From an uncultured Fibrobacteraceae bacterium (GTDB lineage: Bacteria; Krumholzibacteriota; Krumholzibacteriia; LZORAL124-64-63), in the NCBI GenBank assembly GCA_964476155.1, contig CAYYYS010000012.1, positions 6,475-70,474 of the forward strand: a stretch of DNA of 64,000 nucleotides, given 5' to 3'. The notes beneath the pieces were generated by a model, which had not been told where the DNA came from, did no database searches, and was given only the letters and a program-made list of their open reading frames with translations. Numbering within the stretch: position 1 is the stretch's first letter; each line of letters opens with the position of its first letter. Both the position numbers and the translations under genes were made by a program. Of this stretch, positions 1-64,000 are shown one piece after another.

Positions 1-3000
1 TAGAGATACATGCCCGACGGCATGGCGTCGCCGTTGTCGTTGCGACCGCTCCAGATCACGGTGTGGGTGCCGGGAGCGTATTCGCGGTTGGCAAGCATCG
101 CCACGAGCTGGCCCTTCAGGTCGTAGACACCGAGGCGCACGTGGCCGTCACGGCCGGTCGTGAACTCGATGGTGGTCTGCGGATTGAAAGGGTTTGGCAT
201 GTTCTGGGCCAGAAGAGGCGCACCCGGCACGCCGTCGGCGACCGGGGTCAGGCCGCTGAGATCAACAACCAGGGCCGCTTCGGCATTGACGTAGAAGTCG
301 GCCTGATCCTCGCCCCAGACCATCGCGAAGTCCATCGTCAGCGAATCGCCGACGGCGATGGTGAACGGGCCGGTCGAAGCCGTGACCGACCAGTCGTCGC
401 CGGTCAGGCCGGTGGGCGTATTGATCTGCCCCGAGAGTGATTGCCATTTGACTCGGTCGGTGACAAAGCCGTTCGGGTAGACATCCGTGGGATTGTTGAT
501 GCAGTGGAGGTTGGCCACGGGGCCGTCACCCAGCACGGTGATGCCGTAGTGCGGAGTTCCGGCATTGGTGAACATGACACTCGACCGTCTGGCCGGCAGC
601 GTCGTGGACGAGTTGGCGCCGGCGTCGTCGATGTCGAAGTCGCAGAAGATGCCGCCGTAGTAATCGACGATATCGACCGCACTGTTGTTCCGCACCGTGT
701 AGCGCATGACGACGAAGTCGTCGTTGGGCGCGTCGGTAAAGGCGAAACTTTCCTGGGTCACCACGACATCCAGGGGCGTGAGGTTGCCGCTGTCGTCGAA
801 GATGGCCTGGAAATCCTGGTCGGAAACATCGTTTCCGGCATCCATGACGCGTCCGTTGGGCGTGGTCGTCACGACCCACTCGTAGGGATTGGTCTCTGCG
901 TAGTCGTGGTTGCACAGCGTACCCCGACTGTTGCCACCCCAGAAGGAGCCGATGTACAACCCGTTCTGGCCGGCGGGTCCAAAGCCGTCGCCTTCGGACT
1001 GGTCGGAGCTCATGAAGCCCAACGAGCCCATGTCCGTGACCGTCAGCAGGACGTTGTTCGCGTCATGGGTCTTCCACTCGGGCAAGCCCACGAAATACTC
1101 CACGTCGAAGATCTTTTCGTAGCCGTTCTGGGCGGTAACCGTCAGCAGCATGGTGAAGGCTTCGCCCTGCGCGGCGCCCCCGTCGGCGGTCAGGCTGAAG
1201 ACATCGCCGGTGTTGTCGGCAGTGCCGCCACCCTGGACGATGGTGCCGTAGGCCGCTGCCCCGTCAGTAACCGTCACCGGGTCGCCGGCTTCCACGGCCA
1301 AGGCGCCCGCGACGCTCGTGCCGTCGGTGTTGGGGCTGTTGTTGACCAGCGTGAAGACGATGTCGAAATCCTCGCCCGGATCGATAACGCCGTCGGCGTT
1401 GTTGTCGAGGATCTCATAGCTCAGCCAGGACAGGTGGGGGGTCGTCGGCAACGGCACGGCGATGACCGCGGCGTTACAGTCGATGCGGCCCGAACCATAT
1501 TGGTTGTCTTTGCCGGCGGCACCCAAAGGCAACGCGGTCTGTTCCATGATCGAGTCCATGCCCGCGGGCGACAGGCTCGGATTCTTCGACAGCATCAACG
1601 CGGCGAGACCCGCAGCGTGCGGACACGACATCGAGGTGCCGCTCCAGGAGTTGCCGGAGTAGCCGTTGGGAATGGTCAGGGAGTTGACGTTCACGCCGGG
1701 CGCGCACACGTCGGGCTTGATCAGGCCGTCGCCCGGGTTGTAGGGCCAGTCATACCACGGCGCCACGTTGCCCCAGTGCACGGGGCCGGTCGAGGACGAG
1801 CCGTAGGGGCCGTCGCTATAGTAACCCGTGCCGCCCACGGCGACCACGCCGCCGGTCGACGTGTAGGGCGTCCCGGCCAGGGGATTCCAGGGCGCGGGAC
1901 AACGCGCGGTCAACCCCAGTTCGATGGGCGGGTTGTAGGCGTAGTGGTCGTTGCCCGCGGAGTTGAAGAGCAGGATGCCCGCCACGCGCAGCACGTTCGT
2001 GTTCACGCGCTCGGCCCTCATGTACGAAGCCGGCAGGTCGCCGGGCACGCCCAGCGACATGGTGATCACGCGTGCGCCGTTGATCAGCAGATAGTCGTAG
2101 CCTTCCCAGATCATGCCCAGGGTGCCGCTGCCGCTGCTGTCCTGCGACTTGATGGCCATGATCTTGGCGTCGGGCGCGACACCGGTCACGGTACCGTTGG
2201 TGCCGTCGCCGGCGACGGTGCCCGCGGTGTGGGTGCCGTGGCCCGGACTGGCGGAATCGTCGTTGGGATCGCCGTCATCGTCGCCCACGTCGTAGCCGTG
2301 GATGTCGTCGACGTAGCCGTTGCCGTCGTCGTCGATGGCGTTGCCGGCGATCTCACCAGTGTTGGTCCACAGGTTGTTGGCGATGTCGGGATGGGTCAGC
2401 CAGACACCAGAGTCGATATGGCCCACGACAATGTCGGTGCCCGTGTAACCCAGGTCCCAGGTATGGTCGGCGTCGATCCACTCGATGCTCCAGGCGTTGC
2501 CCTTCTCGGTGGCATCGGCGGCCGCGTCTTCGGGCGGCTTACTGACGCAACTGCCGAGAGTCAGGGCCGTCGGATCGAAGCTCTTGTCGTGATGCAGGAC
2601 ACCGGACACGGCCTTGTCGGCCGCCAGCGCCTCGAGAGCCGCCGCGTCGGCGCGGAAGTTCACGGCGTTGGCCACCAGCAGGGTACGAACCTGCTCGATG
2701 CGGCCCAGGCCCTTCGCGGCCTCGAGACCGGCGAGCGTGCCGGCATGGACGCGATCAAACTGGTGGCGCAGAACGTCGACGACGGCCGCGCGGCGCTCCT
2801 GATGCGTGGCGCCGGCCAGGTCGGCGTCCAGGGCCGCCATGTCGGGGCGATCATCAAGCAACAACAGGACCCGGACAGTCTCACCGGCAGCCTTGCCGGC
2901 CAGGATGTCCTGGAGGTCGGGGGCGATTTCCGCGGCGGGCGCGACGGCGGTCACCGTCAAAGCCAGCAACAGGAACAGGGGCGTGATTAGCCTACGCAAC

Positions 3001-3002
3001 AT
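1..3002 (-). CDS. Secreted subtilisin-like serine protease (peptidase S8) with propeptide and C-terminal T9SS/FlgD-Ig-like sorting domain. It is partial: the 3' end runs off the window start.
   Basis: Minus-strand frame is open from ATG at 3002 (RBS AAGGAG 8 nt upstream) to the window edge, so it is absent from the ORF track. Signal peptide MLRRLITPLFLLLALTVTAVAPA. Catalytic motifs HIDSGV and GHGTHTAGTVAG. C-terminus ...FNPQTTIEFTTGRDGHVRLGVYDLKGQLVAML... matches the CTD seen on other genes here. Confidence 0.85.
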   Translation of the reverse strand, partial: MLRRLITPLFLLLALTVTAVAPAAEIAPDLQDILAGKAAGETVRVLLLLDDRPDMAALDADLAGATHQERRAAVVDVLRHQFDRVHAGTLAGLEAAKGLGRIEQVRTLLVANAVNFRADAAALEALAADKAVSGVLHHDKSFDPTALTLGSCVSKPPEDAAADATEKGNAWSIEWIDADHTWDLGYTGTDIVVGHIDSGVWLTHPDIANNLWTNTGEIAGNAIDDDGNGYVDDIHGYDVGDDDGDPNDDSASPGHGTHTAGTVAGDGTNGTVTGVAPDAKIMAIKSQDSSGSGTLGMIWEGYDYLLINGARVITMSLGVPGDLPASYMRAERVNTNVLRVAGILLFNSAGNDHYAYNPPIELGLTARCPAPWNPLAGTPYTSTGGVVAVGGTGYYSDGPYGSSSTGPVHWGNVAPWYDWPYNPGDGLIKPDVCAPGVNVNSLTIPNGYSGNSWSGTSMSCPHAAGLAALMLSKNPSLSPAGMDSIMEQTALPLGAAGKDNQYGSGRIDCNAAVIAVPLPTTPHLSWLSYEILDNNADGVIDPGEDFDIVFTLVNNSPNTDGTSVAGALAVEAGDPVTVTDGAAAYGTIVQGGGTADNTGDVFSLTADGGAAQGEAFTMLLTVTAQNGYEKIFDVEYFVGLPEWKTHDANNVLLTVTDMGSLGFMSSDQSEGDGFGPAGQNGLYIGSFWGGNSRGTLCNHDYAETNPYEWVVTTTPNGRVMDAGNDVSDQDFQAIFDDSGNLTPLDVVVTQESFAFTDAPNDDFVVMRYTVRNNSAVDIVDYYGGIFCDFDIDDAGANSSTTLPARRSSVMFTNAGTPHYGITVLGDGPVANLHCINNPTDVYPNGFVTDRVKWQSLSGQINTPTGLTGDDWSVTASTGPFTIAVGDSLTMDFAMVWGEDQADFYVNAEAALVVDLSGLTPVADGVPGAPLLAQNMPNPFNPQTTIEFTTGRDGHVRLGVYDLKGQLVAMLANREYAPGTHTVIWSGRNDNGDAMPSGMYL

Positions 3003-3356
3003 GGCGGCTTCTCCTTAAGTCAGGGGCAGGGTCCGTACGCGAGACGCACGGATCCTAGTGCAGGCATCTGGATGGCGGGGCGGGATGGAGTCTGTCTATC
3101 TCCCTCTCAGACGCATTTCTCCCAAATTTCTCGTATAGGATAGCAAATTTGAGGGGGGAATACAACGGGGGCGCTCTTCGGGGGCGCTCTTCGAAACGAT
3201 TCAGGAAGGTGCGGGCGGCGGCGTTATCACATCACTCGGCCGCCAAGGAGACACGCAGAATGTGTTCTGTGAACATGCGTGAGATCTTTCCCACCTGTTG
3301 CCATCAAAACGTCCAAATAAGCAAAAGTCTACACGCGTACGCTTTGAAATCGAATA

Positions 3357-3615
3357 TCACCCGTCAGCCAGGCGAGCCGCTTCCACAAACCTGCCCAGCT
3401 TCTCGATGTCCAGTGCTCCATTCGTACGAACGCCGGAGTCGAGCAGCAGGGCGTCGGCGGTCTCGGCTGCGCGCACAGCTTCGTTGATCGAATCGTCGTC
3501 GCGGACATGAACAACCTGCACCAACGAAACGCCGGGCATCGGCGCCCAGGCGCACGGCCCGGCCGGCTTCCTCGACCGAGGCAATGCAGCAGATCTTGAC
3601 GCGGGTCATGTTCAT
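3357..3615 (-). pseudogene. trpF: Degenerate phosphoribosylanthranilate isomerase (TrpF) remnant with a frameshift and internal deletions
   Basis: N-terminal frame MNMTRVKICCIASVEEAGRAVRLGADA (TrpF N-terminus). It then shifts frame to ...SLVQVVHVRDDDSINEAVRAAETADALLLDSGVRTNGALDIEKLG...*. Total is under 100 aa versus about 210 aa for intact TrpF. Confidence 0.45.
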
Positions 3616-3675
3616 ACTCCGAGTTGTGTGAGCAGGCCCGTCCCGTCCCACTCACCCCGGCGCTCGACGCTCCGA

Positions 3676-4221
3676 TCAGGCCTCGGCCTCAGCCGGATAA
3701 AGCGCGTCGTTCTTGAACGGTATGAGCGCCATGATCACGCCGTGCTCATAAAGTCCCCGGCGATCGATCACGTTTCCGGTCAACAAACCGATGGCGCCGT
3801 CCTTCTGCTTGGAGTTCTCGCGGCCGAACGCGATGTCGTCGGCCGCGCCCAGTTCCAGGCCGCCGCGCACGAGGTTGGCCACGTCGTCGGGTAGGAAGAA
3901 CGAAGCGGTCTTGCCTTGGCCAAAGCCGCGTGTCGACAAGGCGACGATCCACGCGAAGGCCTCCATCCCGGCCGGCGAGTCCTCGATACCGCCCTCGATG
4001 CCGACCCAGTAGTCGGCGTCCGGCAGAGCCGCCTTCGCGGCCCGCGCCCGGTTGACGGCGCCCTTACGCGTCTCATCGCTGGTATCCGGCTGATCGGAAA
4101 CGCCCGACTCGACACTCACCGGTCGAATCTCAACATCCCGCTCGGGAAACATGCACCGAAAGGCCTGTTCGACAGCCAGGGCCTTGATGGGGTTATGCGA
4201 CGCCACCGCCACGCGTGTCAT
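3676..4221 (-). CDS. yjjX: Inosine/xanthosine triphosphatase (non-canonical purine NTP phosphatase, YjjX family)
   Basis: Internal Met of the 283-aa track ORF. The 182-aa product MTRVAVASHNPIKALAVEQAFRCMF...WVGIEGGIED...FGRENSKQKDGAIGLLTG matches YjjX. The upstream 100 aa of the track ORF is low-complexity extension. Confidence 0.8.
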   Translation of the reverse strand: MTRVAVASHNPIKALAVEQAFRCMFPERDVEIRPVSVESGVSDQPDTSDETRKGAVNRARAAKAALPDADYWVGIEGGIEDSPAGMEAFAWIVALSTRGFGQGKTASFFLPDDVANLVRGGLELGAADDIAFGRENSKQKDGAIGLLTGNVIDRRGLYEHGVIMALIPFKNDALYPAEAEA

Positions 4222-4372
4222 AGGTCTCTCTTTCGGTTCGTATCCAGGATCCGCGCAAGAGCAATGAAAACCGCGTCGCGAACCTCTTCGATACGCAACG
4301 CCTCCCGATATCCGAGAATCACCCGATCCCGATCCGCAAGGCGCGCCGGCTCCACCTGAAGCGCGTAGGCAT

Positions 4373-4636
4373 TCACGTGGCGATCCGATAGTCGACCACG
4401 CCGACACCGTGATCGGGCAGCGGTGCAAGATTCCCCGGACCGGATTGCGCATCGTGTACGAAATGCCCGCAACAACACTGGAGCGTGAAGCAGCACGGAC
4501 GGTCGTTGAAACGAGCGCCGAGGTCACGGATAGGCGCGTCGATCAGCGACGGTTCGAGCTCCGAGAGCTCATGGATGCGCGCCTCGGTAAACCGGGGATC
4601 GTCGACCAGGGGCTTGGCCGGTGCGAAGGTCTCCAT
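4373..4636 (-). CDS. Small Cys-rich hypothetical protein (Mss4-like/Gfa- or MsrB-like Cys cluster RPCCFTLQCCCGHFVHD)
   Basis: High GC3 on the minus strand. It overlaps other short ORFs (4543..4731 with a signal-peptide-like N-terminus in another frame), so the region may be frameshifted. Confidence 0.3.
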   Translation of the reverse strand: METFAPAKPLVDDPRFTEARIHELSELEPSLIDAPIRDLGARFNDRPCCFTLQCCCGHFVHDAQSGPGNLAPLPDHGVGVVDYRIAT

Positions 4637-4902
4637 GTGGTCCACTCTACACAATCAGCGTCTATCACGGCAAGGGCGGCTTGGGTCAGGATCACCATGG
4701 CGGCGATGGTCATCAGGGATAGTGTCTTCATCTGATAATCCTATTCTTCGACAGGACCGTGATCTGATCGGCTTAATCGCATTGTGATCATATCGCGAAC
4801 AGAATCCACATCCAGCCGAGCTTCAAGGGCCCGCCGGATGACTCCGGCGGGCCCCGCGTTGAGATGATTCATGGCGAATCACCCGCTCATGACGATGGAC
4901 CG

Positions 4903-5328
4903 TCAGGAGCCTTTCTTGCCGCAGCCGCTGTGGGCCTTTCCGTGGGACGAACAGCCCGCGGACTTCTTGGCGTGGGCGGAACAGCCCTTGCCGCCATCGG
5001 CCTTGACGCTGCATCCATCGGCCTTGTCGCCATGGGCACAGCAGCACTTGCCGTCCTCGGCATGCGGACAGTTCGCCATGTCTTCCTTGCTGCACGGCTT
5101 GCCCTTCTCGGCCTTGGCGCAGCAGCATTTGCAGGTCTTGCCGTCGGTGGACTTGCATATCTCCGCGCAGGTCTTTCCCTCGGCGTCACAACACTTGACG
5201 GCCGCGGCCTTACACGCCTCGGACTTGGCCTTGGCACGGCAGTCGTCCCCGGCCAGGGCCGAGAATCCGGTCATCAGGATCACGGCCGCCATGAATACGG
5301 CCATCAGGTTTCGCTTGGTCGTCGGCAT
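4903..5328 (-). CDS. Secreted Cys/Lys-rich metallothionein-like metal-binding protein
   Basis: RBS GAGGAG 6 nt before ATG at 5328. Signal peptide MPTTKRNLMAVFMAAVILMTGFSALA. The mature region has about 30 Cys in CKCCC / KCCC / GC repeats interspersed with Lys and His. Confidence 0.7.
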   Translation of the reverse strand: MPTTKRNLMAVFMAAVILMTGFSALAGDDCRAKAKSEACKAAAVKCCDAEGKTCAEICKSTDGKTCKCCCAKAEKGKPCSKEDMANCPHAEDGKCCCAHGDKADGCSVKADGGKGCSAHAKKSAGCSSHGKAHSGCGKKGS

Positions 5329-5377
5329 TGCCGACTCCTCTCGGTAATGGGTTGGTATTACACGATGAATCGAGGAG

Positions 5378-5806
5378 TCAGGCCGACTGCGGAGGGGGCA
5401 CCGGCGGCTTGAAGAGATTGACGGGAGCCGCCTGGTCGGGCGGCGGAATCAGCGGGTCGGCAAGTGCGAAGTCGAAGTCGAAACAGCCGGGGTTGACGAA
5501 GACGAGATGGTCACCCGCCGTGAGACACCGGCTGCAGGTGCGCGGAGAAGGGCAATCCCGTGATGGGCGCTCGCCGCAACCACCGGTCGATGTGCCACAG
5601 CAAACGTCCGGTGGCGTTGTCGCGCAGCTCGTGGCACAGGACTGCTCGCAGGCGTGAGGGGCGTGGCGCGCCTCGGCGGTCTGCCGACAGGCGTCGATGA
5701 TGATGTCCGGAACGGCGTCGGGCATCTCGAGCAGGGGGATACACACGGCCCAGACGGCCAAGGTCAGCTGGAAAATGCGTTTGGTGGTTTTCGTGATCCG
5801 TGTCAC
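5378..5806 (-). CDS. Cys-rich membrane-anchored hypothetical protein (first gene of the metallothionein-like operon)
   Basis: GTG start at 5806 downstream of an extended -10 element. N-terminal TM/signal anchor IFQLTLAVWAVCIPLL. Cys-rich segment CEQSCATSCATTPPDVCCGTSTGGCGE...CSRC. Same strand as, and 50 nt upstream of, 4903..5328. Confidence 0.5.
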   Translation of the reverse strand: MTRITKTTKRIFQLTLAVWAVCIPLLEMPDAVPDIIIDACRQTAEARHAPHACEQSCATSCATTPPDVCCGTSTGGCGERPSRDCPSPRTCSRCLTAGDHLVFVNPGCFDFDFALADPLIPPPDQAAPVNLFKPPVPPPQSA

Positions 5807-5850
5807 GCGATTCCCTGCGTTATATGAAGTCGCTCCCGGGTTGAGACATA

Positions 5851-5859
5851 ATTATAGCA
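5851..5859 (-). promoter_or_regulatory. Extended -10 promoter element TGcTATAAT (minus strand) for the 5806..4903 Cys-rich operon
   Basis: Minus-strand sequence ggtgTGcTATAATtatg lies about 45 nt upstream of the GTG at 5806, in an AT-rich intergenic stretch. Confidence 0.35.
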
Positions 5860-5929
5860 CACCACAGGTATATAGGTTCCCGAGAATCCAGGGCTCAGAT
5901 CGACACCTTCAACGCCGATTGAAACGCAA

Positions 5930-6160
5930 TTGAACCAGGCCCAGGACCAAGCGTGCAACATCATGACGTTGATCGGTCGGAAAAATCAACAGATCTCGGA
6001 CAATGTTCAGGGCAATCTCGGACTGGTTGCCATGCCCCTGATCGATCAGCTGCGGACGACCGCCACGGATGTCCAGATGGAAATCCTCGATGTCCTGGAG
6101 AACCGGATCAAACATGTGACCCGCAAACTGGGCCTCACGACCGGGTCCGGCCTGCTCTGA
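5930..6160 (+). CDS. Small hypothetical protein (76 aa)
   Basis: ORF with fairly high GC3 in a lower-GC intergenic region. No clear RBS. The overlapping antisense ORF 5909..6187 is equally possible. Confidence 0.25.
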   Translation: MNQAQDQACNIMTLIGRKNQQISDNVQGNLGLVAMPLIDQLRTTATDVQMEILDVLENRIKHVTRKLGLTTGSGLL

Positions 6161-6244
6161 ATGAGCCGACTCTGATAACCTGGACACGTTACTCGACAGT
6201 CTTATTTGACGCGTATATTACACCGTGTGAATCTCGGCCGCGAT

Positions 6245-6655
6245 CTACTCCACAACATATTCGTGCGAAATCTCCGCCGTCTTTTCCAGCATCCGCCCCA
6301 CCGAACAAAACGTCTCCGCCGACAGCTTGATCGCCCGCGCCAGCTTCTTCTCCGGCACTTCGCCGGTCACCAGGTACTTCAGTCGAATGGCCGTGAATAC
6401 CTTGGGGTGATTTTCCGCCCGCTCGAACTCGATCTCCACCCGCAAGGACTCGGCCGGACAGCGCATCTTCTCCAGGATCGCCACCACGTCCACGCAGGAA
6501 CACGCCGCCAGGGAATGCAGCACGGCTTCTATCGGAGTCGGCGCGGTGCCCTCTCCTCCCTGTTTGACGGGAATGTCGAATTTCGATTCCAGCCCCGTGG
6601 GCGTGATCCCGGTAAACCTGCGATTCCCATCCCAGGTCACCATATGTTTGCTCAT
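6245..6655 (-). CDS. osmC: OsmC/Ohr family peroxiredoxin-like protein
   Basis: RBS AAGGAG 7 nt before ATG at 6655. MSKHMVTWDGNRRFTGITPTG...GGEGTAPTPIEAVLHSLAACSCVDVV...AIRLKYLVTGEVPEKKL is typical of OsmC. Confidence 0.85.
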   Translation of the reverse strand: MSKHMVTWDGNRRFTGITPTGLESKFDIPVKQGGEGTAPTPIEAVLHSLAACSCVDVVAILEKMRCPAESLRVEIEFERAENHPKVFTAIRLKYLVTGEVPEKKLARAIKLSAETFCSVGRMLEKTAEISHEYVVE

Positions 6656-6665
6656 CGATGTCTCC

Positions 6666-7553
6666 TTATTTGTGCACGCGATCACGGATGCGACCCCGCA
6701 CGCGGGGCAGGTCCTCGTAATGATCCATCCGCCGCATCAGCGCGTTGATCTCGGCGCCCAGCAGGAAGATGAACCCCGACAGCCACAGCCAGACCATCAT
6801 GATGATGACCGCGGCGATCGATCCGTAGGTCACGTTGTAGGCGCTGAAGTTGCGCAAGAAGAGGCGGAACAGGGACGAGACGACGAACCAGCCGACCGTG
6901 GCGAAGACCGTTCCCGGCAGGATCCACACGTAGCGCTGTTTCGCTTCGGAGGCGAAGTGGTAGAGGATCGACACGGCGCCCAGGTTCAGCAGCAGGACCA
7001 GGGGCAGGCGCAGGGTCGTCCAGAAATTGTGGCTGTCGCCGGCAAGGCCGAGGAACTGGAAAAACTTGTGGGACAGACCCGGGCCGAGCAGCACCAGCAG
7101 GGTCGACAGGATAACGAAGCAGCTCAGCACCAGGGTCAACAGGATGGAGATCAGTTTCTGATAGGCGATGTTGCGCTTGGGATGAATATTGTAGACGCGG
7201 TTGATCGTTGTGATCAGCACGCCCACCCCCATCGACCCCGACCACAGCGCGGCCAGCAGACCGAACCCGAGAATGCTGCCCTCACGCTCGCTCAACACGG
7301 TGCGAACGGTACCCGAGACCAGGTCGAAGGCGGGCGGCGGCAGGGCTTCCTGCAGGCTGTTCAAGACCTGGTCGGGCTCGAGAATGGGCAGAAAGCTGAT
7401 CAGGCTCAGGATGAACAGCAGGAACGGGAAGATGGCGAGCATCACGAAGTACGCGATCTGCGCGGCCATGCCCATGCAGTCGTCGTAGCCGATCTCGCGT
7501 TGGAGGCGGCGCAGGAACAGGCCCGCCCTGGTTAGTCTTCTCTGGTAGTCCAT
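6666..7553 (-). CDS. yihY: YihY/BrkB (virulence factor BrkB) family inner-membrane protein
   Basis: 295 aa with multiple TM helices and the YihY signature region ...AAQIAYFVMLAIFPFLLFILSL...GSIAAVIIMMVWLWLSGFIFLLGAEINA. Same strand as the OsmC gene, 11 nt upstream. Confidence 0.85.
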   Translation of the reverse strand: MDYQRRLTRAGLFLRRLQREIGYDDCMGMAAQIAYFVMLAIFPFLLFILSLISFLPILEPDQVLNSLQEALPPPAFDLVSGTVRTVLSEREGSILGFGLLAALWSGSMGVGVLITTINRVYNIHPKRNIAYQKLISILLTLVLSCFVILSTLLVLLGPGLSHKFFQFLGLAGDSHNFWTTLRLPLVLLLNLGAVSILYHFASEAKQRYVWILPGTVFATVGWFVVSSLFRLFLRNFSAYNVTYGSIAAVIIMMVWLWLSGFIFLLGAEINALMRRMDHYEDLPRVRGRIRDRVHK

Positions 7554-7789
7554 GGTGGAATAGAATGAGGGGTTGTTGGGGAAAAATCAATGGTGGGCCG
7601 AGGTGAGGTGTGGGGGGCGCTCGCCGAGACGGTCGCTACGCCTCGGCAAGCGCCCCTCACACCACACCTCTCCGCATCGATAATTCCCAACAATCCCGTA
7701 TTCTATTCCGTATGGGTGGAGCTTGCCCAAGATCCACTTGCGTGGCAGAATGGCGCGACTGTTCCCTACGACCCTACCTGGAGGCTTTC

Positions 7790-10327
7790 ATGAGGATCGC
7801 TGCTGTCGTCCTTTTGGTTATTTTGTTGTTCAGCGTCGCTTCGCTCGCTGAGGAGGTGGAGGAGGAGGAGGAAAAGCCGACACTGTCCATCGATACTTGG
7901 CTGTACAAGGCTCCCGTGAAGCTTGACTTGCCGGCCTTCCACGACGAGAAGCCGGGCGAGTTCACGGTAGACGATTTACTCGAAGCGCCGACGCCCGGCG
8001 CGGCCTCCCTGCGGCCCGCGGCCAAGACGAAGGGCTGGTCCAGGGACGACGGCACCATCGCGCTCGACTACCAGGGCGTGGTGGAAACCTGGCTGGCCAC
8101 CTACGTGACGGCCGATCGCTTTCTCGCAGTGCAACTGCAGCTACCGTTGGCCTGCAAAGCCACAGCCTGGTTGGATGGCGAAGCCGTATCCCTGTCGGGC
8201 GACGAACCCGCGGGCGAGCTCTCGCTCCAGAGCGGCACGAGCCTATTGCTGGTGCGCGTGATCCTGGGCGACGACGTGGCGGCCAAGGCGAAGCTGCAAG
8301 CCGACCTGAAGGGCGAGTTGGTCTTCGAGGACGAGGCCTTGCTCGAAGCCGTCACCTTCGACACCGACCCCACCCGCCCGGTCGACATCAACGACATCCT
8401 CGACGCCCCCAGGATCTCTTCGATCGCCCTGTCGCCCGATGGCGCCCATGTGGCCGTTTCCCTCGGCGCCTACGGACCCGGCGGCGAGCGCGAGACCTGG
8501 CTGGAGATTCGCGATACCAAGGACGGCGACCTGATTCGCTCCTGGCGCGGTGTCGACGGTCCCGGTCGCGTGCAGTGGCTGCCCACGACGCGAGCCGTTT
8601 CCTATACTTCCAACGACGACGACAAGACCACCGTGTGGGTCTACGACCTGGAGAAGGAAACCGTCACACCCGTCTTGCGCGGTGTCGAGGACTTCTCCCG
8701 CTACGCCTGGAATCCCGACGGCGAGTCGCTCGTCTACGCCTTCAGCGTCGAGGCCGAAGACGACGACCGTCAGGTCAAACGCCTCGAGGCCATCGAAGAC
8801 CGCTGGCCCTGGTGGCGCGGCCGCAGCTACCTGGTGGAGGTCGCCTATCCGGGCGGCGAGGCGCGGCGCCTGACCGCCGGCGACGTGAGCGCGTCGGGCT
8901 GGGCCTTCAGTCCCACCGGCAGCCACCTGCTCTTCTCGCGCACCTGGCCCGATCCGCAGAACCGGCCCTACTCGCGCACCGAATGGTACGAGATGACCCT
9001 CGACAACCTGCGCGTGGAAACCGTGCTGGCCGAACGCTGGATCAGCGATGTGAGCTACGGCCGGGATCGCGACACTTTCGTGCTGATCGGCTCGCCGTCC
9101 GCGTTCGACGGACTCGGACGCGACCTGCCCGAGGGCGTCATCCCCAACGATTACGGCGGACAGCTTTTCCTTTACGACCGCAAGACATCCACCCCCACAC
9201 CGCTCAGCCGCGACTTCGACCCCACCGTGCAGGGCGCGGTGTGGCACGACAGCGGCCGTATCGTCACGCGGGTTCTGGACAAGCAGTACCAACGCATCGC
9301 CATCTGTTCGACCCGGGGCGATTGGGAAATCTACGACACGGGTGTCGACGTGGTGGCCAACTGGGAAGTCTCGCGCAGGGCCAAGACCGTGGTCACCGTC
9401 GGCACCAGCGCCACCGGTCCGCAGCAGCTCACGGCCTTCGCGCTGAAAGGTCGCAAGCCGCGCGTGCTGCTCGACCCCGGCGCCGAGCGCTACGAGCCCG
9501 TAGCGTTCGGCAAGGTGGAGCCGTTCGTCGCCACCCTGTCCGACGGCATGGAACTCGACGGCCGCGTCTACTATCCGCTCGACTATGATCCCGCGCGCAA
9601 GTACCCGGTGATCGTCTACTACTACGGCGGCACCTACCCCATCACGCGTGACTTCGGCGGCCGTTATCCCAAGAACATCTGGGCGGGCCACGACTACTTC
9701 GTCTACACGCCCAACCCGAGCGGCGCCCTGGGCTACGGACAGGAGTTCGCGGCACGACACGTGAACGACTGGGGCAAGCTCACCGCGGGTGAAGTGATCG
9801 CGGGCACCGAGGCCTTCCTGAAGGCCTACCCCGCGGCCGACGCCGACGCTGTCGGTTGCATCGGCGCCAGCTACGGCGGTTTCCTCACCATGTACCTGGT
9901 CACCCAGACCGACATGTTCTCCGCGGCGGTCGCCCACGCGGGCATCTCCAACATCAGCAGCTATTGGGCCGAGGGATACTGGGGCTACGGCTACGGCGCG
10001 CGGGCGCTGGCCAACTCGTTCCCCTGGAACGCGCGCGATCTGTACGTGGAGCAAAGTCCGCTCTTCCACGCCGACAAGATCGACACGCCGCTGCTCCTGC
10101 TGCACGGTTTCGACGACACCAACGTGCCCAAGGGCGAGAGCGACGGTCTGTACATCGCCCTGACAATGCTCGGCAAAGAGGTCGAGTACGTGCAGGTCGA
10201 GGGACAAGACCATCACATCCTCGAGCACGACCGGAGGGTGGAATGGAACGATACGATCCTGGCCTGGTTCGCGCGGGAATTAAAAGCGCGACCCGGCTGG
10301 TGGGATGACATGTATCCATCTGAATAA
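7790..10327 (+). CDS. Secreted S9 family serine peptidase (prolyl oligopeptidase/acylaminoacyl-peptidase-like) with N-terminal beta-propeller
   Basis: RBS GGAGG 6 nt before ATG at 7790. Signal peptide MRIAAVVLLVILLFSVASLA. Catalytic Ser in GASYGG, Asp in HGFDDTNV, and a C-terminal His. The upstream 60 aa of the track ORF (GTG start) is unsupported. Confidence 0.9.
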   Translation: MRIAAVVLLVILLFSVASLAEEVEEEEEKPTLSIDTWLYKAPVKLDLPAFHDEKPGEFTVDDLLEAPTPGAASLRPAAKTKGWSRDDGTIALDYQGVVETWLATYVTADRFLAVQLQLPLACKATAWLDGEAVSLSGDEPAGELSLQSGTSLLLVRVILGDDVAAKAKLQADLKGELVFEDEALLEAVTFDTDPTRPVDINDILDAPRISSIALSPDGAHVAVSLGAYGPGGERETWLEIRDTKDGDLIRSWRGVDGPGRVQWLPTTRAVSYTSNDDDKTTVWVYDLEKETVTPVLRGVEDFSRYAWNPDGESLVYAFSVEAEDDDRQVKRLEAIEDRWPWWRGRSYLVEVAYPGGEARRLTAGDVSASGWAFSPTGSHLLFSRTWPDPQNRPYSRTEWYEMTLDNLRVETVLAERWISDVSYGRDRDTFVLIGSPSAFDGLGRDLPEGVIPNDYGGQLFLYDRKTSTPTPLSRDFDPTVQGAVWHDSGRIVTRVLDKQYQRIAICSTRGDWEIYDTGVDVVANWEVSRRAKTVVTVGTSATGPQQLTAFALKGRKPRVLLDPGAERYEPVAFGKVEPFVATLSDGMELDGRVYYPLDYDPARKYPVIVYYYGGTYPITRDFGGRYPKNIWAGHDYFVYTPNPSGALGYGQEFAARHVNDWGKLTAGEVIAGTEAFLKAYPAADADAVGCIGASYGGFLTMYLVTQTDMFSAAVAHAGISNISSYWAEGYWGYGYGARALANSFPWNARDLYVEQSPLFHADKIDTPLLLLHGFDDTNVPKGESDGLYIALTMLGKEVEYVQVEGQDHHILEHDRRVEWNDTILAWFARELKARPGWWDDMYPSE

Positions 10328-10343
10328 TACCCTGTTACGCGAT

Positions 10344-10380
10344 CAGGGCGGGCTTATGTCCGCCCCGGTTCTTCAATCTT
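10344..10380 (+). terminator. Rho-independent terminator after the S9 peptidase gene
   Basis: GC hairpin cagggcgggcTTATgtccgccccgg followed by a T-rich run ttcttcaatcttgtcgcttt. Confidence 0.45.
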
Positions 10381-10404
10381 GTCGCTTTGTGTTATGGTTA
10401 GATT

Positions 10405-10415
10405 TGTGTTATAAT
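10405..10415 (+). promoter_or_regulatory. Extended -10 promoter TGtTATAAT upstream of 10465
   Basis: Perfect TATAAT with TG at -15/-14, about 50 nt upstream of the ATG at 10465. Rare in this 68% GC DNA. Confidence 0.4.
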
Positions 10416-10464
10416 TATACGCAGAGGTTGACGCTAACCGCAGACGGAGCTTAGTTATCTGCCT

Positions 10465-11181
10465 ATGAAGCTGAACCGGTTATTGACCATTCTGCTCATG
10501 ATGATCCTCGTCACCACCGCCCATGGCGGTATACATAGGGGATCATCCGCTTCCATGCGCCTGGACGCCGAGCCGCCCCAGATCGGGATCGTCACCGCGC
10601 CCGAGGGCGAAACCTTCATCGCCGGCGACACGCTGCACTTCGCCTGGTGGGCGAGCGACAGCTACCCCGCGCTCCACGATTCGAACCGGGTAGCCGCCGT
10701 GCTGGTGCGCGAAGCGCTTCAGGATTCCACTACCTACACCGTCACCCTCGACCACACGTGGGACTGGATCGCCCCGGAGGTGAGTTCCGCCAATTGCGTT
10801 TTTGAAGTGACCGTGCGCGACGAGTTCGGCAACACCGCCACCACACGCAGCGACGTCTTCCGCCTCCTGCGCTCCGACACCGCGGCTCCCGATACACCCG
10901 CGACGATACGTTTGGCCGCACCCGCACCCAACCCATTCAATCCGCAGACGACTATCACCTTCGCGCTGCCCGAATCGGGACCGGTCGACCTGTCGGTCTA
11001 CGATCTGCACGGTCGGCTGGTGCGCCGTCTGCATCAGGGCGCGCTGCCCGCCGGCTCCCACACCCGCACCTGGAACGGCCGCGACGACGACGGACGCCGC
11101 GTCGCCGGTGGTCCGTACATGGTTCGCCTATTGGCCGGCGGCGGCTTCAACGAGGCCCGAAAAGTGGTGTTGTTACCATGA
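10465..11181 (+). CDS. Secreted hypothetical protein with C-terminal T9SS/FlgD-Ig-like sorting domain
   Basis: Signal peptide MKLNRLLTILLMMILVTTAHG. CTD ...APAPNPFNPQTTITFALPESGPVDLSVYDLHGRLVRRL...GPYMVRLLAGGGFNEARKVVLLP. Confidence 0.75.
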   Translation: MKLNRLLTILLMMILVTTAHGGIHRGSSASMRLDAEPPQIGIVTAPEGETFIAGDTLHFAWWASDSYPALHDSNRVAAVLVREALQDSTTYTVTLDHTWDWIAPEVSSANCVFEVTVRDEFGNTATTRSDVFRLLRSDTAAPDTPATIRLAAPAPNPFNPQTTITFALPESGPVDLSVYDLHGRLVRRLHQGALPAGSHTRTWNGRDDDGRRVAGGPYMVRLLAGGGFNEARKVVLLP

Positions 11182-12677
11182 CGATCCGACTGCTCACCAT
11201 AGCGCTGTTGATGATGGGCGTCGCCGCGTACGCCGCCGATCCGGTAGTGAGCAACATCTCATCCGCACAGCGGACCGACGGCAGCATGCTCGTGGACATC
11301 TACTACGACCTGGCCGACACCGATACCTGTCGTGTCAGCATCAACATATCCGATGACGATGGTCAGACCTGGCTCTATCCCGGTATCACGCTGACCGGCG
11401 ACGCTGGCGACGGCGTCGCACCGGGCGTCGGCAAACACGCCGTCTGGGATTTCGGCAGGGATCACGCGGGGACCTGGGGCGACGGCTTCCAGGTACAGGT
11501 GATCGCCAGTAACACACGCCTCGACTGGCGCGCCCACTCGCCGAACACCTACGCCGCCCACCACTGGGGACCATCCGGTTGGGAATCCTCGGAGCTGCCC
11601 GAACAGCTCGCGCGCGCGGACGTGGTAACCATCACCGCACGCGTCTACTGGGACAACGGCCCCATGGAAGCACTCGGGATCGTCGATGCCATCAAGGCCA
11701 TCAATCCCGACTGCACGGTGCTGGGCTATGTCCCGGTCCATGGCATCCCGCATTTTTACGGGACCGAACCCGAAGGATCCTTCGGCAGGCAGCTCTACGA
11801 CGCTACCCTGTCCTACTGGTCATACACGACCACCGGCGACACGCTTTCGAGCTGGCCGGCCGTGGTGGAGGTGAACATTCTCGACCCGGACTGCCGCGCG
11901 GCCATGGTCTCGACCTACGTCGACTATTACGCGCAGAGTGTGACCAAATTCGACGGCATCTTCTGGGACTACTTCCCCGACGCTGTCTGGATCCCGGATT
12001 TTGTGGGCTGCGAGGGTGAAGCCGACATGGACGAGGACGGCATTCCCCAACAGGAGGACCCCGACGAGATGGCCGCCTACGACGCGGCCCAGGAAGACTT
12101 CATCGCACTCATGCGCGGCGCCATGGGCGACACCTTTCCGCTGGTCTTCAACGGTGTGCGCGCCCAGCGAGACTCCGTCTTCGCGGCTTTGAGCGACGGC
12201 ATCAACTACGAGATCTTCCCGACCCTGCGCTTCCCTGAACCCCGCACCGACGCGGCCATGGATGTCGATCTGGAGTACAGCCTGTGGCACTCCACCACCT
12301 GGCCACGCACGCAGGCCGGAGGACCGTTCATCCTGCTCGAGGACATCCAGCGCTACAATTATGTGGACCACGAAGGACAGATCACCCGACTCGAGTCCGG
12401 CAACATCTTCCGTGTGATCGGCCTGCTCATAGACAACATCTACCCGGTATGGGAGCCCGCGGGCAGTCACGCATTCGGCTGGCCCGAGTTACCTTTGAGC
12501 CTGGGCGACCCCCTGGGTCCCACCGTCATCAACGGGGACGTCTACACGCGCCAGTACACCTACGGGGATGTGTGGATGGAGATGAAGGGCGGAGATTGGC
12601 CGGATCCATTCCGATACCGGATCACCATCGACGGCGAGATCGTCGAGGAACTCGACAGACCCTACCACCATCCATAG
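11178..12677 (+). CDS. Secreted hypothetical protein, possibly a TIM-barrel glycoside-hydrolase-like fold (GH114-like; speculative)
   Basis: ATGA overlap with the previous gene. Signal peptide MTIRLLTIALLMMGVAAYA. The N-terminal domain PVVSNISSAQRTDGSMLVDIYYDL is followed by about 400 aa with no recognisable catalytic motif. Confidence 0.7.
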   Translation: MTIRLLTIALLMMGVAAYAADPVVSNISSAQRTDGSMLVDIYYDLADTDTCRVSINISDDDGQTWLYPGITLTGDAGDGVAPGVGKHAVWDFGRDHAGTWGDGFQVQVIASNTRLDWRAHSPNTYAAHHWGPSGWESSELPEQLARADVVTITARVYWDNGPMEALGIVDAIKAINPDCTVLGYVPVHGIPHFYGTEPEGSFGRQLYDATLSYWSYTTTGDTLSSWPAVVEVNILDPDCRAAMVSTYVDYYAQSVTKFDGIFWDYFPDAVWIPDFVGCEGEADMDEDGIPQQEDPDEMAAYDAAQEDFIALMRGAMGDTFPLVFNGVRAQRDSVFAALSDGINYEIFPTLRFPEPRTDAAMDVDLEYSLWHSTTWPRTQAGGPFILLEDIQRYNYVDHEGQITRLESGNIFRVIGLLIDNIYPVWEPAGSHAFGWPELPLSLGDPLGPTVINGDVYTRQYTYGDVWMEMKGGDWPDPFRYRITIDGEIVEELDRPYHHP

Positions 12678-12680
12678 ACC

Positions 12681-13412
12681 CTATAGACCTTCACCACCGT
12701 CGATATTGATCGTCTGCCCCGTGACCGCCGGACAGCCCAGCAGGAACTGCAGGGCGTCGGCCGCGTCTGCGGGCGTGGGAAAGCGGTCGAGCGGAAGCTC
12801 GGCACGCGCGACGTGCTCGTAACCCTCGGGCGGCACGACCGGCGGCAACACCGCGCCCAGGGCGATCTCGTTGACGCGGATCCGCGGCGCCAGGGCGGTG
12901 GCCAGGTTGCCGGTCAGCACGTGTAGCGAGGCCTTGCTGTGCGTGTAGGCGAAGTAGTCGGCGCGCGGGTTCAGGGCATGAATGTCGTTGAGGTTGATGA
13001 TGTCACCCTCCCGATCGGCGGGCAATGCGGCGGCGAACACCCGGCTCAGCAGCAGCGGCGCGCGCAGGTTGATCCGCTGCATACGGCTCCATGACTGGAG
13101 ATCGAGGTCGGCAAAGCCGCCCTGTTCGAAGATGGACGCGTTGTTCACCAGGATGTCCAGGTGACCAAAGGCCTCGACGGTCTCGGCGATGGCCCGGTCG
13201 GCCGTCTCCGCCTCGATCAGGTCGCCGGTCACCAGGGCCGCACGCACGCCGAGCGCCGCGATCTCGCGGGCGGTCTCGTCGGCCGCGCCGCTCTCGTCAC
13301 GCGACAGGATGGCCACATCGGCGCCCAGTTGCGCCAGTCGCAACGACAGGGTTTTTCCCACCCTCACGCCGCCGCCGGTTACCAGGGCTGTGCGTCCCTT
13401 CAAATCGTTCAT
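12681..13412 (-). CDS. SDR family NAD(P)-dependent oxidoreductase
   Basis: MNDLKGRTALVTGGGVRVGK (TGxxxGxG Rossmann motif), the NNAS segment and the YTHSK active-site motif. The internal Met at 13412 is preferred over the longer track ORF. Confidence 0.85.
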   Translation of the reverse strand: MNDLKGRTALVTGGGVRVGKTLSLRLAQLGADVAILSRDESGAADETAREIAALGVRAALVTGDLIEAETADRAIAETVEAFGHLDILVNNASIFEQGGFADLDLQSWSRMQRINLRAPLLLSRVFAAALPADREGDIINLNDIHALNPRADYFAYTHSKASLHVLTGNLATALAPRIRVNEIALGAVLPPVVPPEGYEHVARAELPLDRFPTPADAADALQFLLGCPAVTGQTINIDGGEGL

Positions 13413-13792
13413 CGCTTGCCTTTCTGCAGCACGATCACCAACGCGCCCTCGCCGCCCCAATCGCGCGGGGCCGGGCGCCAGCTCGCGATCGCTTCGGGAT
13501 GCTCTTTGATCCAGCGTCGGGTCAAGTCGCCGAGAATCGGTCCATGCTCGGAGCCCATCCCCTTGCCGTGGACGATCAGCAGTTCGCGCGTGCCTTGGCG
13601 ACGATGCGCCTCGACCTCACGCGCCAACAGCGCCAGCGCCTCGTCGGCACGTAACCGACGCAGGTGCACGCTCGCCGGCGGTTCGCCCGACGGATAGCCG
13701 CGCTGCGCTTCGTCCGACTCGTGTCGGATCGAGCGGCCCATGCCCTTGGTACGGCCGGTCTTGCCGGGTCGTCTATTCTTGAACCGTCCCAC
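13409..13792 (-). CDS. Smr domain protein (MutS2-C-terminal-like small nuclease domain), first of two tandem paralogs
   Basis: ...LRADEALALLAREVEAHRRQGTRELLIVHGKGMGSEHGP... Smr signature. The start is uncertain (13792 or 13741). Confidence 0.65.
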   Translation of the reverse strand: MGRFKNRRPGKTGRTKGMGRSIRHESDEAQRGYPSGEPPASVHLRRLRADEALALLAREVEAHRRQGTRELLIVHGKGMGSEHGPILGDLTRRWIKEHPEAIASWRPAPRDWGGEGALVIVLQKGKR

Positions 13793-14048
13793 TGTCGTCC
13801 TTTGGCTTCAAGCGAACCACGGTCGCTCCCCAGGAACTCGCGTCGCCGGGGTGGCCGTATCCAGCCACGTCCGCGCGCCTGTCCAGCACCGCGCGAACCG
13901 TCTCGCGTAGCGCGCCGCTCCCCTTGCCGTGAATGATGCGCACATCGAGAATCCCGCGCTCGCGGCACTCGTCAAGATAGTCGCCGACGAGGTCCTTCAC
14001 ATCCTTCGGCCGGAACATGTGCAGATCCAGCACGCCGTCGATGTCCAT
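13773..14048 (-). CDS. Smr domain protein, second tandem paralog
   Basis: Internal Met after the DASS transporter stop. MDIDGVLDLHMFRPKDVKDLVGDYLDECRERGILDVRIIHGKGSGALRETVRAVL. The N-terminal 120 aa of the track ORF overlap the transporter gene and are spurious. Confidence 0.7.
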   Translation of the reverse strand: MDIDGVLDLHMFRPKDVKDLVGDYLDECRERGILDVRIIHGKGSGALRETVRAVLDRRADVAGYGHPGDASSWGATVVRLKPKDDSGTVQE

Positions 14049-14056
14049 CTCATCGG

Positions 14057-15577
14057 TCACGGCGTCACCGCCCACGTCGGTGTTACGTCCATGGCGCCGC
14101 CGAAGGCCGCCGCGCCCAGCAGGTAGATGGCCACGGTGATCACCAGCGCACCCACGATGTTCAGCAACAGGCCGGCGCGCGCCATCTCGCGGATCGTGAC
14201 CATTTCGGTGCCGAAGATAATGGCGTTGGGCGGCGTCGCCACCGGCAACATGAAGGCGCACGAGGCCGACAGGGTCGCCGGCACCATCAACAGCAGCGGA
14301 TTCATGTCGACCGCGATCGCAACGCTCGCCACCACCGGCAGCGCCATCTGGGTCGTGGCGGTGTTGCTGGTCAGCTCGGTCAGGAACGTCATGATCAGGC
14401 AGATGCACAGAATCATCAGCACCGGCGGCAGGTCCGACAGGCCGGTCATACGCTCACCCAGCCAGTCGCTCAAGCCCGCGTCGACGAAACCCTTGGCCAG
14501 GGCGAACCCGCCGCCGAAAAGCAGGACGATCGCCCACGGCAGCTTGCGCGCGGTGCGCCAGTCCATTACGCGCCGGCCGGCGATGTTGTGGCTGGGGACA
14601 ACGAAGAGCAGGAGGGCCATGACGATCGCGACGGTGCCGTCATCGACGAGCGTGCCGTCGGGCAGAAGCGCCGACCAGCCGGGGATGTCGATGTCGCCGA
14701 TGCGCAATCCGGTACGCGTCAACCACAACGCCGCCAACAGGACGAAGTCGACAAAGACCACCTTCTCCTCGAAACTCGGCGGCCCGAGCACGTCGCGTTC
14801 GCGGGTGAAGACCTGGTGATCGATCAGTCCCTCCATGCGGCGCAACCTGAACATGGCGGTCAGCAACACCCAGATCACCGCCAGCATGACGATGCAGACG
14901 GGCAGGCCGATCACCATCCAGCCGGCAAACGAGATCTCGGGCGCGTCAGGGAAAATCAGGCCGAGGTTGCTGACCAGCAGCGGGTTGGGCGGCGTGCCGA
15001 TCAGGGTCGCCAGACCGCCGACCGAGCAGCCGTAGGCAGTGCCGAGCAGCAGGGCCACGGCAAAGCGGCGGGTTTCGGCCCGGTTGTCCTCGTGCCCCAC
15101 GCCCTTGACCACGGCCAGGGCGATCGGCGCCATCATCATGGCCGTCGCCGTGTTGCTGATCCACATCGATAGAAACGCCGCGGCGAGCATGAACCCGAGC
15201 ACGATGCGGTTGGGCCCGCCGCCGACCAGGGTGATGATGCGCAGCGCGATCCGCCGGTGCAGATTCCAGCGCTCCATGGCCAGCGCCACCATGAAACCGC
15301 CCAGGAACAGGAAGATGATGCTGTTGAAGTAGTACGGCGCGACGGCCTTGCCCGACATGATGCCGAGCAGCGGGTAGAGGGCCACCGGCAGCAACGCCGT
15401 GATCGCGAGGGGCACCGCCTCGGTCATCCACCATACGGCCATCCAGACGGCGACCGCCGCCATGGCCGTTACCGACACGCGCTCGGGGTCGAGGTCGGTG
15501 AACGCGAGGATCAATACGGCAGCAAGGGGTCCCAGCCAAGTGCCGAGGGTCGACGGCCGCCAGCGTGACCACATCAT
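14057..15577 (-). CDS. DASS/ArsB-NhaD superfamily anion (di/tricarboxylate or sulfate-type) transporter
   Basis: 506 aa with about 12 or more TM helices. ...AVPLAITALLPVALYPLLGIMS...SNTATAMMMAPIA...GTPPNPLLVSN.. motifs are characteristic of the SLC13/DASS family. Confidence 0.85.
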   Translation of the reverse strand: MMWSRWRPSTLGTWLGPLAAVLILAFTDLDPERVSVTAMAAVAVWMAVWWMTEAVPLAITALLPVALYPLLGIMSGKAVAPYYFNSIIFLFLGGFMVALAMERWNLHRRIALRIITLVGGGPNRIVLGFMLAAAFLSMWISNTATAMMMAPIALAVVKGVGHEDNRAETRRFAVALLLGTAYGCSVGGLATLIGTPPNPLLVSNLGLIFPDAPEISFAGWMVIGLPVCIVMLAVIWVLLTAMFRLRRMEGLIDHQVFTRERDVLGPPSFEEKVVFVDFVLLAALWLTRTGLRIGDIDIPGWSALLPDGTLVDDGTVAIVMALLLFVVPSHNIAGRRVMDWRTARKLPWAIVLLFGGGFALAKGFVDAGLSDWLGERMTGLSDLPPVLMILCICLIMTFLTELTSNTATTQMALPVVASVAIAVDMNPLLLMVPATLSASCAFMLPVATPPNAIIFGTEMVTIREMARAGLLLNIVGALVITVAIYLLGAAAFGGAMDVTPTWAVTP

Positions 15578-16410
15578 GGCGCGTCTCCGTGGACAGCGAC
15601 TTTGTAGCCGGTGAACTTGCGCACGTTGATCACGCCCGTGTCGAAGATCAGATACTGCCCCTTGATGCCCTGCAGAACGCCGCCGACCGTGGGCGTCTTG
15701 TCCAGGTTGTGACTCTTGACCTTATCCGGGTAGGCGAGCACCGGGTAACGGAAGACGTGTTCGATACGGTCGTCCTCGGGCAGTTCGTCGACGCCCATCT
15801 CCTCCAGTTCATCCAGGACGGTCTCGGCCATCTCGGCCAGATCGCCTTCGGGCGCCTCCTCTTTCAGCATACGTATCCAGTGGGTGCGGTCGGCGAAGGA
15901 TTCGGCCAGTTCATGTTCGACAAGCCCGACCTCGCGGCGACTCGGCAGCTCGGCCAGCGGAATCGCACGCACCGCGCCCTGGTCGATCCAGCGCGAGGGG
16001 ATGTTCGTGCGCCGCGTAATGCCCACCTTCAGGCCACTGGTCAGCGATGCGTAAAGAATGTGCGGCGCGAAGCATTTCGACTGGGCGAAGGCGTCATCGC
16101 GGCAGGGGTTGCCGGTGTCGAAGTAATGGCAGAGCTCGGGCTTGACCATGCAGATGTCGGCCTCGGCCCGCGACTGGGCGCAGGGAAAGCAAAAGCCCTG
16201 GTTGAAGGTTTTTTTGGTTTTGCGACCGCAGTAGACGCAATGGATCTCGCCGTCGAAGTACAGGTCGACCGCGCGACCGAGCAGGGCGTTCATGGTCAGC
16301 TCGTCGACGCGCGCGGCGGGATCATGCCAGCCGTCGCGCAGGAAATACGAGACGGGGTCGTCGTGGACGACGCGCATCTTCGTAAGGGAGCCGCGCCAGA
16401 GCTCTGTCAC
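15574..16410 (-). CDS. DUF2797-like zinc-ribbon protein
   Basis: CVYCGRKTKKTFNQGFCFPC...C..C Cys4 cluster. 4-nt overlap with the transporter start suggests co-transcription. Confidence 0.7.
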   Translation of the reverse strand: MTELWRGSLTKMRVVHDDPVSYFLRDGWHDPAARVDELTMNALLGRAVDLYFDGEIHCVYCGRKTKKTFNQGFCFPCAQSRAEADICMVKPELCHYFDTGNPCRDDAFAQSKCFAPHILYASLTSGLKVGITRRTNIPSRWIDQGAVRAIPLAELPSRREVGLVEHELAESFADRTHWIRMLKEEAPEGDLAEMAETVLDELEEMGVDELPEDDRIEHVFRYPVLAYPDKVKSHNLDKTPTVGGVLQGIKGQYLIFDTGVINVRKFTGYKVAVHGDAP

Positions 16411-16412
16411 GC

Positions 16413-16658
16413 TCAGGCTCCCGGCAGCTGATCGACGAAGCTGGGCAGGACGTCCTTCAGGATGTGGCCGAGGATCAACAGCAGGATGCCCTGGAAGAGG
16501 ACCTTCTTGCCCTTGGCGCTCAGACCGATCTGGGGCTTTCGCGTCGGCGAGTGTTCGTCGGCGTGCAGGTGCGTGTTGAGCAGCAGGCTGCGGATGACCA
16601 GGATGCCGCCGCCGGCCACCGCGATCCAGCCGAAAATATCGAGGATGGATCTAGTCAC
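16413..16658 (-). CDS. Small two-TM membrane protein (hypothetical)
   Basis: GTG start overlapping the stop of the gamma-CA gene. VTRSILDIFGWIAVAGGGILVIRSLL...KKVLFQGILLLILGHIL. The N-terminal part of the track ORF is the shadow of the upstream gene. Confidence 0.35.
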   Translation of the reverse strand: MTRSILDIFGWIAVAGGGILVIRSLLLNTHLHADEHSPTRKPQIGLSAKGKKVLFQGILLLILGHILKDVLPSFVDQLPGA

Positions 16659-17229
16659 TGCCGAACATCTTCCGATAGCCGGCGAGCAGTTCCTGGTTCT
16701 CCGCCGCGATGGCGTCGAGCAGGCTGCGCTCGTCGTCGGACACCTTGCGCAGGCCGTCGACCTGCTCTTGCGTCGTGATCGCGGCGCCGGGCGGCACGAA
16801 CACACCGGCGGGCAGGGTCACGTCCTGCACCACGGCGCCGGCCGAGACCATCACCCCCTCGCCCAGGTCGCTCTTGAAGACGACGGCGCCGAAGCCGACA
16901 AAGCCGCCGTCCGACACCGTGCAGGGTCCGTGCACCTTGCAGCCATGCGCGAGACTGCAGCCCGCACCAACGATTGCCGACGTGCCCGCCAGTGCGTGGA
17001 TGATCACACCGTCCTGGACGTTGGTGCCGGGGCCGATCTCCACCGGGGAGACTTCGCCGTTCAACGTTTCGTCCGCGCGCAGGATCGCGTTGGCGCAGAC
17101 CAGCACATCGGCGCCGACGCGTACGTTGCCGATCAGTTGTGCGGTCGGGTGTAGCCAGGCCGCGGCATCGACCATGGGCAGGTGGCCGGTGGGGGCGGGT
17201 TGAAGCAGGGTTTTGAAGACGTCTCTCAT
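16651..17229 (-). CDS. Gamma-class carbonic anhydrase / left-handed beta-helix (hexapeptide repeat) family protein
   Basis: RBS GGAGG before ATG at 17229. Hexapeptide repeats ...IGNVRVGADVLVCANAILRADE...IGPGTNVQDGVIIH... The longer 820-aa minus-strand track ORF here is spurious. Confidence 0.8.
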   Translation of the reverse strand: MRDVFKTLLQPAPTGHLPMVDAAAWLHPTAQLIGNVRVGADVLVCANAILRADETLNGEVSPVEIGPGTNVQDGVIIHALAGTSAIVGAGCSLAHGCKVHGPCTVSDGGFVGFGAVVFKSDLGEGVMVSAGAVVQDVTLPAGVFVPPGAAITTQEQVDGLRKVSDDERSLLDAIAAENQELLAGYRKMFGSD

Positions 17230-17335
17230 GTGTAGTACCTCCAGGGGGAGCATCCCATAATCGGGCCGACATCTCAACAATGACCATGACAGTCCCGGGA
17301 CCCCCCGCTAGACTCGGATCCGAACGGGAGGACTC

Positions 17336-18565
17336 ATGCTCAACAAGATCTGGTCCGGTTTCTTCTTCATCGCCCTGCTCGCCGCCCTGATCCAGGCCAT
17401 CTTCCTGGGCAACCCCGGCGTCTTCGGCGACATGGTCGGCGCCACCTTCGACCTGGCCCGCACCGCCTTCGAGATCGCTCTCGGCCTCACGGGCGTCATG
17501 TGTCTGTGGCTCGGCTTCATGAAGCTGGGCGAAAAAGGCGGCGCCGTAGACCTGCTCACGCGCCTCTTCGCCCCCCTCTTCCGCCGTCTCTTCCCGTCGG
17601 TGCCCGACGGCCACCCCGCCCAGGGTGCCGTCACCATGAACATGGCCGCCAACATGCTGGGGCTCGACAACGCCGCCACCCCACTCGGCCTCAAGGCCAT
17701 GCGCGAGCTGCAGACCCTCAACCCCAGCGACGACACCGCCAGCAACGACCAGATCCTCTTCCTGGTGATCAATACCTCCGCGGTGACCATCCTGCCGGTC
17801 ACCATCTTCACCTACCGCGCCCAGATGGGCGCCGCCGATCCGACCGACGTGTTCCTGCCCATTCTCATCGCCACCTTCTGCAGCACCCTGGCCGGCCTGC
17901 TGGTGACCGGACTGGTCCAGCGCCGCCGCCTGCACGACCCGGTGATCCTGGGCTACCTGGGCGCCATGACCGCGGTGGTTGCCGGGCTGGTGGCCTACTT
18001 CGCCGGCCTCGAACGCGAGGCCGTGCAGACCCAGTCGGCCCTGCTGGCCAACATGCTGATCTTCCTGGTGATCGTGGGATTCGTGGGCGGGGCGGTCCGG
18101 CGCCGCGTGCCGGTCTTCGAAACCTTCGTCGACGGGGCCAAGGAAGGGTTCGGCGTGGCCGTGGGGATCATCCCCTACCTGGTGGCCATGTTGGTGGCCA
18201 TCGGCGTGTTCCGCGCCAGCGGTGCGCTCGACCTGCTGCTGGACGGGGTGCGTCACGGCGCCGCGGCGGTCGGCCTGGACGCGCGCTGGGTCGACGGACT
18301 GCCCACCGCGCTGATGAAACCCCTGTCGGGCAGCGGCGCGCGCGGCATGCTGATCGAGACCATGGAGATCCACGGCGCGGACTCGTTCGCGGGCCGCCTC
18401 GCCAGCGTGGTGCAAGGCAGCACCGAGACCACCTTCTACGTGCTGGCCGTGTACTTCGGCAGCGTCGGCATCCGGCGCACGCGCCACGCCCTGGCCTGCG
18501 GGCTGGCGGCGGACGCGACGGGGATCCTGGCGGCGGTCTTCGTCACCTACCTCTTCTTCGGATAG
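17336..18565 (+). CDS. Nucleoside recognition (Gate) domain membrane protein, fused SpmA/SpmB-like
   Basis: RBS GGGAGG before ATG at 17336. Two Gate-domain halves (...NMLGLDNAATPLGLKAM... and ...MKPLSGSGARGMLIETM...) and 409 aa are typical of the spore-maturation-protein A/B family in non-sporulators. Confidence 0.85.
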   Translation: MLNKIWSGFFFIALLAALIQAIFLGNPGVFGDMVGATFDLARTAFEIALGLTGVMCLWLGFMKLGEKGGAVDLLTRLFAPLFRRLFPSVPDGHPAQGAVTMNMAANMLGLDNAATPLGLKAMRELQTLNPSDDTASNDQILFLVINTSAVTILPVTIFTYRAQMGAADPTDVFLPILIATFCSTLAGLLVTGLVQRRRLHDPVILGYLGAMTAVVAGLVAYFAGLEREAVQTQSALLANMLIFLVIVGFVGGAVRRRVPVFETFVDGAKEGFGVAVGIIPYLVAMLVAIGVFRASGALDLLLDGVRHGAAAVGLDARWVDGLPTALMKPLSGSGARGMLIETMEIHGADSFAGRLASVVQGSTETTFYVLAVYFGSVGIRRTRHALACGLAADATGILAAVFVTYLFFG

Positions 18566-18574
18566 GATTACGGC

Positions 18575-19090
18575 ATGGCTATCGAGCGTCCCGATCCGGC
18601 GACCTACGCCCGGTATTTCCAGCAGTATGTCGACCAGGTGCCCGAAGGGGATCTGCTGTTCACGCTCACCAGCCAGGTCGAAGCCACCTGCGCCCTGGTC
18701 GCGGGGTTCGGCGAGGAGGGGGCGCTGCATCGCTATGCCGAGGGCAAGTGGAGCGTGAAGGAAGTAGTCGGGCACGTGATCGACATGGAGCGGCTCTTCG
18801 GGTACCGCGCCCTGAGCTATGCGCGAGGAGATACGACGCCCCTGCCAAACGTCGAAGAGGACGAGTGGGCCGCCGCGTCCAACGCGAACACTCTCTCCCT
18901 GGCCGACCTGTTGGACGAACTGCTGTCGGTGCGTCGCGCCACGGTTGCTTTCTTCGCCAACCTGGACGCGGCGGCCTTGTCGCGGAATGGGATCGCCGGG
19001 GAGAACAAGTTGACCGTGGCCTGCATGGCCTGGGTTTTGGCGGGGCATGAGATTCATCATGGGGGGGTTGTTCGGGAGCGGTATAAATAG
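18575..19090 (+). CDS. DinB/YfiT-like (DinB_2) metal-dependent hydrolase superfamily protein
   Basis: 171 aa with conserved His residues (HVIDMER ... GHEIHHGG) in the characteristic four-helix-bundle spacing. Confidence 0.75.
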   Translation: MAIERPDPATYARYFQQYVDQVPEGDLLFTLTSQVEATCALVAGFGEEGALHRYAEGKWSVKEVVGHVIDMERLFGYRALSYARGDTTPLPNVEEDEWAAASNANTLSLADLLDELLSVRRATVAFFANLDAAALSRNGIAGENKLTVACMAWVLAGHEIHHGGVVRERYK

Positions 19091-19351
19091 CGTTGGGCAC
19101 ATGAAGAAAAGAACCACAAGGTTGAATCTGGTAGCTGTAAACTGGTGTATATTTTGAGGCCGCGTTTGGAGATGTCGGTGGTCATATGTCTTCCCGCCAC
19201 CTGTCTCCCTCCTTGGATTTCAGGCTGGATCCTTGGCTAAGTGTGAATTGTCGATCCCGGCGTATCCAAGACATAACATGTTGGTATATACCACATTGCC
19301 TCGTTTACCACCAAGCTTCAAGGCCTCAACGACCTAGTTGTCTTGGATAAA

Positions 19352-21018
19352 TCATATCCCGTCGGGAAGATCCCACTCCGGAACTGATCGTGATCCCCTG
19401 TTCTTGAGTAGACCGTCACGGCGAAGTGCCTGTAACAGGTTCTTCACCTTGTACTTCTTCTGCTCCATCGTGAGATGATCGGGCAGTTTCGACAACAAAG
19501 CATCATCGACATCGCGTCGGCCGACTGGCCCATGCTCCCTCACCAACTCCATGATCACGTCCAAGTAGTACTGCCGATCAAAACCTCGTTCACGAATATG
19601 CCGGCCCGCACCACCAGCCGCCTTGGCCACTTCCGCCGCTACAAAGAGGTTTGGGTACCGCCCCTCCACCAACCCCGCTTTCTTTAGCTTTCGATGCTCG
19701 TCCTTGGAAACCCGCACCTTCTTCTGCACCCTGTCCAAGAGCATGACATCAGCCAGATCTAGATCTGTTTGGGCCATCAGGAGCCGGCAGTACTTTTCGT
19801 CGAGGATCTCTCCCCGAATAGTCACAGACACTCTGTCTGCCACCGAGAGGTCATAGTCGGGTAGCGGAAAAACCGCTCCCTCTGGTGGACATACATCTTC
19901 CTGATGCCACCACCCTGAGTGTCGATCATGTTGAGGTTCACCATGGCCTCGGCCAGGAATGGATTCCGATAGGTTTCCTGGGGCGCATCCTGGCGAATAA
20001 CTGACTCCACATCCCCCGGCAGGAAGTCGCCAGCGTTTCTGAACAATACGCGATCGGGCGTTTCCGCGATGTTGATCCGCCCCCTCAGGCCATAATCCTG
20101 ATGCGCGATACAGTTATGCAACGCCTCGCGCAAAACCCATGGCTCGTACTGGGTGAACTCCCTTGGAAACAAAGTGCCGCTGGGTAGCGCCCGCAACGTC
20201 AGGTTCCGAATCTTCCCGGTAACACGGTCGACCTGTAATAGGAACGGCGGGAAGAAGTGCTCGTAGTCGAGATCCAGGTTCTTGCCATCCCTTAGAGTCC
20301 AAGTAATCTTCGCCACGGCCGGAGACAACAGCGTCGAAGATTCGTTCTTGCCGAGCAGAAGCATGGCTGTGTTCGTCACCCGACCGTTAATCGTGAGCTT
20401 GGATTTGTTCAGGAAGACTTCGTCGTCCCAACCGTCGATGTCCTCGCTCTGAGTCGGGTGCTTGATCCTGAACTGCTCACGAGCCTCGGCGATTGCGCTT
20501 GAGTCGAGATGTTCGAGATCAGCTTGCTCGCAGATGTCAGCTGACCAGTCATGGCCACTCGTCAGGATGGCTCTGAGGACTTCGGGGTGGTTGCGCAGGT
20601 TCGTTTTGCAGGAGCCTATGCGGGCGAAGGCCTCACTCTTGAAGTAGACGGGGCGACCTTGCGCTGCTCGGACGGTGAATACGACAACTCGGCCGTCAGG
20701 GTGATCCACGATTTCGACGTTGAAGCCTGGATTCGGATCGAGGCTCGTATTCAACCAGATCAGGAGGTCTTGATTGCCCACGGCCTTGACATTGTAGGGA
20801 TCGAAAACCGAGCCCACAACTTCGTGTGTTCCGTCGTGGATTCCGAAAACGAGGTAACCTTGGGGTTTGCACTTCCACGCGGCTGTGTTAGAGAGCGCAG
20901 ACAGATATTCGCCCAGCTCTTGGGGCTGATATCGGTTCGCCTTGAACTCGAACCATTCGCGCTCGGCGGGCTCAGCACGGAGGCGATCGATGAGGTCGAT
21001 GAGTTGCTGATGGGTCAT
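19352..21018 (-). pseudogene. AlbA_2 (Schlafen-like) + HATPase_c_4 'divergent AAA/RecG-C-terminal' putative transcriptional regulator, split by a 1-nt frameshift
   Basis: ORF 19822..21018 (398 aa; ...HNCIAHQDY...GGGIRKM...) and ORF 19352..19843 (163 aa; winged-helix C-terminus) overlap by 22 nt. The -1 frame gives a seamless ...QRERFFPLPDYDLSVADRVSVTIRGEIL... junction at a T5/A5 run (19868..19872). Sum is about 560 aa, the family's normal length. Confidence 0.7.
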
Positions 21019-21067
21019 GGTCGCCTCCTTTTCCGACTTTGTTTCAGTGTCGCAGATATTCTGATCA

Positions 21068-23116
21068 TCAACGAACCAAAACCGCCTTCATGGTATCGGA
21101 CACTCCCCGATTTCCCCTCACCCGCACGAAATACACACCTGACGGCACATCGCGCCCACGCGCACCTCGTCCATCCCACTTTACCGTGTGAATTCCCGGC
21201 TCGACCAATCCAAGCAAGACGGTCTTGATGAGCCGGCCGGCGACATCGTGGATCTCGAGGATCATCTTATCGGGAACCTGGCTTGTGAAGGCGATTTCGA
21301 TCGACGGGTTAAAGGGGTTGGGAGCCAGGGAATTGATCTCGTGTAGACGAGGGGATGAGATCGCGTGGGGCTCCGGGTCGTTGACTGCGGTCAAAGGGTC
21401 GCGGGTTAGGCCGAGGTTGAGATCAAAACCGGCTTCGACGGATATGAAATGCCAGTTCGCGGGCGGGGACGTATTAACCGCCATGTACATATCTCCCCCC
21501 CAGGCCAATCCTGTGCCGTCGCTCTTGACGGCCAGACTGTGACTCAGCCCCGCTGAGATCGCCACGAAATCGGTATTGGGCTCAGGCACGTCACATTGTC
21601 CAAAATCGTTCCACCCCCAGGCCTCTATCGAGCCGTCCGATCGCAGCGCCAGACTGTGCCCCCCTGCTGCAATTGCCATGTAGCCGGAATTGGGTAAGGG
21701 CACTTCGGCTTGACTATTTTCATGACCCCAAGCCGTGATCGATCCATCGGATTTTAGAGCCATGGCAGTCCCACAGCTTATCGAAATAGCAACAAAATCG
21801 GCATTCGGATCGGGAAGCTCCGACAACGAATGGTTTCCCGGCCCCCATGTCACGATCGTCCCGTCGGATTTCAATCCCACGCTCCAGAAACACGAAGCCT
21901 CAACTGCCACAAAACCCGCATTGGGTTCGGGAATCGTGCCCAAATCTGCGCCTTCTTCCCCCCATGTCACGACCGACCCGTCGGATTTCAGCGCGATGGT
22001 ATGCTCCTCACCCTCGGCGATGGACACGAAGTCGGCGTTCGGCTCTGGGATTTCACACCGGTTGAAATCGCACTCCTCCCCCCAGGACAGGATCGTGCCA
22101 TCAGACTTGAGAACGAAGTAGCGATAGAATCCCGCAGCGATCTCGACGATGTCAGTACTGAGCGGGGGTGCGAGATGCTGACAATTCCATGATTCCCCTC
22201 CCCACCCCATCACGGCGCCGTCGGATTTGATCCCGGCACTGTTCTGGTAACCGGCTGCGATCGTTACAAAATCCGCGTTCGGCTCGGGGACATCACACTG
22301 GCCGAAGTCGTTGCTCCCCCAGACCACGATCGTGCCATCGGACTTGAGTCCCATGCTGTGAAAGGTATACGCGGCGATCTTCACGAAATCCGTGTTCGGT
22401 TCGGGGATGTCACACTGGCCGTATCCATTCCACCCCCAGGCTACGATCGTGCCGTCGGACTTCAGACCGAGGCTATGGGCGCCACCCGAGGCGATGGCGA
22501 TGAAATCAATATTGGGCTCGGGGACATCACCTTGGCCGTATCCATTCCATCCCCAGGTCACGATCGAGCCGTCGGGCCTCAGACCCAGGTTGGAGGAACC
22601 GCAGGCCGAGAAAGCCGTGAAGCCCAAGTTCGGTTCGGGAATGTCGAGTCGCCCATATGTGCTATCGCCCCAGGCGACGATCGAACCGTCTGTTTTGAGC
22701 GCAAGAATGTGTTTGTAGCCGGCGTCGATATCGACGAAGCCGGTGTTCGGTTCGGGAACATCACTCACGTCGATGACTATGCTGTTGGTCCAGACCTCGA
22801 TCGAACCGTTCGTTTTCAAGCCGGCGCTGAAACGTTGACCCGCCGCGACTGCCGAATAACCAACGGCCGGGATCGGCAGATCGCACTGGACATCAGAGTT
22901 CGCGCCCCAGGCCACGATCGAACCATCGGAATTCAAGGCGATGGAGTGACCCTCGCCCATATCGATGTCGACGGGATGGGTGAAGAGTGTGGCATCCGCG
23001 ATGATGAAACGCGGCCATGCCACAAGGGAGCCGTTCTCCTGACCGAGAGCAAGGTTACCGACGATAAAAAACAGGCACAGAGTCAGTGAAGATATAGACA
23101 ATACGGATCGCCTCAT
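21068..23116 (-). CDS. Secreted RCC1 (regulator of chromosome condensation)-repeat beta-propeller protein with C-terminal T9SS/FlgD-Ig-like sorting domain
   Basis: Signal peptide MRRSVLSISSLTLCLFFIVGNLALG. About 10 repeats of ...SDGSIVAWGWNGYGQCDIPEPN.... CTD ...LAPNPFNPSIEIAFTS...IHDVAGRLIKTV...GVYFVRVRGNRG...KAVLVR. Confidence 0.85.
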   Translation of the reverse strand: MRRSVLSISSLTLCLFFIVGNLALGQENGSLVAWPRFIIADATLFTHPVDIDMGEGHSIALNSDGSIVAWGANSDVQCDLPIPAVGYSAVAAGQRFSAGLKTNGSIEVWTNSIVIDVSDVPEPNTGFVDIDAGYKHILALKTDGSIVAWGDSTYGRLDIPEPNLGFTAFSACGSSNLGLRPDGSIVTWGWNGYGQGDVPEPNIDFIAIASGGAHSLGLKSDGTIVAWGWNGYGQCDIPEPNTDFVKIAAYTFHSMGLKSDGTIVVWGSNDFGQCDVPEPNADFVTIAAGYQNSAGIKSDGAVMGWGGESWNCQHLAPPLSTDIVEIAAGFYRYFVLKSDGTILSWGEECDFNRCEIPEPNADFVSIAEGEEHTIALKSDGSVVTWGEEGADLGTIPEPNAGFVAVEASCFWSVGLKSDGTIVTWGPGNHSLSELPDPNADFVAISISCGTAMALKSDGSITAWGHENSQAEVPLPNSGYMAIAAGGHSLALRSDGSIEAWGWNDFGQCDVPEPNTDFVAISAGLSHSLAVKSDGTGLAWGGDMYMAVNTSPPANWHFISVEAGFDLNLGLTRDPLTAVNDPEPHAISSPRLHEINSLAPNPFNPSIEIAFTSQVPDKMILEIHDVAGRLIKTVLLGLVEPGIHTVKWDGRGARGRDVPSGVYFVRVRGNRGVSDTMKAVLVR

Positions 23117-23198
23117 GGAACTCCCTTTCCGTGGCGGTAATATTGCATCGATTTATATGAGATTACATTATCTGCCCTTTCCGTGAAATGGCCTAATA

Positions 23199-23228
23199 CA
23201 AAAACCCCACCTCCAAAGAGGCGGGGCA
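23199..23228 (-). terminator. Rho-independent terminator downstream of the lipoprotein gene 23250..24539
   Basis: Minus-strand hairpin ccccgcctc-tttg-gaggtgggg followed by TTTTT (plus 23200-23204 aaaaa). Confidence 0.55.
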
Positions 23229-23249
23229 CTTTACACGTGTAAAACCGAA

Positions 23250-24539
23250 CTAATCCCGCGGCTTGTCCGGCGGAAAAATCCCGAACCCCACCTGCGTCAT
23301 CGTCCCATCGAACCCGATCAGGTTCAGCATCAGCACCCCTGGTCCATAGAGGCGCATGTACTCACCCCACAGCGGCATCAGATCGAAGACGAATTCGTCC
23401 TCGAACCATGCGTCGCAATCCTCCTCGACCTCGTGCACCAGCACCACATTGATCTGCGGCGGATCTGATTCCATGAATCCGCCGCTCGCATAGAGCGTGA
23501 ACGGCTGGTCCGGCTGGCAGCCCGAGAATCCAACGTGCATCCTCAGATGATGCTCGCCCTCGATCTCGGCGCCGATCAGCACCCAATGGCCGAAGTGCAG
23601 TTCTTCCGGCGGCAAGGGAGTGAACAGGATTTCCGTGTTCTGGGGAGGCCCGGCAGAGCACAGACCGAAGTGGGCCTCGTCGAAACCGTGGGGCAAACCG
23701 TCGGGACCCGGCGTCAACAACACGTCCAGGGGGTTGGGCGTGGTGAAACAGGGGTCCAGGGGCGGCATCCAGGCCCGGTTGCACTGAAGCCGATAGAGAC
23801 CGGCGGTCTCGACCGGCAGGGCCCAATGGCCGTCGGGATCAGTAGCGAGATGGACGACATCGCCGTCGGGTAGCGAGACCGCGATGAAGGCGGGGCCCAT
23901 GGGCGGTTCGGTCGGTTCAGGCCAACCGTTATTGTTCTCGTCCACGAAACAACGGCCGGCGATGCGCGGCCGGTCGGGCTCGGTGCCGAACTCGGCCCAG
24001 CCTTGGAAGGAGAATGACCCCAGGCCGGGATCATGGAAGATCCAGGTCTTGGCGGTCGACGTCTCCCCGTACTCCAGGATGTCGTCGTCGCCCATCAGGT
24101 CCGAGTAGTCGAAACCGAAACGCACGAAGTGGACGAAGGTGTCCTGCTTCCCTTCGGCGGGCGGAACGATGGCATAATCCGCGTTGATCAGACTCACGGT
24201 TTCCGGTACGAAGCGCTCCACCCAGACCACGGCCGGTGCGTATAGCGGATAGGGATGCTGGCTGCGGATGGCCACATCCAGGCTGACCTGCTCGTTGGTC
24301 GGGTCGGCAACCAGGTTGGAGCCGATCAACTCTATCACGGCGGCAGGGCCATCCCAGGGCGGCGGCATCTGCAAGGTTTTCAGGACAAAAGTGCCGTCGG
24401 CGGGATCCATGTCGCCCTCTGCGCCGACGCGCGCCAGGGTGCCATCGTCACCGGACGGAGCTGTGGAGTCGGAACAGCCGGATAGCGCTAAAATCGACAG
24501 CAGCCCCAGAAGGAGCAGGGCGCGAAAAGGTCGCAACAT
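23250..24539 (-). CDS. Hypothetical lipoprotein
   Basis: Lipobox MLRPFRALLLLGLLSILALSGC. 429 aa with no recognisable domain. Co-directional with, and 128 nt downstream of, the PorV-like OMP gene. Confidence 0.75.
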   Translation of the reverse strand: MLRPFRALLLLGLLSILALSGCSDSTAPSGDDGTLARVGAEGDMDPADGTFVLKTLQMPPPWDGPAAVIELIGSNLVADPTNEQVSLDVAIRSQHPYPLYAPAVVWVERFVPETVSLINADYAIVPPAEGKQDTFVHFVRFGFDYSDLMGDDDILEYGETSTAKTWIFHDPGLGSFSFQGWAEFGTEPDRPRIAGRCFVDENNNGWPEPTEPPMGPAFIAVSLPDGDVVHLATDPDGHWALPVETAGLYRLQCNRAWMPPLDPCFTTPNPLDVLLTPGPDGLPHGFDEAHFGLCSAGPPQNTEILFTPLPPEELHFGHWVLIGAEIEGEHHLRMHVGFSGCQPDQPFTLYASGGFMESDPPQINVVLVHEVEEDCDAWFEDEFVFDLMPLWGEYMRLYGPGVLMLNLIGFDGTMTQVGFGIFPPDKPRD

Positions 24540-24666
24540 CGCATGACCTCCGAAGGAGATGTGGGGTACATATGGGCGGGGTGGCGACGACCGGCCCTTA
24601 AAAAGAGCCTAGCCCACACAGAATATCACAGGCAGGGCGGGAATACCACCGAGCCGGAAGCCGGAA

Positions 24667-25749
24667 TCAGAAATCGAGCGAGACTGCAGCACTGTAACGA
24701 TCGAGGCGTTTCTTGACGATCGGGTCACTGCTCTTCAGATCTGGGTCGTACGGTACGCTGGCCCAGTCGGCGCGGACCCCGAAGCGGCCAATCTGTGGGA
24801 AAAGCCGCAAACCGGCTCCATATGTGATGCCATTCTTGACATGGCCTTCGCCCCAATCAACCTGGCCGACCCGACCCGAAACCAGACCGAACATCGTCAA
24901 TTCGGCGCCGTAGCGATTCACGGTCGAGTTTGACCATTCGTTGTCGAGGCGACCCTTTTCCCGGTCGGCGGTGATCAGCCAGCGCAGGCGATGGCCCTGG
25001 CCGTGGTGCCACCCGTGTCGACCTTCCAGCGCGAACCCGGCGCGACCGCGTTGCATAAGGGTGAGGGGGGCGGATTTGGTTTCGATCACCGTCCAGTCGA
25101 TTTCGACCTCGGCCCGATCGGTATTGGTCAGGACACCACCCAGTCGCCAGCCGACCCAACCCCGATGAACGTCGTCGGAGTCGCCCAGGAAGAAACGAGT
25201 GCCGAACATGAAGCCCGCATCCTTGTCAGAGGCTTTGGCAAAGGTCTCGTTTTCCCAGCTGGATTCGAGGGTCTTGAAATTGACGCCCAAGCTGGCGAAG
25301 AGCGTGGTCTCGTCGCCGAAGATCAGCCGCCCCAGATCGATGGCCAGCCCCACGGCGCGTGCGTGAATTCTGAAATCTTCCAATGTGCCCTGATCGAAAG
25401 TGTCGGTCGTAGTATCCCAGGCCAATTCGTTCTGATAAGCCCCAAGACGCAGATAGCCGATTTCAACCGCGGCGCCAAGTGCCGAGAATTTCAGATCATC
25501 GATGAACTGGTCGGCTTGATGGTACCCCACGGCCACCGTATGGCCCTCGAGCTGGGTTGCCGGATTCCAGAAGAGACCCGCCGGGCCTTCCGCCACGGCG
25601 GTGAACGCCATGCCCATCCCCTCGCTGCGGGCATCGGGCGCATAGGCCTGTCCGGTGAATGAGTCCGAGTAGATACGCTCGTACTCGTCCGCACAAGCCG
25701 CGGACACAAGCACCATGGCCATCAAGATCAGAACAACACTCGATTTCAT
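24667..25749 (-). CDS. Outer-membrane beta-barrel protein, PorV/PorQ (LptO)-like T9SS-associated family
   Basis: RBS GGAGAGG before ATG at 25749. Signal peptide MKSSVVLILMAMVLVSAACA. N-terminal ...GMGMAFTAVAEGPAGLFWNPA... resembles the PorV/FadL-like signature. C-terminal ...AAVSLDF ends in Phe, as for OMPs. Confidence 0.6.
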   Translation of the reverse strand: MKSSVVLILMAMVLVSAACADEYERIYSDSFTGQAYAPDARSEGMGMAFTAVAEGPAGLFWNPATQLEGHTVAVGYHQADQFIDDLKFSALGAAVEIGYLRLGAYQNELAWDTTTDTFDQGTLEDFRIHARAVGLAIDLGRLIFGDETTLFASLGVNFKTLESSWENETFAKASDKDAGFMFGTRFFLGDSDDVHRGWVGWRLGGVLTNTDRAEVEIDWTVIETKSAPLTLMQRGRAGFALEGRHGWHHGQGHRLRWLITADREKGRLDNEWSNSTVNRYGAELTMFGLVSGRVGQVDWGEGHVKNGITYGAGLRLFPQIGRFGVRADWASVPYDPDLKSSDPIVKKRLDRYSAAVSLDF

Positions 25750-25926
25750 CGACCTCTCCTGACGATTCATCCAACCATGCGTCGGAAATTCTAATCACTG
25801 GACGGCCGGGGATCAAGTCGGTCCGACCGAGTGCCGAGTAATATGGATGTCTCAGGGGAGTGGGACCTGTATACTCCGGCCCGGTCGACTAATTCCGAAC
25901 GTCACAAGACAAGGGACAGAACCCAC

Positions 25927-26685
25927 ATGACCGACGACATCAAGAAGAAGGAAGCCGAGTACTTCGACGACTACACCGAGTCCCTCGTCCGCGCCCCGCT
26001 GTGGAAATACTATGCCATCAGCCGCCGCAGCAAGGACGACTACCGCCACGCCGAGTTCTCGCGCTGTCCCGGCGCCGAGGTGCTCGACTACGGCTGTGGC
26101 GCGGGCCATCACTCCCTGGAACTGGTCGAGGCGGGGGCTGCGAAAGTGGTCGGTATCGACATCTCGCCGCGGTCTATCGACGTGGCCCGCGAAGGCGCCG
26201 CCAAGGCGGGCGCCGACAACACCGAGTTCCACGCCATGGACGCCGAATCGATGGACTTTCCCGATGACAGCTTCGACCTGATCACCGGCCTGGCCATCCT
26301 CCACCATCTCGATCTCGACGTGGCCGGCCGCGAACTGGCGTGCGTGCTCAAGCCCGGCGGCACGGCCGTCTTCTCCGAACCCCTGGGCCACAACCCGGCG
26401 CTCAACCTCTTTCGCAAAGTCACTCCGTCCATGCGTACCGACGACGAGCATCCCCTGGTGCGCGGCGACGTGAAGATCCTCGAGCGCCATTTCGACCAGG
26501 TCGTGACCCGTTGCTTCCACATGTCCACGCTGCTGGCGGTGCCGGTCTGCAAGTGGCCGCGGATCGCCGAGCCGGTCATCACCATGCTGGACGGACTCGA
26601 CCGCGCCCTCTTCGCGGTGGTCCCGCCCCTGCGCTGGTGGGGTTGGTACGCGACGCTCGAATTCTCCAAACCGCACAAAGCTTGA
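25927..26685 (+). CDS. Class I SAM-dependent methyltransferase (Methyltransf_11/25)
   Basis: VLDYGCGAGHHS (motif I), ...DLITG... and LKPGGTAVFSEP motifs. The internal Met at 25927 is preferred. The upstream 32 aa of the track ORF cannot be excluded. Confidence 0.75.
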   Translation: MTDDIKKKEAEYFDDYTESLVRAPLWKYYAISRRSKDDYRHAEFSRCPGAEVLDYGCGAGHHSLELVEAGAAKVVGIDISPRSIDVAREGAAKAGADNTEFHAMDAESMDFPDDSFDLITGLAILHHLDLDVAGRELACVLKPGGTAVFSEPLGHNPALNLFRKVTPSMRTDDEHPLVRGDVKILERHFDQVVTRCFHMSTLLAVPVCKWPRIAEPVITMLDGLDRALFAVVPPLRWWGWYATLEFSKPHKA

Positions 26686-26747
26686 CCTGGTGGTCCCCAA
26701 GCCTATCTTAGCGCGGCTCGCAACCGAGATGTCACTGGACCGAGAAG

Positions 26748-26843
26748 ATGGACATGAGCCTGAAGATCATCCTGCGCGCCGCGGTATCGATATTCCTGCC
26801 GCTGGCCCTGGCCTTGGCCTCGGCCGCCCTGGCCAACGCCTGA
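26748..26843 (+). CDS. Possible 31-aa hydrophobic micropeptide MDMSLKIILRAAVSIFLPLALALASAALANA
   Basis: Short ORF between the methyltransferase and the bidirectional terminator. Weak RBS. Speculative. Confidence 0.2.
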   Translation: MDMSLKIILRAAVSIFLPLALALASAALANA

Positions 26844-26871
26844 TCGCGTGCGGATTCGCATAGATATATAA

Positions 26872-26910
26872 GACGGGGAAGCCTTGGCAGGCCTCCCCGT
26901 CTTCTTGTCG
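26872..26910. terminator. Bidirectional Rho-independent terminator between 25927..26685(+) and sod(-)
   Basis: Hairpin gacggggaagcc-ttggca-ggcctccccgtc (11/12 bp). T-rich on the plus side (ttcttgtcg) and A/T-rich on the minus side (ttatatat). Confidence 0.5.
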
Positions 26911-26924
26911 AAACCCTGCCGAAA

Positions 26925-27506
26925 CTAGCCGAAGTTCTTGGCCACGAAATCCCAGTTCACCAGATTCCACCAGTTCCCCACGTACTTGGGCCGCGCGTTG
27001 CGCGTGTCCACGTAGTAGGCGTGCTCCCAGACGTCGACCACCAGCAGCGGCGTCACGTCGGAGGTCAGGGCGGAGCCGGCGTTGCCGGTGTTGAGGATCT
27101 CCACGCCGCCGGCGGCGGTCTTCACCAGCCAGGTCCAGCCGGAACCGAAGTTGCCGACCGCGGACGCCGCGAATTTCTCCTTGAACTCGGCGAAGGAACC
27201 GAAGGCCGCGTTGATGGCGTCGGCCACCGCGCCGGTGGGCTCGCCGCCGCCGCTGGGGCTCATGCCGTTCCAGTAGAAGGTGTGGTTCCACACCTGGGCG
27301 GCGTTGTTGAAGATTCCGCCGGCGGGCGCCGACTTGACGATCTCCTCGAGGGACTTGCCCTCGAACTCGGTCCCGGGAACCAGGTTGTTCAGGTTGGTCA
27401 CGTAGGCCGCGTGGTGCTTGCCGTAATGGTAGTCAAGCGTCTCGGCCGAGATGTGGGGCTCCAGCGCGTCCTTGGCGTACGGCAGATCCGGTAGTTCGAA
27501 GGTCAT
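26925..27506 (-). CDS. sodB: Fe/Mn superoxide dismutase
   Basis: [35 protein letters not shown]...DVWEHAYY are unmistakable SOD motifs. 193 aa. Confidence 0.95.
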
Positions 27507-27682
27507 GGCAACGTCCTTTTGTTATCCGTCATGGTCGGTTGAATTCGATTCTGATTGTCAGGATAGTATTACTCCGCGGGGTTCGCCAGTCTTGAAATAC
27601 CATCATCTTTCACCGGCTCCCGTGAGACTTGATGAACCAGATCCTGGCATCCTTTTATGCCATGATCAGGCAATATCAATAT

Positions 27683-27695
27683 CTTGTCTGACAAG
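27683..27695. promoter_or_regulatory. Candidate operator: perfect 6-1-6 inverted repeat CTTGTC-T-GACAAG in the AT-rich sod/27867 divergent intergenic region
   Basis: Seen directly. Located in a 360-bp, about 45% GC promoter region. Confidence 0.25.
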
Positions 27696-27866
27696 TGATT
27701 ACACCCAGGAATGTCGTCATACGGCCTCCATTTCACCTAAATGTATGAAAATGACCTGTAAATATCTCGTGAGACGGGCACACCGGCTAAACAAATCAGA
27801 CGTAATCACTGTGAAACCAGGCCCCATGGAAAACCCGCAACAGTCCGAACCAGGGGAGGAAGCACA

Positions 27867-28127
27867 ATGAAAAGGTCACTGAACTGGAAATGGCTGGCTT
27901 GTCTGACGGTCGTCGTCGTCGCCATGGCCGCCACCGCGCTCGCCCAGCCCGAAATCGATTACGAGCTCGCGAGCGTCGACGTGCTCACCGCCAAGGAGAT
28001 CGGGCAGTTCCAACTGCTCCAACATCCGGAGGGCTCCTTCGTGTCTCGGGGCCGCGCTACCGCCGTAACGCCCTCGCCGTATCGATCGAGTAGAGGATCA
28101 GCGCCAACCAGATCAACCCGAAACTGA
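27867..28127 (+). CDS. Small secreted hypothetical protein
   Basis: Strong RBS GGGGAGGAAG 4 nt before ATG. Signal peptide MKRSLNWKWLACLTVVVVAMAATALA. The 3' end overlaps rarD convergently by 70 nt with a low-complexity tail, so the true end is uncertain. Confidence 0.35.
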   Translation: MKRSLNWKWLACLTVVVVAMAATALAQPEIDYELASVDVLTAKEIGQFQLLQHPEGSFVSRGRATAVTPSPYRSSRGSAPTRSTRN

Positions 28128-28947
28128 TGGCGTGGGTGCGCGTGAAGGGCTCACCGAACGCGAGGGTCGCCAGGAGAAATTGACCGGTGGGCGCCAGGTA
28201 CTGCAGGAAGGCGATCGAGACCAGCCGCAGCCGTCGCGCGCTTTCGGCGAACCAGATCAGCGGCAACGCCGTGACGACACCCGCCGAGATCAGCAGCCCG
28301 TCGATACGCATACCCGCATGCGTGAAGTGCAGCAGGCCCTGGGACTCGCGCCAGATCAGCCAGGCCACGGCCGGCGGCGTCAACAGGAGGGTCTCGACGG
28401 TGAGGCCCTGCACGCCGCTGGCTCGTGTCCGTTTCCGCAACAGCCCGTAGAGACCGAAGCTCAGGGCCAGCACGATGGAGATCGCGGGCAGCTTGCCGTA
28501 CGCGACGGTCAACCACACGATGCCGGCGGTCGCCAACACCACCGCCGCGATCTGCAGGGGGCGCAGTCGCTCGCGCAGGAAAACGAAGCCTAGCGCCACG
28601 TTGACCAGTGGGTTGATGAAATAACCGAGGCTGGCCTCGAGCAGACGATCGTTGGCGACCGCCCAGATGAAGATCCCCCAGTTCAGGGCGATCAGACAGG
28701 TCGTGTAAGCCAAGGTCAGGCGTAAGCGCGCGTCTCGGAGCAGGTCGATCAGTTCGCGCAGCCCGCCGCGCAGGACCGTCACGATCCCCAACAGGACCAG
28801 TGACCACACGATACGGTGGGCGAGCACTTCCAGGGGCGGCACGGACACGACGGCCTTGAAGTACAGGGGCGACAGGCCCCAGGCCCCGAAGGCGGCAATA
28901 CCGTAGACAACGCCGAGGCGTGTCTTGCCGGTGAAGTCGTTGTCCAT
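28057..28947 (-). CDS. rarD: EamA/RarD family transporter
   Basis: 296 aa, 10 TM helices, duplicated EamA domains. ...GVVYGIAAFGAWGLSPLYFK... resembles the RarD N-terminus. Confidence 0.85.
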   Translation of the reverse strand: MDNDFTGKTRLGVVYGIAAFGAWGLSPLYFKAVVSVPPLEVLAHRIVWSLVLLGIVTVLRGGLRELIDLLRDARLRLTLAYTTCLIALNWGIFIWAVANDRLLEASLGYFINPLVNVALGFVFLRERLRPLQIAAVVLATAGIVWLTVAYGKLPAISIVLALSFGLYGLLRKRTRASGVQGLTVETLLLTPPAVAWLIWRESQGLLHFTHAGMRIDGLLISAGVVTALPLIWFAESARRLRLVSIAFLQYLAPTGQFLLATLAFGEPFTRTHAISFGLIWLALILYSIDTARALRR

Positions 28948-28959
28948 ATGAATGCTTTC

Positions 28960-29386
28960 CTACTTGTACCCGATGAGCCGGATATTGAGGATGGCCCGCA
29001 CGGGGGCGAGATCGGCGAGGGCCCGCCGCGGTTTCGCCGGCAGTCCGCTCAACACGCGCTCCAAGAGGCGGGGGAGCCATGGTCCGATATCCACGTAGCG
29101 GCCCTTGGCGCCGACGCGACAACGCAGTCGCGAAAATCCCACCATGCGGAACATATCCACCAGTTCGGCTACAGTGTACTCCTTGAGATGGAATCCTGTC
29201 GCCACCGTATCGAAATGCCGCGACACGTCGTGGGGGCCGTTGCTCCGCGGGTGACGACTTGCGTATGAGTTGGTAATGATCGGGGACGCGACGGAAAAGT
29301 TCGTCGTAGAGTTCGGAATAGAGCGTACGCCGTTCTTCGACGGCCGCCGAAATAATATGGTATAATAGCCTCGGGAAAAACTCCAT
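28960..29386 (-). pseudogene. Truncated and frameshifted remnant of a class I methyltransferase C-terminal region
   Basis: Two overlapping frames on the minus strand: MEFFPRLLYHIISAAVEERRTLYSELYDELFRRVPDHYQLI... and ...RHFDTVATGFHLKEYTVAELVDMFRMVGFSRL.... No SAM-binding N-terminal domain. Confidence 0.3.
29336..29366 (+). promoter_or_regulatory. Sigma-70-type promoter with extended -10 (TTCGAC-19-TGgTATAAT)
   Basis: Perfect TGGTATAAT at 29358..29366. It lies 37 nt upstream of the TTG-start leader ORF at 29403 and 475 nt upstream of the PLD-like gene. Confidence 0.4.
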
Positions 29387-29840
29387 CAACCTGGCGGTTT
29401 CCTTGCAAGACCCGATAGCGGAACACACCGTATTGACGCACCCCGACGGCCGCGCCCTCATGACACCCCTGGCCGACGGCCGCTGGCGTTTGGCTATCGA
29501 AACAGATACGCCTTTCGCGTGGCCGCGGCCCGTGGCCTGGGAGACCGGTTACCCGCCAGCCTTGGTCAAGACGCTGATGAATGTGAAAGGCCCACGCCGG
29601 GTCATCGACGAGATCCGCCGCGACGAGGATCCCATCTATGTGGAGAACGACCTCAGGCACGACCTCTTCTCCTTCGTCGCGCCCGAGGACCTGGTCGGCC
29701 GAACAGCGCGCGGCCCGGCGTTTCTCGCGCTACGATCACCGCGGCGACACCTGGCCCGAATTGCTGCGCGCGGGCGTGCGCGGCGGCACCGGTGGCGAGA
29801 CGCTGGCGTTTCGCAAGGAGTCTTAACGAGAGAGTCTAAA

Positions 29841-32273
29841 ATGCGTACTATGCTTATTGCCGCCGTCGTCCTGCTGGTCGCCGTGTCCGCCGCGGCCATC
29901 CCCATCTCCGACCTGCACGTCAACTACGCCAACGGCACGCCGACCCTGCTGGGTCAGACGGTCACGGTGAGCGGCGTGGTCACGGTACCCACGTACCTGC
30001 TCAACGGCTATACGCTCGAGGTGTTCGTGCAGGACGACACGGGCGGCATCAACGTCTACGTGACCGGCGGCGCGTCGAGCTGGAACCTGGCCCTGGGCGA
30101 CAGCGTGACCGTCACCTCACGTGTGGCCCAGTACAACGGGCTGACCGAGCTGGGCACGGCCACCAGCTACACGACCATCACGAATCACGGCCCGGCTTCG
30201 GCCATACCCGAGCCACAGGCCATGAGCTGCACCAGCGTGAACGACGCCTTCCTGGCCAACAACCGCGACCCGGACGAGAGCCGGCTCGTGCGCCTGGACA
30301 ACCTGAACATCACCAGCGGCGCGTGGCCGGTGACCGCCGGCGGCAACACGGTACTCACGGTCAACGACGGCGGCGGGTCCTGTCTGCTGTACATCGACCA
30401 GGACACGGACCTGAACGGCAGTCCCGATCCCGGCGCCAACTTCTCGGTGATCGGCGTGATCAAGCAGTACGACTACTCGAGTCCCTACACGACGGGGTAT
30501 GAGGTCATGCCGCGCTACCTGAGCGACGTGTTCCCCACGAGCTCGGGTCCCGTGGTGACCGGCGACGTTACCGTGATGAACATCACGTCCACCGGGGCCG
30601 GCGTCCTCTTCTTCACCCAGGGCGACGGCAGCACCGAGGTGGAATACGGCCTGACGCCGAGCTACGGTCAGACCGCCGGCTTTCCCGACGTTCGTGTCAC
30701 CGCCCACGTGGTCACGCTGACCGACCTGGTGCCCAACTCGGTCTACTACTTCCGCGCCAAATCCACCAACGACTACGGCACCTCTTACGGACCCGACCAG
30801 GTCTTCGTGACCCCGAGCGAAATCCCCGGCGAGATCCACGTCTACATGAAAGGCTCGGCCGATCACGACTATTCCCTCGACGGCCTCACATTCGTGAACG
30901 ACAACGAATCCCTGTCGGGACGCCTGATCGACCTGATCGGCGACGCCGAAGCCTCGGTGGACGCCTGTCTCTACAGCTTCAGCCTGGACAGCGTGCGCGA
31001 CGCCCTGATCGCCGCCCACAACCGCGGTTGCCAGGTGCGCTTGATCATCGACCAGGACAACTCGCACGCCGACGCCGATGTCTGCCAGGCGGCGGGCATC
31101 CCCTACATCGACAGCGGCTTCGGGGGCAACCACGCCAGCGGCGCCATGCACAACAAGTTCGTGGTGATCGACGGACGCGACGTGGACAAGTACAACGACT
31201 GGACCTGGACCGGCAGCGCCAACATGAGCATCTCGGGCGACAACGACCTGAACAACGCCCTGGCCATTCGCGACTTCGGCCTGGCCCAGGCCTACACCCT
31301 GGAGTTCAACGAGATGTGGGGCAGCGACACCCAAACCGCCAACGGAACCCTGGCCCGCATGGGCGACGCCAAGCTGGACAACACGCCGCACGTGTTCACC
31401 ATCAACGGTCTCGACGTCGAACAGTACATGAGTCCCAGCGACGAGGTGACCGACCGCGTGATCGAGGCCATCGGCACCGCCGAGCAGAACATCTACTTCG
31501 CCATGCTGGCGTTCACCCACAACGACATTTCCGACGCCATGCGCGACCAACGCGACGCGGTGCCGACCCTGGGCCTGGCCGGTGTCTTCGAACAGGATCA
31601 GAGCGATTGCACCAGCGGCGGCGAGTACTGGCGCATGCATGGCGACGCCTGCGCGCCCGACCCCTGGTCGCCGGCGGCCGATGTGTGGCTGGACACCGCT
31701 CTGCCGGGCAGCGTCCTGCTGCACCACAAGTACCTGCTGATCGACGCGCCCGGCGATCCCCAGACCAGTCTGCCGAAAAGCGGCGGAGCCTTCGACGCGA
31801 TGGTCTTCACCGGCAGCCACAACTGGAGCTACAGCGCCGAATCGATCAACGACGAGAACACCCTGGTGATCCACGACTATGTAATCGCCAACCTGTTCCT
31901 GCAGGAGTTCGCGGCGCGTTACGCCGAGTCCGGCGGGTCCGAGCACCTGGGCTGGGCCACCGGTGTGGAGGACGGCCCCGACGCGGCGCCCCGACTGCTC
32001 GCCGGCCTGCGCGCCTGGCCGAATCCCTTCAATCCCCAGGTGAGTTTCTCGTTCATGACCGGCACGACGGCCCGGGTCGACGTGAGCGTGCACGACGCGC
32101 GGGGGCGGCTTGTGCGCTCGCTATACGGCGGGAAGGACCTGGCGGCTGGACTGCATGTGCTGGGGTGGGATGGACGCACCACTGACGGGCGGGCGGCCGC
32201 GAGCGGCGCCTATTTCCTGCGCGTGAGTGGCGGCGGGGAAACGATCACCGAACGGGTGACGTTGGTTCGCTGA
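29841..32273 (+). CDS. Secreted phospholipase-D superfamily enzyme (two HKD motifs) with FN3-like domain and C-terminal T9SS/FlgD-Ig-like sorting domain
   Basis: Signal peptide MRTMLIAAVVLLVAVSAAA at an internal ATG. HKD motifs AMHNKFVVIDG and LLHHKYLLIDAP. FN3-like ...VYYFRAKSTNDYG.... CTD AWPNPFNPQVSFSF...VSVHDARGRLVRSL...GAYFLRVSGGGETITERVTLVR. The in-frame upstream 146 codons (29403..29840) look like a decayed leader ORF. Confidence 0.85.
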   Translation: MRTMLIAAVVLLVAVSAAAIPISDLHVNYANGTPTLLGQTVTVSGVVTVPTYLLNGYTLEVFVQDDTGGINVYVTGGASSWNLALGDSVTVTSRVAQYNGLTELGTATSYTTITNHGPASAIPEPQAMSCTSVNDAFLANNRDPDESRLVRLDNLNITSGAWPVTAGGNTVLTVNDGGGSCLLYIDQDTDLNGSPDPGANFSVIGVIKQYDYSSPYTTGYEVMPRYLSDVFPTSSGPVVTGDVTVMNITSTGAGVLFFTQGDGSTEVEYGLTPSYGQTAGFPDVRVTAHVVTLTDLVPNSVYYFRAKSTNDYGTSYGPDQVFVTPSEIPGEIHVYMKGSADHDYSLDGLTFVNDNESLSGRLIDLIGDAEASVDACLYSFSLDSVRDALIAAHNRGCQVRLIIDQDNSHADADVCQAAGIPYIDSGFGGNHASGAMHNKFVVIDGRDVDKYNDWTWTGSANMSISGDNDLNNALAIRDFGLAQAYTLEFNEMWGSDTQTANGTLARMGDAKLDNTPHVFTINGLDVEQYMSPSDEVTDRVIEAIGTAEQNIYFAMLAFTHNDISDAMRDQRDAVPTLGLAGVFEQDQSDCTSGGEYWRMHGDACAPDPWSPAADVWLDTALPGSVLLHHKYLLIDAPGDPQTSLPKSGGAFDAMVFTGSHNWSYSAESINDENTLVIHDYVIANLFLQEFAARYAESGGSEHLGWATGVEDGPDAAPRLLAGLRAWPNPFNPQVSFSFMTGTTARVDVSVHDARGRLVRSLYGGKDLAAGLHVLGWDGRTTDGRAAASGAYFLRVSGGGETITERVTLVR

Positions 32274-32339
32274 GACGATAAATGTCGTACGTTCCACAAT
32301 ACTGACGGGGCCGCCCGAATGCGGCCCCAACGCTCCAGA

Positions 32340-33647
32340 TCAGGGCTTCCCCAGCAATTTGAACATCTCTTTTTTATAAGCCTCAACCCCCGGCTGATCA
32401 AAGGGATTGACCCCCAGCATTCGTCCGCTCACCGCCACGGCCTTCTCGTAGAAGAAGAGCAGGCCGCCCAGGGACCACTCGTCCAGGGCCTGCATCTCCA
32501 GGGAGAGCACCGGCACGCCGCCGGCGATATGCGCGGCGCGAGTGCCTTCGAACGCCTTGCGGTTGATGTCGTCGAGGCTGCGACCGACCAGGTAGCCGAG
32601 ACCGTCGCGATTCAGGTCCGCGCCATCGGGGCCGGGATCGGCCGGCACCACGAGCTCCGGTGCGCCGGAATCGACCACCAGGAAAGTCTCGAAGAGCTCG
32701 CGACGTCCGTCCTGTATGTACTGCCCCAGGCTGTGCAGATCGGTGGTGAAGCGACAGGACGCGGGGAAGATACCCTTGCCCTGCTTGCCTTCGCTCTCGC
32801 CGAAGAGCTGCTTCCACCACTCCTGCACGTAGCCCAGGTCGCTGTGGAAGGTGCTGAGCACCTCGGTGGTGTAGCCCTTGTTGTAGAGAGCGTTGCGGAC
32901 GGCGGCGTAGAGGTAGGCGGGGTTGGCGTCCTGGATGTCGTTCTCGCAGACCACCGACATGTCGCCGGCGCCCTCGAGCAGGGCGTGCAGATCGAGACCG
33001 GCCACGGCCAACGGCCACAAGCCGACCGGCGTCAGGACCGAGAAGCGGCCGCCCACGTCGTCGGGGATCACGTAGGTATCGTAGCCTTCCGCGTCAGCCA
33101 GGGTGCGCAGGGCGCCACGCGAGGAATCGGTAACCGCGGTGATGCGACGGCGCGCATTGTCCGTCCCATAGCGCTCCTCGAGCAGGCCGCGGAAGAGCCG
33201 GAAACTCACGGCCGGCTCCAGGGTCGTTCCCGACTTGGAGATCACGCAGAGACGCAGGTCGCGGTCACCGATGCTCTTAATCAGACGGGTCAGGCCCGCG
33301 GAGCACAGGTGGGTGCCGGCGAAGATGATCTCGGGACCGGAGGTGCGATCGGCCAGGGCCGACAGAACGGCCCGGGCGCCCAGGTATGAACCGCCGATTC
33401 CGATCACCACGACCACGTCGCAATCCTCGCGGGCGTGCTCGGCGGCGTCCTCGAGGCGTTGCAATTCTGGTCCAACCATGATCCGCGGCAGGTCCAACCA
33501 GCCCAGATAATCGGCGCCCGGGCCCTCCTTGCGACCGAGCTCCGCTCCTGCGGCCCGGGCCAGACTGGACAGGGCGGACACGTCCTCGTCCGCGATAAAG
33601 TCCTGTAAGCCCTCGATTTGCAGATTGAAAGCGCCCTTATTGGACAT
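32340..33647 (-). CDS. pgi: Glucose-6-phosphate isomerase
   Basis: 435 aa. ...VVVIGIGGSYLGARAV..., ...CVISKSGTTLEP... and ...GGRFSVLTPVGLWP... are classic PGI motifs. Confidence 0.95.
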   Translation of the reverse strand: MSNKGAFNLQIEGLQDFIADEDVSALSSLARAAGAELGRKEGPGADYLGWLDLPRIMVGPELQRLEDAAEHAREDCDVVVVIGIGGSYLGARAVLSALADRTSGPEIIFAGTHLCSAGLTRLIKSIGDRDLRLCVISKSGTTLEPAVSFRLFRGLLEERYGTDNARRRITAVTDSSRGALRTLADAEGYDTYVIPDDVGGRFSVLTPVGLWPLAVAGLDLHALLEGAGDMSVVCENDIQDANPAYLYAAVRNALYNKGYTTEVLSTFHSDLGYVQEWWKQLFGESEGKQGKGIFPASCRFTTDLHSLGQYIQDGRRELFETFLVVDSGAPELVVPADPGPDGADLNRDGLGYLVGRSLDDINRKAFEGTRAAHIAGGVPVLSLEMQALDEWSLGGLLFFYEKAVAVSGRMLGVNPFDQPGVEAYKKEMFKLLGKP

Positions 33648-33812
33648 ATTTGGTCACCTTTGCTGCGTTCTGTTCTCGCCAGATCAGAGCTTTTAGTCCA
33701 TTGTGTGCTACTCGATTCCCGTGAGCTACCGCCCTCATTTTGTGCCCAAAACGAATGAGAGACAACCCGGTTCTTTGTGAACGCAACGCGTCTTCGAGAC
33801 GACGGCTTGGAC

Positions 33813-35969
33813 ATGACACACGATCGCCCCACACACAGCGCGCTTGCCGCCGGCCTGTTGTTCGTATGGATGCTGATACCTTGCGTCGTGTTTGGCGTGT
33901 CCAACGGCGAGGTGCCGATCGACTCGTGGATGCTGGAGGGCAAGGGCATCCCCTGTCGCGGTCACGCCAAGGGCCTGGGACCGAACAAGGCCCCCGAAAA
34001 CCATCCGTCCCAGGACCTGATCGATGTCCTGCACTACGCGAATTATTTCATGCTGAATTTCGCCACCCAGGACATCCAGGGCGCACAGCTGATCACCTTC
34101 TCTCCTCTGCAGGGGGCCGTGACCGAGCTGGTCCTGGATTTCGTTGACGAGATGTCTTTTACGTCGGCGGCCCTGAACTCCTCCAATTACGCGCCTCTCC
34201 CTTTCGTTCACGCCAACGACCGCGTGACGATCTCACTGCCCTTTGAGGGCCAGGCCACCACCGATACGATCACGGTCATACTGACCTTCGAGGGCGCGCC
34301 GCAGCCTGACGGAATCTACGGTTTCCGGTTCGTCGAGCGCGAAGACGGTAAACTGGTGGCGGCCAACGTCAGCGAGCCCTGGAGCGCGCGTTCATGGTGG
34401 CCCTGCAAGGACGACCCGCGCGACAAGGCCACGTTCGGCACATCCCTCTATTCGCCCGCCGGCGTGACCGGTGTCTCGAACGGAGTAGAGCTTTCCTCGG
34501 GGCCCGTAAACCCGTACCTGGACGATGACGAGAAAACACGTCTCGAAGATCACCTGGCGGTTCTGCTCGGCGACAAGACCGAGTATGTGGCCGCGTACTG
34601 GCAGGAAACACATCCCATCTCCACGTATCATTTTTCGGTGGCGGCCTCCGAGTACACGCGCCTGGACGACATCTACATCGACGCCCAGGGCGACACGTTG
34701 CAGATCACCAATTACATCTATCCCGATCTGGTCCCCCAGGCCGAGATCGACTTCGCGCCGCTGTCGGACATGCTCGCCTGGTGCGAGGACACGTTCGGGG
34801 CCTACCCCTTCCCTGGCGAGAAATACGGTCATGCCCTCTTCGAGTGGGACGGCGCCATGGAGCATCCCACCGTCGCCACTTATTCGTCCCACTTTGTGAC
34901 CGGCGACAACAATTTCGACTCGATTGTCATGCACGAACTGGCCCATCAGTGGTTCGGCAATCTCGTCACCTGCGCCGACTGGTCCCATACCTGGCTGAAC
35001 GAGGGGTTCGCCACCTACGCCGAAGGTCTCTGGCGCGAGCACTCCGTGGGCGGGAGTTCGCTGAAATGGTTCATGTACCAGCGCAGCATTTTCACCTGGT
35101 GGGGGGGGGCCCTGGTCCGCGACATCCGCAATGACGACCCCTGGTACTTCTTCGCCAACATGGTCTACTACAAGGGTGCCTGGCTGCTGCACATGCTGCG
35201 TCGCGAGATCGGCGACACGGATTTTTTCGAGATTCTCAGACTCTATCCCCACGCGCGCGGCATGTCCTACGGTACCGCGACGACCGACGAATTCGTGCGC
35301 TTCTGCGAGGTATACCTGCGACGCAGCATGTCGACGTTCTTCAACCAGTGGCTCTACCGCGAAACCTATCCCGAACTGAACGTGCAATGGATGAATACCG
35401 GAACCGGGGGCGCTTCGAGCATATGGCTCGACATCAACCAGATCCAGCCCACCGACCCCTATGCCGGTGACGAACCTTTCCTTTTCAAGATCGACGTCCG
35501 CCTGGAAACCGCCGGCGGCAACGTCACCCACGTCGTCGAAGTGGACCGCCGCCACATGTTCGTGACGCTGGACGCACCGGCCAACGTGGACAACGTGGTC
35601 CTCGACCCCGACGGCTGGATGCTCTTCACTGCGGACGTGACCACGGCGGTGGATCCCCTCGCTTCCACCACCCGCGTATTGCGCCTGCGCAAGCCGGAGC
35701 CCAACCCCTTCACCGGACGCGGCATCATCGCCTGGACGACGCCCTTGTCCGGCGGCGACGAGCTGGCCGTCTACGACACGCGCGGCCGGCGCCTGCGCGA
35801 CTGGAAACTCTCCCCCGCCGAACCCGGACAGCGCAGCATCGCCTGGGACGGTCGCGACCGTAACGGTCGTCGCGTGTCGGCGGGCACCTATGTCTACACC
35901 GTCATCTCCCGCCCCACCGACGGCGGCGCGCCCCTGCGCGAAACCGGCAAGATCACACTCGCGCGCTGA
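33813..35969 (+). CDS. Secreted M1 family aminopeptidase (aminopeptidase N-like) with C-terminal T9SS/FlgD-Ig-like sorting domain
   Basis: Signal anchor MTHDRPTHSALAAGLLFVWMLIPCVVFG. GAMEH exopeptidase motif, HEXXH zincin motif VMHELAHQWFGN and the downstream LNEGFATY Glu. CTD ...PEPNPFTGRGIIAWTT...ELAVYDTRGRRLRDW...GTYVYTVISRP...GKITLAR. Confidence 0.9.
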   Translation: MTHDRPTHSALAAGLLFVWMLIPCVVFGVSNGEVPIDSWMLEGKGIPCRGHAKGLGPNKAPENHPSQDLIDVLHYANYFMLNFATQDIQGAQLITFSPLQGAVTELVLDFVDEMSFTSAALNSSNYAPLPFVHANDRVTISLPFEGQATTDTITVILTFEGAPQPDGIYGFRFVEREDGKLVAANVSEPWSARSWWPCKDDPRDKATFGTSLYSPAGVTGVSNGVELSSGPVNPYLDDDEKTRLEDHLAVLLGDKTEYVAAYWQETHPISTYHFSVAASEYTRLDDIYIDAQGDTLQITNYIYPDLVPQAEIDFAPLSDMLAWCEDTFGAYPFPGEKYGHALFEWDGAMEHPTVATYSSHFVTGDNNFDSIVMHELAHQWFGNLVTCADWSHTWLNEGFATYAEGLWREHSVGGSSLKWFMYQRSIFTWWGGALVRDIRNDDPWYFFANMVYYKGAWLLHMLRREIGDTDFFEILRLYPHARGMSYGTATTDEFVRFCEVYLRRSMSTFFNQWLYRETYPELNVQWMNTGTGGASSIWLDINQIQPTDPYAGDEPFLFKIDVRLETAGGNVTHVVEVDRRHMFVTLDAPANVDNVVLDPDGWMLFTADVTTAVDPLASTTRVLRLRKPEPNPFTGRGIIAWTTPLSGGDELAVYDTRGRRLRDWKLSPAEPGQRSIAWDGRDRNGRRVSAGTYVYTVISRPTDGGAPLRETGKITLAR

Positions 35970-36030
35970 CCGCTGGCGTCTCCCCGCAGCCCTGTTACAT
36001 TTGTCCGGTGACCAACACTGGAGGATAGCC

Positions 36031-37269
36031 GTGCCCGAAGCCCAGCCCGCGTCCACAGCCTTGTCCGTAATCGCCGCCCATTACGCCGAGATCGCCCTCA
36101 AGGGGCGCAACCGGAACATGTTCGTCAAGCGCCTGAAGAACAACATGTTCACGGCCCTGCGTGGCGAACCCGTCCGTGCCATCAATCACGTGGAGAGCCG
36201 GTTGCTGGTGAGGTTGGAGGACCACGAAGCCGTCGAACGGGTCGTCGACAAGCTGGGCCGCGTGTTCGGCATCCAGTGGCTGTCGGCCGCGACGCCGGTC
36301 TTGCGCACCGATGATCACGAGGCCGACCTGGACCGCGTCACCGAAACGGCGATCAATCTTGCGCGTCGCGACGCCGCCGACGCCACCAGCTTCCGCGTGG
36401 ACGCCCGTCGCTCGGACAAGTCCTTCCCCATGAACTCGCAGGCCATCAACACGCGCGTGGGCGGCGCCCTGCAGCCGGTCCTCGATTTGCCCGTCAATCT
36501 GAAGCACGCCGACTTTGCGGCCCACCTGCTGGTGCTGCAAAAGGAGATTCTGGTCTTCACCGCCCGGATCCGCTGCGGCGGCGGTCTGCCCGTGGGCGTG
36601 AGCGGCCGACTCGCGGTCCTCCTCTCGGGCGGCATCGACTCGCCGGTAGCGGCGTGGATGATGATGAAACGCGGCTGTCGTCCCGAGTTCGTGCATTTTT
36701 TTCCCGGACGCTCGCGCGACGAGGCCGTCGTCGACAAGATCATACGGGTGGCGTCCATCCTCGCGACCTGGTCGCCGCGACCGATCACCCTGCACCTGGT
36801 GCCGGCCTATCCCTACGAGTCGCGCGCGGTCGGCGTGGTGGAGGACGCCTTCGACATGGTGCTCTTCCGCCGCTACATGGTGAAGACGGCGGAGCGCATC
36901 GCCCGCCGCGAGAACTGTCTGGCCCTGGTGACCGGCGACAGCGTCGGCCAGGTGGCCAGCCAGACCCTGCACAACCTGCGCGCCATCAGCCCCGACCTCA
37001 CGCTGCCGATCCTGCGGCCGCTGGTGGGGCTGGACAAGATCGAGATCACCGACCTGAGCCGTCGCATCGGCGTCTTCGAGACGTCGATCGAACCGTACCG
37101 CGACTGCTGCTCGATCCGCTCGCCCAAGCCCGTGCTCAACGCGCATCCCAACGAGGTGCTGGCACAATCCGAGACGATGGGGATGGACGAGGCGGTGGAC
37201 GAGGCGGTCAAGACGTCGGAGAAGATCAAGGTGGGGCCGGAGGGAATCGTCGAAGCTAACTCGCAATAA
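36031..37269 (+). CDS. thiI: tRNA 4-thiouridine(8) synthase ThiI
   Basis: GTG start with RBS GGAGG 6 nt upstream. THUMP-domain N-terminus ...AAHYAEIALKGRNRNMF.... PP-loop SGGIDSPVAA. C-terminal ...CCSIRSPKP.... Confidence 0.9.
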   Translation: MPEAQPASTALSVIAAHYAEIALKGRNRNMFVKRLKNNMFTALRGEPVRAINHVESRLLVRLEDHEAVERVVDKLGRVFGIQWLSAATPVLRTDDHEADLDRVTETAINLARRDAADATSFRVDARRSDKSFPMNSQAINTRVGGALQPVLDLPVNLKHADFAAHLLVLQKEILVFTARIRCGGGLPVGVSGRLAVLLSGGIDSPVAAWMMMKRGCRPEFVHFFPGRSRDEAVVDKIIRVASILATWSPRPITLHLVPAYPYESRAVGVVEDAFDMVLFRRYMVKTAERIARRENCLALVTGDSVGQVASQTLHNLRAISPDLTLPILRPLVGLDKIEITDLSRRIGVFETSIEPYRDCCSIRSPKPVLNAHPNEVLAQSETMGMDEAVDEAVKTSEKIKVGPEGIVEANSQ

Positions 37270-37861
37270 CGCGTCTGACCGCCTTCACCCGCTGCCGCCA
37301 CCACCCGTTGTCGATGCTGTCGATGCGAATGTGCTTGCCCGTACCCGGCGCGTGGACGAACTGGCCCTTGCCCACATAGATGCCCACGTGGGAAATAACA
37401 TCCCGATCGATACGGAAGAAGATCAGGTCGCCCCGCAGCATGGTGCGCAGGGTCGTGGTGCGGCCGGAGCGCGACTGGTTGCGCGCGGTGCGCGGCAGAT
37501 TCACGCCCACTTCGCGATAGACGTACTGGACGAGGCCGCTGCAGTCGAAGCCCTGGGGCGTGGTGCCGCCGTAGACGTACGGGACGCCCAGGAACGACAG
37601 GGCCATGTCGCAAACCAGGTCGGACGGGGGCTGGGTGCGGTCGATGTCCTGCCACTGGATCCGTGAAGTGGGACGATCCTGAGCGGGGGGGGGGATAATG
37701 CGATCGCGGGCCGGGGGGGCCGGATCCGTCCGGGAGACGGGGGTGGACGCGGGCAGCTTGCCACGCCAATGCGGGGCGCATCCGGACAGCAAAAGCAGTG
37801 CGGACAACAGGATAACCGTTGCCGCCGCCAGGGACGTCCGTGTCCGCTTGCCAGCATCCAT
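37256..37861 (-). CDS. NlpC/P60 (C40) family cell-wall peptidase lipoprotein
   Basis: Lipobox MDAGKRTRTSLAAATVILLSALLLLSGC. C40 catalytic region ...GVPYVYGGTTPQGFDCSGLVQYVY...H.GIYVG. Confidence 0.8.
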   Translation of the reverse strand: MDAGKRTRTSLAAATVILLSALLLLSGCAPHWRGKLPASTPVSRTDPAPPARDRIIPPPAQDRPTSRIQWQDIDRTQPPSDLVCDMALSFLGVPYVYGGTTPQGFDCSGLVQYVYREVGVNLPRTARNQSRSGRTTTLRTMLRGDLIFFRIDRDVISHVGIYVGKGQFVHAPGTGKHIRIDSIDNGWWRQRVKAVRRVIAS

Positions 37862-37988
37862 ACTGGAGAGTGTAGATAAAGTCCGGTTCATTGTCACGGC
37901 CTGGACTTGCAAGAATCGTGCACGGGGTAAATACGGTCGACCCGCCTTGGCAGCAAGGGCGGGGGCTGTTAGATTCAAACTCGGATTA

Positions 37989-38145
37989 TTCATGAATGAG
38001 CGTGGCGAGGGTGTGTATGCTCAAGTCTGACAGGGCGCCCGCAAGGTTTTGGGACCGAGGCGTGCCTGTAGGCACGTTGAGGGAGCAAAACCGAGGACGT
38101 GCTGTCAGACTTGAGCATACGCGACCGCAGTAGCTCATTTATGAA
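37989..38145. repeat. Long structured inverted-repeat element: perfect 19-bp arms GTATGCTCAAGTCTGACAG (38015..38033 / 38102..38120), extended imperfectly to about 45 bp, enclosing a 68-nt core with an inner palindrome CGTGCC-TGTA-GGCACG
   Basis: Seen directly in the intergenic region between the NlpC/P60 gene (-) and the rlmD-like gene (+). No coding potential. Compatible with a MITE, a cis-regulatory RNA or a protein-binding site. Confidence 0.55.
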
Positions 38146-38183
38146 TAGTCCGGGTTAGCCACCTTTCAACTCGAGGAGTCAGG

Positions 38184-39548
38184 ATGAACGAGACCACCGG
38201 CCCGACCGGCACCGACACCGGCCCGCAGCCCGGCGACATCGTCGAGATCACCATCGACAAGCTGGTGACCGGCGGCAACGGCCTCGGCCGTACCTCCGAA
38301 GGCCTGGCCGCTTTCGTACCGGGCACCATCCCCGGTGAACGGGCGAGCGCGCGTGTGATCCGTTGCAAGAAGGGATTCGTGCAGACGGACCTGATCGAAA
38401 TCCTCGAGGCCTCCCCCGATCGCATCGAGCCGCCCCTGGGCGAGATCGGCGCCCTGTCCGGCTGCGACCTGCAGCACATGAGCGACGAAGCCCAACGTCG
38501 TGCCAAGACGGACATCGTCCGCGACTGTTTCGAACGACTGGGCAAGCTGGAAATGGGCGACAAGCTGACCGGCCCCGAACCCGCCGGCCCTCCGCTCGGC
38601 TACCGCAACAAACTGCGCCTGTGGCGGTCGCCCACCGGCCAGTACGGCGTGCGACGCAAAGGCAGCCACGACATCCTGGAAGTCACAACCCACGGACTGA
38701 TGCCCGATCTGTTCAACGAGCAGGTCATGCCCTTCCTGCGGACCATGCCGCCGGTGGACGAAGCCGTCGCGCGGTTGGACGGACAAGGCGGCTTCCTGTT
38801 GGCGCTCTTCGGACCGCCGGAACGCCTGCGTACCTTGAAGGCCATACTCAAGGCCTTGCCCGACGGCGAACCGCCCCACCCGGCCTGCGTCGGCATCCTC
38901 TACAACAATCGGCCCGCCTGGGGACGCGATCATCTGCTGGCCAAGACGGCCGGCCACACCTACCGCGTGCAGGCCGGCAGTTTTTTCCAGGTGAATTACG
39001 CCGAGGCTACGGCGGCCGTGGCCCTGGCGAGCACCTGGCTCGACGAAGCCGGCGTCACACGGGACGCGCGTGGCGGCGCCCTGGCCGACCTCTATTGCGG
39101 TGTGGGTTTGTTCGCCCTGGCCCTGGGCGACCGGTTCGAGCGGGTAATCGGCATTGAAAACGACGAGCGTGCCGTGCGCGACGCCCTGAACAACCTGAAA
39201 CGCGCCGACCGCGAAGCCGAGATCGTCAAGGCCGACACGACGAAGGTGTTGTCCCGTTGGCGAGAGGGTCCATGGCGTGACGGCGACCGTCGTTTTGAGG
39301 CCCCGGACTGGCCGAACACCACGATCATGCTGGACCCCCCGCGCACCGGACTCGGCGACGCGGCGACCGGCCACCTGGCGGACATGTCCCCCGCCCGCAT
39401 CATCTATATGAGCTGCGATCCCGCCACCCTGGCGCGCGACTGCGGTAAGCTGTGCGGCAGCGGTTACGATTTGAAGCGGGTCCGGGTCATCGACATGTTC
39501 CCTCAGACGGGGCACATAGAATGCCTGGCCGAACTGGTGCGCACATAA
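38184..39548 (+). CDS. rlmD: TRAM-domain class I SAM-dependent RNA (uracil-5-)-methyltransferase, RlmD/RumA-like
   Basis: RBS GAGGAG. N-terminal TRAM (...GDIVEITIDKLVTGGNGLGR...). C-terminal MTase with ...DLYCGVGLFAL.., ..MLDPPRTG.. and ..YMSCDPATLARD.. motifs. Confidence 0.85.
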   Translation: MNETTGPTGTDTGPQPGDIVEITIDKLVTGGNGLGRTSEGLAAFVPGTIPGERASARVIRCKKGFVQTDLIEILEASPDRIEPPLGEIGALSGCDLQHMSDEAQRRAKTDIVRDCFERLGKLEMGDKLTGPEPAGPPLGYRNKLRLWRSPTGQYGVRRKGSHDILEVTTHGLMPDLFNEQVMPFLRTMPPVDEAVARLDGQGGFLLALFGPPERLRTLKAILKALPDGEPPHPACVGILYNNRPAWGRDHLLAKTAGHTYRVQAGSFFQVNYAEATAAVALASTWLDEAGVTRDARGGALADLYCGVGLFALALGDRFERVIGIENDERAVRDALNNLKRADREAEIVKADTTKVLSRWREGPWRDGDRRFEAPDWPNTTIMLDPPRTGLGDAATGHLADMSPARIIYMSCDPATLARDCGKLCGSGYDLKRVRVIDMFPQTGHIECLAELVRT

Positions 39549-39570
39549 GCATGACGGGGGTCGAGCGGCC

Positions 39571-41157
39571 TTGCCTGCAAGCCGACTTCGCGAATACAAA
39601 CCGGCCCTCCTGTTGGCGGCAGCCGCCCTGCTCCTGCGCATCGCGGTCCTGCTCTGGCGGAGCCAGAACGACCCCCTCTGGCACGAACCGCTGAACGACG
39701 CCGCCCACTACGACGCCTGGGCGAAAGCCCTTGCGTCCGGCCTCGGCCACGGCCCCGCCCACGCTCCCTATTACATGCCGCCCCTGTATCCGCACCTGCT
39801 CGTCCTGCTCCAGCGGATCGGCGGCGCGTGGGGACCGACGATCTTCCAGATGCTCTGCGGCGTGGCGACCGTCGTCGGGATCCAGGATCTGGGCCGACGC
39901 CTCTACGGAGCCCGCGCAGGACTGTGGGCCGGACTCCTGGCCCTGTACTTCGCGCCGTCCATCTGGTTCGAGGGCTGGCTCCTGCCGACCACGCTCAACC
40001 TGTTCCTGCTCGTGGTGATCCTGGACCTGGCTGTCGCGTGTCGGCAACGCGGCGATGATCGGCGACTGCTGCCCTGGCTGGGCCTGCTGCTCGGGTTGGC
40101 GATCATCAACCGTCCCCAGCATCTGCTGTTGCTGGCCGGCGTGCTCGTCTGGCGTGGCTGGTCGGCGCGACGGCGACCGGTCGAAGCGTTCGTGCCGCTC
40201 CTGTTGATCGTGCTGGGCGCGGTCATCGTCATCGCGCCCGTGACTCTCCGCAACATCCGGGTAAGCGGCGAACCGGTGCCGGTGTCGGTCAACGGCGGGA
40301 TCAACTTCTACCTGGGCAATTTTCAGGGGGCGACGGGCCGCTTCGATCTCCCCCCCGATTTACCGACGGACATCGCCGGCCAACAGGAGGCATCCCTGCG
40401 TCTGGCCCGGGCCGGCGCGGGTCGCTCTCTCGACTGGCGCGGCGCGTCGACCTACTGGTTCGAGCGGGGAATCCGCGAGCTGACCGCCGACCCCACGGGC
40501 ACACTGCGCCTATACGCGCGCAAGCTGCGCCTGATCTTCGCCTGGCGCGAGATGGAGCACAATTTCCTGGCGAGCTGGGTGCATCGACACACCGGCCCGG
40601 GACGCTGGTTGATTCCCTCGTTGGGCCTGTTGTGGCTGCTGGCGATTCCGGGATTGGCGGCGGCCCTGCGCGAACGACGCGGCGAGATCGTCCCCCTGCT
40701 GCTGCTGACCGGCACCACCGTGCTGACGTGTCTGCTTTTCTGGGTCAACACACGCCACCGCCTGCCGCTGATAATCCCGTTGAGCGTGTTCGCGGGTGCG
40801 GCGCTGGCGACGCCGAGGACGTGGCTCTCGAAGATCGCGGTGGTGACCGTGCTGGTCGTCGCGGTGACGGTGTTCTGGCCGACCGGCGACCACGAGGGGG
40901 CGTCCTTCCACGCGAGCCTCGGCCGGGTGTACGCCCAGCGCGGAGCGTTCACCGAGGCGCGTGGAGCCTACGAAGACGCCCTGGCCCTGCAGCCCGGCCA
41001 CCCCCAGGCCCGCAACGGTATCGCACTGACCTATATGGAGCAGGGGGACGCCGCAACAGCCGAGCGGCTGTTGCGAGAACTGCTGGACGATCATCCGGGC
41101 TATGGGATCGCGCGCCGCAACCTCGAACTCATCCTCCAGGGTCGCAACCGTCCCTGA
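39571..41157 (+). CDS. Glycosyltransferase family 39-like (PMT_2/ArnT-type) membrane glycosyltransferase with C-terminal TPR repeats
   Basis: Multi-TM N-terminal region with the extracytoplasmic loop motif ...DAAHYDAWAKAL.... C-terminal TPR ...YEDALALQPGHPQARNGIALTYMEQGD.... Start codon is uncertain (TTG in track). Confidence 0.7.
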   Translation: MPASRLREYKPALLLAAAALLLRIAVLLWRSQNDPLWHEPLNDAAHYDAWAKALASGLGHGPAHAPYYMPPLYPHLLVLLQRIGGAWGPTIFQMLCGVATVVGIQDLGRRLYGARAGLWAGLLALYFAPSIWFEGWLLPTTLNLFLLVVILDLAVACRQRGDDRRLLPWLGLLLGLAIINRPQHLLLLAGVLVWRGWSARRRPVEAFVPLLLIVLGAVIVIAPVTLRNIRVSGEPVPVSVNGGINFYLGNFQGATGRFDLPPDLPTDIAGQQEASLRLARAGAGRSLDWRGASTYWFERGIRELTADPTGTLRLYARKLRLIFAWREMEHNFLASWVHRHTGPGRWLIPSLGLLWLLAIPGLAAALRERRGEIVPLLLLTGTTVLTCLLFWVNTRHRLPLIIPLSVFAGAALATPRTWLSKIAVVTVLVVAVTVFWPTGDHEGASFHASLGRVYAQRGAFTEARGAYEDALALQPGHPQARNGIALTYMEQGDAATAERLLRELLDDHPGYGIARRNLELILQGRNRP

Positions 41158-41240
41158 TATCAGCATTTCATGGATATAAAAATGGCGGCGGCCCCTTCAG
41201 CCCAAAGTAAACCCCCCAATCAACAAGGGATGTACAGATT

Positions 41241-41269
41241 TTGCAGATAGGTGCTGGCTGTGGTATAAT
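41241..41269 (+). promoter_or_regulatory. Near-consensus sigma-70 promoter TTGCAG-17-TGgTATAAT
   Basis: The -35 TTGCAG (41241-46), 17-nt spacer ending in TG, and -10 TATAAT (41264-69). A hairpin-plus-T-run (41273..41300) follows immediately, about 100 nt before the ATG at 41369. Confidence 0.5.
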
Positions 41270-41368
41270 TAAGCAAGCGGACCGGAGTTTTCCGGCCGCT
41301 TTTGTATCCCGTACCTTGATTCAGGGGCCTCCCGCTATCCCCGACCCCAAGCCCGAGGAAGTGTCCGC

Positions 41369-43396
41369 ATGATCGATCGCACTCGTCGTGTCTTCACAGC
41401 CACGCCGCTCTTTGCCCTGACGCTGCTGGTCGCATCCGCGTCCGCCCAGACCCCGCTGGACATCGGCAACTGGACGCTCGATCAGGAAAATTCGACACAA
41501 AGCTACACGATCCCCGGCGGCACCATCGTGCAACCCGGCGGCTACGTGATCATCTGCCGCGACCAGGACCAGGCGGCCTTCGAGAGCTACTACGGCGTGT
41601 CGTTGGGTTCGAACGTGACCTACCTGCGCTCGAACAACTCGGCGCCCATGATCAATGGCGACGAGACCTACGAACTGCGCAACGCGTCCAGCGGTCTGGT
41701 GGACGGGCCCACCGACGCGATCACGACCACGCGACGCTCGTACCATCGCGCCAATCCCGAGAGCCAGGCCTGGACGGCCACCAACGAGGTCCCGTCCCCC
41801 GGCTCGGGAGTCGAGGCGCCGGACGGCGTGATGTCGGGCCTGGTCATCAGCGAAGTGACCGACCCCGACTCGTATACGTACGAGTTCGTGGAGCTGTACT
41901 ACGACGCGTCCACCGGCAGCGGCAACCAGGTGCCGGTGATCAGCGGCGCCGGCGTCGTGCCGACCGATCCCGTGCAGTACGACGACCTGACCGTCTCGGC
42001 GACGGTGACCGACAGCGACGGCACGGTGACGGCGGTCACCTGCTACTACCGCACCGACGGCGGCACTTTCCTGACCCAGACGATGACCAACACCGGCGGC
42101 GACACCTACGCGACCACGTTCTACAGCCAGCCCGGCAACGTGGACTTCGACTACTACCTGCGCGCCCAGGACGACGAGAGCGGCGTGTCCTACGCCCCGG
42201 CCGGCGCCCCCGCGAGCTACTACACGGTGTGGATCGAGGGCCCGCCCACGGCCGATCGCGTGGTGCTGTTCGACCATTCACACGACCAGGACGCCGGCAG
42301 CAACGGCAACTGGCGCGTCGACAACAACTATCCCGATCCCTACCCCACCGATCCCACGAGCGAGACCGCGTGGAGCGGCCAGCTTTCCGAGTGGGGCTAT
42401 GAGCTCTATCTCGCGGGACATACGGTGCAGAGCAACACGGCGGCCCTGAGCACGTCGGTTCTGTCGGGCGTCGACCTGCTGATCATCCCCGAGCCCCAGA
42501 ACCCGTTCACCGCCGCCGAGAAGGAAGCGGTGCGGCAGTTCGTCTACGACGGCGGCTCGCTGTTCATGGTCGCGGACCACAATTCGAGCGACCGCAACAA
42601 CAATGGCTGGGACAGCCCGAGCATCTTCGGCGGCTACTCCGTACCGCACATCACCGTGCCGGTAGGCGGCGACACCGAGACCTTCGCCGGCGCCCTTTTC
42701 GGCCTGCACTTCCACGTGAAGGACGAGGGCAACAACTCGATTACCGGCACCTTCACCAACATCACCGCCGCCACGGGCAACCCGGTCATCGAGGGCGACT
42801 ACGGCGACGTGAACGCGGTCATCTACCACGTGGGCAACGTCATGACCCTGTGGCCGACCGCCAACCCGTACCTGACCGATGTGGGCTCGTTGATCAGCAA
42901 GGCCGAAGGCTCACCCCACGTGGCGGCCTGGTCACGCTACGGCAGCGGCAAGATCGTGGGTTACGGCGACTCGTCGAGCATGGCCGACGGGACCGGCACC
43001 GAATCCCACGAGGACAACTGGACCGAAGCCGGCAGCAACAACCGGGAATTTTTCCTGAACGCTTGCGTGTGGTTGTTGGATGATCCGGGGACCGGGGTTG
43101 AGGACGAGGTGCCGTATAACCTCGGATTGGGTCTGCGGGTTTATCCGAATCCGTTCAATCCGCGGACGACGGTTTCGTTTGTGATGCCTCGGGATGGGGT
43201 TGTCGAGGTTACGGTGCATGATTTGCAGGGACGGAATTTGCGGACTTTGCATAGCGGATACTTGACGGCCGGGGCGCAAGGGATGACCTGGAGCGGGATG
43301 GACAACGCGGGGCTACCGATGGCCAGCGGCGTCTACCTGGTGCGAGCGACAGGAGTGGGGCTGGTCAATTATACAAAGGTCGTGCTAGCCCGATAG
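41369..43396 (+). CDS. Secreted protein with N-terminal lamin-tail-like domain, central ThuA/GATase1-like region and C-terminal T9SS/FlgD-Ig-like sorting domain
   Basis: RBS GAGGAAG. Signal peptide MIDRTRRVFTATPLFALTLLVASASA. LTD motif GLVISEVTDPDSYTYEFVELYYD. CTD ...YPNPFNPRTTVSFVMPRDGVVEVTVHDLQGRNLRTL...GVYLVRATGVGLVNYTKVVLAR. Confidence 0.8.
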   Translation: MIDRTRRVFTATPLFALTLLVASASAQTPLDIGNWTLDQENSTQSYTIPGGTIVQPGGYVIICRDQDQAAFESYYGVSLGSNVTYLRSNNSAPMINGDETYELRNASSGLVDGPTDAITTTRRSYHRANPESQAWTATNEVPSPGSGVEAPDGVMSGLVISEVTDPDSYTYEFVELYYDASTGSGNQVPVISGAGVVPTDPVQYDDLTVSATVTDSDGTVTAVTCYYRTDGGTFLTQTMTNTGGDTYATTFYSQPGNVDFDYYLRAQDDESGVSYAPAGAPASYYTVWIEGPPTADRVVLFDHSHDQDAGSNGNWRVDNNYPDPYPTDPTSETAWSGQLSEWGYELYLAGHTVQSNTAALSTSVLSGVDLLIIPEPQNPFTAAEKEAVRQFVYDGGSLFMVADHNSSDRNNNGWDSPSIFGGYSVPHITVPVGGDTETFAGALFGLHFHVKDEGNNSITGTFTNITAATGNPVIEGDYGDVNAVIYHVGNVMTLWPTANPYLTDVGSLISKAEGSPHVAAWSRYGSGKIVGYGDSSSMADGTGTESHEDNWTEAGSNNREFFLNACVWLLDDPGTGVEDEVPYNLGLGLRVYPNPFNPRTTVSFVMPRDGVVEVTVHDLQGRNLRTLHSGYLTAGAQGMTWSGMDNAGLPMASGVYLVRATGVGLVNYTKVVLAR

Positions 43397-43457
43397 GGCC
43401 CGGTTCTGGAGAAGGCCCAGAACCCGCCGGAGAGTACGCCTTCAACTGGTTATCCAC

Positions 43458-43537
43458 ACCCACGGCCCCACGTGGGACCCCGTTTTTGATGTGGGGGGCT
43501 GCCCACGGCCCACCGGGTGACCCTATTTTTGATGCGG
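43458..43537 (+). repeat. Two imperfect direct repeats (about 36 bp each) each containing a GC palindrome followed by TTTTTGATG; probably tandem intrinsic terminators
   Basis: cccacggccccacgtgggaccccgtttttgatgtgg and cccacggcccaccgggtgaccctatttttgatgcgg, separated by 8 nt and lying 60 nt after the stop of 41369..43396. Confidence 0.4.
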
Positions 43538-43715
43538 AATAAGCTTCTTGCTATGCCATCCCTTCACAACCCCATTCAAGTGCGGATAAGACACGCCCAA
43601 ACGAATTTCTAATTCGCTTTGGGTCCGCCCATGCGCCCGAATTAATAATGAAGAAATACCACCCCCCCCGCGTCTATATGGGTGACGATGGTAATCGAGG
43701 TGATACTCTGGAGGC

Positions 43716-43902
43716 ATGATGCTCACGCAACCGCAACAAGCCCCGACCCGGATCCCGACCGAAGACGCCTTCGCGGCTCTTGTCGACCGCGATCTGGATC
43801 GCCGAGGTCCTGGATATTCCGCCCGGTACCGTCGCCTCACGCAAACACACGGCGACGCAACGTCTGCGTCGCGAGCTGGAGAGGACCGGCCATGCGTTGT
43901 GA
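43716..43902 (+). pseudogene. Degenerate ECF sigma-70 factor remnant: N-terminal fragment and region 4 only, in different frames
   Basis: Frame A is MMLTQPQQAPTRIPTEDAFAALVDRDLD... Frame C is ...LSTAIWIAEVLDIPPGTVASRKHTATQRLRRELERTGHAL* (sigma region 4.2 HTH), and its stop overlaps the anti-sigma start. About 100 aa of sigma region 2 is absent. Confidence 0.5.
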
Positions 43903-44368
43903 AGACCTGCGTTGTGAAGACCTGCGCGACAAGCTGATCGCCTATGTGGACGGGGAGCTGCCCGAATCCGAGACCGAGGCCTGTGACGGACACATCGCCG
44001 AGTGCGACCCCTGCGCCGACCTCGTCGCCAAGCGGCAAAACGAACGGGATCGATGGCGTACGGCGCTGCGTGACGACGCACCCGCCGACCTGCGCCAAGA
44101 GATCCTCGCCGGGCGCGCCCCCCGCAAGACGCTCCGCTTCGATCGCAAACACACCGGGCGCAAGTCCATGTGGCCCGTTTGGGCGGCGGCCGCGGTGCTC
44201 GCGGTCATCGTGATCGGGCAGGTCGTCACGCGGCTCGACGTTCAGCGCGAGGGCGACGACGTATTCAACAGCCCGGGCGCCGTGGCGTACATCGTGGACG
44301 GCGAGATCATCGGCGCGTTCACCGAGCTGGAAGAAGATTGTCTGGTTCTCGACGGCGGCTTCCTGTAG
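43892..44368 (+). CDS. Anti-sigma factor with zf-HC2 zinc-finger and one TM helix
   Basis: RBS GGAGAGG. MRCEDLRCEDLRDKLIAYVDGELPESETEACDGHIAECDPCADLV (H-x3-C-x2-C). TM helix MWPVWAAAAVLAVIVIGQVV. Contains a perfect 15-bp in-frame tandem duplication (43894..43923). Confidence 0.75.
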   Translation: MRCEDLRCEDLRDKLIAYVDGELPESETEACDGHIAECDPCADLVAKRQNERDRWRTALRDDAPADLRQEILAGRAPRKTLRFDRKHTGRKSMWPVWAAAAVLAVIVIGQVVTRLDVQREGDDVFNSPGAVAYIVDGEIIGAFTELEEDCLVLDGGFL

Positions 44369-44379
44369 GAGGAGACGAC

Positions 44380-45141
44380 ATGTTCATCCGTAATACATTG
44401 ATCATCCTGGCCACGACCCTTCTCGCGACCGCCTGCCTGGCGGCGGACACCAGCGAGGTGGAGCTGACCGGCGGCAAGACCCTGACCGGCGTCCTGCGTC
44501 CGGTGCTCGAAGGACTCTACCTGTTGCAGACCGACGAGACCCTCTATGAGTTGAGCGGCGGCGAGATCAAATCGGTCGATGGCCGTGCGGGCGCGCCACG
44601 GATCGATAACAGCAAGAAGTTCGCTCATTCCAACTCGTACCGCCGACTGCTGCCGAACGGAAACATGGAGATCAGTCAATCCATGACCATCCGCAACCGG
44701 GGCAAGAAGATCCAGACCACCGTCCGGTGGGGCGCGGCGCCCCACGAGCTGTACATGTACGAAGCCATGACGACGCTGGACACCTACGGCAACACCCTGG
44801 ACTACCGGCTCGAGCCCCGGCCCGGTACCGTCAACCACAACATCATCGTCATGCTCGCCGTGCCGGTGATGCCCGGCGAAGACACGGAGCTGATGGTCAA
44901 GACGACACATCGCGACGCCGCCTCCGTCGAGGACGGCGTCTGGAGCTATACCCATTGGGGAGACTACTCAGAAGATCGGCTGCAAAACCTCAAGGTTGAG
45001 CTGCCTGCCGGAGCCGAAGTTCTGTCGGTCAATCCGCCGGTGCGGGTGGTGGAGTACGACGGCAAATCGCTGGTCTTCTGGCGCCGCTACTATCCCAAGC
45101 ACACGCGCTTCCCGTTGACGGTGACCTACAAGTTCGACTGA
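44380..45141 (+). CDS. Secreted hypothetical protein, downstream partner of the anti-sigma factor
   Basis: RBS AGGAGG 8 nt before the internal ATG. Signal peptide MFIRNTLIILATTLLATACLAA. The N-terminal 70 aa of the track ORF (Arg-rich) is spurious. Followed by a terminator. Confidence 0.7.
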   Translation: MFIRNTLIILATTLLATACLAADTSEVELTGGKTLTGVLRPVLEGLYLLQTDETLYELSGGEIKSVDGRAGAPRIDNSKKFAHSNSYRRLLPNGNMEISQSMTIRNRGKKIQTTVRWGAAPHELYMYEAMTTLDTYGNTLDYRLEPRPGTVNHNIIVMLAVPVMPGEDTELMVKTTHRDAASVEDGVWSYTHWGDYSEDRLQNLKVELPAGAEVLSVNPPVRVVEYDGKSLVFWRRYYPKHTRFPLTVTYKFD

Positions 45142-45379
45142 CGCCGCGATCCACAAGGGAACGCGCCGGCTCCCAAACCGGGGGCCGGCACCTTTTTTCC
45201 TGGCTTGCCGGCCAGTCCTTCTTGCGCTCGGCTTCGCGCCACATGGTCACGCCCACCCAGATCAAGGCGATCGGCCACAGCTTGGTCAGATCGCCGATGT
45301 CGAACAGGCCGAGACCGAAATTATCCAGCAGGAAATTGATGCCGACAAGGATGACGAATATGGCGATCAGGCGGTCCAT
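45029..45379 (-). CDS. Small membrane protein (DUF5668/LiaF-N-like two-TM N-terminus) with a low-complexity tail
   Basis: MDRLIAIFVILVGINFLLDNFGLGLFDIGDLTKLWPIALIWVGVTMW is convincingly membrane-embedded. The remaining 65 aa overlaps the convergent gene and terminator and may not be real. Confidence 0.3.
   Translation of the reverse strand: MDRLIAIFVILVGINFLLDNFGLGLFDIGDLTKLWPIALIWVGVTMWREAERKKDWPASQEKRCRPPVWEPARSLVDRGVSRTCRSPSTGSACAWDSSGARRPAICRRTPPPAPAD
45165..45198 (+). terminator. Rho-independent terminator
   Basis: Hairpin gccggctccc-aaac-cgggggccggc followed by cacc-TTTTTT. Confidence 0.55.
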
Positions 45380-45502
45380 GGAGTCCCCTCTCCGGTACGG
45401 TTCTCATGTGCCATGAACATAACCTCTCCCCAGAAACGTGACAACAGCCCCTCGCGGGACGATATTTGAAGCTATACGACAAACCCGAACCGGAGATTCA
45501 CA

Positions 45503-46321
45503 GTGACCGACGATACTCAGGCCGCAACGCCGAACCTCGACAACATCACCTTCGTGCTGAGCCGCACGACCGAGCCCATGAACGTCGGCGCGGCCGCACG
45601 TGCCCTAAAAACAATGGGCCTGTCCAAGCTCACGCTGATCAAGCCGCGCGAGCCGTTCAGCCATCGTTCGCGCGTGGTGGCCCATGGTTCCGAGGACGTG
45701 CTCGACAATGCGCGCGTGGTGCTTGATCACAAGGCGGCCATCCGCGAAATGATCGTCGTGGCCGGTTCGACGGCCCGGCCCCGCGAGCTGCGCAAGGGCG
45801 CCCTGCTCGCGCCCCACGAACTGGCGCGCAAGCTGGTCGATGCGTCCGCCGAGGGACCCGTCGCCATGATGTTCGGCACCGAACGGTCGGGTCTGACCAA
45901 CGAGGAAGTCTACGACTGCCGCTACGTCTCGCGCATCGACGCCAGCGCCGAGCACACCTCCCTGAACCTGGCCCAGGCCGTGATGATCTACGCCTACGAG
46001 ATCCGCAAGGCCTGGCTCGAAACACAGGCCAAGCCGGCGCGGCCCAACAGTCGCCCGCCCGAGATGCGCGTGTCGCATCCGCACCGTTCGACCAAGCTGC
46101 CCGCCCAGGCCGACCTGGACATCATGTACGGCCACGTGGGCGCGGCCATGGACGCGGTCGGTTACGAGCCCGACGAGCGCGACAAGTTCGTCACCTACCT
46201 ACGTCACATGCACATGCGCGCGGGGATCGTGGACTGGGAGATGCAGATCTATCACCTGTTCGCCCGCAAGATCCTGCGCGCCGTCGGCGCCGAGCCTTTC
46301 ATGAGGAGAAACAACAGATGA
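45503..46321 (+). CDS. trmJ: SpoU-class tRNA (cytidine/uridine-2'-O)-methyltransferase TrmJ
   Basis: GTG start. ...ITFVLSRTTEPMNVGAAARALKTMGLSKLTLIKPRE... SPOUT N-terminal motif. C-terminal extension typical of TrmJ. Confidence 0.8.
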   Translation: MTDDTQAATPNLDNITFVLSRTTEPMNVGAAARALKTMGLSKLTLIKPREPFSHRSRVVAHGSEDVLDNARVVLDHKAAIREMIVVAGSTARPRELRKGALLAPHELARKLVDASAEGPVAMMFGTERSGLTNEEVYDCRYVSRIDASAEHTSLNLAQAVMIYAYEIRKAWLETQAKPARPNSRPPEMRVSHPHRSTKLPAQADLDIMYGHVGAAMDAVGYEPDERDKFVTYLRHMHMRAGIVDWEMQIYHLFARKILRAVGAEPFMRRNNR

Positions 46322-47109
46322 CCGCGCGTCGATATCTGCTGCTGATTTTCGCGACCGCCGTGACGAGCGCCCTTGTCTTCGGCCTGATCCGGCGCGACGA
46401 GACACCGGTGCCGCCGGCCGCCGAGACGGCTGCCGCGCCCGTGGATCCCGCCAAGGAGGAAGCCGCGGCGGCGCATATCCTGATCGCCCACGTCGAGAGT
46501 ACCCCGTCCATCGCAGGCGTGACGCGCACCCGCCTGGAAGCCCAGGACCAGGCCCTGCGGGTCGCCGCGGCCCTGCAAAGCAAGCGGGCCCCCTTCGCGG
46601 ACCTGGCCCGTCAGTATTCTGATGATCCCAACGTGGAGATCAACGACGGCTACCTGGGCATCTTCAAGCGCGGGGATCTGCCTCTGCCCCTGGAGGTTCC
46701 CCTCTTCGAGCTGGCCGTGGGACACTTCGACGCGACCGTCGAGACCAGGCGCGGATTTCACCTGCTCATGCGGCAACCCGTGCGACGGGCGGTCGCTCGC
46801 CACATCCTGATCTCCTGGTCGGGCGCCCGCGACGCGACGGCCGGCTTGCGACGCAACCGCGCCCAGGCCGAACTGCTCGTCGACGAAGTGCTGGCCATGT
46901 TCGCCACCGACGAAGTGGATTTCTGCGATCTGTCGTCACGGTTCTCCGACGATCCGGAGAGTCGCTTCGAGTGCGGGTTGCTTGGCGTGATCGAGCCGGC
47001 GGTTCTTCCCCGACCCATGGAAGCGGAGTTGTTCAGTTTGAGGCCGGGTGAAGTATCCGGAAAGATCGAGACGGAGTTTGGCTTCCATATCCTGAAACGA
47101 GACGATTAG
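46318..47109 (+). CDS. Periplasmic parvulin-type peptidyl-prolyl cis-trans isomerase (PpiC/SurA-like, two PPIase domains)
   Basis: ATGA overlap with trmJ. N-terminal TM/signal MTARRYLLLIFATAVTSALVFG. Two PPIase domains ending in GFHLL / GFHIL. Confidence 0.85.
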   Translation: MTARRYLLLIFATAVTSALVFGLIRRDETPVPPAAETAAAPVDPAKEEAAAAHILIAHVESTPSIAGVTRTRLEAQDQALRVAAALQSKRAPFADLARQYSDDPNVEINDGYLGIFKRGDLPLPLEVPLFELAVGHFDATVETRRGFHLLMRQPVRRAVARHILISWSGARDATAGLRRNRAQAELLVDEVLAMFATDEVDFCDLSSRFSDDPESRFECGLLGVIEPAVLPRPMEAELFSLRPGEVSGKIETEFGFHILKRDD

Positions 47110-47127
47110 CAGCTTGAAACGGCGCAC

Positions 47128-47163
47128 AAAAAGTAAGTGGGAGAAGCCATTGGCTTCTCCCAC
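47128..47163 (-). terminator. Rho-independent terminator (perfect 12-bp stem) downstream of 47228..48190
   Basis: gtgggagaagcc-att-ggcttctcccac with a T-rich run on the minus strand (plus aaaaagtaa). Confidence 0.6.
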
Positions 47164-47227
47164 TTCACCTCTACGCCGTCCCGCGAGCCTTGGGGGAGGG
47201 CACTCGGACCGTCGCAGGGGGTCCGAT

Positions 47228-48190
47228 TTACCGGTACAGACTCTTCACATCGCCCCAGGCCTTTTCATCGGTCGGGATGACGATGGTCAGGTACGCAACC
47301 CCACCATCGGAGTCGAACTGGTAGGCGTTGTTGTCCGCCACCATCGGGGCACCGTAGGCCGGGTGGCTCGTGATTGTCAGAGGCGCGTCCGTCATGAGGT
47401 TGTCGAACGTCATCAGGTCCAGGCTGTAGAGCAGACCCACGTTGCCACCGAAGACGGGCAGGTAGGAATACAGACCCATCTCGACGCCGGTGGTCAGCGA
47501 ACCCAGAACCAGGGCGTCGGCGTGCACGGCGTTGCCGAGCATGATCAACGGATCCAGCTCCAGCTTGAAGGCGGCGCCGCCAACCAGCATCTCGGCGTTC
47601 GAGACGAGGATATAGGCCTGGTGGATGACACCGACACCACCGTTGGTAACCAAGGCAGGCTCGGTACCGGCCTCATTGAAGTACACACTGATCTTCGGCG
47701 TACTGTGGATGGTCAGGCACGAGGTCAGACCCTCGGCATCGTACTGGACGCCACCGCTATCGGCGACCTTGGGAGCATCATAGTTGGGATGGGCACCCAC
47801 GGTGATCGTGCCGCCCAGCACGGACGTGGGCGAGTAGAAGTTGAACGTGGCCAGGAGGGCCGTGTCCGTGGGGTCAAAGACCGGAATAAAGCTGTACAGA
47901 CCGACTTCACAGCCGCTCTCGTCGCCGAGATACAGACCCTGATCCGTCATCGGACTCCAGCTGTACATAAGGTCCGGATCGATGTCGACGGAGAACGCGG
48001 CACCACCGACCAGCATGTCGGCGTCCTTAATCATGACATAACCCGTACACATGTCGGGCAAGAGCTCGACGGCGTAGTCGAGGTTGGTGCCGGCTTCGTC
48101 GAAGTAGACACCGATGGTGGGCTGGGCGACCGACAGGCTCGCGAAGGCGAGGACCGCAACGGCCGCGAAGGCACATTTCCAATTCTTCAT
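47228..48190 (-). CDS. Secreted protein with internally duplicated about 150-aa domain and conserved C-terminal ...AWGDVKSLYR tail (paralog family A)
   Basis: Signal peptide MKNWKCAFAAVAVLAFASLSVAQP at an internal ATG (RBS AAGGGA). Repeats start IGVYFDEAGTNLDY... and ISVYFNEAGTEPAL.... The C-terminal motif is shared with 56536..57123 and 59634..60044. Confidence 0.8.
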   Translation of the reverse strand: MKNWKCAFAAVAVLAFASLSVAQPTIGVYFDEAGTNLDYAVELLPDMCTGYVMIKDADMLVGGAAFSVDIDPDLMYSWSPMTDQGLYLGDESGCEVGLYSFIPVFDPTDTALLATFNFYSPTSVLGGTITVGAHPNYDAPKVADSGGVQYDAEGLTSCLTIHSTPKISVYFNEAGTEPALVTNGGVGVIHQAYILVSNAEMLVGGAAFKLELDPLIMLGNAVHADALVLGSLTTGVEMGLYSYLPVFGGNVGLLYSLDLMTFDNLMTDAPLTITSHPAYGAPMVADNNAYQFDSDGGVAYLTIVIPTDEKAWGDVKSLYR

Positions 48191-48571
48191 CCCTGATTCC
48201 CTTTCATTTGGTCCGTCCTGGACCAGTGACCGAGCGGGCCGGTCGAGCCGGACCCTGGTGAACTCCAATGAAGTCCTTCGGCAAAGGGCATGCCCGCTTT
48301 AGGGATTTTTGTCAGCAAGTGATCAGGTTGCGAAGCACCCTGGGATCCGCGCCCATCCCACGAGCTGGCGCGATTGTAACTGCTTTAATATCAAATTATT
48401 AAAGGAGCCGCCACTACGCCAGTTATTCTCCGGGTGATGGGACGGGCGATCAAATTCGAAATGATTTATTGAACCCGATTCCGGGGACCCGGTCCTTGAA
48501 AACGCAATATGCCATGTCAGCGACGCCGGCGGTTGGCAGATCGAAGGAACGGAAGGGTGTCGATCAGAAAG

Positions 48572-49423
48572 TCATACCAGATACAGGTCGATCAGAACGC
48601 AACCCAGCACGGCCGCGCCGATCCACGAGTTTATCGCGAAGAAAGCCTTGTCGATGCGGCTCAAATCGCCCCCCCGCACCAGCCGATGTTCCTGGATGAG
48701 CAGGGTCGCCATCACGCCGGCGCCGGCCAGAGACGCCGGCCCCAGTACCGATATACTCGAAAAAGCCAGGGCCAGACAGGCCACCGACAACACATGTAGC
48801 GCACGAGCTGTCCGGAGGGCGCCCGTCACGCCGAAGGCCACCGGTATCGAATGCAACCCTTCGCGACGATCGAAGTCGATATCCTGGCAGGCGTAGATCA
48901 CGTCGAAGCCGCCCACCCAGAGCATGACCGCGGCCGCCAGCCACAGGGGAAACGTCGCGAAGGAGCCGGTGGCGGCCAACCAGGCCCCGACCGGCGCCAC
49001 GGCCAGCCCCAGTCCCAGAATCAGATGGGCCCAGCGGGTAATACGCTTGGTGTAGGAGTAGCCCAGCACCACCAGCAAGGCCACCGGCGACAGGGCGAAG
49101 CAGAGCGTGTTGAGCCGACTGGCCGCGAACACCAGAACCGCCGCGGCGACAAACGTGAAGACGGCGGCGCCGCGCGGCGACACCTCCCCCGCGGGAATGT
49201 GACGCGCGGAGGTGCGGGGATTCTGGGCGTCGAGGTGGCGGTCGGCCAGACGGTTGAAAGCCATCGCCGCGCTGCGGGCGCCCACCATGGCGACAACCAC
49301 CCACAGCATGGTGTGCGGACTGGGCCGACCCTGTGTCGCCACGAGCAGCGACACCAGCGCGAAGGGCATGGCGAACAGCGTGTGCTCGAACTTGACGAGC
49401 CCCAGGTAGCGACCGGCGATCAC
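48572..49423 (-). CDS. ubiA: UbiA family polyprenyltransferase (4-hydroxybenzoate polyprenyltransferase-like)
   Basis: GTG start. 9 TM helices. ...FNRLADRHLDAQNPRT... and ...YACQDIDFDRREG... Asp-rich motifs. Confidence 0.85.
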   Translation of the reverse strand: MIAGRYLGLVKFEHTLFAMPFALVSLLVATQGRPSPHTMLWVVVAMVGARSAAMAFNRLADRHLDAQNPRTSARHIPAGEVSPRGAAVFTFVAAAVLVFAASRLNTLCFALSPVALLVVLGYSYTKRITRWAHLILGLGLAVAPVGAWLAATGSFATFPLWLAAAVMLWVGGFDVIYACQDIDFDRREGLHSIPVAFGVTGALRTARALHVLSVACLALAFSSISVLGPASLAGAGVMATLLIQEHRLVRGGDLSRIDKAFFAINSWIGAAVLGCVLIDLYLV

Positions 49424-50019
49424 GCGTCGCCTCCCCAGCGCGGGGTCAGGTCGACGTCCACGCCGAGTTGATCGCAGACGCGCTGCACCACGAAGTCGAC
49501 CAGGTCGTCAACGCTTTGTGGGCCATGATAGAAACCGGGCATGGCCGGCAGGATGATCGCGCCCTCGGCGCTCAGGCGGGTCATGTTCTCCAGATGATGA
49601 GTGGCCAAAGGGGTCTCGCGCGGCACCAGGATGAGCGTGCGCCGCTCCTTGAGACTAACGTCGGCGGCGCGGTGCAGCAGGTCGTCGCCCGAGCCGGTGG
49701 CGATGCGCCCGAGCGTACTCATGGTGCAGGGGCAGACCACCAGGCCACTGCCCTGGGCTGAACCGCTGGCCACCGGCGCGGTGAATTCTTTCGGTCCGTA
49801 CTCGGTGAGGGTCGTGCCGTGTTTCTCGGCGGTGAGGCACAGATCCGCGATGATCTCCGCGGGCGGACGCCCCATTTCCACCGGTGCGGTCTGCTCGACG
49901 GCCTCGCTGCGCAGCAGGGTCACATCACGGTCAGCTTGGAGCAGGACCTCGACGAGCCGAACGCCATAGGCGAGCCCGCTGGCGCCGGTCCAGGCCACGG
50001 TGATGGTGCGGTCTTTCAC
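49420..50019 (-). CDS. ubiX: Flavin prenyltransferase UbiX
   Basis: GTG start with RBS GGAGG. ...ITVAWTGASGLAYGVRLVE... and ...LVVCPCTMSTLGRIA... The N-terminal 100 aa of the track ORF is spurious. Confidence 0.85.
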   Translation of the reverse strand: MKDRTITVAWTGASGLAYGVRLVEVLLQADRDVTLLRSEAVEQTAPVEMGRPPAEIIADLCLTAEKHGTTLTEYGPKEFTAPVASGSAQGSGLVVCPCTMSTLGRIATGSGDDLLHRAADVSLKERRTLILVPRETPLATHHLENMTRLSAEGAIILPAMPGFYHGPQSVDDLVDFVVQRVCDQLGVDVDLTPRWGGDA

Positions 50020-50765
50020 GCCAACCTCCCCCCTACCAGATGCGAAATGCCGAAGGTCTGTCTCTCTACGAAGGTATCGACGAAACCGTGTGCCACCAGA
50101 AGATCCACGAACCCGTCCGGCGTGACGAAGCGTGCCATGCTCTCGGTCAGGTAGGCGTAGGCGGCGCGATCGCGGCCGAGCAGGCGACCGGCGGCCGGCA
50201 CGGCGCGGTCGAGCCACCAGTGCAGCGGCGCCGGCTTGCCGCGGGAGTCGCCGGTCGAGGCGGGATCGTCGCGGAAGAATTCGAGCAGCAGCAGCCGTCC
50301 GCCGGGGCGCAGCACGCGAGCGCACTCGCCAAGCCCCAGACCCAGGTCGGCCCAGTTGCGCACGCCGAAACCCACGACCACCGCGTCGACGCAGGCGTCG
50401 CGCAGGGGCAGGCTCTGGGCATCGGCGCCGAGGGCGGGCACACGGTCGACCAGGCCCTTGTCCCGACCGGCGGCCATCATGTCAACGCAGAAGTCGGCGG
50501 CGAACGCGTTGCGGGCCCGGCCGGCGCCAAGGGCCGCCAGGGCCAGGTCGCCGGTGCCGGCGCAGAGGTCGAGCAGGTCCCGGGTGTCGGGATCGAGACG
50601 GCGCACCAGGTTGCGACGCCAGGCGCGGTCGCGGTTGAAGCTCAGGGCGTGGTTCATGAAGTCGTAGACGCCGCTGATGCGCGAGAACATGGCGCGCACG
50701 GCCTGGTCGTGGGCGGTCGGGTCGTTGACCGAACCGTCGGTGCCGCGCTGGTGGATGCGACTCAC
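50016..50765 (-). CDS. ubiE: Ubiquinone/menaquinone biosynthesis C-methyltransferase UbiE/MenG
   Basis: GTG start overlapping the ubiD stop (GTGA). ...AVRAMFSRISGVYDFMNHALSFNRDRAWRR...LDLCAGTGD.... Confidence 0.85.
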   Translation of the reverse strand: MSRIHQRGTDGSVNDPTAHDQAVRAMFSRISGVYDFMNHALSFNRDRAWRRNLVRRLDPDTRDLLDLCAGTGDLALAALGAGRARNAFAADFCVDMMAAGRDKGLVDRVPALGADAQSLPLRDACVDAVVVGFGVRNWADLGLGLGECARVLRPGGRLLLLEFFRDDPASTGDSRGKPAPLHWWLDRAVPAAGRLLGRDRAAYAYLTESMARFVTPDGFVDLLVAHGFVDTFVERQTFGISHLVGGRLA

Positions 50766-52303
50766 TGTTTCTCCAGACGGGACAGCAGGTCGCCCCACTC
50801 GCGGTCCACGTCGGCCCGCACGTCTTCGCTCATGCGGACGATGGGCGGCCACTCGCGCTCGAACCCCTCTTCGCCCGCGAGCTTGCTCGTGGCGTCGAGG
50901 CCCATCTTGCCGCCGACGAACTGGGTGCTCACCGCGTGGTCCAGGTGATCGACCGGTCCGTCCACGAAGAAGGTGTCGCGCCTGGGGTCTATGGAATTGG
51001 TCACCCGCCACAGCACCTGGTTCATGTCGTGCACGTCGACATCCTCGTCCACCACGATGATCGTCTTGCAGAACATCATCTGGCCGAGACCCCACAGGGC
51101 GTGACACACCTTGCGCCCATGTCCGGGATACTGCTTGCGGATCGCCACGACGGCCAGGTTGTGGAAGCAGGCGGCCGGCGGCAGATGATAGTCGACGATC
51201 TCGGGCAGGGTCTTCTGTAGCAGGGGCAGGAAAAGGCGCTCGGTGGCCCATCCCAGCACCGCGTCCTCCATGGGCGGCACACCCACGATGCACGTGGGAT
51301 AGACCGGCTTGCGGCGCGAAGTGATGGCCGTCACGTGCAGGACGGGAAAGTCTTCCGGCAACGTATAGAAACCGGTGTGATCGCCGAACGGTCCTTCGCT
51401 ACGCCGCTCGCCGGGCTCCACGAACCCTTCGATGACGAACTCGGCCTCGGCCGGCACCTGCAGGTTGTTGGTCACCGCTTTGGTCCAGGTCACGGGCCGC
51501 CCCGTGACGAATCCCGTGAAGAGCGCTTCGTCCACATCGGGCGGCAGGGGCGCAGTGGCGCCGTAGATCAGCGACGGCGGGCCGCCCAGGGCCACACACA
51601 CGGGCATGCGTTCGTTGCGCGCCTCGTGCTCGCGATAGTGATCGGCGCCGGTCTTGTGTAGCTGCCAGTGCATGCCGGTGGTCCGGCCGTCGTAGACCTG
51701 CATGCGGTACATGCCGATGTTGCGGCGGCCGTTTTCGGGATTGCGGGTGATCACCAGCGGGTAGGTGATAAAGGGGCCGCCATCCTCGGGCCAGGTCTTC
51801 AGGACGGGCATCATGTCCAGCAAGCCGCGGCGTTGCAACGCCTCACCCTGGATCACGACCTCCTGGCAGGGGCCGCCCTTGACCTCGCGAGGCATCCCGG
51901 CACTCCAGTCCCGCGCCTTGCCGAGCATTTTGAATTTATCCCAAAGACCGTCCGGCGCGCCGAGGTTCAGGGGCTCGCGGATACGGGCGACGGCGTCTTC
52001 GAGATCCTCACACCCCATCGCCCAGGCCAGCCGACGGCGCGAAGCAAAGAGGTTGATCACCAACGGCACGGGCCGGCCGTCACCATCGACGGCAGGCGTC
52101 TCGAGACCGGCGGCGCGGCCGTACTTGCCCGGAACGGGGTTTTCGAAGAGCAGGGCCGGGGTCTCACCCGCCTTCACGAAGCGGTCCGCGATCTCGGTCA
52201 CTTCCAGACAGGGATCGACCGGTTTGCTTACGCGCACCAGTTCGCCGTTTCTTTCCAGATGGGCCAGGAAGGATTGCAGATTGTCGCCGGGAATGGTGGC
52301 CAT
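50762..52303 (-). CDS. ubiD: UbiD family (prenylated-FMN dependent) decarboxylase
   Basis: 513 aa. ...GGPFITYPLVITRNPENGRRNIGMYRMQ... and ...GVPPMEDAVLGWATERLF... First gene of the ubiD-ubiE-ubiX-ubiA operon. Confidence 0.9.
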   Translation of the reverse strand: MATIPGDNLQSFLAHLERNGELVRVSKPVDPCLEVTEIADRFVKAGETPALLFENPVPGKYGRAAGLETPAVDGDGRPVPLVINLFASRRRLAWAMGCEDLEDAVARIREPLNLGAPDGLWDKFKMLGKARDWSAGMPREVKGGPCQEVVIQGEALQRRGLLDMMPVLKTWPEDGGPFITYPLVITRNPENGRRNIGMYRMQVYDGRTTGMHWQLHKTGADHYREHEARNERMPVCVALGGPPSLIYGATAPLPPDVDEALFTGFVTGRPVTWTKAVTNNLQVPAEAEFVIEGFVEPGERRSEGPFGDHTGFYTLPEDFPVLHVTAITSRRKPVYPTCIVGVPPMEDAVLGWATERLFLPLLQKTLPEIVDYHLPPAACFHNLAVVAIRKQYPGHGRKVCHALWGLGQMMFCKTIIVVDEDVDVHDMNQVLWRVTNSIDPRRDTFFVDGPVDHLDHAVSTQFVGGKMGLDATSKLAGEEGFEREWPPIVRMSEDVRADVDREWGDLLSRLEKQ

Positions 52304-52499
52304 CGGCCCCGCCTTTCCGCGCGGGTGTGAAATGTGTTATGATCAGGACGCCAAGTTAGCAGACCCTTCCGGGGGGGGCAAGACGGCGACGAGGCTGTCG
52401 AGGCGATTGCGGGTCAAATAATATGCCCTTCGCCAACTCGGTGCCTACCCGTCGGTATGAGCGTTCCGGGTCTCCTATACGGCCTTCTCGGGAGAAATA

Positions 52500-53195
52500 A
52501 TGCACTGGTCTGCAAAGAAACTGCTCGACTGGTATTGTACCGTGCGCTGGGTAGACCCCAAGTCGGAGGGGTCGTCTGAGAGCGCACCCACCGAAGCGGG
52601 GGCGTTTCCGAACGAACCCGAGTTGGCTATCCAGAAAGAGAAGATCCGGCTGGCCAAGATCGATCCCGAAACATTCGATTTCTTTTATGTGCACTACTAC
52701 CACCGGATCTTCAGTTTCTGTTATGGGCGGACCCGGCATCGAGACGTGGCGGAAGACCTGACATCCGAGACCTTCACGAAGGCGCTCGACAACATCGGTA
52801 AATACCGCTGGTCCGGAGTGAGTATCGGAGCCTGGCTCTACAGGATCGCCGCAAACGAGATCAAGGGGTACTACAGGACCAGGGCCCGGCGACCCGAAGC
52901 AGAGATACCGACCAACGTTCTGGGCGAGGATCTGCTGGTGGGCAACGAACCGAGCCCGGAACGAAGAGTGGAATTGGCGCAGGAGCGGGCCAAGCTCGCT
53001 GAATACGCGTCGCGACTCGATCTCGACGAACAGAACTATCTGAACCTGCGCTTTCGCGAGGGTTTGTTGATCCGGGAGATCGCGGCGATCGCAGGGAAAC
53101 CCGAAGGATCCATCGCCGCACGAATACACCGAAGTCTTGTCAAGATGCAGAAGATGGGGGAAGAGGAAGCGGAGCAAGGTAATGAGAACCGTTAG
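52500..53195 (+). CDS. ECF-type RNA polymerase sigma-70 factor
   Basis: RBS GGGAGA. Region 2 ...FYVHYYHRIFSFCYGRTRHRDVAEDLTSETFTKAL.... Region 4 ...LNLRFREGLLIREIAAIAGKPEGSIAARIHRSL. Confidence 0.85.
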   Translation: MHWSAKKLLDWYCTVRWVDPKSEGSSESAPTEAGAFPNEPELAIQKEKIRLAKIDPETFDFFYVHYYHRIFSFCYGRTRHRDVAEDLTSETFTKALDNIGKYRWSGVSIGAWLYRIAANEIKGYYRTRARRPEAEIPTNVLGEDLLVGNEPSPERRVELAQERAKLAEYASRLDLDEQNYLNLRFREGLLIREIAAIAGKPEGSIAARIHRSLVKMQKMGEEEAEQGNENR

Positions 53196-53895
53196 CGACA
53201 TGGAGCAGAGACTGCGGGCCACATCCGTGGATCCCGGCGTTCGACAGGAACACTTCGACGCTTTGCGCGCCGAGCTGCAGTCTCGTATGCGCACACGTCG
53301 ATATCGACCGCTGTTTGTGGCGGCTGCTTCGATTGTCTTCATATGCCTGGTGACGTTCCAGGATCAGCCGCTGGAGAGCTTCAACTATCGGCTCGACTAC
53401 TTCGCGGGCGAGGAAAATTCAATTTATTCGTTCATGTCCCACAGGGATGCGTCAACGTCGTGGGGATTTTCCAAATCTGTCGGAGATCTCGAGGCATATG
53501 AACGAGCGCCTATGACCCCGGAAGAGATCGCCCACCGAATACACAAAACTGAAATCAGCCAGGCCATGTTCGAGGCCGGACTCCTCGAGCCGACAAGAGC
53601 ATATGGGCACACCTGGAAAGGACAAACGACGTATTCTGTAATCTTTACAGGTGAATCCGGAGGGCTCGAATTGCAATACACCTCATATATAGATGATATC
53701 ATCCACCCCGAACATACCGACTTCATGGTCAATCATTATGGCGATATCTACATGGCGGCCTTCCGGGGAGAGCTTTCGCCATACGCTTCACAGGTTATTG
53801 CCCATGATAGCCGCGAGTTCATCCTTCACGGCTGGCGTCACGAGGATCCCGTTTACGGCGAAGTCATTATCTGGACAACCCAAGATTTTAACTAA
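53182..53895 (+). CDS. Putative anti-sigma factor-like membrane protein (single TM, periplasmic domain)
   Basis: Overlaps the sigma stop by 14 nt. TM YRPLFVAAASIVFICLVTF. 170-aa periplasmic region with no recognisable domain. Confidence 0.5.
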   Translation: MRTVSDMEQRLRATSVDPGVRQEHFDALRAELQSRMRTRRYRPLFVAAASIVFICLVTFQDQPLESFNYRLDYFAGEENSIYSFMSHRDASTSWGFSKSVGDLEAYERAPMTPEEIAHRIHKTEISQAMFEAGLLEPTRAYGHTWKGQTTYSVIFTGESGGLELQYTSYIDDIIHPEHTDFMVNHYGDIYMAAFRGELSPYASQVIAHDSREFILHGWRHEDPVYGEVIIWTTQDFN

Positions 53896-55351
53896 CAAAA
53901 GTCGATTTCAGGAAGTCGAGGCTCCGCGGGTTGCGTGCCAGGAGCTCTACGTACATGCGCAGGGTTTCCGCCTGGCCGGTCCGCACCGTGGTGCAAACGG
54001 AATCCACCGCTTCCGGCTTCATTCCCCCCCGCTCCCAAGATTCGGCCAACACCGAGAAACAAGCCGAGCAGAGTCGACACGCCCAGCAATCCAAACAGTG
54101 TTCGCCGAATGATTGCTTGAAGCGACTCCAGAGGACTTCCACAGCCTCCAGGTCGAGACCTTCGCTCACGTGACCGATGATCAGCCCGTCTCCCACCCGC
54201 TCACACGGTTGATAGGCCCCATCGGCACGCACGTGCAGGCGACGTTGGCCGGGCCGGCAGCAACCGCCTGGTGAGATCGCGTCGCCCAGCGTCTCGCGGA
54301 AACGATGATAGAAGGAAACCAGTCCATCGTCGAAAAGAGCAGCCAAAATGGGGCCGGGAGTCCGACCGGCCACACGGGTATCGACATAACGCTGTCGAGC
54401 TGCGAGCAGATCGTCACGAAAACGACCCTTGTCTTCCGTCGTGATGCCGATATCGCCCGGATTGATCCCGGTGAGGTCGACGATGCTGGCGCCAACAGAC
54501 GGCGCCTCTTTGATTCCCGCCTTCCGGTAGGGCGGAAAGTCCGCAAAGTAGGTGTCGACACGCTCAACCTCTGTGGGCGGCGCCAGGGTTACCTGGAAGC
54601 GCAACTGCTCGTGGGCGCGCGATGAAACGGCCAGGAGTCGGCCTATTCCCGCTTCGACTTCGGCATGTGACGGGCCTCCGCCCCGATGAGATCTATGTCG
54701 GTCATGAATGTCCGTGGGGCCGTCAAGACTGATCTGCAGATGGACGCCCTCGGTCACGATGAAAGCGCAGACCTCTTCACTGAGCAGGGTGCCGTTCGTG
54801 TCGATTATGAAGCGGTAGTCGTCGCACGGTCCCTCTCGACGCACCAGATCGACGATCTCGCGGATCAGATCGAACTCGAGAAGAGGTTCACCGCCGTAGA
54901 ACGAGATGGACGGTGTTTCCACATCGCGGCTGCGCGTCAGAAACTCGCGCACGGCCTTGCGTGCCACACTCGGTGACATCCGTTCATCCTGGTGAGATCG
55001 AATCCAGCCCAACTCATGGCCGTGGGGACAATATCCGCACCGCAGGTTGCATTGCTCGCTCACCGAGAGCGTAAGCTGCCCGACCTGGCCGTCGTACCCA
55101 TTCACATCGTGGCAGGCCGGGCATGTGTCGAGGGCCGTTGGTCGGTGAGACAGGAAGAGATTGTGGGCCTCGCGAGCTTCGGCGATTTCACGGTGGGCCG
55201 CCTGCAGGTCTTCGGCCGAAACCCCGGCACCGGCAGGACCGCCAAGCGCGACGGCCATGGCCGAATCGACGGAGATCACATCGCCCGAGTTTACATCATA
55301 GGCATATCGATCTTCATCATGGTCGAAAACGAAGCAAAAAGCGTCTGGCAT
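53888..55351 (-). CDS. Radical SAM / SPASM-domain peptide-modifying enzyme with N-terminal RRE-like extension (putative RiPP maturase)
   Basis: CNLRCGYCPH (CxxxCxxC) about 100 aa from the N-terminus. C-terminal SPASM Cys clusters CCRPG...C...CLDCWACRLCSACFS. Located 12 nt downstream of the Cys-rich precursor ORF. ATG at 55351 (track uses TTG at 55360). Confidence 0.9.
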   Translation of the reverse strand: MPDAFCFVFDHDEDRYAYDVNSGDVISVDSAMAVALGGPAGAGVSAEDLQAAHREIAEAREAHNLFLSHRPTALDTCPACHDVNGYDGQVGQLTLSVSEQCNLRCGYCPHGHELGWIRSHQDERMSPSVARKAVREFLTRSRDVETPSISFYGGEPLLEFDLIREIVDLVRREGPCDDYRFIIDTNGTLLSEEVCAFIVTEGVHLQISLDGPTDIHDRHRSHRGGGPSHAEVEAGIGRLLAVSSRAHEQLRFQVTLAPPTEVERVDTYFADFPPYRKAGIKEAPSVGASIVDLTGINPGDIGITTEDKGRFRDDLLAARQRYVDTRVAGRTPGPILAALFDDGLVSFYHRFRETLGDAISPGGCCRPGQRRLHVRADGAYQPCERVGDGLIIGHVSEGLDLEAVEVLWSRFKQSFGEHCLDCWACRLCSACFSVLAESWERGGMKPEAVDSVCTTVRTGQAETLRMYVELLARNPRSLDFLKSTFVS

Positions 55352-55363
55352 GTCTACCAAGGT

Positions 55364-55561
55364 CTACGTTGGTACGGTGGATTCGAACATCCTGGTATCT
55401 ACTTCATTCCCGGGCGTTCGAGTCGGCGAAGCGGCGGCTTGATCCCCCGTCCTGCAGTTGCAGTTGCATGAGCAGGTGCAGCTGCATGCCATTGCGTTGG
55501 GCTGTTCTTCGGTTGCCGTAGTGGGCTGATGGCCCGGATCCACTTTTTTGTACATAGTCAT
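55364..55561 (-). CDS. Candidate RiPP precursor peptide with alternating Cys core CSCTCSCNCNC
   Basis: MTMYKKVDPGHQPTTATEEQPNAMA-CSCTCSCNCNC-RTGDQAAASPTRTPGNEVDTRMFESTVPT, 65 aa. GGGAG RBS is placed 6 nt before the second ATG (55555). Preceded by an AT-rich promoter region. Confidence 0.6.
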   Translation of the reverse strand: MTMYKKVDPGHQPTTATEEQPNAMACSCTCSCNCNCRTGDQAAASPTRTPGNEVDTRMFESTVPT

Positions 55562-55810
55562 CTCCCTTTTTGTATGGGATATACATCCGTCACTATTGAA
55601 GATACCAAATCTTCCGCGCTTTTTTATTGATTTTTTTAATATTCAATGCAAAGAAATCACTCCCCCGGCATTGTAGCGGATGGACGGAGTAGCGTTGTGG
55701 GGGGTTCTCGATCAATAATCGATTTCTACAACGGCAAGGGCGTGCAAGTTAGCTAAATATTTCCTCCCGCTACAGTCGGGGGACGCCGTATTAGTTTCGC
55801 TCTTTGGGCG

Positions 55811-55842
55811 AGGGGCGACGAGCGTCTCCCGGCGTTTTTTTT
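55811..55842 (+). terminator. Orphan plus-strand hairpin + T8 terminator-like element (no annotated plus-strand gene upstream)
   Basis: gggcgacg-ag-cgtctccc with 7 of 8 bp paired, then ggcgTTTTTTTT. Lies in the 310-bp AT-rich gap between the methyltransferase and the precursor gene. Confidence 0.3.
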
Positions 55843-55869
55843 AGGGAAGAGTCGAATCGAGCCGGATAA

Positions 55870-56529
55870 TTAGCGACGGCGGGCTGCCAGCTCCACATCG
55901 CCGTGCCGATGCTCCGGTCCATCTCCGTGTCGATGCACGGGGCCCAAGGTCTCGTCGTGGCTCAGGATCTCCCACCCACGCAGCAGATCACGGATTTCCC
56001 GACGCGCCAGATAGGTGCGGTAGTCACCGTCCGGACTGCGGAAGCTATGGCGACCAGCCGGCGTCCACGTGTCCCGGTAGGTCTCGTACGAGGGATCGTC
56101 CACGTGCCAGGCGACCAGCAGAAGGATCGCGCCAGGGGCGGTCCAGCGCTGGAAACGATACAGGAGGCCGGCGATCTCGGCGCGTGAGAGGATCTGTAGC
56201 AGACCGAAGCATAGCACCGTGTCGAAGGGCGCCGACGGCTCGTAAGCCAGGACCCCTCCCCGCCACAGTTCGAGATCGAGACCCGCCTCGCGAGCCCGGC
56301 GCTCGGCCTGGGCGATGGACGCGGCTGACGGGTCGATCCCGGTCACACGCATGCCGGCCGCGGCCAGGGGCAGCGCGTTGCGTCCCTGTCCCACACCCAG
56401 GTCCAGCACGCGACCGCCAGGCTCGAGGTCTCCGGCGAAGCGCGTCAGGAGCGGCGCGGGTTCGGAGCCGAAATAATAGGTGTTGTCGCCATAGGCTTTG
56501 TCGTAATCGTCGGTGCGTTTATCCGCCAT
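55870..56529 (-). CDS. Class I SAM-dependent methyltransferase (TehB/TPMT-like)
   Basis: ...GRVLDLGVGQGRNALPLAAAGMRVTGIDPS... motif I. 219 aa. Co-directional and immediately upstream of the precursor/rSAM pair. Confidence 0.8.
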   Translation of the reverse strand: MADKRTDDYDKAYGDNTYYFGSEPAPLLTRFAGDLEPGGRVLDLGVGQGRNALPLAAAGMRVTGIDPSAASIAQAERRAREAGLDLELWRGGVLAYEPSAPFDTVLCFGLLQILSRAEIAGLLYRFQRWTAPGAILLLVAWHVDDPSYETYRDTWTPAGRHSFRSPDGDYRTYLARREIRDLLRGWEILSHDETLGPVHRHGDGPEHRHGDVELAARRR

Positions 56530-56535
56530 GGGACG

Positions 56536-57123
56536 TCAATCGCCATAGATGGTTTTTACGTCGCCCCAGGCCCGGGGCTCGTCTTCGGCGGCCGAGTTGA
56601 TGGTGAAGGAGGGGAGGTCGTCGGCGCCACAGGGGCTACAGGGGTGCACCATACCGACATCCGAGGCGTAGCCGGGATTGTCCGGCAGGTCGAGGGAGCC
56701 TGGAACCGGTTTGATGTAGAAACGGATGGAATCTTCGTTGAAGGTCAAGACTGAGATCGAGAGCAGCGGAATCACATTGGCGCTGTTGGGCGTGAGGGGA
56801 CTCAGGGCCGTCCCGACCTGGTATTCGGGGCTCGAAGCGAAGTTGAGAGCGCTCTCGCCCAGAATCTGCCAGGTCGCCGACATGTTCTCCTCGCCCGCGA
56901 CCTCGATATAGGCTTGCCAGCCCAGCGCCTGGGATTGCGAAGGATTGACGACGCACAGATAGATCGTCTGCTGCGTGAAGGCGGCGAGGTCGATATTGCC
57001 GCCACACGTGGACTCGGATTCGTTATCCGCGCAGAAACACATGACGTCGGACTGGGCCACCGCGACGGTGGCGAAGACGAGAACGAACAGGCATGTCGAA
57101 AGCACGCCATATACACGATTCAT
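56536..57123 (-). CDS. Secreted Cys-containing domain protein with C-terminal ...AWGDVKTIYGD tail (paralog family B)
   Basis: Signal peptide MNRVYGVLSTCLFVLVFATVAVA (RBS AAGGGAA). Domain QSDVMCFCADNESESTCGGNIDL... is paralogous to the N-terminus of 57277..59595. Confidence 0.75.
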   Translation of the reverse strand: MNRVYGVLSTCLFVLVFATVAVAQSDVMCFCADNESESTCGGNIDLAAFTQQTIYLCVVNPSQSQALGWQAYIEVAGEENMSATWQILGESALNFASSPEYQVGTALSPLTPNSANVIPLLSISVLTFNEDSIRFYIKPVPGSLDLPDNPGYASDVGMVHPCSPCGADDLPSFTINSAAEDEPRAWGDVKTIYGD

Positions 57124-57276
57124 CACGGTATTCCCTTCTGCGATCTGCGAGCGGAGCCCCGGTCGGTTTCTCACGACCGGGGCGAGTCCTTGTATCAGGA
57201 TAAAAGAACCGCCTGCAGGAAACAAGGCCCAGCCGTGGGGCCGGGCCTGTTTGTGGGCTGTTTGCTGCCCTGGCTA

Positions 57277-59595
57277 CTACTTCACCAGGGTCAATTTGGC
57301 CATGGTGTCGGTCCGGACACCATCCAACAGGAGTACGGCGAAGTAGGTTCCGCCGGCGAGTTCGCGACCGGTGTCGTCCAGGCCGCGCCAGGTCTCTGTG
57401 TAAGTCCCTGCCGTTTGTGTGCCCAGATCAAATGCGCGCACGCGGCGGCCACGCAGATCGTAGATCTCGAGGCCGAGCCGACCGGGTAGGCTGCTGGTCA
57501 GCTTGATCTCGGTGCTGGGGTTGAAGGGGTTCGGGTGACTGGTGATGGCGTGGGCGACGGGTCGGTCGGGAGCCGCGGTCAACGCGTCCGGGGAGCGGAA
57601 GGTCACCAGTAAGGGTTCATCGCCTACTTCCAGTACGACCGAGGACTCGTCCTGCATGGACATCACGACCACGCGGTTTTGGTGGGGTAGGTAGATCTGG
57701 GGGTCGGTTTTGTCTGGTAGGGCCGTGCTGTCCCAGTTCAAGACGACCGGGCCGGGTTCCGGGGCTGTTAAGGTGGCGGTCCAGTCGTAGGGCTCCTCGA
57801 TGGGGGCGCGGATGTCGGTGAGGAAGGATGAGCCTACGGCGAGGTCCCATTCGGGGTGTTCGAAGCGGAGTTTGGCCGCGCTTCGGGGGACTGGGGACGC
57901 GGGGGGTTCTGGGAGGTCGTAGCGGGCGTCGAAGGATTCCCGGGCTTGGGAGTTGAATCCCAGGGAGACGCCTTCGGAGCGGCCGTCTACAGAAAAGGCC
58001 AGGCGCCAGGCGTCTGGAGAGTCGAAATCGTCTGTCTTGGGGGTTGTGCCTGGGGGGATTACGGTGGCGTAGTTGAACTTGAGCTGGATGTAACTATCGT
58101 GACAGGCCACCCAGTATCCATACCATGTGTCGAATGTCACTGCATCTACATATGACTCCGAGGCTGAATCGTAGCCGAAGGGGAAGGCCGAGACCCAGCC
58201 TGCGCTCACGGCTTCGCCCCAGGTACGTATATCGTATCCGGATCGTGTCACCATAACACCGTCAAGATCCGTCGAAATCCATAACGGATAGCTAACCATG
58301 TTCCAACCGGGGGTCAGCGGAACGTTGACCTCACTGGTATTCAAGGTTCCACCAGGGATATCCCAGGTGTACGCCTGTGTCGCACCAATCCAATAGGCCT
58401 TGAGCAGGTCGGCCGCATCGCCGAGCTCAAGGAGTCTGTATCCGTTGCCGGGATCATGATCGTAAATGAAAGTCGACCACGCCGCGTTTTGCAGAAACGC
58501 CTGGGAGATAGTCCCGGGACTTGGCGGGATCATCGGCAGGCCGGCCAAAGACCAGCCCGCCGGCAGGTCCCGGGACTGGGGCTCCGGCCCGACCATACCA
58601 GGGGGCCCCACCCACAACTCCAGAGTGCGTGGGATGCCGGGAGTCGGCATATAGTTGAAGCTGTAGCCGATCATACGGACATCCACGGTCCAATCGTCGA
58701 CGGGATCATGGAGATACAAGCCCCAGCCATCATCGAACAAGTCATCCGGCGCGAAATCGAGAGTCATTTGCTGGCTGCGATCGGTCAGGACTTCGAAGGA
58801 CCAGACCTTGAGGTTGTCCAATGGATTATAGGGCTCGCGGTAATCGGTCATGAAGCGGTCGCCCAGGGGTGATGCCCATTCGGGATGCGGGAAATAGAGG
58901 GTCACGTATTCGCTTGGCTGTATCGGCGGTTCGGGGGCATCAAAGGGGGGATCATAAATGTCGGTCGCATTGGTGATCGCGCCGGCGATATTGCCGTTGT
59001 CGTCAAGATTGTCGACATGAGCGCTTAGCTCGACGGAGAACTGCGGAAAGGACGGAGGGGGATCTTCGCCGTTGATGGTGAAGACTGGGATGTCGGGATC
59101 GCCGGAGCAGGTTACGCAAGGAATAGAGAAGCCTGCTTCCGGAAAATAGCCCGGGCTGTCAGGGTAAGACGACGAATCCGGTACTCGCCGAACATGGATA
59201 TTGATTGGGGCGGACGTGTCGATCACCGTAAGCGCTATTTGCAACAACACCATACTTCCATCTGCGTTGGGATGCATCGGGCTCGCGCCAAGTCCGACGA
59301 TATAATTGGAGCCATATCCGATATTGAGGCCTCCGCCAAGAACCTCCCAATCACCGAAGTAGGTCACCGTCGTTACGATCTCGACTTGGGCCTCCCAGGC
59401 CGAAACCTGATAAGCACTTGGATTAGTAATGAGCAGATACAGATTCTGCGTGTGGTACATGTCGACATCCACATTTCCGCCACAAGAGGAATAGCTCTCG
59501 CTATCGGTGCATACACACATCACATCCTGCTGGGCAACGGCGACACCGAAAGCCACGAGACTGAACAGGCAAATAGTGGCTACTAGATTTCGCAT
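57277..59595 (-). CDS. Large secreted protein: N-terminal family-B Cys domain, internal repeats, C-terminal T9SS/FlgD-Ig-like sorting domain
   Basis: Signal peptide MRNLVATICLFSLVAFGVAVA. N-terminal domain QQDVMCVCTDSESYSSCGGNVDV.... CTD ...HPNPFNPSTEIKLTSSLPGRLGLEIYDLRGRRVRAF...GTYFAVLLLDGVRTDTMAKLTLVK. Confidence 0.8.
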   Translation of the reverse strand: MRNLVATICLFSLVAFGVAVAQQDVMCVCTDSESYSSCGGNVDVDMYHTQNLYLLITNPSAYQVSAWEAQVEIVTTVTYFGDWEVLGGGLNIGYGSNYIVGLGASPMHPNADGSMVLLQIALTVIDTSAPINIHVRRVPDSSSYPDSPGYFPEAGFSIPCVTCSGDPDIPVFTINGEDPPPSFPQFSVELSAHVDNLDDNGNIAGAITNATDIYDPPFDAPEPPIQPSEYVTLYFPHPEWASPLGDRFMTDYREPYNPLDNLKVWSFEVLTDRSQQMTLDFAPDDLFDDGWGLYLHDPVDDWTVDVRMIGYSFNYMPTPGIPRTLELWVGPPGMVGPEPQSRDLPAGWSLAGLPMIPPSPGTISQAFLQNAAWSTFIYDHDPGNGYRLLELGDAADLLKAYWIGATQAYTWDIPGGTLNTSEVNVPLTPGWNMVSYPLWISTDLDGVMVTRSGYDIRTWGEAVSAGWVSAFPFGYDSASESYVDAVTFDTWYGYWVACHDSYIQLKFNYATVIPPGTTPKTDDFDSPDAWRLAFSVDGRSEGVSLGFNSQARESFDARYDLPEPPASPVPRSAAKLRFEHPEWDLAVGSSFLTDIRAPIEEPYDWTATLTAPEPGPVVLNWDSTALPDKTDPQIYLPHQNRVVVMSMQDESSVVLEVGDEPLLVTFRSPDALTAAPDRPVAHAITSHPNPFNPSTEIKLTSSLPGRLGLEIYDLRGRRVRAFDLGTQTAGTYTETWRGLDDTGRELAGGTYFAVLLLDGVRTDTMAKLTLVK

Positions 59596-59633
59596 TTCGA
59601 TCTCCCTCCCGGAGACTGGTCATGAATATTCGA

Positions 59634-60210
59634 TTATCTATTCGTATCAAAGAGCGCCTTTACCTCCCCCCAGACCGCATCGTGTGACGCGGTTGGATCG
59701 TCCCAGATCAAGGTCACGATGAGTTCCATATGTGCGGAATCCAGCGGCACGAAAATATCCGCCGGCAAACTGTCTCGCTTGGGCCGCCCTTCGGTCGGAG
59801 TGACGATAACCGCCAGTGGCAGATCCCAGCCCTCCAAGGCCTCGAACGACAGGTAGGCGGTTTGGCCGACCTGATCGGTGTCGATGATCAGCATCCAGTC
59901 CTCGGTCTCGTCTTCCATCTGCAGGGTCGGCCGGAATTCGTCACGCCAGAGGTTGGGAAAGGGTCCCGCGTAACCCGTCATTACAAAATCCAGGCAGAGA
60001 TGGTCTGACGGGGGGGGGCGGTGGTTGGGGCTGATCGTATCCATCGACCAACATCAGGGCGTCGTTGTATACGCCGAAGTGCTGGAGGTCGGAGTCGATG
60101 GCGCCGGTCGTCGCCTGTAGGGAGATGACGATGGATTGGGCGGTGGCGGGCGCGATCAAGCACATCGCGCTCGCGAGCAGGACCGAGACAAAAACTACGA
60201 ATCTATTCAT
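59634..60210 (-). pseudogene. Secreted family member ending in ...AVWGEVKALFDTNR, interrupted by a frameshift at a poly-C/G(9) tract (possible phase-variable gene)
   Basis: ORF 59941..60210 (signal peptide MNRFVVFVSVLLASAMCLIAPATA ... QPQPPPPP) and ORF 59634..60044 are in different frames and overlap at the G9 run 60010..60018 (coding PPP). Confidence 0.5.
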
Positions 60211-60496
60211 GTCGATAATCCGCTTATACGTTTTGGGCGATCCGCGTCTGATTATAGCAGATCTGTGGATTATATGCGTATCGATTTACCTAATAATGGG
60301 GGTGTTTGTACGGGAGGCATTTCTGTGCTTGGTTGGAGGCTTTCGGTGCGCATAAATCATACCCGCGTGCGCCTGTAACTTATAACATAGCATGATGTTA
60401 GCGCTTGCGCTGCTGGTGTTTTTCGGCTATATTGTCTCCATCGAATGCATCCGTTTCGACCTCCCGCGAAACGCTCGTTTTCTGGGAGGTTTTTCT

Positions 60497-61522
60497 ATGT
60501 CAGCCAGCGAAATCCATGCTCGTCTTCAAGCGGCTTTGAGTGAACTTCAGCGGGCGGAGAAGAACGCCGTTCTGTTGTTCGGCGAGATTCTTCGGCGCAA
60601 GTTGTATCGGGATCTTGGTTACTCATCTATTCAGGTTTATGCCGCCGAAGCGCTCGGGTTCTCACCGAGTAAGACTTCGCAGTTTGTGCGACTGGCGGGG
60701 GCGCTCGAAGAGCTGCCGCAGCTGCGTCGATCGGTGGCGGCCGGTGAGTTGGGGTGGACCAAGGCGCGGGAGGTGGCCAAGGTGGCTACGCCCGAAAGTG
60801 AAGAGAGATGGATCGCCGAGGCGGAGCGGTCGAGTAGTCGCAAGTTGGAGCAAACGGTGCGGGCAACACGCAAGCGGGCGCGCCTGGCGCCGCAAGTTGC
60901 GGAGCTGCCTGCGCTGGACCTGGGCGAGCCATCGCCAGCGCTGCCCACGGACGCTCCGCTCTCGGTGAGTACAAAACTCACGGCCGAACAGTACGCCCGC
61001 CACGAGGCTCTGTTCGAGACGATCCGCAAACGAGGCAACCGAAAAAACTCGACAGTACGGGGTATGGACCGCGCCGAGTTGTTGCTCGTCGCGCTGAACG
61101 ATCTGGCGGAGAAGCTCGCGCAAGAGCCGGAAACCAAGATCGTCTCCAGCCCGCCTTATCAAGTCGTAGTTTACACGTGTAAAAAGTGTGGCAAGTCCGA
61201 GGTGCAAACCGACCGCGGTCCAAAGCCCATATCAACTGAAGTTGTGCATTGCGACGCCGTCATCCATGAGCCTAGCCAGCCCAATCGCTCGACCATCCCG
61301 CCGAAAACCCGTCAGGCTGCCATGATCAAGGCCAACCATCGTTGCGAGACACCGGGATGCGGGCGGACACGGTTCCTGGAGGTTCATCATCGGCGTCCGC
61401 GATCGCTGGGGGGCAGCAACGAGGTGACCAACCTCCAGGTGCTATGTTCGAGTTGCCACCAGCTGGTCCATCAACGAGGACAATCGCAACCGGCACAGCA
61501 TCAATATGAGAAAACGGGGTAA
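60497..61522 (+). CDS. HNH endonuclease (DUF222-HNH type)
   Basis: RBS GGGAGG before the internal ATG. C-terminal ...CETPGCGRTRFLEVHHRRPRSLGGSNEVTNLQVLCSSCHQLVH (HNH with Zn Cys). Confidence 0.8.
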   Translation: MSASEIHARLQAALSELQRAEKNAVLLFGEILRRKLYRDLGYSSIQVYAAEALGFSPSKTSQFVRLAGALEELPQLRRSVAAGELGWTKAREVAKVATPESEERWIAEAERSSSRKLEQTVRATRKRARLAPQVAELPALDLGEPSPALPTDAPLSVSTKLTAEQYARHEALFETIRKRGNRKNSTVRGMDRAELLLVALNDLAEKLAQEPETKIVSSPPYQVVVYTCKKCGKSEVQTDRGPKPISTEVVHCDAVIHEPSQPNRSTIPPKTRQAAMIKANHRCETPGCGRTRFLEVHHRRPRSLGGSNEVTNLQVLCSSCHQLVHQRGQSQPAQHQYEKTG

Positions 61523-61587
61523 CCCGTTTCCGGAATACCCCGCCTCTCGCATGTTGATGATCGGTCCGGTGATCCAGGTCTGGCCTG

Positions 61588-62355
61588 CTAGTCACCGCTC
61601 AATAAATCCCCAAGAATCCCCTTCTTCCCCACCAGGCCGCCCACGCCGCGGTGTTCGCCCTTGTTGCGGCCTACCGCCGTGCTGATGCGGTCGACGAGGC
61701 GGCTGAATGGCAGGGTCTGCAGCCAGACCTTGCCCGGACCGGAGAGCGAAGCCAAGAAGAGGCCTTCGCCGCCGAACAGGGCGTTCTTGAAGCCGCCCAC
61801 GAACTGGATGTCGTAGTCGACCGATTCCTGGAACGCCACCAGGCAGCCCGTGTCGACGCGCAGGGTTTCTCCCGGCGCGAGTTCGCGCTCCATGACGGCG
61901 CCGCCGGCGTGGCAGAAAACCATCCCGTCGCCGGTCAGGCGCTGCAGGATGAAGCCCTCGCCGCCAAATAAACCAGCGCCGAGGCGTTTGGTGAAAGCCA
62001 CGTCTATGTCGAGACCATAGGCGCAACAGAGGAAGGCGTCCTTCTGGCAGAGCATGCGGCCGCCGAGGGCCGACAGATTCATGGGGATGATCTTGCCGGG
62101 GTACGGGGCGGCGAAGGCCACGTGGGCCTTGCCCTGGCCGGTGTGCTTGAAGGTGGTGATGAAGAAGCTCTCGCCGGTGAACACGCGTTTGAGTCCGCCG
62201 AAGATGCCGCCTTCGGCGCCGGTGTTCATCTGCACGCCCGGTTCCATGTAGAGCATGGCGCCGGCTTCGGCCTGCACCGCCTCGTCCGGGTCCAGTTCCA
62301 CGATGACCGCCTGCAGGTCGTCGCCCACCAGTTCGTAATCTATCTCGTGCGCCAT
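61588..62355 (-). CDS. TIGR00266/AIM24 (DUF124) family protein
   Basis: 255 aa. ...GAMLYMEPGVQMNTGAEGGIFGGLKRVFTGESFFITTFK... is characteristic. Confidence 0.8.
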   Translation of the reverse strand: MAHEIDYELVGDDLQAVIVELDPDEAVQAEAGAMLYMEPGVQMNTGAEGGIFGGLKRVFTGESFFITTFKHTGQGKAHVAFAAPYPGKIIPMNLSALGGRMLCQKDAFLCCAYGLDIDVAFTKRLGAGLFGGEGFILQRLTGDGMVFCHAGGAVMERELAPGETLRVDTGCLVAFQESVDYDIQFVGGFKNALFGGEGLFLASLSGPGKVWLQTLPFSRLVDRISTAVGRNKGEHRGVGGLVGKKGILGDLLSGD

Positions 62356-62374
62356 GGGTTATCCCTCCGCTTGG

Positions 62375-63949
62375 TTATTGTCGTGTGATGCGGCCGCCCT
62401 CGGCCGCTTCGATCGTGCCTGCTTTTTCGATCGCCTCGATGACCACGTCGGTGATCGAGCCGCCGGCGTTGCGCGTCTCGGGCCGCGCCATGTCCAGGTA
62501 GACTGCCGACTGCATGGCCACGTAGTCGGGACACGCCACCGTATAGACGCGATCGGGATCGACAGGTTGCCCGTCGATGGTCGCTTCGATGATCTCCACG
62601 CCCGCCTCGTCGCCCGAATAGACATAGCGGAGGCCGGCCACCTGCAGGATGCCGTGCTCACCGGACTCGGCGGCCATGGCATTGACCCGCGCGATGTGCA
62701 TCAGCCCGGCTCCGTCTATCTCGAAGGTCACGAGCATGTTGGAGAACGGCAGCATGGTGTGGATGTCCAGCAGGGTCAGGGGGCCCGGCGGGAAGTTGGT
62801 GCGGATGGTGCCCGAGTTGAGCAGGGCCGCGTCGGCATCGGCCGCGGCGCGCAGGGCGTCGCAGATCCAGTCGCCCACGTTGCTCTCCTGGCGGCTGCTG
62901 CGGCGCCAGTTCACGGCGAGTTCGCCGATAACACGACCGTACTCGGCGTCGACGCGCGCGGTGGCGGCGGCCACAGCGGCTTCCAGTTCCGGTGCGGCAG
63001 TGCGCCCCTCGGCCATCAGCGTGATCAGGCGTCCGTCGTACTCGACGATGCGGTCGTCGGACACCTGCAGGTCGAGTCGGCCCAGGTTCTTCATTTTCGA
63101 GCCGGCCTGGACCACCAGGATTTCGCCGATCCGTACCGGGCGGTTCAATCGCGTGTGGGAGTGGCCGCCAACGATCAGGTCGATGCCCGAGCCGTTCAGG
63201 GCCCGAGCGAGCGTGGTATCGGTGTTCGCGCCGTTGTGGGTGATCAGCACGAGCAGGTCGGTCCGGGGGTCGAGCTCGGCGGCCCAGCGGCGCGCGGTCT
63301 CGGCCTGGTCGTCCAGGCGCAGTCCCTTCACGCGCGGCTCGGCGCAGACCTCGAAGAGCCCCTGGCAGGACACGCCCATCACGCCCACGCGCAGGTCGCC
63401 GCGTTCGAGCAGCAGGGGCTCGGCCGGAAACTCCAGATCGCCTTTTTCGTTGCGCAGGTCCAGGGCCATCAAAGGGAAATCGGCACGGCCGGCCAGGGCG
63501 CGGATGTTGGCGCGACCCAGGTCGAACTCGTGGTTGCCGATCACGCCGGCGTCGAAGCCCAGCAGGTTGAGCATATCGATCCAGGCGGCGCCGCGGATTC
63601 CGTCGTCCATCATCTCGCCGAAGGGGTTGCCGGTCATGAAATCGCCGCCGTCCAACAGCAGCGACGGGGCGGCGTCCCGGCGTTGCTCCGTCAGATGCGC
63701 GGCCAATGCCACAACACCGCCCACGGGAGCGCGGTCGTCTCGCCACGTGGCGGGCTCGGGCAGGAAGGTACAGTGGCTGTCGTTGACGTGGAAGACGGTC
63801 AGGTTCCAGGGGCCGTCACCCGGAACGGGGAGCGGCGGGGGCGGCGGCGCATCGCAGACGTCGGTCTTGCAGTTGGGGGCGCAGCCGATTGCGAGTAACG
63901 CGGCCAAGGTCACCAGTATCAAGAACACATGCGGGAATCGGTGTTTCAT
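62375..63949 (-). CDS. Bifunctional metallophosphatase/5'-nucleotidase (UshA family) lipoprotein
   Basis: Lipobox MKHRFPHVFLILVTLAALLAIGC. Metallophos motifs ...VFHVNDSH..., ..GDFMTGNP.., ..GNHEFD.. and ..GGHSH... C-terminal 5'-nucleotidase domain. Confidence 0.85.
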   Translation of the reverse strand: MKHRFPHVFLILVTLAALLAIGCAPNCKTDVCDAPPPPPLPVPGDGPWNLTVFHVNDSHCTFLPEPATWRDDRAPVGGVVALAAHLTEQRRDAAPSLLLDGGDFMTGNPFGEMMDDGIRGAAWIDMLNLLGFDAGVIGNHEFDLGRANIRALAGRADFPLMALDLRNEKGDLEFPAEPLLLERGDLRVGVMGVSCQGLFEVCAEPRVKGLRLDDQAETARRWAAELDPRTDLLVLITHNGANTDTTLARALNGSGIDLIVGGHSHTRLNRPVRIGEILVVQAGSKMKNLGRLDLQVSDDRIVEYDGRLITLMAEGRTAAPELEAAVAAATARVDAEYGRVIGELAVNWRRSSRQESNVGDWICDALRAAADADAALLNSGTIRTNFPPGPLTLLDIHTMLPFSNMLVTFEIDGAGLMHIARVNAMAAESGEHGILQVAGLRYVYSGDEAGVEIIEATIDGQPVDPDRVYTVACPDYVAMQSAVYLDMARPETRNAGGSITDVVIEAIEKAGTIEAAEGGRITRQ

Positions 63950-64000
63950 ATCCACTCCGTAATTTCGGGTATCTTCATTGGCCGGCGCAGACCTGGGCCT

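Follow-up and report, generated by a model that had tools for sequence, protein, structure and literature searches.

A conserved gene pair of Krumholzibacteriota encoding an exported Lys- and Cys-rich protein of metallothionein-like composition and a Cys-rich membrane protein

Two adjacent, co-directional genes on the minus strand of a 64-kb stretch of DNA (the window, by which we mean the whole 64,000 nucleotides analyzed) constitute a new sequence family that is conserved, lineage-restricted and unannotated. The downstream gene (A) encodes a small Lys- and Cys-rich protein with an export signal, and the upstream gene (B) a Cys-rich protein with an N-terminal hydrophobic helix; both are real genes under purifying selection. 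Judging from sequence, we tentatively propose that A may be an exported metallothionein-like buffer holding metal ions on thiolates, with B as its membrane partner, the two being expressed from a translationally coupled bicistronic operon. The features of the locus, in the direction of transcription, are listed below.

5851..5881, minus strand: promoter-like region of putative function, with GGGAAC at 5876..5881, a 19-nt spacer and TGcTATAAT at 5851..5859
5811..5816, minus strand: ribosome-binding site of B, AGGGAA, 4 nt before the GTG
5378..5806, minus strand: gene B, an ORF of 142 aa with a GTG start, encoding a Cys-rich product that is exported or membrane-anchored
5321..5387, minus strand: predicted RNA helix of 16 pairs at the B-A junction
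5372..5387, minus strand: 5' arm of this helix, comprising the last two codons of B, its stop codon and CTCCTC
5321..5340, minus strand: 3' arm of this helix, comprising the GAGGAG of A, the spacer and codons 1-3
5335..5340, minus strand: ribosome-binding site of A, GAGGAG, 6 nt before the ATG
4903..5328, minus strand: gene A, an ORF with an ATG start encoding a 141-aa precursor
5251..5328, minus strand: signal peptide of A, residues 1-26
4906..5250, minus strand: mature part of A, 115 aa, Lys- and Cys-rich and aromatic-free
4827..4854, minus strand: GC-rich hairpin after A, a 12-bp perfect inverted repeat (GGGCCCGCCGGA, 4 nt, TCCGGCGGGCCC)

An earlier note on this DNA had placed A at 4903..5328 on the minus strand, with a signal peptide and a mature part of about 115 aa, and the ORF, the n- and h-regions and an A-L-A motif can all be read there. 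The N-terminus, MPTTKRNLMAVFMAAVILMTGFSALA followed by GDD, comprises a K/R n-region, a hydrophobic core and the A-L-A cleavage motif, the arrangement expected for Sec export and processing by signal peptidase I (MPTTKRN, then LMAVFMAAVILMTGF, then SALA before GDD). The signal peptide was judged by eye, from a basic n-region, a hydrophobic h-region and small-x-small residues at positions -3/-1. Equivalents of the n- and h-regions are present across the A family, and the AxA site is kept throughout, as ALA before G, or as AFA before A in two of the related loci described below (L015 and L016). The twin-arginine motif is unconserved in these signal peptides (KR, RR or RK by lineage), and a search of A for a lipobox ([LVI][ASTVI][GAS]C) found none.

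Mature A (115 aa, 11 kDa) contains 19 Cys (16.5%), 21 Lys (18%), 19 Ala, 15 Gly and 5 His; aromatic residues (Phe, Trp, Tyr) are absent, and hydrophobic ones number just four. About 30 Cys had been claimed for it, an overstatement that made A look more like a classical metallothionein than is warranted, but the CKCCC, KCCCAHG and GC repeats described at the same time are present, the last as GC-x8 repeats. For comparison, the six frames of the whole window contain 282 stop-to-stop ORFs of 100 aa or more, with a median Cys content of 1.7% and a 95th percentile of 6.3%; the ORF of A ranks second. Its GC3 of 0.84 matches that of the adjacent genes. An AlphaFold model of A is mostly coil with four short helices, at low confidence (mean pLDDT 43).

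The composition is a property of the family, in agreement with the metallothionein-like character claimed earlier for A. Mature chains are 94-122 aa long, with 17-21% Cys and 16-19% Lys, and the six members carry at most one aromatic residue, at most six hydrophobic residues and a net charge of +3 to +7. In a 7-sequence alignment, 8 of the 12 invariant columns of the mature region are Cys. In the N-terminal half, CC, CCC, CxC and CxxxC motifs surround a conserved DGKTCAExCK, and the C-terminal half is made of short K/S/A/G repeats that each close with a Cys (GC-x8 in the window, AKSGCA in L015), so that Cys residues stand there singly, 6-10 residues apart and outside any cluster motif. Cys counts across the relatives are both odd and even (19, 21, 20, 22, 23 and 20). 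The L015 homologue is assembled from 15- and 18-nt tandem repeats, suggesting that the family evolves through expansion of Cys motifs.

B was recognized in the earlier note as a co-directional membrane-anchored protein with a Cys cluster, about 50 nt upstream of A; the gap is 49 nt, and the protein contains CEQSCATSCATTPPDVCCGTSTGGCGE and, further on, CSRC. By hydropathy its N-terminus is a K/R-rich stretch followed by a hydrophobic helix, the only one in the protein, which has no cytoplasmic domain. After the helix come, in order, H-x-C-x3-C-x3-C, PPDxC, GGCG and C-x2-C, accounting for seven invariant Cys (C53, C57, C61, C69, C77, C91 and C94), then a short conserved hydrophobic strand, LVFVNP, and an invariant C-terminus, P-x-N-x-F-x-P-x-x-PPP. 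The AlphaFold model is again of low confidence (pLDDT 36), and profile-profile comparison found A and B to be unrelated. Two assignments for B were considered and rejected: it lacks the lipobox of a lipoprotein (the only candidate, C22, is Gly in L001 and L014), and it is not a zinc-binding anti-sigma factor, as its Cys domain follows the membrane helix, its motif differs and it has no Pfam match.

To examine the prevalence of the pair, we collected homologues of both genes. The B-then-A arrangement recurs across six lineages (A 25-80% identical, B 37-84%), with readable DNA at six loci (L001, L008, L009, L014, L015 and L016). In each of these an A homologue lies directly downstream of a B homologue, and the intergenic gap is 47-70 nt in the further lineages. 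The A homologues are 80, 55, 55, 58, 33 and 25% identical, and the B homologues 99, 84, 64, 59, 40 and 37%. A profile of B searched against 1.84 billion cluster representatives gave five matches comprising four true clusters, including the two most distant B homologues, P0008 (40%) and P0009 (37%); the match to P0007, a 2263-aa repeat protein, was spurious. Scanning with B returned one locus from genomes and, from metagenomes, only a 98%-identical copy of the window. Among 5.8 billion proteins, a profile of A matched P0001, P0002 and P0010 and no others, P0010 being a borderline match with a signal peptide and CKDC repeats that was judged convergent, having no B-like neighbour.

As for the host lineage, L014 is a contig of the cold-seep metagenome-assembled genome CSMAG_1813, which the cold-seep genome catalogue places in Krumholzibacteriota, order LZORAL124-64-63, genus JAHIYU01. 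Gene order in the window, and in the JGI and GenBank copies nearly identical to it, is shared with L015 and L016, with flanking genes at 77-81% DNA identity. The pair appears to be confined to an uncultivated Krumholzibacteriota lineage of marine waters and sediments. Many proteins encoded in the window bear FlgD_ig or Por_Secre_tail C-terminal sorting domains, which fits a two-membrane bacterium of the FCB group; "exported" therefore most probably means periplasmic.

Comparison among the relatives established which strand is coding. Of the six frames, that of A alone stays free of stops in all five closer relatives, and its dN/dS of 0.28-0.75 is the lowest, the other frames lying at about 0.3-2. 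For the two plus-strand shadow frames the values are 0.7-1.4 and 0.3-0.9, and the antisense frames over A are interrupted by stops in L008, L014 and L009. Together, the unique openness of the A frame in relatives and its low dN/dS indicate that the plus-strand shadow ORFs are non-coding. Codon position 2 varies least in the A frame, and all length differences among A homologues are in frame. The dN/dS of B is 0.24-0.38. The earlier note had said that conservation of a plus-strand shadow ORF in place of the minus frame would speak against A; the relatives present the opposite picture, with the minus frame conserved and the shadow ORFs carrying stops and higher dN/dS.

The transcription and translation signals of the pair were then compared across the same loci. 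TGcTATAAT, reported earlier upstream of B, is found at 5851..5859, and CGGGAACT together with a TAnTATAA-like box aligns in five of the six related loci, suggesting a promoter; a consensus sigma-70 scan missed the region because its -35 element is not TTGACA-like. The suggestion that 5810-5930, upstream of B, might hold sites for a metal-responsive regulator was not borne out: no convincing palindromic operator was found there, and GGGAAC-N19-TATAAT is the only conserved element. The purine-rich box and GTG start of B are kept in the aligned relatives, and the GAGGAG proposed as the ribosome-binding site of A sits at 5335..5340, as described.

This GAGGAG falls within the predicted junction helix, which has a minimum free energy of -31.6 kcal/mol, accounts for 0.93 of the ensemble and has a z-score of -6.0, none of 200 shuffled sequences folding as well. 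A consensus fold of six loci predicted all 16 helix pairs, with 90 of 96 cells paired. An exact 8-nt inverted repeat (GACTCCTC/GAGGAGTC) was found at the junction independently of the fold, and the non-coding CTCCTC after the stop codon of B is kept even where the A proteins share only 25-33% identity. None of the 16 pairs shows covariation among the six loci, so support for the helix comes from thermodynamics and conservation only. A stable helix over a ribosome-binding site, conserved in relatives, is the arrangement expected of translational coupling by sequestration of that site; the predicted structure implies that the ribosome-binding site and start region of A would be sequestered and that translation of A would be coupled to that of B.

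The GC-rich hairpin downstream of A is probably the terminator of the operon. The same stem follows the A homologue in L008, L014, L015 and L016, which are all the loci that extend that far, with a T-run after it in L016, and its sequence occurs once in the 64-kb window. The window copy lacks a T-run, which is why the hairpin was not called by a terminator scan. An Rfam scan of the whole window gave no match.

The genome neighborhoods of the pair were examined for clues to its function. Conserved neighbours encode YihY/BrkB, OsmC, an S9 peptidase, ITPase, PRAI, glutathione peroxidase and an S8 peptidase, all of them housekeeping or (oxidative-)stress genes. Neither in the window nor in the related loci is a metal transporter or pump, a chaperone or a metal-sensing regulator a conserved neighbour, and among most of the long ORFs of the window Pfam revealed no metal-homeostasis genes or cuproenzymes. 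An Fe/Mn superoxide dismutase encoded in the window indicates that the organism meets oxygen. Downstream of the pair in L015 and L016, and in the same orientation, lies a gene for a soluble histidine kinase with the motif C-x9-CG-x5-C-x2-C, and in L015 one for an ArsR-type regulator lies beyond it; the kinase is absent from the window. This arrangement is a hint of control by a redox or metal cue, but it is not conserved. One relative's contig also carries a radical SAM gene, which is not conserved near the pair; given this and the classical signal peptide at its N-terminus, A was rejected as a RiPP precursor.

From these sequences we infer a scheme for the pair that covers metal binding by A and the identity of the metal, the role of B and the action of the helix in vivo. 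A would be exported by Sec and its signal peptide cleaved after Ala26; the mature chain, having no hydrophobic core, would probably be disordered on its own. Its 19-23 Cys could form multinuclear thiolate clusters around soft metal ions (Cu(I), Zn(II) or Cd(II)), the thiolates being stabilized by adjacent Lys residues, so that A would act as a periplasmic metallothionein-like buffer or store. B would be anchored in the inner membrane through its N-terminal helix, its seven invariant Cys and polyproline tail facing the periplasm, and might dock A at the membrane or pass metal to or from it. The ribosome-binding site of A would open only once a ribosome terminates at the stop codon of B, tying the output of the two proteins together. 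The metal-buffer reading is the likeliest of those considered, but we hold it tentatively, because the evidence for it is one of composition and comes with no metal-gene context. Classical metallothioneins contain about 30% Cys; the 17-21% of the A family is below this, and the isolated Cys in the C-terminal half of A also count against a metal buffer; so does the prospect that its thiols would form disulfides in an oxidizing periplasm, the organism meeting oxygen to judge from its superoxide dismutase.

Disulfides are central to an alternative that we consider unlikely, in which A and B are structural, metal-free envelope proteins cross-linked to each other in the manner of chlamydial omcA-omcB. 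The genes are adjacent, both products are exported and Cys-rich and one is membrane-tethered; single Cys in the flexible K/S/A/G repeats of the C-terminal half of A would suit intermolecular cross-links, and the lack of a conserved metal-gene context is in keeping with such a role. The resemblance to OmcA and OmcB itself is used as a lead only. The A protein of the window, however, has no Pfam match (E <= 10) to the chlamydial Cys-rich outer membrane protein families and no lipobox, and the relatives come from low-oxygen settings (cold-seep sediment), where such networks would be hard to maintain. The number and parity of the Cys also shift among close relatives, a drift that fits thiolate ligands, as in a metal buffer, better than a fixed disulfide map.

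It is less likely still that A is a sacrificial periplasmic thiol buffer consumed by oxidants, electrophiles or reactive sulfur and selenium species, with B as its membrane partner. The neighborhood lends this idea some appeal, as OsmC, a member of the thiol peroxidase family, is encoded beside the pair both in the window and in L015; in L015, as in the 42.8-kb contig that bears P0005, a glutathione peroxidase gene follows a few genes later. Carrying over established chemistry, a Lys beside a Cys would lower the pKa of the thiol and make it more reactive. The pair nevertheless does not share a transcript with these neighbours, OsmC and B being separated by a divergent ORF or another gene, and no reductase able to recycle oxidized A across the membrane is linked, B having one helix and no cytoplasmic domain.

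We regard it as very improbable that the pair is an antimicrobial system, with A as a secreted, cationic, Cys-rich peptide and B as the membrane protein conferring immunity to it. The net charge of mature A (+3 to +7), its Cys richness and Sec signal, and its predicted tight coupling to a small membrane protein would all be expected of such a system, but A has nearly no hydrophobic residues and so is not amphipathic, dN/dS is below 1, and PADLOC and PHROGs gave no match. The same housekeeping synteny persists down to 33% identity, which argues for vertical inheritance and against a mobile bacteriocin locus. Finally, the idea that the Cys-rich ORF is an artefact of base composition in a high-GC genome, the real gene being one of the two long plus-strand ORFs that overlap A (4864..5412 or 4871..5347, one of which shares third-codon positions with A), is effectively refuted by the antisense stops in L008, L014 and L009, the higher dN/dS of all other frames, the low variability of codon position 2 and the conservation of the ribosome-binding site, signal peptide and partner gene.

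Returning to the metal-buffer reading, the pair could represent the first natural exported (periplasmic) bacterial metallothionein system, a claim that we regard as doubtful at present. It would define a new family of Sec-secreted poly-thiolate metal buffers with a coupled, membrane-anchored Cys-rich partner, with which marine Krumholzibacteriota of low-oxygen, sulfide-influenced waters and sediments might retain or scavenge extracytoplasmic Cu, Zn or Cd. No natural periplasmic metallothionein turned up in full-text literature searches. An exported metallothionein with a partner of its own would raise the question of how the periplasmic thiols of A stay reduced, and a tiny family from a barely studied phylum would be a plausible source of a new metal-binding scaffold. 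Should the proteins instead be disulfide-linked envelope components, they would represent an uncharacterized feature of the Krumholzibacteriota cell envelope.

Searches against known families support the novelty of both proteins. A Pfam-A scan of seven A-family members at E <= 10 detected no metallothionein, copper-storage or chlamydial Cys-rich family; the A protein of the window had no match at all at that threshold, and DUF1180 (E = 0.009) and PTPRCAP (E = 0.42) were chance-level matches, each to one member. B had no match in Pfam, and neither protein had one in NCBIfam, PADLOC or PHROGs. PDB profile searches with A and B gave chance matches only (E >= 1.2; the best for A at E = 1.5). The earlier note had seen no obvious relation to CopZ, MerP or SmtA, and we likewise detected none, nor any to Pfam or NCBIfam families.

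The chlamydial proteins OmcA and OmcB are encoded by adjacent genes and are exported and Cys-rich, the small one being Lys- and Cys-rich. The A/B pair is alike in each of these respects. It differs in that A has neither a Pfam match to the chlamydial Cys-rich outer membrane proteins nor a lipobox, which places it outside that family, and in that B is a 142-aa single-helix protein where the chlamydial counterpart is of 60 kDa; the Krumholzibacteriota lineage and lifestyle are, moreover, unrelated to those of the bacteria bearing OmcA and OmcB.

The likeness to metallothioneins (SmtA/BmtA, MymT) is one of composition and predicted behaviour. A is small, with 17-21% Cys, plentiful Lys, Ser, Ala and Gly and CC, CxC and CxxxC motifs; it has almost no aromatic or hydrophobic residues, evolves by motif repeats and is predicted to be unfolded without ligand. 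By the operational definition of a metallothionein, A has the low mass and high Cys content, though for this class its Cys density is towards the bottom of the range and its size towards the top, and few or no aromatics are found in all six A-family members; the defining trait of the class, several metal ions held in metal-thiolate clusters, is one that A may share. In contrast to metallothioneins, it has no match to the Pfam metallothionein families; it is about twice the size of SmtA or MymT and, unlike these, carries a cleavable export signal and has a dedicated membrane partner to which its coupling is predicted.

The bacterial metallothioneins covered in a review of the field (SmtA, MymT) have no export signal, and the only exported Cys-based metal store described there is Csp1, a pre-folded, Cys-lined four-helix bundle for copper whose export depends on Tat (PMC7558416). 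Like Csp1, A would be a bacterial protein exported from the cytoplasm whose Cys thiolates could carry many soft metal ions there (PMC7558416). Unlike Csp1, it has no HMM match, no predicted helical bundle (low-confidence coil), no conserved twin-arginine motif and no hydrophobic core; lacking the HMM match, the four-helix bundle and the Tat signal, it falls outside the Csp1/Csp3 family. If the metal-buffer reading is correct, a Sec-exported, unfolded poly-thiol with its own membrane partner would be a different route to extracytoplasmic metal buffering.

The gene for A, the exported Lys/Cys-rich metallothionein-like protein, is overlapped on the opposite strand by two long shadow ORFs, and a small ORF diverges from the gene for B, the membrane-anchored Cys-rich protein encoded directly upstream of A.

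4864..5412, plus strand: long shadow ORF antisense to A
4871..5347, plus strand: long shadow ORF antisense to A
5930..6160, plus strand: small ORF of 65–76 aa divergent from B, a JGI gene call in same-species contigs

One of the two shadow ORFs has its third-codon positions in common with A, and is for this reason preferred by simple GC3-based gene picking. Both are interrupted in relatives. At the site of the small divergent ORF, a Pfam scan of the ORF on the opposite strand gave no match; the small ORF itself was absent upstream of B in three related loci carrying the pair (L008, L001, and L014).

Two features lie 3' of A.

4862..4884, minus strand: second hairpin, GGGTGATTC-5 nt-GAATCATCT, between the stop codon of A and the probable GC-rich terminator
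4245..4636, minus strand: broken-looking gene matching a protein of the related locus L016 in two pieces and two frames

The hairpin is an AT-rich palindrome present in L008 and L014 and absent from the two most distant loci, L015 and L016; it may serve as a binding site for a protein or belong to a compound terminator. The L016 counterpart of the broken-looking gene encodes a 179-aa protein (L016 3162..3701) with the motif LQCCxGHFVH. Its residues 1–86 aligned with window positions 4636..4379 and its residues 122–172 with 4397..4245 in a different frame, residues 87–121 being absent from the window copy. In same-species contigs, JGI calls this region as genes of 87 aa and 52 aa. The window gene has probably decayed to a pseudogene or undergone an internal deletion with a frameshift.

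Downstream of the pair, L015 and L016 encode a soluble histidine kinase in the same orientation.

L015 11165..12289 and L016 2026..3147, same strand as B and A: soluble histidine kinase of approximately 373 aa

Its N-terminal sensor domain has a conserved four-Cys motif, C-x9-CGTSE-x-C-x2-C. Beyond the kinase, L015 encodes an ArsR-type HTH_5 regulator and a set of Fer4_11, NrfD, and cytochrome c3 genes; the window contains neither the kinase nor these L015 genes.

Elsewhere, the window encodes proteins relevant to secretion, oxygen, and thiols.

1..3014, minus strand: C-terminal FlgD_ig domain match
10465..11181, 29322..32273, 33759..35969, 41273..43396, and 57277..59619: further FlgD_ig matches
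26925..27521, minus strand: Fe/Mn superoxide dismutase
18566..19090, plus strand: DinB_2/mycothiol-S-transferase-like protein

Numerous proteins of the window, many large secreted hydrolases among them, have a C-terminal FlgD_ig domain, which an S8 peptidase combines with a faint Por_Secre_tail match; this suggests that the genome relies heavily on a type-IX-like sorting signal. With the dismutase and the DinB_2 protein, the organism has the means to cope with oxygen and to carry out thiol chemistry, a point that matters for whether thiols in the periplasm could remain reduced.

A search of 5.8 billion proteins returned neither A's own sequence nor its L015 and L016 relatives; genes identical to A are called on JGI contigs (L002 10479..10904, same species). 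This low-complexity family seems to escape word-indexed searches, and its real distribution may therefore be wider than estimated. The A profile search of this collection returned P0010, on an unrelated short contig.

L022 873..1274: P0010, 133 aa, signal peptide followed by CKDC/CSKC repeats

No neighbour resembling B is present on that contig. Exported Cys/Lys repeat proteins may have more than one origin.

Follow-up and report, generated by a model that had tools for sequence, protein, structure and literature searches.

A probable 4.1-kb foreign islet combining a broken AlbA_2/HATPase_c_4 gene of restriction-modification origin with an intact RCC1 propeller gene

The anticodon nuclease PrrC is encoded among the hsd genes of the prr locus, a type I restriction-modification (R-M) locus. 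A different kind of protein features an AlbA_2 domain: AlbA_2 acts as nuclease effector in Schlafen, SAMD9 and Avs9 proteins (PMC12680541), and TrlG, from the temperature restriction locus of Photorhabdus laumondii, combines AlbA_2 and HATPase_c_4 (bioRxiv 10.1101/2020.06.02.129163 / PMC7554251). TrlG loss-of-function mutations (among them stop codons and an IS insertion at the 3' end) relieve the restriction of growth at 36 C (bioRxiv 10.1101/2020.06.02.129163), and the patchy distribution of the protein has been attributed to individual acquisition events (bioRxiv 10.1101/2020.06.02.129163 / PMC7554251). Both of these Pfam domains, arranged as in TrlG, are encoded in the DNA analyzed here, a stretch of 64,000 nucleotides referred to as the window; the likeness to TrlG is drawn at the level of domains. 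TrlG resides in a three-gene operon, trlR-trlF-trlG, rather than in an hsd operon, and the subfamily found in the window features in addition a long C-terminal tail. Close homologues of the window gene resemble PrrC in lying among hsd genes, in their case between hsdS and hsdR and frequently with an overlap of the stop codon of the gene upstream; they are not known to be related to PrrC in sequence, and the window copy keeps just 30 nt of hsdR.

Next to this gene lies one for an RCC1-repeat protein. RCC1/FlgD_ig proteins of Krumholzibacteria, Eisenbacteria and allied uncultured phyla have in common with it a signal peptide, RCC1_2 blades of ~39 aa and a C-terminal FlgD_ig domain; the window gene differs in having no orthologue above 52% identity and in being lineage-specific at its site. 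The two genes make up a segment which resembles known genomic islets in atypical GC and GC3 content, absence from the syntenic site of close relatives, location in a gap between convergent genes, and accessory cargo with one gene decaying. Classical genomic islands are flanked or accompanied by tRNA, integrase and direct repeats, in contrast to the segment, which has none of these and spans only 4.1 kb. We regard the segment as a foreign composite islet, inserted in this lineage and made up of a broken AlbA_2 part derived from an R-M locus and an intact RCC1 gene (probability about 0.85). The features of the region are the following.

18575..19090, plus strand: dinB_2, host gene of the left flank (PF12867, 79 bits; orthologues in L087-L091, L007 and L021)
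19094..23197, no strand: lineage-specific insertion, the island proper, 4,104 bp (blastn against L087, and synteny)
19094..19155, no strand: left-edge segment of the insertion, 62 nt, similar neither to hsdR genes nor to the relatives
19156..19185, minus strand: putative hsdR' remnant, first 10 codons (MTTDISKRGL), matching hsdR 5' ends
19352..19843, minus strand: C-terminal ORF of the split gene, 163 aa, a helical/winged-helix-like tail
19822..21018, minus strand: N-terminal ORF of the split gene, 398 aa, with SLFN_AlbA_2 (residues 19-139) and HATPase_c_4 (residues 314-390)
19866..19872, minus strand: frameshift site, a T5C2 run 1 nt short relative to homologues (ERFF|PLPDYDL), the intact run being T5C3, located by three-frame translation and repair
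21068..23116, minus strand: intact RCC1-repeat gene, 682 aa, with signal peptide, ~14 blades and a C-terminal FlgD_ig domain, putatively a T9SS type A sorting domain
21071-21361, minus strand: the C-terminal domain (CTD) of the RCC1 gene, FlgD_ig and putatively T9SS type A (Pfam and NCBIfam)
23117..23197, minus strand: AT-rich region upstream of the RCC1 gene, within the insertion, 42% GC, presumed to hold its own promoter and ribosome-binding site
23204..23227, minus strand: host hairpin terminator (terminator scan), common to the convergent dinB_2 and lipoprotein genes
23250..24539, minus strand: lipoprotein-like host gene of the right flank, 429 aa (orthologues of 58-88% identity in L087-L093)

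The limits of the insertion were set by blastn against L087, the closest relative, which is ~86-91% identical in nucleotide sequence on both sides of the site. Window positions 18933-19093 match L087rc 2309-2469, positions 23198-26103 match L087rc 2481-5385, and L087 has ~10 bp (GATCCGCTGA) where the window has 4,104 bp (19094-23197), the right boundary being uncertain by ~3 nt. Both island genes are absent at the site also in L088/L089, L090, L091, L007 and L021, all more distant than L087. The lipoprotein gene adjoins dinB_2 in L088/L089 and L091, and the Gate-domain gene in L090, in which dinB_2 gave no qualifying match, the Gate protein being 88-91% identical in all of these; in the more distant L007 and L021, dinB_2 sits beside an OMP/lipoprotein gene pair. 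Seven related loci, spanning Gate-protein identities of ~70-96%, thus have neither island gene here. All lipoprotein orthologues in L087-L093 reside beside dinB_2 or a Gate-domain gene, and the genes neighbouring the insertion are of housekeeping types. The first-pass annotation had proposed a recent acquisition, to be abandoned if relatives shared the same gene order at the same low GC, and had asked whether dinB_2 lies next to the lipoprotein gene elsewhere. It does so in relatives, where the island genes are missing, and the proposal stands. Variation of other kinds was observed in the neighbourhood: dinB_2 of L087 has an internal deletion of ~55 codons, and other genes were gained or lost between the Gate-domain gene and dinB_2 among the relatives.

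The hairpin CCCCGCCTC...GAGGCGGGG, located between dinB_2 and the lipoprotein gene, is kept in L087, L088, L090 and L091. Being retained in relatives free of the island, it is ancestral host sequence and not a part of the island. The clean terminator on which the segment had been said to end exists, but belongs to the flanking host genes. The insertion site hence falls behind the stop codon of dinB_2 and ahead of the shared hairpin terminator.

The composition of the segment deviates from that of the host, as in horizontally acquired islands and islets. GC content is 53-59% in 1-kb windows over 19-23 kb, against 64-69% just upstream, and 55.97% over the whole insertion (19094-23197), against a mean of 63.2% (sd 2.2%, minimum 57.9%) in 4,104-bp windows outside it; of all windows of this size in the 64 kb, the one beginning at 19101 has the lowest GC. 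The low GC noted earlier is therefore borne out, as is the AT-rich junction at 19.1 kb, GC being 48% at 19100-19399 and 47% in the spacer at 19094-19351. GC3 values of the island ORFs are 0.64, 0.71 and 0.67, whereas 49 other ORFs have a median of 0.82 (robust z -1.7 to -2.7). GC3 by itself says little about foreignness, since similar values are found in other genes of the window. These reside at 52.5-55.4 kb and at 57.3-61.5 kb, the latter region including the gene for a 772-aa protein with a FlgD_ig CTD (57277-59595).

Neither a tRNA in the 64 kb nor an integrase or transposase was found, and a scan against Rfam of the interval 18.5-23.5 kb, with E up to 1, gave no matches. Flanking direct or inverted repeats did not exceed chance, and target-site duplications or terminal repeats were not detected; the repeats and integrase which the first-pass annotation had suggested looking for are not there. 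Lacking mobility machinery, the segment is a passive genomic islet rather than a classical mobile island. Insertion would have followed the split of the lineage from its closest sampled relative, in a gap of ~10-25 nt that separates the stop codon of dinB_2 from the shared hairpin terminator, and most likely resulted from illegitimate recombination of incoming DNA, or represents what is left of a larger element. No donor could be named, as identity to the AlbA_2 gene peaks at 71%, in a homologue on a short contig, and RCC1 homologues, found in many phyla, do not exceed 52% identity.

The AlbA_2 part can be traced to a type I R-M locus. In five of the six long contigs carrying a homologue (P0011, P0037, P0079, P0026 and P0086) the gene is located between hsdS and hsdR of a type I R-M operon, and several of these homologues start on the stop codon of the upstream gene. 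This fits the earlier statement that the family is found in defence contexts. No hsdM, hsdS or hsdR gene flanks the AlbA_2 gene in the window, where hsdR' amounts to 30 nt only. The 10 codons of the hsdR' remnant resemble the 5' ends of hsdR genes following AlbA_2 homologues (MTSDTSERGL, MTTDTTERGL), and the sequence is 88% identical to L099 over 34 nt. Though the remnant is just 30-34 nt long, its consensus pattern has a single match in the window and none in 100 shuffles, and both its orientation and its distance are those expected from the homologue loci: it starts 167 nt from the AlbA_2 stop codon, the corresponding interval being 166-462 nt in L095, L097-L100, L102 and L103. The presence of hsdR' downstream of the AlbA_2 gene thus indicates that this piece came from a type I R-M locus. 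A remnant of hsdS upstream of the gene was ruled out, as homology to the homologue loci starts 1 nt before the ATG. Relatives in plasmid and phage collections are all distant (at most 45% identity on 57 plasmids, at most 37% on seven phage or satellite records), so that the close subfamily is not typically plasmid- or phage-borne. Nothing specific linking the AlbA_2/HATPase_c_4 family to hsd operons was found in the literature. The first part of the islet would accordingly be a piece of a type I R-M operon, left without its R-M partners and made up of the gene for an AlbA_2-HATPase_c_4-winged-helix protein, the spacer on the 3' side of this gene and the initial 10 codons of hsdR.

Both domains assigned earlier to the AlbA_2 gene product are present in the 398-aa ORF, SLFN_AlbA_2 (PF04326) scoring 56.9 bits (gathering score 25.3) and HATPase_c_4 (PF13749) 38.9 bits (gathering score 26); the 163-aa ORF gave a weak AlkZ-like match in Pfam. 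The motif AAGGAGG lies 7 nt ahead of the ATG of the 398-aa ORF, and this ORF is 62-71% identical to full-length homologues from many phyla. Unlike these homologues, the window copy has no uninterrupted frame of ~555-566 aa, and features ORFs of 398 and 163 aa instead. Once the frame is repaired, 98-100% of the gene length aligns to homologues of 555-566 aa, the 163-aa ORF being colinear with residues 385-555. A 1-nt deletion thus parts the AlbA_2 and HATPase_c_4 domains from the C-terminal tail, and the description of the gene as one intact putative regulator has to be dropped. The split recurs in every independent assembly seen, with gene calls of 398 and 157 aa in six assemblies, and no intact near-identical copy was found in a database of 5.8 billion proteins. 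Relative to full-length homologues, invariant positions are kept in 144 of 147 cases before the shift and in 53 of 56 after it; two acidic residues, E19 and E21, are invariant. Conservation is as high beyond the shift as ahead of it, and the break is therefore recent. The gene, as read from its sequence, is most likely inactive and decaying, and should be annotated as a pseudogene. Inactivation may be favoured, as proteins of this type restrain growth, TrlG of Photorhabdus being an example; the ready selection of TrlG loss-of-function mutations parallels the frameshift seen here.

Against PADLOC-DB v2 only weak, partial-domain matches were obtained (PDC-S50, 23 bits; Aga SIR2-PNTD, 22-25 bits). 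Searches of PDB sequences with the family profile retrieved 3lmm, an uncharacterised protein of 583 aa, in the HATPase_c_4 region (E = 1.9e-8), and, beyond it, marginal Schlafen matches in the AlbA_2 core only (E = 0.03 and 0.72); the likeness to 3lmm and to the Schlafen N-terminal domains (5yd0, 9nyy) is very remote. The AlphaFold2 model obtained from a 32-sequence alignment (mean pLDDT 59.8, pTM 0.34) was too poor for a fold search.

The 682-aa product of the second gene is, as first described, an RCC1 beta-propeller protein, probably secreted and built as a double propeller, with scores of 326.7 bits for PF25390 (gathering 150) and 244.9 bits for PF13540 (gathering 22). Blades are ~39 aa each, corresponding to a period of 117 nt with 12-13 clear copies. 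The CTD scores 40 bits for FlgD_ig (PF13860, cut-off 27), 18.7 for PF18962 (cut-off 27), and 23.2 for TIGR04183 (T9SS type A sorting), barely above the cut-off of 23; in the window, the neighbouring 367-aa OMP scores 38.7 bits for the PorV/PorQ family, under the cut-off of 90. The best homologues, scattered over many phyla, are at most 52% identical, and the combination of RCC1 and FlgD_ig is a common, pre-existing architecture, found also in Krumholzibacteria and Eisenbacteria. The CTD had been thought to be of host type and acquired by the foreign gene. GC3 is 0.67 over the whole gene, 0.66 in the CTD and 0.68 in the remainder, and the CTD is 48-52% identical to CTDs of foreign RCC1-family proteins, against 34-41% to the six CTDs of host proteins which the window encodes. 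Grafting of the CTD in the host is ruled out by these data, which indicate that the CTD arrived with the RCC1 gene. As the gene lies downstream of the terminator of the lipoprotein gene, the two are presumably not co-transcribed; sigma-70 sites in a scan were no commoner than in shuffles, and none was located upstream of either island gene. The RCC1 gene would have brought along a ribosome-binding site and upstream region of its own, as well as the signal peptide and the putative sorting domain. CTDs of this kind are carried by at least six further host proteins of the window, so that export and display of the imported protein would probably need no adaptation. Judged on its sequence, this gene is more likely to be functional than the rest of the islet.

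The two parts may not have arrived together. Independent insertion of the RCC1 gene and of the AlbA_2/hsdR' fragment at one spot is unlikely, yet a realistic possibility: the genes are unrelated in function, did not adjoin each other in the ten loci of AlbA_2 homologues examined, and reside in surroundings where indels recur among relatives. On the other hand, the window and L087 differ here by a single indel, none of the sampled genomes shows an intermediate state, and the two parts are alike in GC (56% and 58%) and GC3. Dinucleotide-signature distances, too noisy at 2 kb to demonstrate a common donor, were 108 ± 28 for AlbA_2 versus host, 123 ± 32 for RCC1 versus host, 87 ± 30 for host versus host, and 99 for AlbA_2 versus RCC1.

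That the islet is a working defence or regulatory module, in which the AlbA_2 product would be two separate polypeptides or arise by -1 frameshifting on the T-run, and would regulate the secreted propeller or cooperate with it, seems very improbable. The two genes are on the same strand, 49 nt apart, both Pfam domains are kept in the 398-aa ORF, and conservation is undiminished past the shift; a -1 slip on GGTTTTTCC would yield exactly the ERFFPLPDYDL of homologues, and low-level ribosomal slippage of this kind would give back a full-length protein of ~62 kDa. The run does not, however, have the canonical form of a slippery heptamer (X XXY YYZ), and among the 120 homologues listed none is split there besides P0002, the window's own 398-aa ORF. 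In addition, RCC1 genes do not co-occur in the ten homologue loci, no PADLOC system was matched, and 3'-end lesions abolish TrlG function (bioRxiv 10.1101/2020.06.02.129163).

Loss of an ancestral island from L087 and the other relatives is very unlikely. In its favour, the neighbourhood is indel-prone, as seen in the dinB_2 deletion of L087, the unmatched dinB_2 of L090 and the genes coming and going. But deletions would have had to occur several times independently, with an identical spacing between stop codon and hairpin restored every time, in island-free lineages which branch both near to and far from the window, and such losses leave the foreign composition and the R-M-derived remnant unexplained. 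We give hardly any credence to an old native region kept at low GC by compositional constraint (a repeat-rich propeller gene, low expression): equally low GC3 at 52.5-55.4 and 57.3-61.5 kb and the occurrence of the RCC1-FlgD_ig architecture in Krumholzibacteria and Eisenbacteria are in its favour, but both genes are missing at the site in all seven related loci, four of which carry the same hairpin. Chimeric joining of DNA from a lower-GC organism during assembly or binning, suggested by the metagenomic source and the sharp GC change at both edges, can be dismissed, since six contigs, each of a separate JGI or ENA assembly, contain the insertion with its junctions at 99.96-100% identity, and it is not an assembly artefact.

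The locus is thus an ordinary genomic islet, a case of gene acquisition and decay of a known kind, and the low-GC stretch a true and precisely bounded acquisition rather than a constrained native region. It illustrates how a predicted secreted protein can be imported along with a putative sorting domain of a kind which the recipient already uses, with no need for domain fusion after transfer. The AlbA_2-HATPase_c_4-winged-helix subfamily is conserved at 62-75% identity across distant phyla. We tentatively suggest, while thinking it rather doubtful, that its members are uncharacterised accessory effectors of type I R-M systems, and that the window copy was frameshifted because an unguarded effector is harmful. 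The effector would perhaps be a Schlafen-like nuclease or a growth arrester, and could, by analogy with PrrC, serve as a back-up firing once the R-M complex is disabled. If so, the islet would be a snapshot of how such modules scatter and get silenced. To the family as such the broken orphan copy in the window adds little; the wider lead is the conserved AlbA_2/HATPase_c_4 gene in type I R-M operons across phyla, which is absent from PADLOC-DB v2 and makes this family a candidate R-M accessory function.

GC content falls from 62.9% in the whole window to 53–59% (1-kb windows) at 19.1–23.2 kb, with a minimum of 48% in the 300 bp beyond 19100, and is 66% across the 5 kb on its left side. Of all 4,104-bp windows in the 64 kb, the one starting at 19101 has the lowest GC, in agreement with the boundary defined by synteny. 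The minus strand holds every ORF of the stretch:

19352–19843, minus strand, ORF of 163 aa
19822–21018, minus strand, ORF of 398 aa, Pfam SLFN_AlbA_2 and HATPase_c_4
21068–23116, minus strand, ORF of 682 aa, Pfam RCC1 families and FlgD_ig, with a borderline NCBIfam match to a T9SS type A sorting domain

GC3 is 0.64–0.71 in these ORFs vs. a median of 0.82 in the 49 other window ORFs. GC, GC3 and Pfam agree that the low-GC stretch with AlbA_2/HATPase_c_4 and RCC1 content, described in the first-pass annotation, is real; both domains of the AlbA_2/HATPase_c_4 gene are present, but the gene is in two pieces, a split which had been missed. GC and GC3 (0.60–0.73) are also low in two more stretches of the window, one (52500–55360) hosting an ECF-type sigma factor, a 252-aa ORF of no known family and a radical SAM protein, the other (57277–61522) a 772-aa protein with a FlgD_ig C-terminal domain (CTD), two small ORFs and an HNH/DUF222 endonuclease. 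Two adjoining, overlapping Smr-domain ORFs (~100–127 aa each) beside an SDR gene (13409–13792 and upstream; 4835–5501 in L001) may be either one gene broken in two or a pair in tandem.

The identical dinB_2 protein was found on 20 contigs. In six of these, compared across the region and derived from separate JGI and ENA assemblies, the sequence is 99.96–100% identical to the window, which rules out an assembly chimera. Among species-representative genomes, the best matches of the Gate-domain protein encoded near dinB_2 (70–77% identity) are in Krumholzibacteriia/Latescibacterota MAGs, and place the organism among them. In two relatives keeping the neighborhood (L007 and L021) dinB_2 is directly followed by an OMP gene and a lipoprotein gene, and neither the AlbA_2 nor the RCC1 gene is found at the locus. 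Closer relatives were obtained by a metagenome scan with the lipoprotein. L087, the closest relative sampled, is 86–91% identical to the window at the nucleotide level, and 95.6%, 98.4% and 87.5% at the amino acid level in Gate, SOD and lipoprotein, respectively; Gate identity is 88–91% in L088/L089, L090 and L091. In all of these the order is that of the window (SOD, methyltransferase, OMP, lipoprotein, then dinB_2 and/or the Gate-domain gene), and both island genes are missing. At base level, window 19093 matches position 2469, and window 23198 position 2481, of the L087 reverse complement; therefore, 4,104 bp (19094–23197) stand against ~10 bp (GATCCGCTGA) in L087. The insertion point is 3 nt past the dinB_2 stop codon, immediately ahead of the hairpin CCCCGCCTC...GAGGCGGGG. 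Relatives thus show the locus without either island gene, rather than the same gene order with the same low GC, and the reading as an acquisition holds. The segment is a small genomic islet, of foreign composition, missing from relatives and without mobility genes.

The hairpin (23204–23227), formerly taken as a clean terminator ending the segment, is ancestral host sequence, and separates the convergent dinB_2 and lipoprotein genes also in the island-free L087, L088, L090 and L091. In the window it features one substitution (CCCCACCTC replaces CCCCGCCTC); the minus-strand (lipoprotein) transcript keeps a G-U pair, the plus-strand (dinB_2) transcript gets an A-C mismatch. The change fits a plus-strand role lost once the insertion had separated dinB_2 from the shared hairpin by 4.1 kb; beyond dinB_2, no terminator was detected on the plus strand. 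To the right of the island reside the gene for a 429-aa lipoprotein-like protein (23250–24539), which has no family match, and that for a 367-aa OMP (24667–25770), matching the PorV/PorQ family at 38.7 bits, under the cut-off of 90. The pair is kept in every relative examined, although L007 and L021, both distant, have the two genes in reversed order. Indels recur in the Gate/dinB_2/lipoprotein neighborhood. In the interval from the Gate-domain gene to dinB_2, L007 carries a 649-aa PDC-S41 candidate defence gene (5640–7589; PADLOC E = 6e-125), L088 a rhodanese-like lipoprotein gene (~6240–7160), and L091 a ~1-kb gap. The dinB_2 gene has an in-frame internal deletion of ~55 codons in L087 (reverse complement, ~2116–2466); in L090 (reverse complement, ~3375–3430) it gives no qualifying protein match, yet both ends are recognisable.

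One part of the islet derives from a type I restriction-modification (R-M) operon and is a fragment in decay, made up by the frameshifted AlbA_2/HATPase_c_4 gene and 30 nt of hsdR. At the break, the minus strand reads GAG CGG TTT TTC CGC TAC CCG (ERFFRYP), with a stop 13 codons past the heptapeptide; the -1 frame translates as PLPDYDLSVADRVSV. One C added to the T5C2 run (19866–19872) yields a 555-aa protein, 62–71% identical over 98–100% of its length to homologues of 555–566 aa from sources including Deferrisomatales, Thermoleophilia and Myxococcota. The family is very conserved (mean column identity 73–76%). The split is identical in all six assemblies, and no intact near-identical copy was found in the database. 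Either the lesion would be recent or the tail would still be under selection, because positions invariant among eleven homologues are retained both before (144/147) and after (53/56) the frameshift. A -1 slip at the T-run would restore the protein; the run is not a canonical slippery heptamer, and such ribosomal slippage seems unlikely.

Genomic context was read for eight AlbA_2 homologues, six of them on long contigs. In five of the six (P0011, P0037, P0079, P0026 and P0086) the gene resides within a type I R-M operon, preceded by hsdS or a small ORF, whose stop codon it often overlaps by 4 nt, and followed by hsdR; the sixth, P0113, is an orphan. The operon loci, some of them interleaved with other genes of defence type, are:

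L099, 5445–9868
L100, 1–12171
L101, 1–8671, interleaved with KAP NTPase, QatB and TatD
L102, 3622–9870, interleaved with ThsB_TIR, Nmad2, MazG_C and HMUDK_hel
L103, 1–9857, interleaved with GmrSD_N

Their AlbA_2 homologues are 62–66% identical to the repaired window protein. The two closest homologues, P0001 (L095/L096) and P0007 (L097/L098), are on shorter contigs, and decayed hsdR fragments lie downstream of them on L095, L097 and L098. The hsdR genes begin MT(T/S)DT(T/S)ERGLERLIC. In the window, ATGACCACCGACATCTCCAAACGCGGCCTC (19185 down to 19156, same strand, 167 nt past the stop codon of the AlbA_2 gene) encodes MTTDISKRGL, and shares 88% identity with the hsdR start of L099 over 34 nt. 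The consensus pattern of hsdR starts matches the window once, at this remnant, and none of 100 shuffles; the spacing from the AlbA_2 stop is the same as in L103 (166 nt). Similarity to hsdR stops after codon 10–11, followed by 62 nt of no recognised origin up to the junction. No hsdS remnant was found upstream of the AlbA_2 gene, as homology begins 1 nt ahead of the ATG. We conclude that the AlbA_2 piece was torn from an hsdS-AlbA_2-hsdR locus.

The other part is an intact RCC1-repeat gene with a predicted secreted product and a compatible sorting domain. The gene has a ribosome-binding site (GGGAG), and presumably its own transcription, since the 81-nt, AT-rich upstream region lies within the insertion, downstream of the lipoprotein terminator. 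The protein features an N-terminal signal peptide, as read from sequence, 13 clear and one degenerate blade of ~39 aa (motif K(S/T)DG(S/T)hhxWG), which suggests two seven-bladed propellers, and a 90-aa CTD of the FlgD_ig/T9SS type; a secreted or surface propeller is predicted. The best database homologues (52% identity at most) have diverse architectures, are spread over many phyla, and many carry FlgD_ig already. The CTD, annotated earlier as a host-type acquisition, instead arrived with the gene, because GC3 matches (0.66 vs. 0.68 in the remainder) and identity is higher to foreign RCC1-family CTDs (48–52%; P0227, P0135 and P0229, the last named Eisenbacteria) than to six other window CTDs (34–41%; 29–49% among themselves). 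Export in the donor probably took a pathway of the type that the recipient uses. At least six other window proteins, including a PLD-like protein, an M1 peptidase and a lamin-tail-domain protein, end in a FlgD_ig CTD (3–197, 10894–11175, 31983–32270, 35664–35903, 43145–43393, 57280–57561), and the organism appears to rely heavily on CTD-dependent export.

No tRNA genes were found in the 64-kb window, no integrase or transposase near the segment, no flanking direct or inverted repeats, and no target-site duplication at either junction; the many repeats reported in the segment are 117-nt blade repeats internal to the RCC1 gene. Entry may have occurred by illegitimate recombination of incoming DNA, or the islet may derive from the decay of a larger element. 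A single composite insertion is favored, with a probability of about 55–60%. Arrival of the AlbA_2 and RCC1 parts in two events, rather unlikely, would accord with the observation that the two genes never adjoin elsewhere among the homologue loci examined, but the window is set apart from L087 by a single indel, and GC is similar in both genes. Dinucleotide signatures are uninformative on a common origin.

The AlbA_2 protein shares both domains with TrlG of Photorhabdus laumondii, which restricts growth at 36 C; the restriction is relieved by point mutations, stop codons and a 3'-end IS66 insertion in TrlG, and the patchy distribution of TrlG has been ascribed to individual acquisitions (bioRxiv 10.1101/2020.06.02.129163). 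The AlbA_2 domain is a nuclease effector in Schlafen, SAMD9/9L and bacterial Avs9, whose toxicity requires it (PMC12680541). The family profile matches PDB entry 3lmm (E = 1.9e-8), Schlafen cores marginally; PADLOC has no model for the AlbA_2/HATPase_c_4 family. As a working view, the protein would be an accessory to type I R-M that targets nucleic acids or arrests growth; here it would be orphaned and inactivated. The islet cargo consists of members of known families, a sound but ordinary finding. No description of this AlbA_2 subfamily within hsd operons was found in the literature searched; the strong embedding of this very conserved subfamily in them, across phyla, is the only lead of wider interest, and intact loci would suit its study better than the window copy.

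Follow-up and report, generated by a model that had tools for sequence, protein, structure and literature searches.

Type IX-style cargo tagging and a divergent PorV-family barrel in DNA of a probable Krumholzibacteriota bacterium

The 64-kb stretch of DNA analysed here (the window) comes from an uncultured FCB-superphylum bacterium, most likely of the Krumholzibacteriota order LZORAL124-64-63. It carries seven genes for proteins that end in the same C-terminal domain (CTD), together with a gene for a divergent outer-membrane barrel. The preferred reading, with a probability of roughly 0.55, is type IX-style export in a Krumholzibacteriota host, in which the CTD-tagged proteins are the cargo and the barrel is a divergent member of the PorV family. 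[quoted passage not shown] This presumes that the T9SS core machine is present and that the CTDs are bound by the barrel of the window. A lipoprotein encoded next to the barrel would be transcribed with it in this sub-lineage, although its family within the Krumholzibacteriota is older and more widespread and it is not an obligate partner.

Both CTD tagging and a PorV relative are expected for the superphylum and are not a new system, and the understanding of the T9SS mechanism is unchanged by these results. Their value lies in extending type IX-style cargo tagging, which is well supported here, and a PorV-family barrel to the Krumholzibacteriota, an uncultured sediment phylum. The features on which the argument is built are collected in Table 1.

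Table 1. Positions of CTD-bearing genes, the barrel and lipoprotein genes, and nearby non-coding signals in the window.
Feature	Position	Strand	Evidence
S8 subtilase with CTD	1..3002	-	Peptidase_S8 E 2e-46; CTD profile E 1.7e-21
238-aa signal-peptide protein with CTD (10927..11181)	10465..11181	+	FlgD_ig 46.6 bits; TIGR04183 23.8 bits full length, 27.0 CTD alone
RCC1-repeat beta-propeller with CTD (21068..21322)	21068..23116	-	RCC1-like E 2.8e-97; FlgD_ig 40 bits; TIGR04183 23.2 bits full length, 28.9 CTD
Terminator-like hairpin (10-bp stem, 7 GC pairs, T-run)	23204..23227	-	directly after the lipoprotein gene
Lipoprotein, 429 aa, lipobox LSGC	23250..24539	-	188 homologues; SdrD-B profile match
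Conserved non-coding element CGCCACCCCGCCCATATGTACCCCACATCTCC	24555..24586	-	in the barrel-lipoprotein spacer, just upstream of the lipoprotein GGAGG ribosome-binding site
PorV/PorQ-superfamily outer-membrane barrel, 360 aa	24667..25749	-	NCBIfam PorV_fam E 8e-10; PDB profile match; AF2 fold
Sigma-70-like promoter match, weak consensus	25788..25816	-	upstream of the barrel gene; 1 found vs 1.0 expected by chance
DUF5689 and PLD-like (NucT-type) protein with CTD (32019..32273)	29841..32273	+	PLDc_2 E 8.5e-32; DUF5689; TIGR04183 28.1 bits full length, 33.7 CTD
M1 aminopeptidase with CTD (35700..35969)	33813..35969	+	Peptidase_M1 E 7e-29; FlgD_ig 32.4 bits; TIGR04183 19.5 bits (below the cut-off of 23)
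Lamin-tail-domain (LTD)/GldG-like (ABC_transp_aux) protein with CTD (43145..43396)	41369..43396	+	FlgD_ig 35.7 bits; TIGR04183 29.5 bits full length, 34.6 CTD
772-aa signal-peptide protein with CTD (57277..57534)	57277..59595	-	FlgD_ig 36.3 bits; TIGR04183 20.8 bits (below the cut-off)

Exactly seven CTD-bearing open reading frames (E 1.7e-21 to 5.1e-38) and no eighth emerged when the whole window was searched in six-frame translation with a profile of six complete CTDs. The original prediction had listed eight genes with a shared C-terminal domain. The domain (~85 aa) is real, but the 'truncated protease C-terminus' counted as the eighth is the C-terminus of the S8 protease already on the list, so the count is seven. 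In the window, the left edge truncates the CTD of this protease (3..197); on the parent contig, the protein has 1018 aa and a complete CTD that scores 39.0 bits on TIGR04183. The CTD sits at the extreme C-terminus and ends at the stop codon in all seven proteins, all of which also begin with a signal-peptide-like sequence, as judged by eye only. The wording 'eight secreted enzymes' was nevertheless loose, since only three of the proteins (S8, M1 and PLD-type) are demonstrable as enzymes by family. The PLD-like protein is probably an extracellular nuclease, and the N-terminal part of the 772-aa protein has no recognisable family. With seven of roughly 55 genes tagged, or about one in eight, and with products that include proteases, repeat proteins and a nuclease-like protein, the window suggests that the organism lives by hydrolases that it secretes or displays on its surface. 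The stop codon of the gene for the 238-aa protein overlaps (ATGA) the start codon of a gene for a secreted GHL15-like protein.

Curated models support the CTD as being FlgD_ig-like and, at once, a sorting domain of T9SS type A. HMM searches had been proposed as the way to settle its family, and they returned matches to both. TIGR04183 (T9SS type A, cut-off 23 bits) was passed by five of the seven CTDs (27.0-39.0 bits in CTD-only scans), with alignments that span nearly the whole model, and missed by those of the M1 aminopeptidase and the 772-aa protein. FlgD_ig (PF13860, cut-off 27 bits) was passed by six of the seven proteins (32.4-46.6 bits), the truncated S8 copy reaching 26.4. Scores on Por_Secre_tail (PF18962) were ~18.8, under the cut-off of 27, and the type B model TIGR04131 was not reached by any CTD (best 12.9 bits vs 35). 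Among solved structures, the CTD profile matches the CTDs of Porphyromonas gingivalis PorZ (5m11, E 4.3e-5, residues 677-745 of 758) and PorU (6za2, E 1.5e-4, residues 1061-1150 of 1156), which supports homology to the CTDs of these two T9SS components. Since the CTD passes TIGR04183 in five of seven cases and matches both of these domains, it is not a generic Ig fold devoid of any T9SS model match. Homology to PorZ, PorU and the FlgD Ig domain also makes a seven-stranded Ig-like beta-sandwich the likely fold. The closest database relatives of the CTDs are named 'T9SS type A sorting domain-containing protein' and come from Krumholzibacteria and Eisenbacteria MAGs.

Like known T9SS type A CTDs (TIGR04183/PF18962), those of the window are C-terminal, with a PNPF-type start, a central D..G..V and a basic-hydrophobic end. 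Unlike them, they carry the FlgD_ig signature (W.G.D..G..v.sG.Y) and score higher on PF13860 than on PF18962, a variant that is common among Krumholzibacteria, Eisenbacteria and Latescibacteria MAGs. Their core is closer to flagellar FlgD than to any solved T9SS CTD, which counts against the T9SS reading: ~58 residues align with the Ig-like domain of this hook-cap protein (PF13860; PDB 7eh9, 7bhq) at E 8.7e-12. However, FlgD has neither the PNPF start nor the C-terminal K..L.R end, both of which are present in the window, where the domain serves as a terminal tag for unrelated proteins (proteases, repeat proteins and one that is nuclease-like) and no flagellar context is present.

For the barrel gene, the coordinates 24667..25749 are correct, as the start at 25749 (MKSS...), which is preceded by AGGAGAGG, agrees with all homologues and with public gene calls (360 aa). 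The N-terminal signature quoted in the original prediction, GMGMAFTAVAEGPAGLFWNPA, is also present. The protein is laid out as a signal peptide (~residues 1-20), an N-terminal segment with the motif PDARSEGMGMAFTAVAEGPAGLFWNPA, 14 predicted beta-strands and a C-terminal Phe. Sequence profiles and the predicted fold support its membership of the PorV/PorQ superfamily. On PorV_fam (NF033709), it scores 38.7-38.8 bits over its N-terminal half only (residues 36-190), below the cut-off of 90. Its nearest relatives are also below this cut-off (28-65 bits), and 84 of 91 aligned relatives match the model (best E 5.2e-52), with 15 and 19 matching the PorQ and PorV2 models, respectively. The barrel itself matches PorV2 weakly (17 bits). 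It has no match to the PorV (NF033710, cut-off 250 bits) or PorQ (NF033711) equivalogs, at E<=0.01 for a 367-aa form and E<=0.001 for the 360-aa form, and none to any Pfam family at E<=0.01, the FadL-type Toluene_X included. The earlier description as PorV/LptO-like therefore holds for the superfamily, by profile and fold, but not at the level of the curated PorV_fam cut-off or of either equivalog; such scores fit either PorV or a PorV-family paralogue.

Searched against the PDB, a profile of the 91 relatives matched Flavobacterium johnsoniae PorV (6h3i_F) at E 1.9e-19 and the FadL-type TbuX at 0.0036. An AF2 model based on the alignment of these diverse relatives has a pLDDT of 90.8 and 14 long strands; a prediction from only 12 close homologues gave a pLDDT of 49 and was set aside in its favour. 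Foldseek placed two PorV chains from T9SS translocon complexes (8gl6_F and 6h3i_F) at the top of the PDB folds (TM 0.62-0.66), with FadL/TodX at 0.40-0.48. PorV (LptO) of F. johnsoniae and P. gingivalis is likewise a 14-stranded barrel of the FadL superfamily and has the N-terminal DAR..G.G...WNPA motif in common with the barrel. It is the best match by both sequence profile and fold, and the barrel's genome is rich in type A-like CTD proteins. The differences are that identity in structural alignment is ~12-13%, that the barrel has 360 aa vs 402 aa in PorV, that no porU-like gene adjoins it, and that its host most likely belongs to the Krumholzibacteriota and not to the Bacteroidota. PorQ and PorV2 (NF033711, NF052325) are paralogous PorV-family barrels of the same superfamily, but the barrel lacks both a significant PorQ model match and a PorZ-like neighbour. 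FadL, TodX and TbuX, which are channels for hydrophobic compounds, share the superfamily fold and a related N-terminal motif, but match far more weakly than PorV, TbuX over ~30 residues only. The barrel clade is small: a search of 1.84 billion proteins gave 7 representatives at E<=1e-30. Together, a FlgD_ig-flavoured CTD and a PorV clade below threshold indicate that curated models lose sensitivity outside Bacteroidota, which is relevant to secretome annotation in metagenomes.

The lipoprotein gene starts 127 nt after the barrel gene on the same strand (spacer 24540..24666), and its product has no Pfam or NCBIfam match. It has 188 homologues (identity of at least 39% among the best 120). The lipobox Cys is invariant, and a central SdrD-B/Cna-B-like beta-sandwich is flanked by N- and C-terminal domains without known relatives, the latter with two invariant Cys. 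The family profile matches the SdrD B domain (E 9.6e-15, profile positions 174-258), and SdrD_B was found in 22 of 40 family members. Within the spacer, which has no Rfam match, lies an element of ~32 nt that occurs once in the window and is near 90% identical among relatives whose barrel proteins share only 49-76%.

Scans with the barrel alignment provided 7 loci in metagenomes (with a narrower alignment) and 4 in genomes. Barrel and lipoprotein genes are adjacent on one strand in the window and in each of the 7 distinct relatives whose barrels show 49-76% identity; the spacers that were measured span 122-133 nt. The taxonomic assignment draws on relative L008 (CSMAG_1813, GCA_030635025.1), which GTDB places in the Krumholzibacteriota and which has the gene order of the window, with 71% identity in the barrel, 90% in SOD and 96% in the Gate protein. 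The lipoprotein family is far broader than that of the barrel (188 vs 13 matches). Loci L012 and L014 have the lipoprotein and CTD proteins in matching synteny, with no such barrel within 10 kb; if the barrel is a general shuttle, its gene must sit elsewhere in those genomes. At L013, two genes, one of them on the opposite strand, separate a barrel homologue from the lipoprotein, and the barrels of L007, L019 and L020 have no lipoprotein neighbour. As the lipoprotein family is the wider one and more distant relatives have its members but not the barrel, the pairing is lineage-specific. A role of the lipoprotein as a conserved PorV partner was ruled out, given its solitary occurrence in L012 and L014 and the presence of an unrelated 956-aa CTD protein downstream of the barrel in L007. 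In L007, L011 (Ignavibacteriaceae) and L020, a PorV-like gene and a CTD-cargo gene are direct neighbours. In the window, the second gene downstream of the barrel gene is that for the RCC1 protein, a cargo gene that the close relative L004 lacks.

Instead of a T9SS tag, the CTD could be a FlgD-type Ig module for surface display or adhesion that is sorted by a non-T9SS system, a reading that would suit its top structural match to FlgD and its low Por_Secre_tail scores. It would also suit the outcome of Pfam and NCBIfam searches, in which no T9SS core gene (GldK/L/M/N, SprA, PorU, PorZ and others) was found among the sizeable open reading frames of the window, in ~6.5 kb of the parent contig adjoining the left end of the window or in the related loci retrieved. 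Similarly, the literature searched contains no paper that links T9SS with Krumholzibacteriota, Eisenbacteria, Latescibacteria or the FlgD Ig-like domain. However, for several other FCB phyla there are reports or proposals of a T9SS (PMC11285876). The strictly C-terminal position in all seven proteins, the PNPF start and K/R-x-x-L-x-R/K end, the whole-length TIGR04183 alignments above cut-off in five of them, the alignment with PorU and PorZ CTDs and the PorV-family gene nearby render such a module highly unlikely. Least credible is that the barrel has no role in secretion and is a common channel of the FadL/TodX type for hydrophobic compounds. PorV is itself a member of the FadL superfamily, FadL, TodX and CymD are among the fold matches of the barrel, and TbuX matches its N-terminal motif, but PorV is far ahead by both profile and fold, no Toluene_X match was obtained, and just one of the 91 relatives matches an OmpP1/FadL-type model (pilus_FilD, E 0.001).

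It is unlikely, though less so than the other rivals, that the barrel is a specialised PorV-family paralogue (for example a PorQ-like anchor for an attachment complex or a cognate shuttle for neighbouring cargo), with a more canonical PorV elsewhere in the genome. The small, fast-evolving clade, its scores under threshold on every curated PorV and PorQ model, its absence from the syntenic sites of L012 and L014 despite CTD proteins there, and the PorV-like genes that adjoin cargo genes in L007, L011 and L020 are consistent with such a role. Cognate shuttle-cargo gene pairs have been documented for type B CTDs in Flavobacterium, where the shuttles are PorP/SprF (PMC12618676). These pairs resemble the three loci in having the shuttle gene beside the cargo gene, but PorP/SprF is a different barrel family and the CTDs of the window are type A-like. 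For type A CTDs in Bacteroidota, PorV is the established shuttle and a single PorV serves them all (PMC12618676); moreover, the immediate neighbour of the barrel in the window is a lipoprotein without a CTD, and L004 has no RCC1 cargo gene. A decidedly improbable reading is that the barrel works with the downstream lipoprotein, for example by anchoring it or displaying it on the cell surface, its nearness to CTD genes being incidental. The same-strand adjacency in the window and 7 relatives, the strongly conserved spacer element and the lack of a terminator in the spacer, with one after the pair, argue for it, and with so many tagged genes in the window, the barrel would likely lie near some by chance. 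Yet the lipoprotein is far more widespread and has no barrel beside it in L012 and L014, the two genes are separated in L013, three barrels have no such neighbour, and the lipoprotein gene has a strong ribosome-binding site of its own and possibly its own promoter. Equally doubtful is a combined version, in which the divergent PorV-like barrel and an ancient phylum-wide lipoprotein, joined in an operon, would make up a lineage-specific module for attachment or sorting. This module would take the place of part of the PorU/PorV/PorQ/PorZ attachment complex of Bacteroidota, and the spacer element would coordinate expression. The preferred reading remains that of a divergent PorV-family barrel serving type IX-style export.

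The original prediction also held that the lipoprotein is co-transcribed with the PorV-like gene. This is probably so, as no terminator-like hairpin lies in the 127-nt gap and the strong one after the pair likely marks the end of a two-gene unit, but the lipoprotein is not a dedicated PorV partner. The strong ribosome-binding site of the lipoprotein gene may be accompanied by a promoter of its own. Scans of the 64-kb window for tRNAs and Rfam families found nothing.

A CTD profile built from six complete CTDs, which had been found by strict motif search, was run on the window's six reading frames and recovered exactly seven CTD-bearing ORFs (E 1.7e-21 to 5.1e-38). The original prediction had listed eight such genes; the shared domain is upheld and the count is corrected to seven, as its 'truncated protease C-terminus' is the S8 protease's own end. 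On the parent sequence, a 73.7-kb metagenomic scaffold, this protease is complete at 1018 aa and ends in ...PNPFNPQTTIEF...RKMMLVR. The CTD proteins had also been described as secreted enzymes. All seven N-termini look signal-peptide-like by eye, but by Pfam family the enzyme label applies only to the S8, M1 and PLD-type proteins.

Features in the window or, where a locus is named, in relatives
Feature	Position	Strand	Remark
S8 protease with CTD	1..3002	-	CTD truncated at the window's left edge
CTD protein, 238 aa	10465..11181		CTD profile
RCC1 protein with CTD	21068..23116		CTD profile
PLD/DUF5689 protein with CTD	true start 29841		CTD profile
M1 peptidase with CTD	start 33813		CTD profile
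LTD/GldG-like protein with CTD	41369..43396		CTD profile
CTD protein	57277..59595		CTD profile
Barrel gene	24667..25749	-	360 aa
Lipoprotein gene	23250..24539	-	429 aa
C-rich spacer element, 32 nt	24555..24586	-	~90% conserved among relatives with 49-76% identical barrels
PorV-family barrel gene abutting CTD-protein gene	L007 10001..14057
PorV-family barrel gene abutting CTD-protein gene	L011 9337..14342
PorV-family barrel gene abutting CTD-protein gene	L020 46..2027
238-aa CTD gene and GHL15-like gene	10465..12677	+	ATGA overlap
Lower-GC block	~19350..23120		RCC1-CTD gene, Schlafen/AlbA_2-HATPase_c_4 gene, AlkZ-like fragment
Small ORF	26748..26843	+	29-31 aa
HNH endonuclease/DUF222 gene	60392..61522	+
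Four tandem genes	L005 4717..7891		196-197 aa each

By curated models the CTD is of T9SS type, as predicted. TIGR04183, the NCBI model of the T9SS type A sorting domain (cut-off 23 bits), was reached by four of the proteins scanned at full length and by five of the seven CTDs in isolation (39.0, 34.6, 33.7, 28.9 and 27.0 bits; the others 20.8 and 19.5), with alignments covering nearly the entire model. All seven proteins also align to the PorU model, over its last ~100 residues. Among solved structures, the CTD profile matched flagellar FlgD across the CTD core (E 8.7e-12) and, over nearly the full CTD length, the Porphyromonas gingivalis CTDs of PorZ (5m11, E 4.3e-5) and PorU (6za2, E 1.5e-4). 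These matches rule out a merely generic Ig-like fold lacking any T9SS model match and, therefore, the outcome that would have counted against the original prediction. The T9SS type B model was not matched by the window's CTDs (12.9 bits vs a cut-off of 35). In Pfam, FlgD_ig scored six of the seven above gathering (32-47 bits; the truncated S8 copy 26.4), while Por_Secre_tail remained sub-threshold at ~18.8 bits. Databases hold at least 550 CTD relatives; those named by NCBI are 'T9SS type A sorting domain-containing protein' or 'FlgD immunoglobulin-like domain containing protein', from Krumholzibacteria, Eisenbacteria and Latescibacteria MAGs.

The barrel protein has a signal peptide, contains the motif PDARSEGMGMAFTAVAEGPAGLFWNPA and ends in Phe. 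It has no match in Pfam, and on NCBIfam it scores 38.7-38.8 bits with PorV_fam (cut-off 90), aligning over the N-terminal half, and 17 bits with 'PorV2'. Word-index search returned only 13 homologues, and an exhaustive profile search 514 proteins at E<=1e-3 with only 7 at E<=1e-30; judging from these searches, the immediate clade is small and the surrounding family large and diffuse. Among 91 aligned relatives, PorV_fam recognises 84, the PorV equivalog 23, PorV2 19 and PorQ 15, and the nearest outgroups are all sub-threshold. A profile of these 91 sequences matched F. johnsoniae PorV at E 1.9e-19, as against only 0.0036 for the FadL-type TbuX. The AlphaFold model made from the same alignment (pLDDT 90.8, 14 long strands) best matches PorV chains of T9SS translocon complexes in the PDB (TM 0.62-0.66), with FadL/TodX behind (TM 0.40-0.48). 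The barrel is a genuine, divergent member of the PorV/PorQ superfamily, the level at which the assignment stops; profile and fold bear out the predicted membership, but 'PorV' proper goes beyond a score of 38.8 bits against 90. The protein may be the PorV orthologue, a PorQ-like one or some other paralogue. The original prediction was largely right, and overstated for 'PorV' and the lipoprotein.

The window represents a divergent example of a known system type in a little-studied phylum. Krumholzibacteriota belong to the FCB superphylum. Reports or proposals of T9SS exist for several phyla of this superphylum besides Bacteroidota (PMC11285876), and the literature search found no paper connecting Krumholzibacteriota with T9SS. 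A syntenic MAG, CSMAG_1813 (L008), is placed by GTDB in Krumholzibacteriota; Krumholzibacteria; LZORAL124-64-63; genus JAHIYU01, and is 71% (barrel), 90% (SOD) and 96% (Gate protein) identical to the window. T9SS core genes were absent from the window, from ~6.5 kb of parent contig past its left edge and from the related loci, which is weak evidence because the genome spans several megabases.

In Bacteroidota, the PorV shuttle collects type A CTD cargo from the SprA translocon (PMC12618676), and export of the seven proteins most likely follows this scheme. By analogy, Sec would export them, the CTD would act as their recognition tag, T9SS would carry them over the outer membrane, and a PorV-family barrel would bind the CTD as cargo exits. 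That this particular barrel does the CTD-binding job is slightly favoured (probability about 0.55). The main alternative, possible though clearly less probable, is a specialised PorV-family paralogue, perhaps for nearby cargo. Supporting this, PorV-like genes directly adjoin CTD-cargo genes on three unrelated contigs (L007, L011 and L020), an Ignavibacteriaceae MAG among them, an arrangement resembling known shuttle-cargo gene pairs of type B CTDs.

Other readings carry less weight than a PorV-type role. It is rather doubtful that barrel and lipoprotein form a pair without relation to CTDs; their conserved adjacency would suit this. A FlgD-type Ig tag sorted by a non-T9SS route would agree with the FlgD matches and sits poorly with those to PorZ, PorU and TIGR04183, making it unlikely. 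Least probable is a plain FadL-type channel, for which the FadL-type profile and fold matches can be cited, both ranking behind PorV.

The lipoprotein gene starts 127 nt downstream of the barrel gene. No terminator-like hairpin lies in the spacer, a strong terminator-like site is present downstream of the lipoprotein gene, and each gene is preceded by a Shine-Dalgarno sequence. The predicted co-transcription is plausible, though inferred. The two genes are adjacent both here and in seven distinct relatives with barrels 49-76% identical, separated by 122-133 nt where measured, and the final ~50 nt of the spacer are conserved far above the flanking genes. The 32-nt element there occurs once in the window and matches nothing in Rfam; some 50 nt further upstream, a conserved TGTGATAT motif is a possible internal promoter. 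The pairing is lineage-specific. Where the SOD...DinB-Gate-DUF2797 gene order of the window is kept, L014 has the lipoprotein without a barrel and L013 has two genes between the lipoprotein and a 29%-identical barrel. On a 3.6-Mb contig with other neighbours (L012) the lipoprotein stands alone, and distant barrels of 32-39% identity (L007, L019, L020) have no lipoprotein neighbour; that of L007 is followed by a 956-aa CTD protein.

The lipoprotein represents an uncharacterised family, apparently widespread in the lineage. Its 188 matches (at least 39% identity among the best 120) make the family wider than the barrel's, and its more than 188 members are annotated 'hypothetical' throughout. In their alignment, the lipobox Cys is invariant and a TTPNP motif near-invariant. 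The middle domain is SdrD-B/Cna-B-like; the other two have no known relatives, the C-terminal one bearing an invariant Cys pair (GFSGCQP...E.CDA).

Several neighbouring features were also observed. The stop of the 238-aa CTD gene overlaps the start of a gene for a 499-aa GHL15-like protein with a signal peptide and no CTD. This pair is conserved in L004, L013, L014 and L022, and the CTD protein might, hypothetically, export its partner by piggy-back. Window GC is ~63%, and the block of lower GC (~0.58) is missing from a 76% identical relative (L004), where a Gate-domain gene follows the lipoprotein almost directly; it looks like a variable island. HNH endonuclease/DUF222 genes are typical of mobile elements, and near the one here a lower-GC stretch at 52-56 kb holds a radical-SAM gene and a protein without family match. 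Between the SOD and methyltransferase genes, a small hydrophobic ORF, MDMSLKIILRAAVSIFLPLALALASAALANA, is conserved in amino-acid sequence, with synonymous DNA changes, in L001, L004, L005, L007 and L013, among which SOD identity falls to 69%. The ORF probably represents a genuine gene for a small membrane peptide. The four tandem genes of L005, between its AlkZ-like gene and SOD, have no counterpart in the window; one shows a faint CARDB match and the others no family. The barrel orthologues of L004 (P0002) and L005 (P0007), 76% and 59% identical to the window's, share gene order and the NCBI locus-tag prefix H8E07, and this MAG is probably a merger of two related populations.
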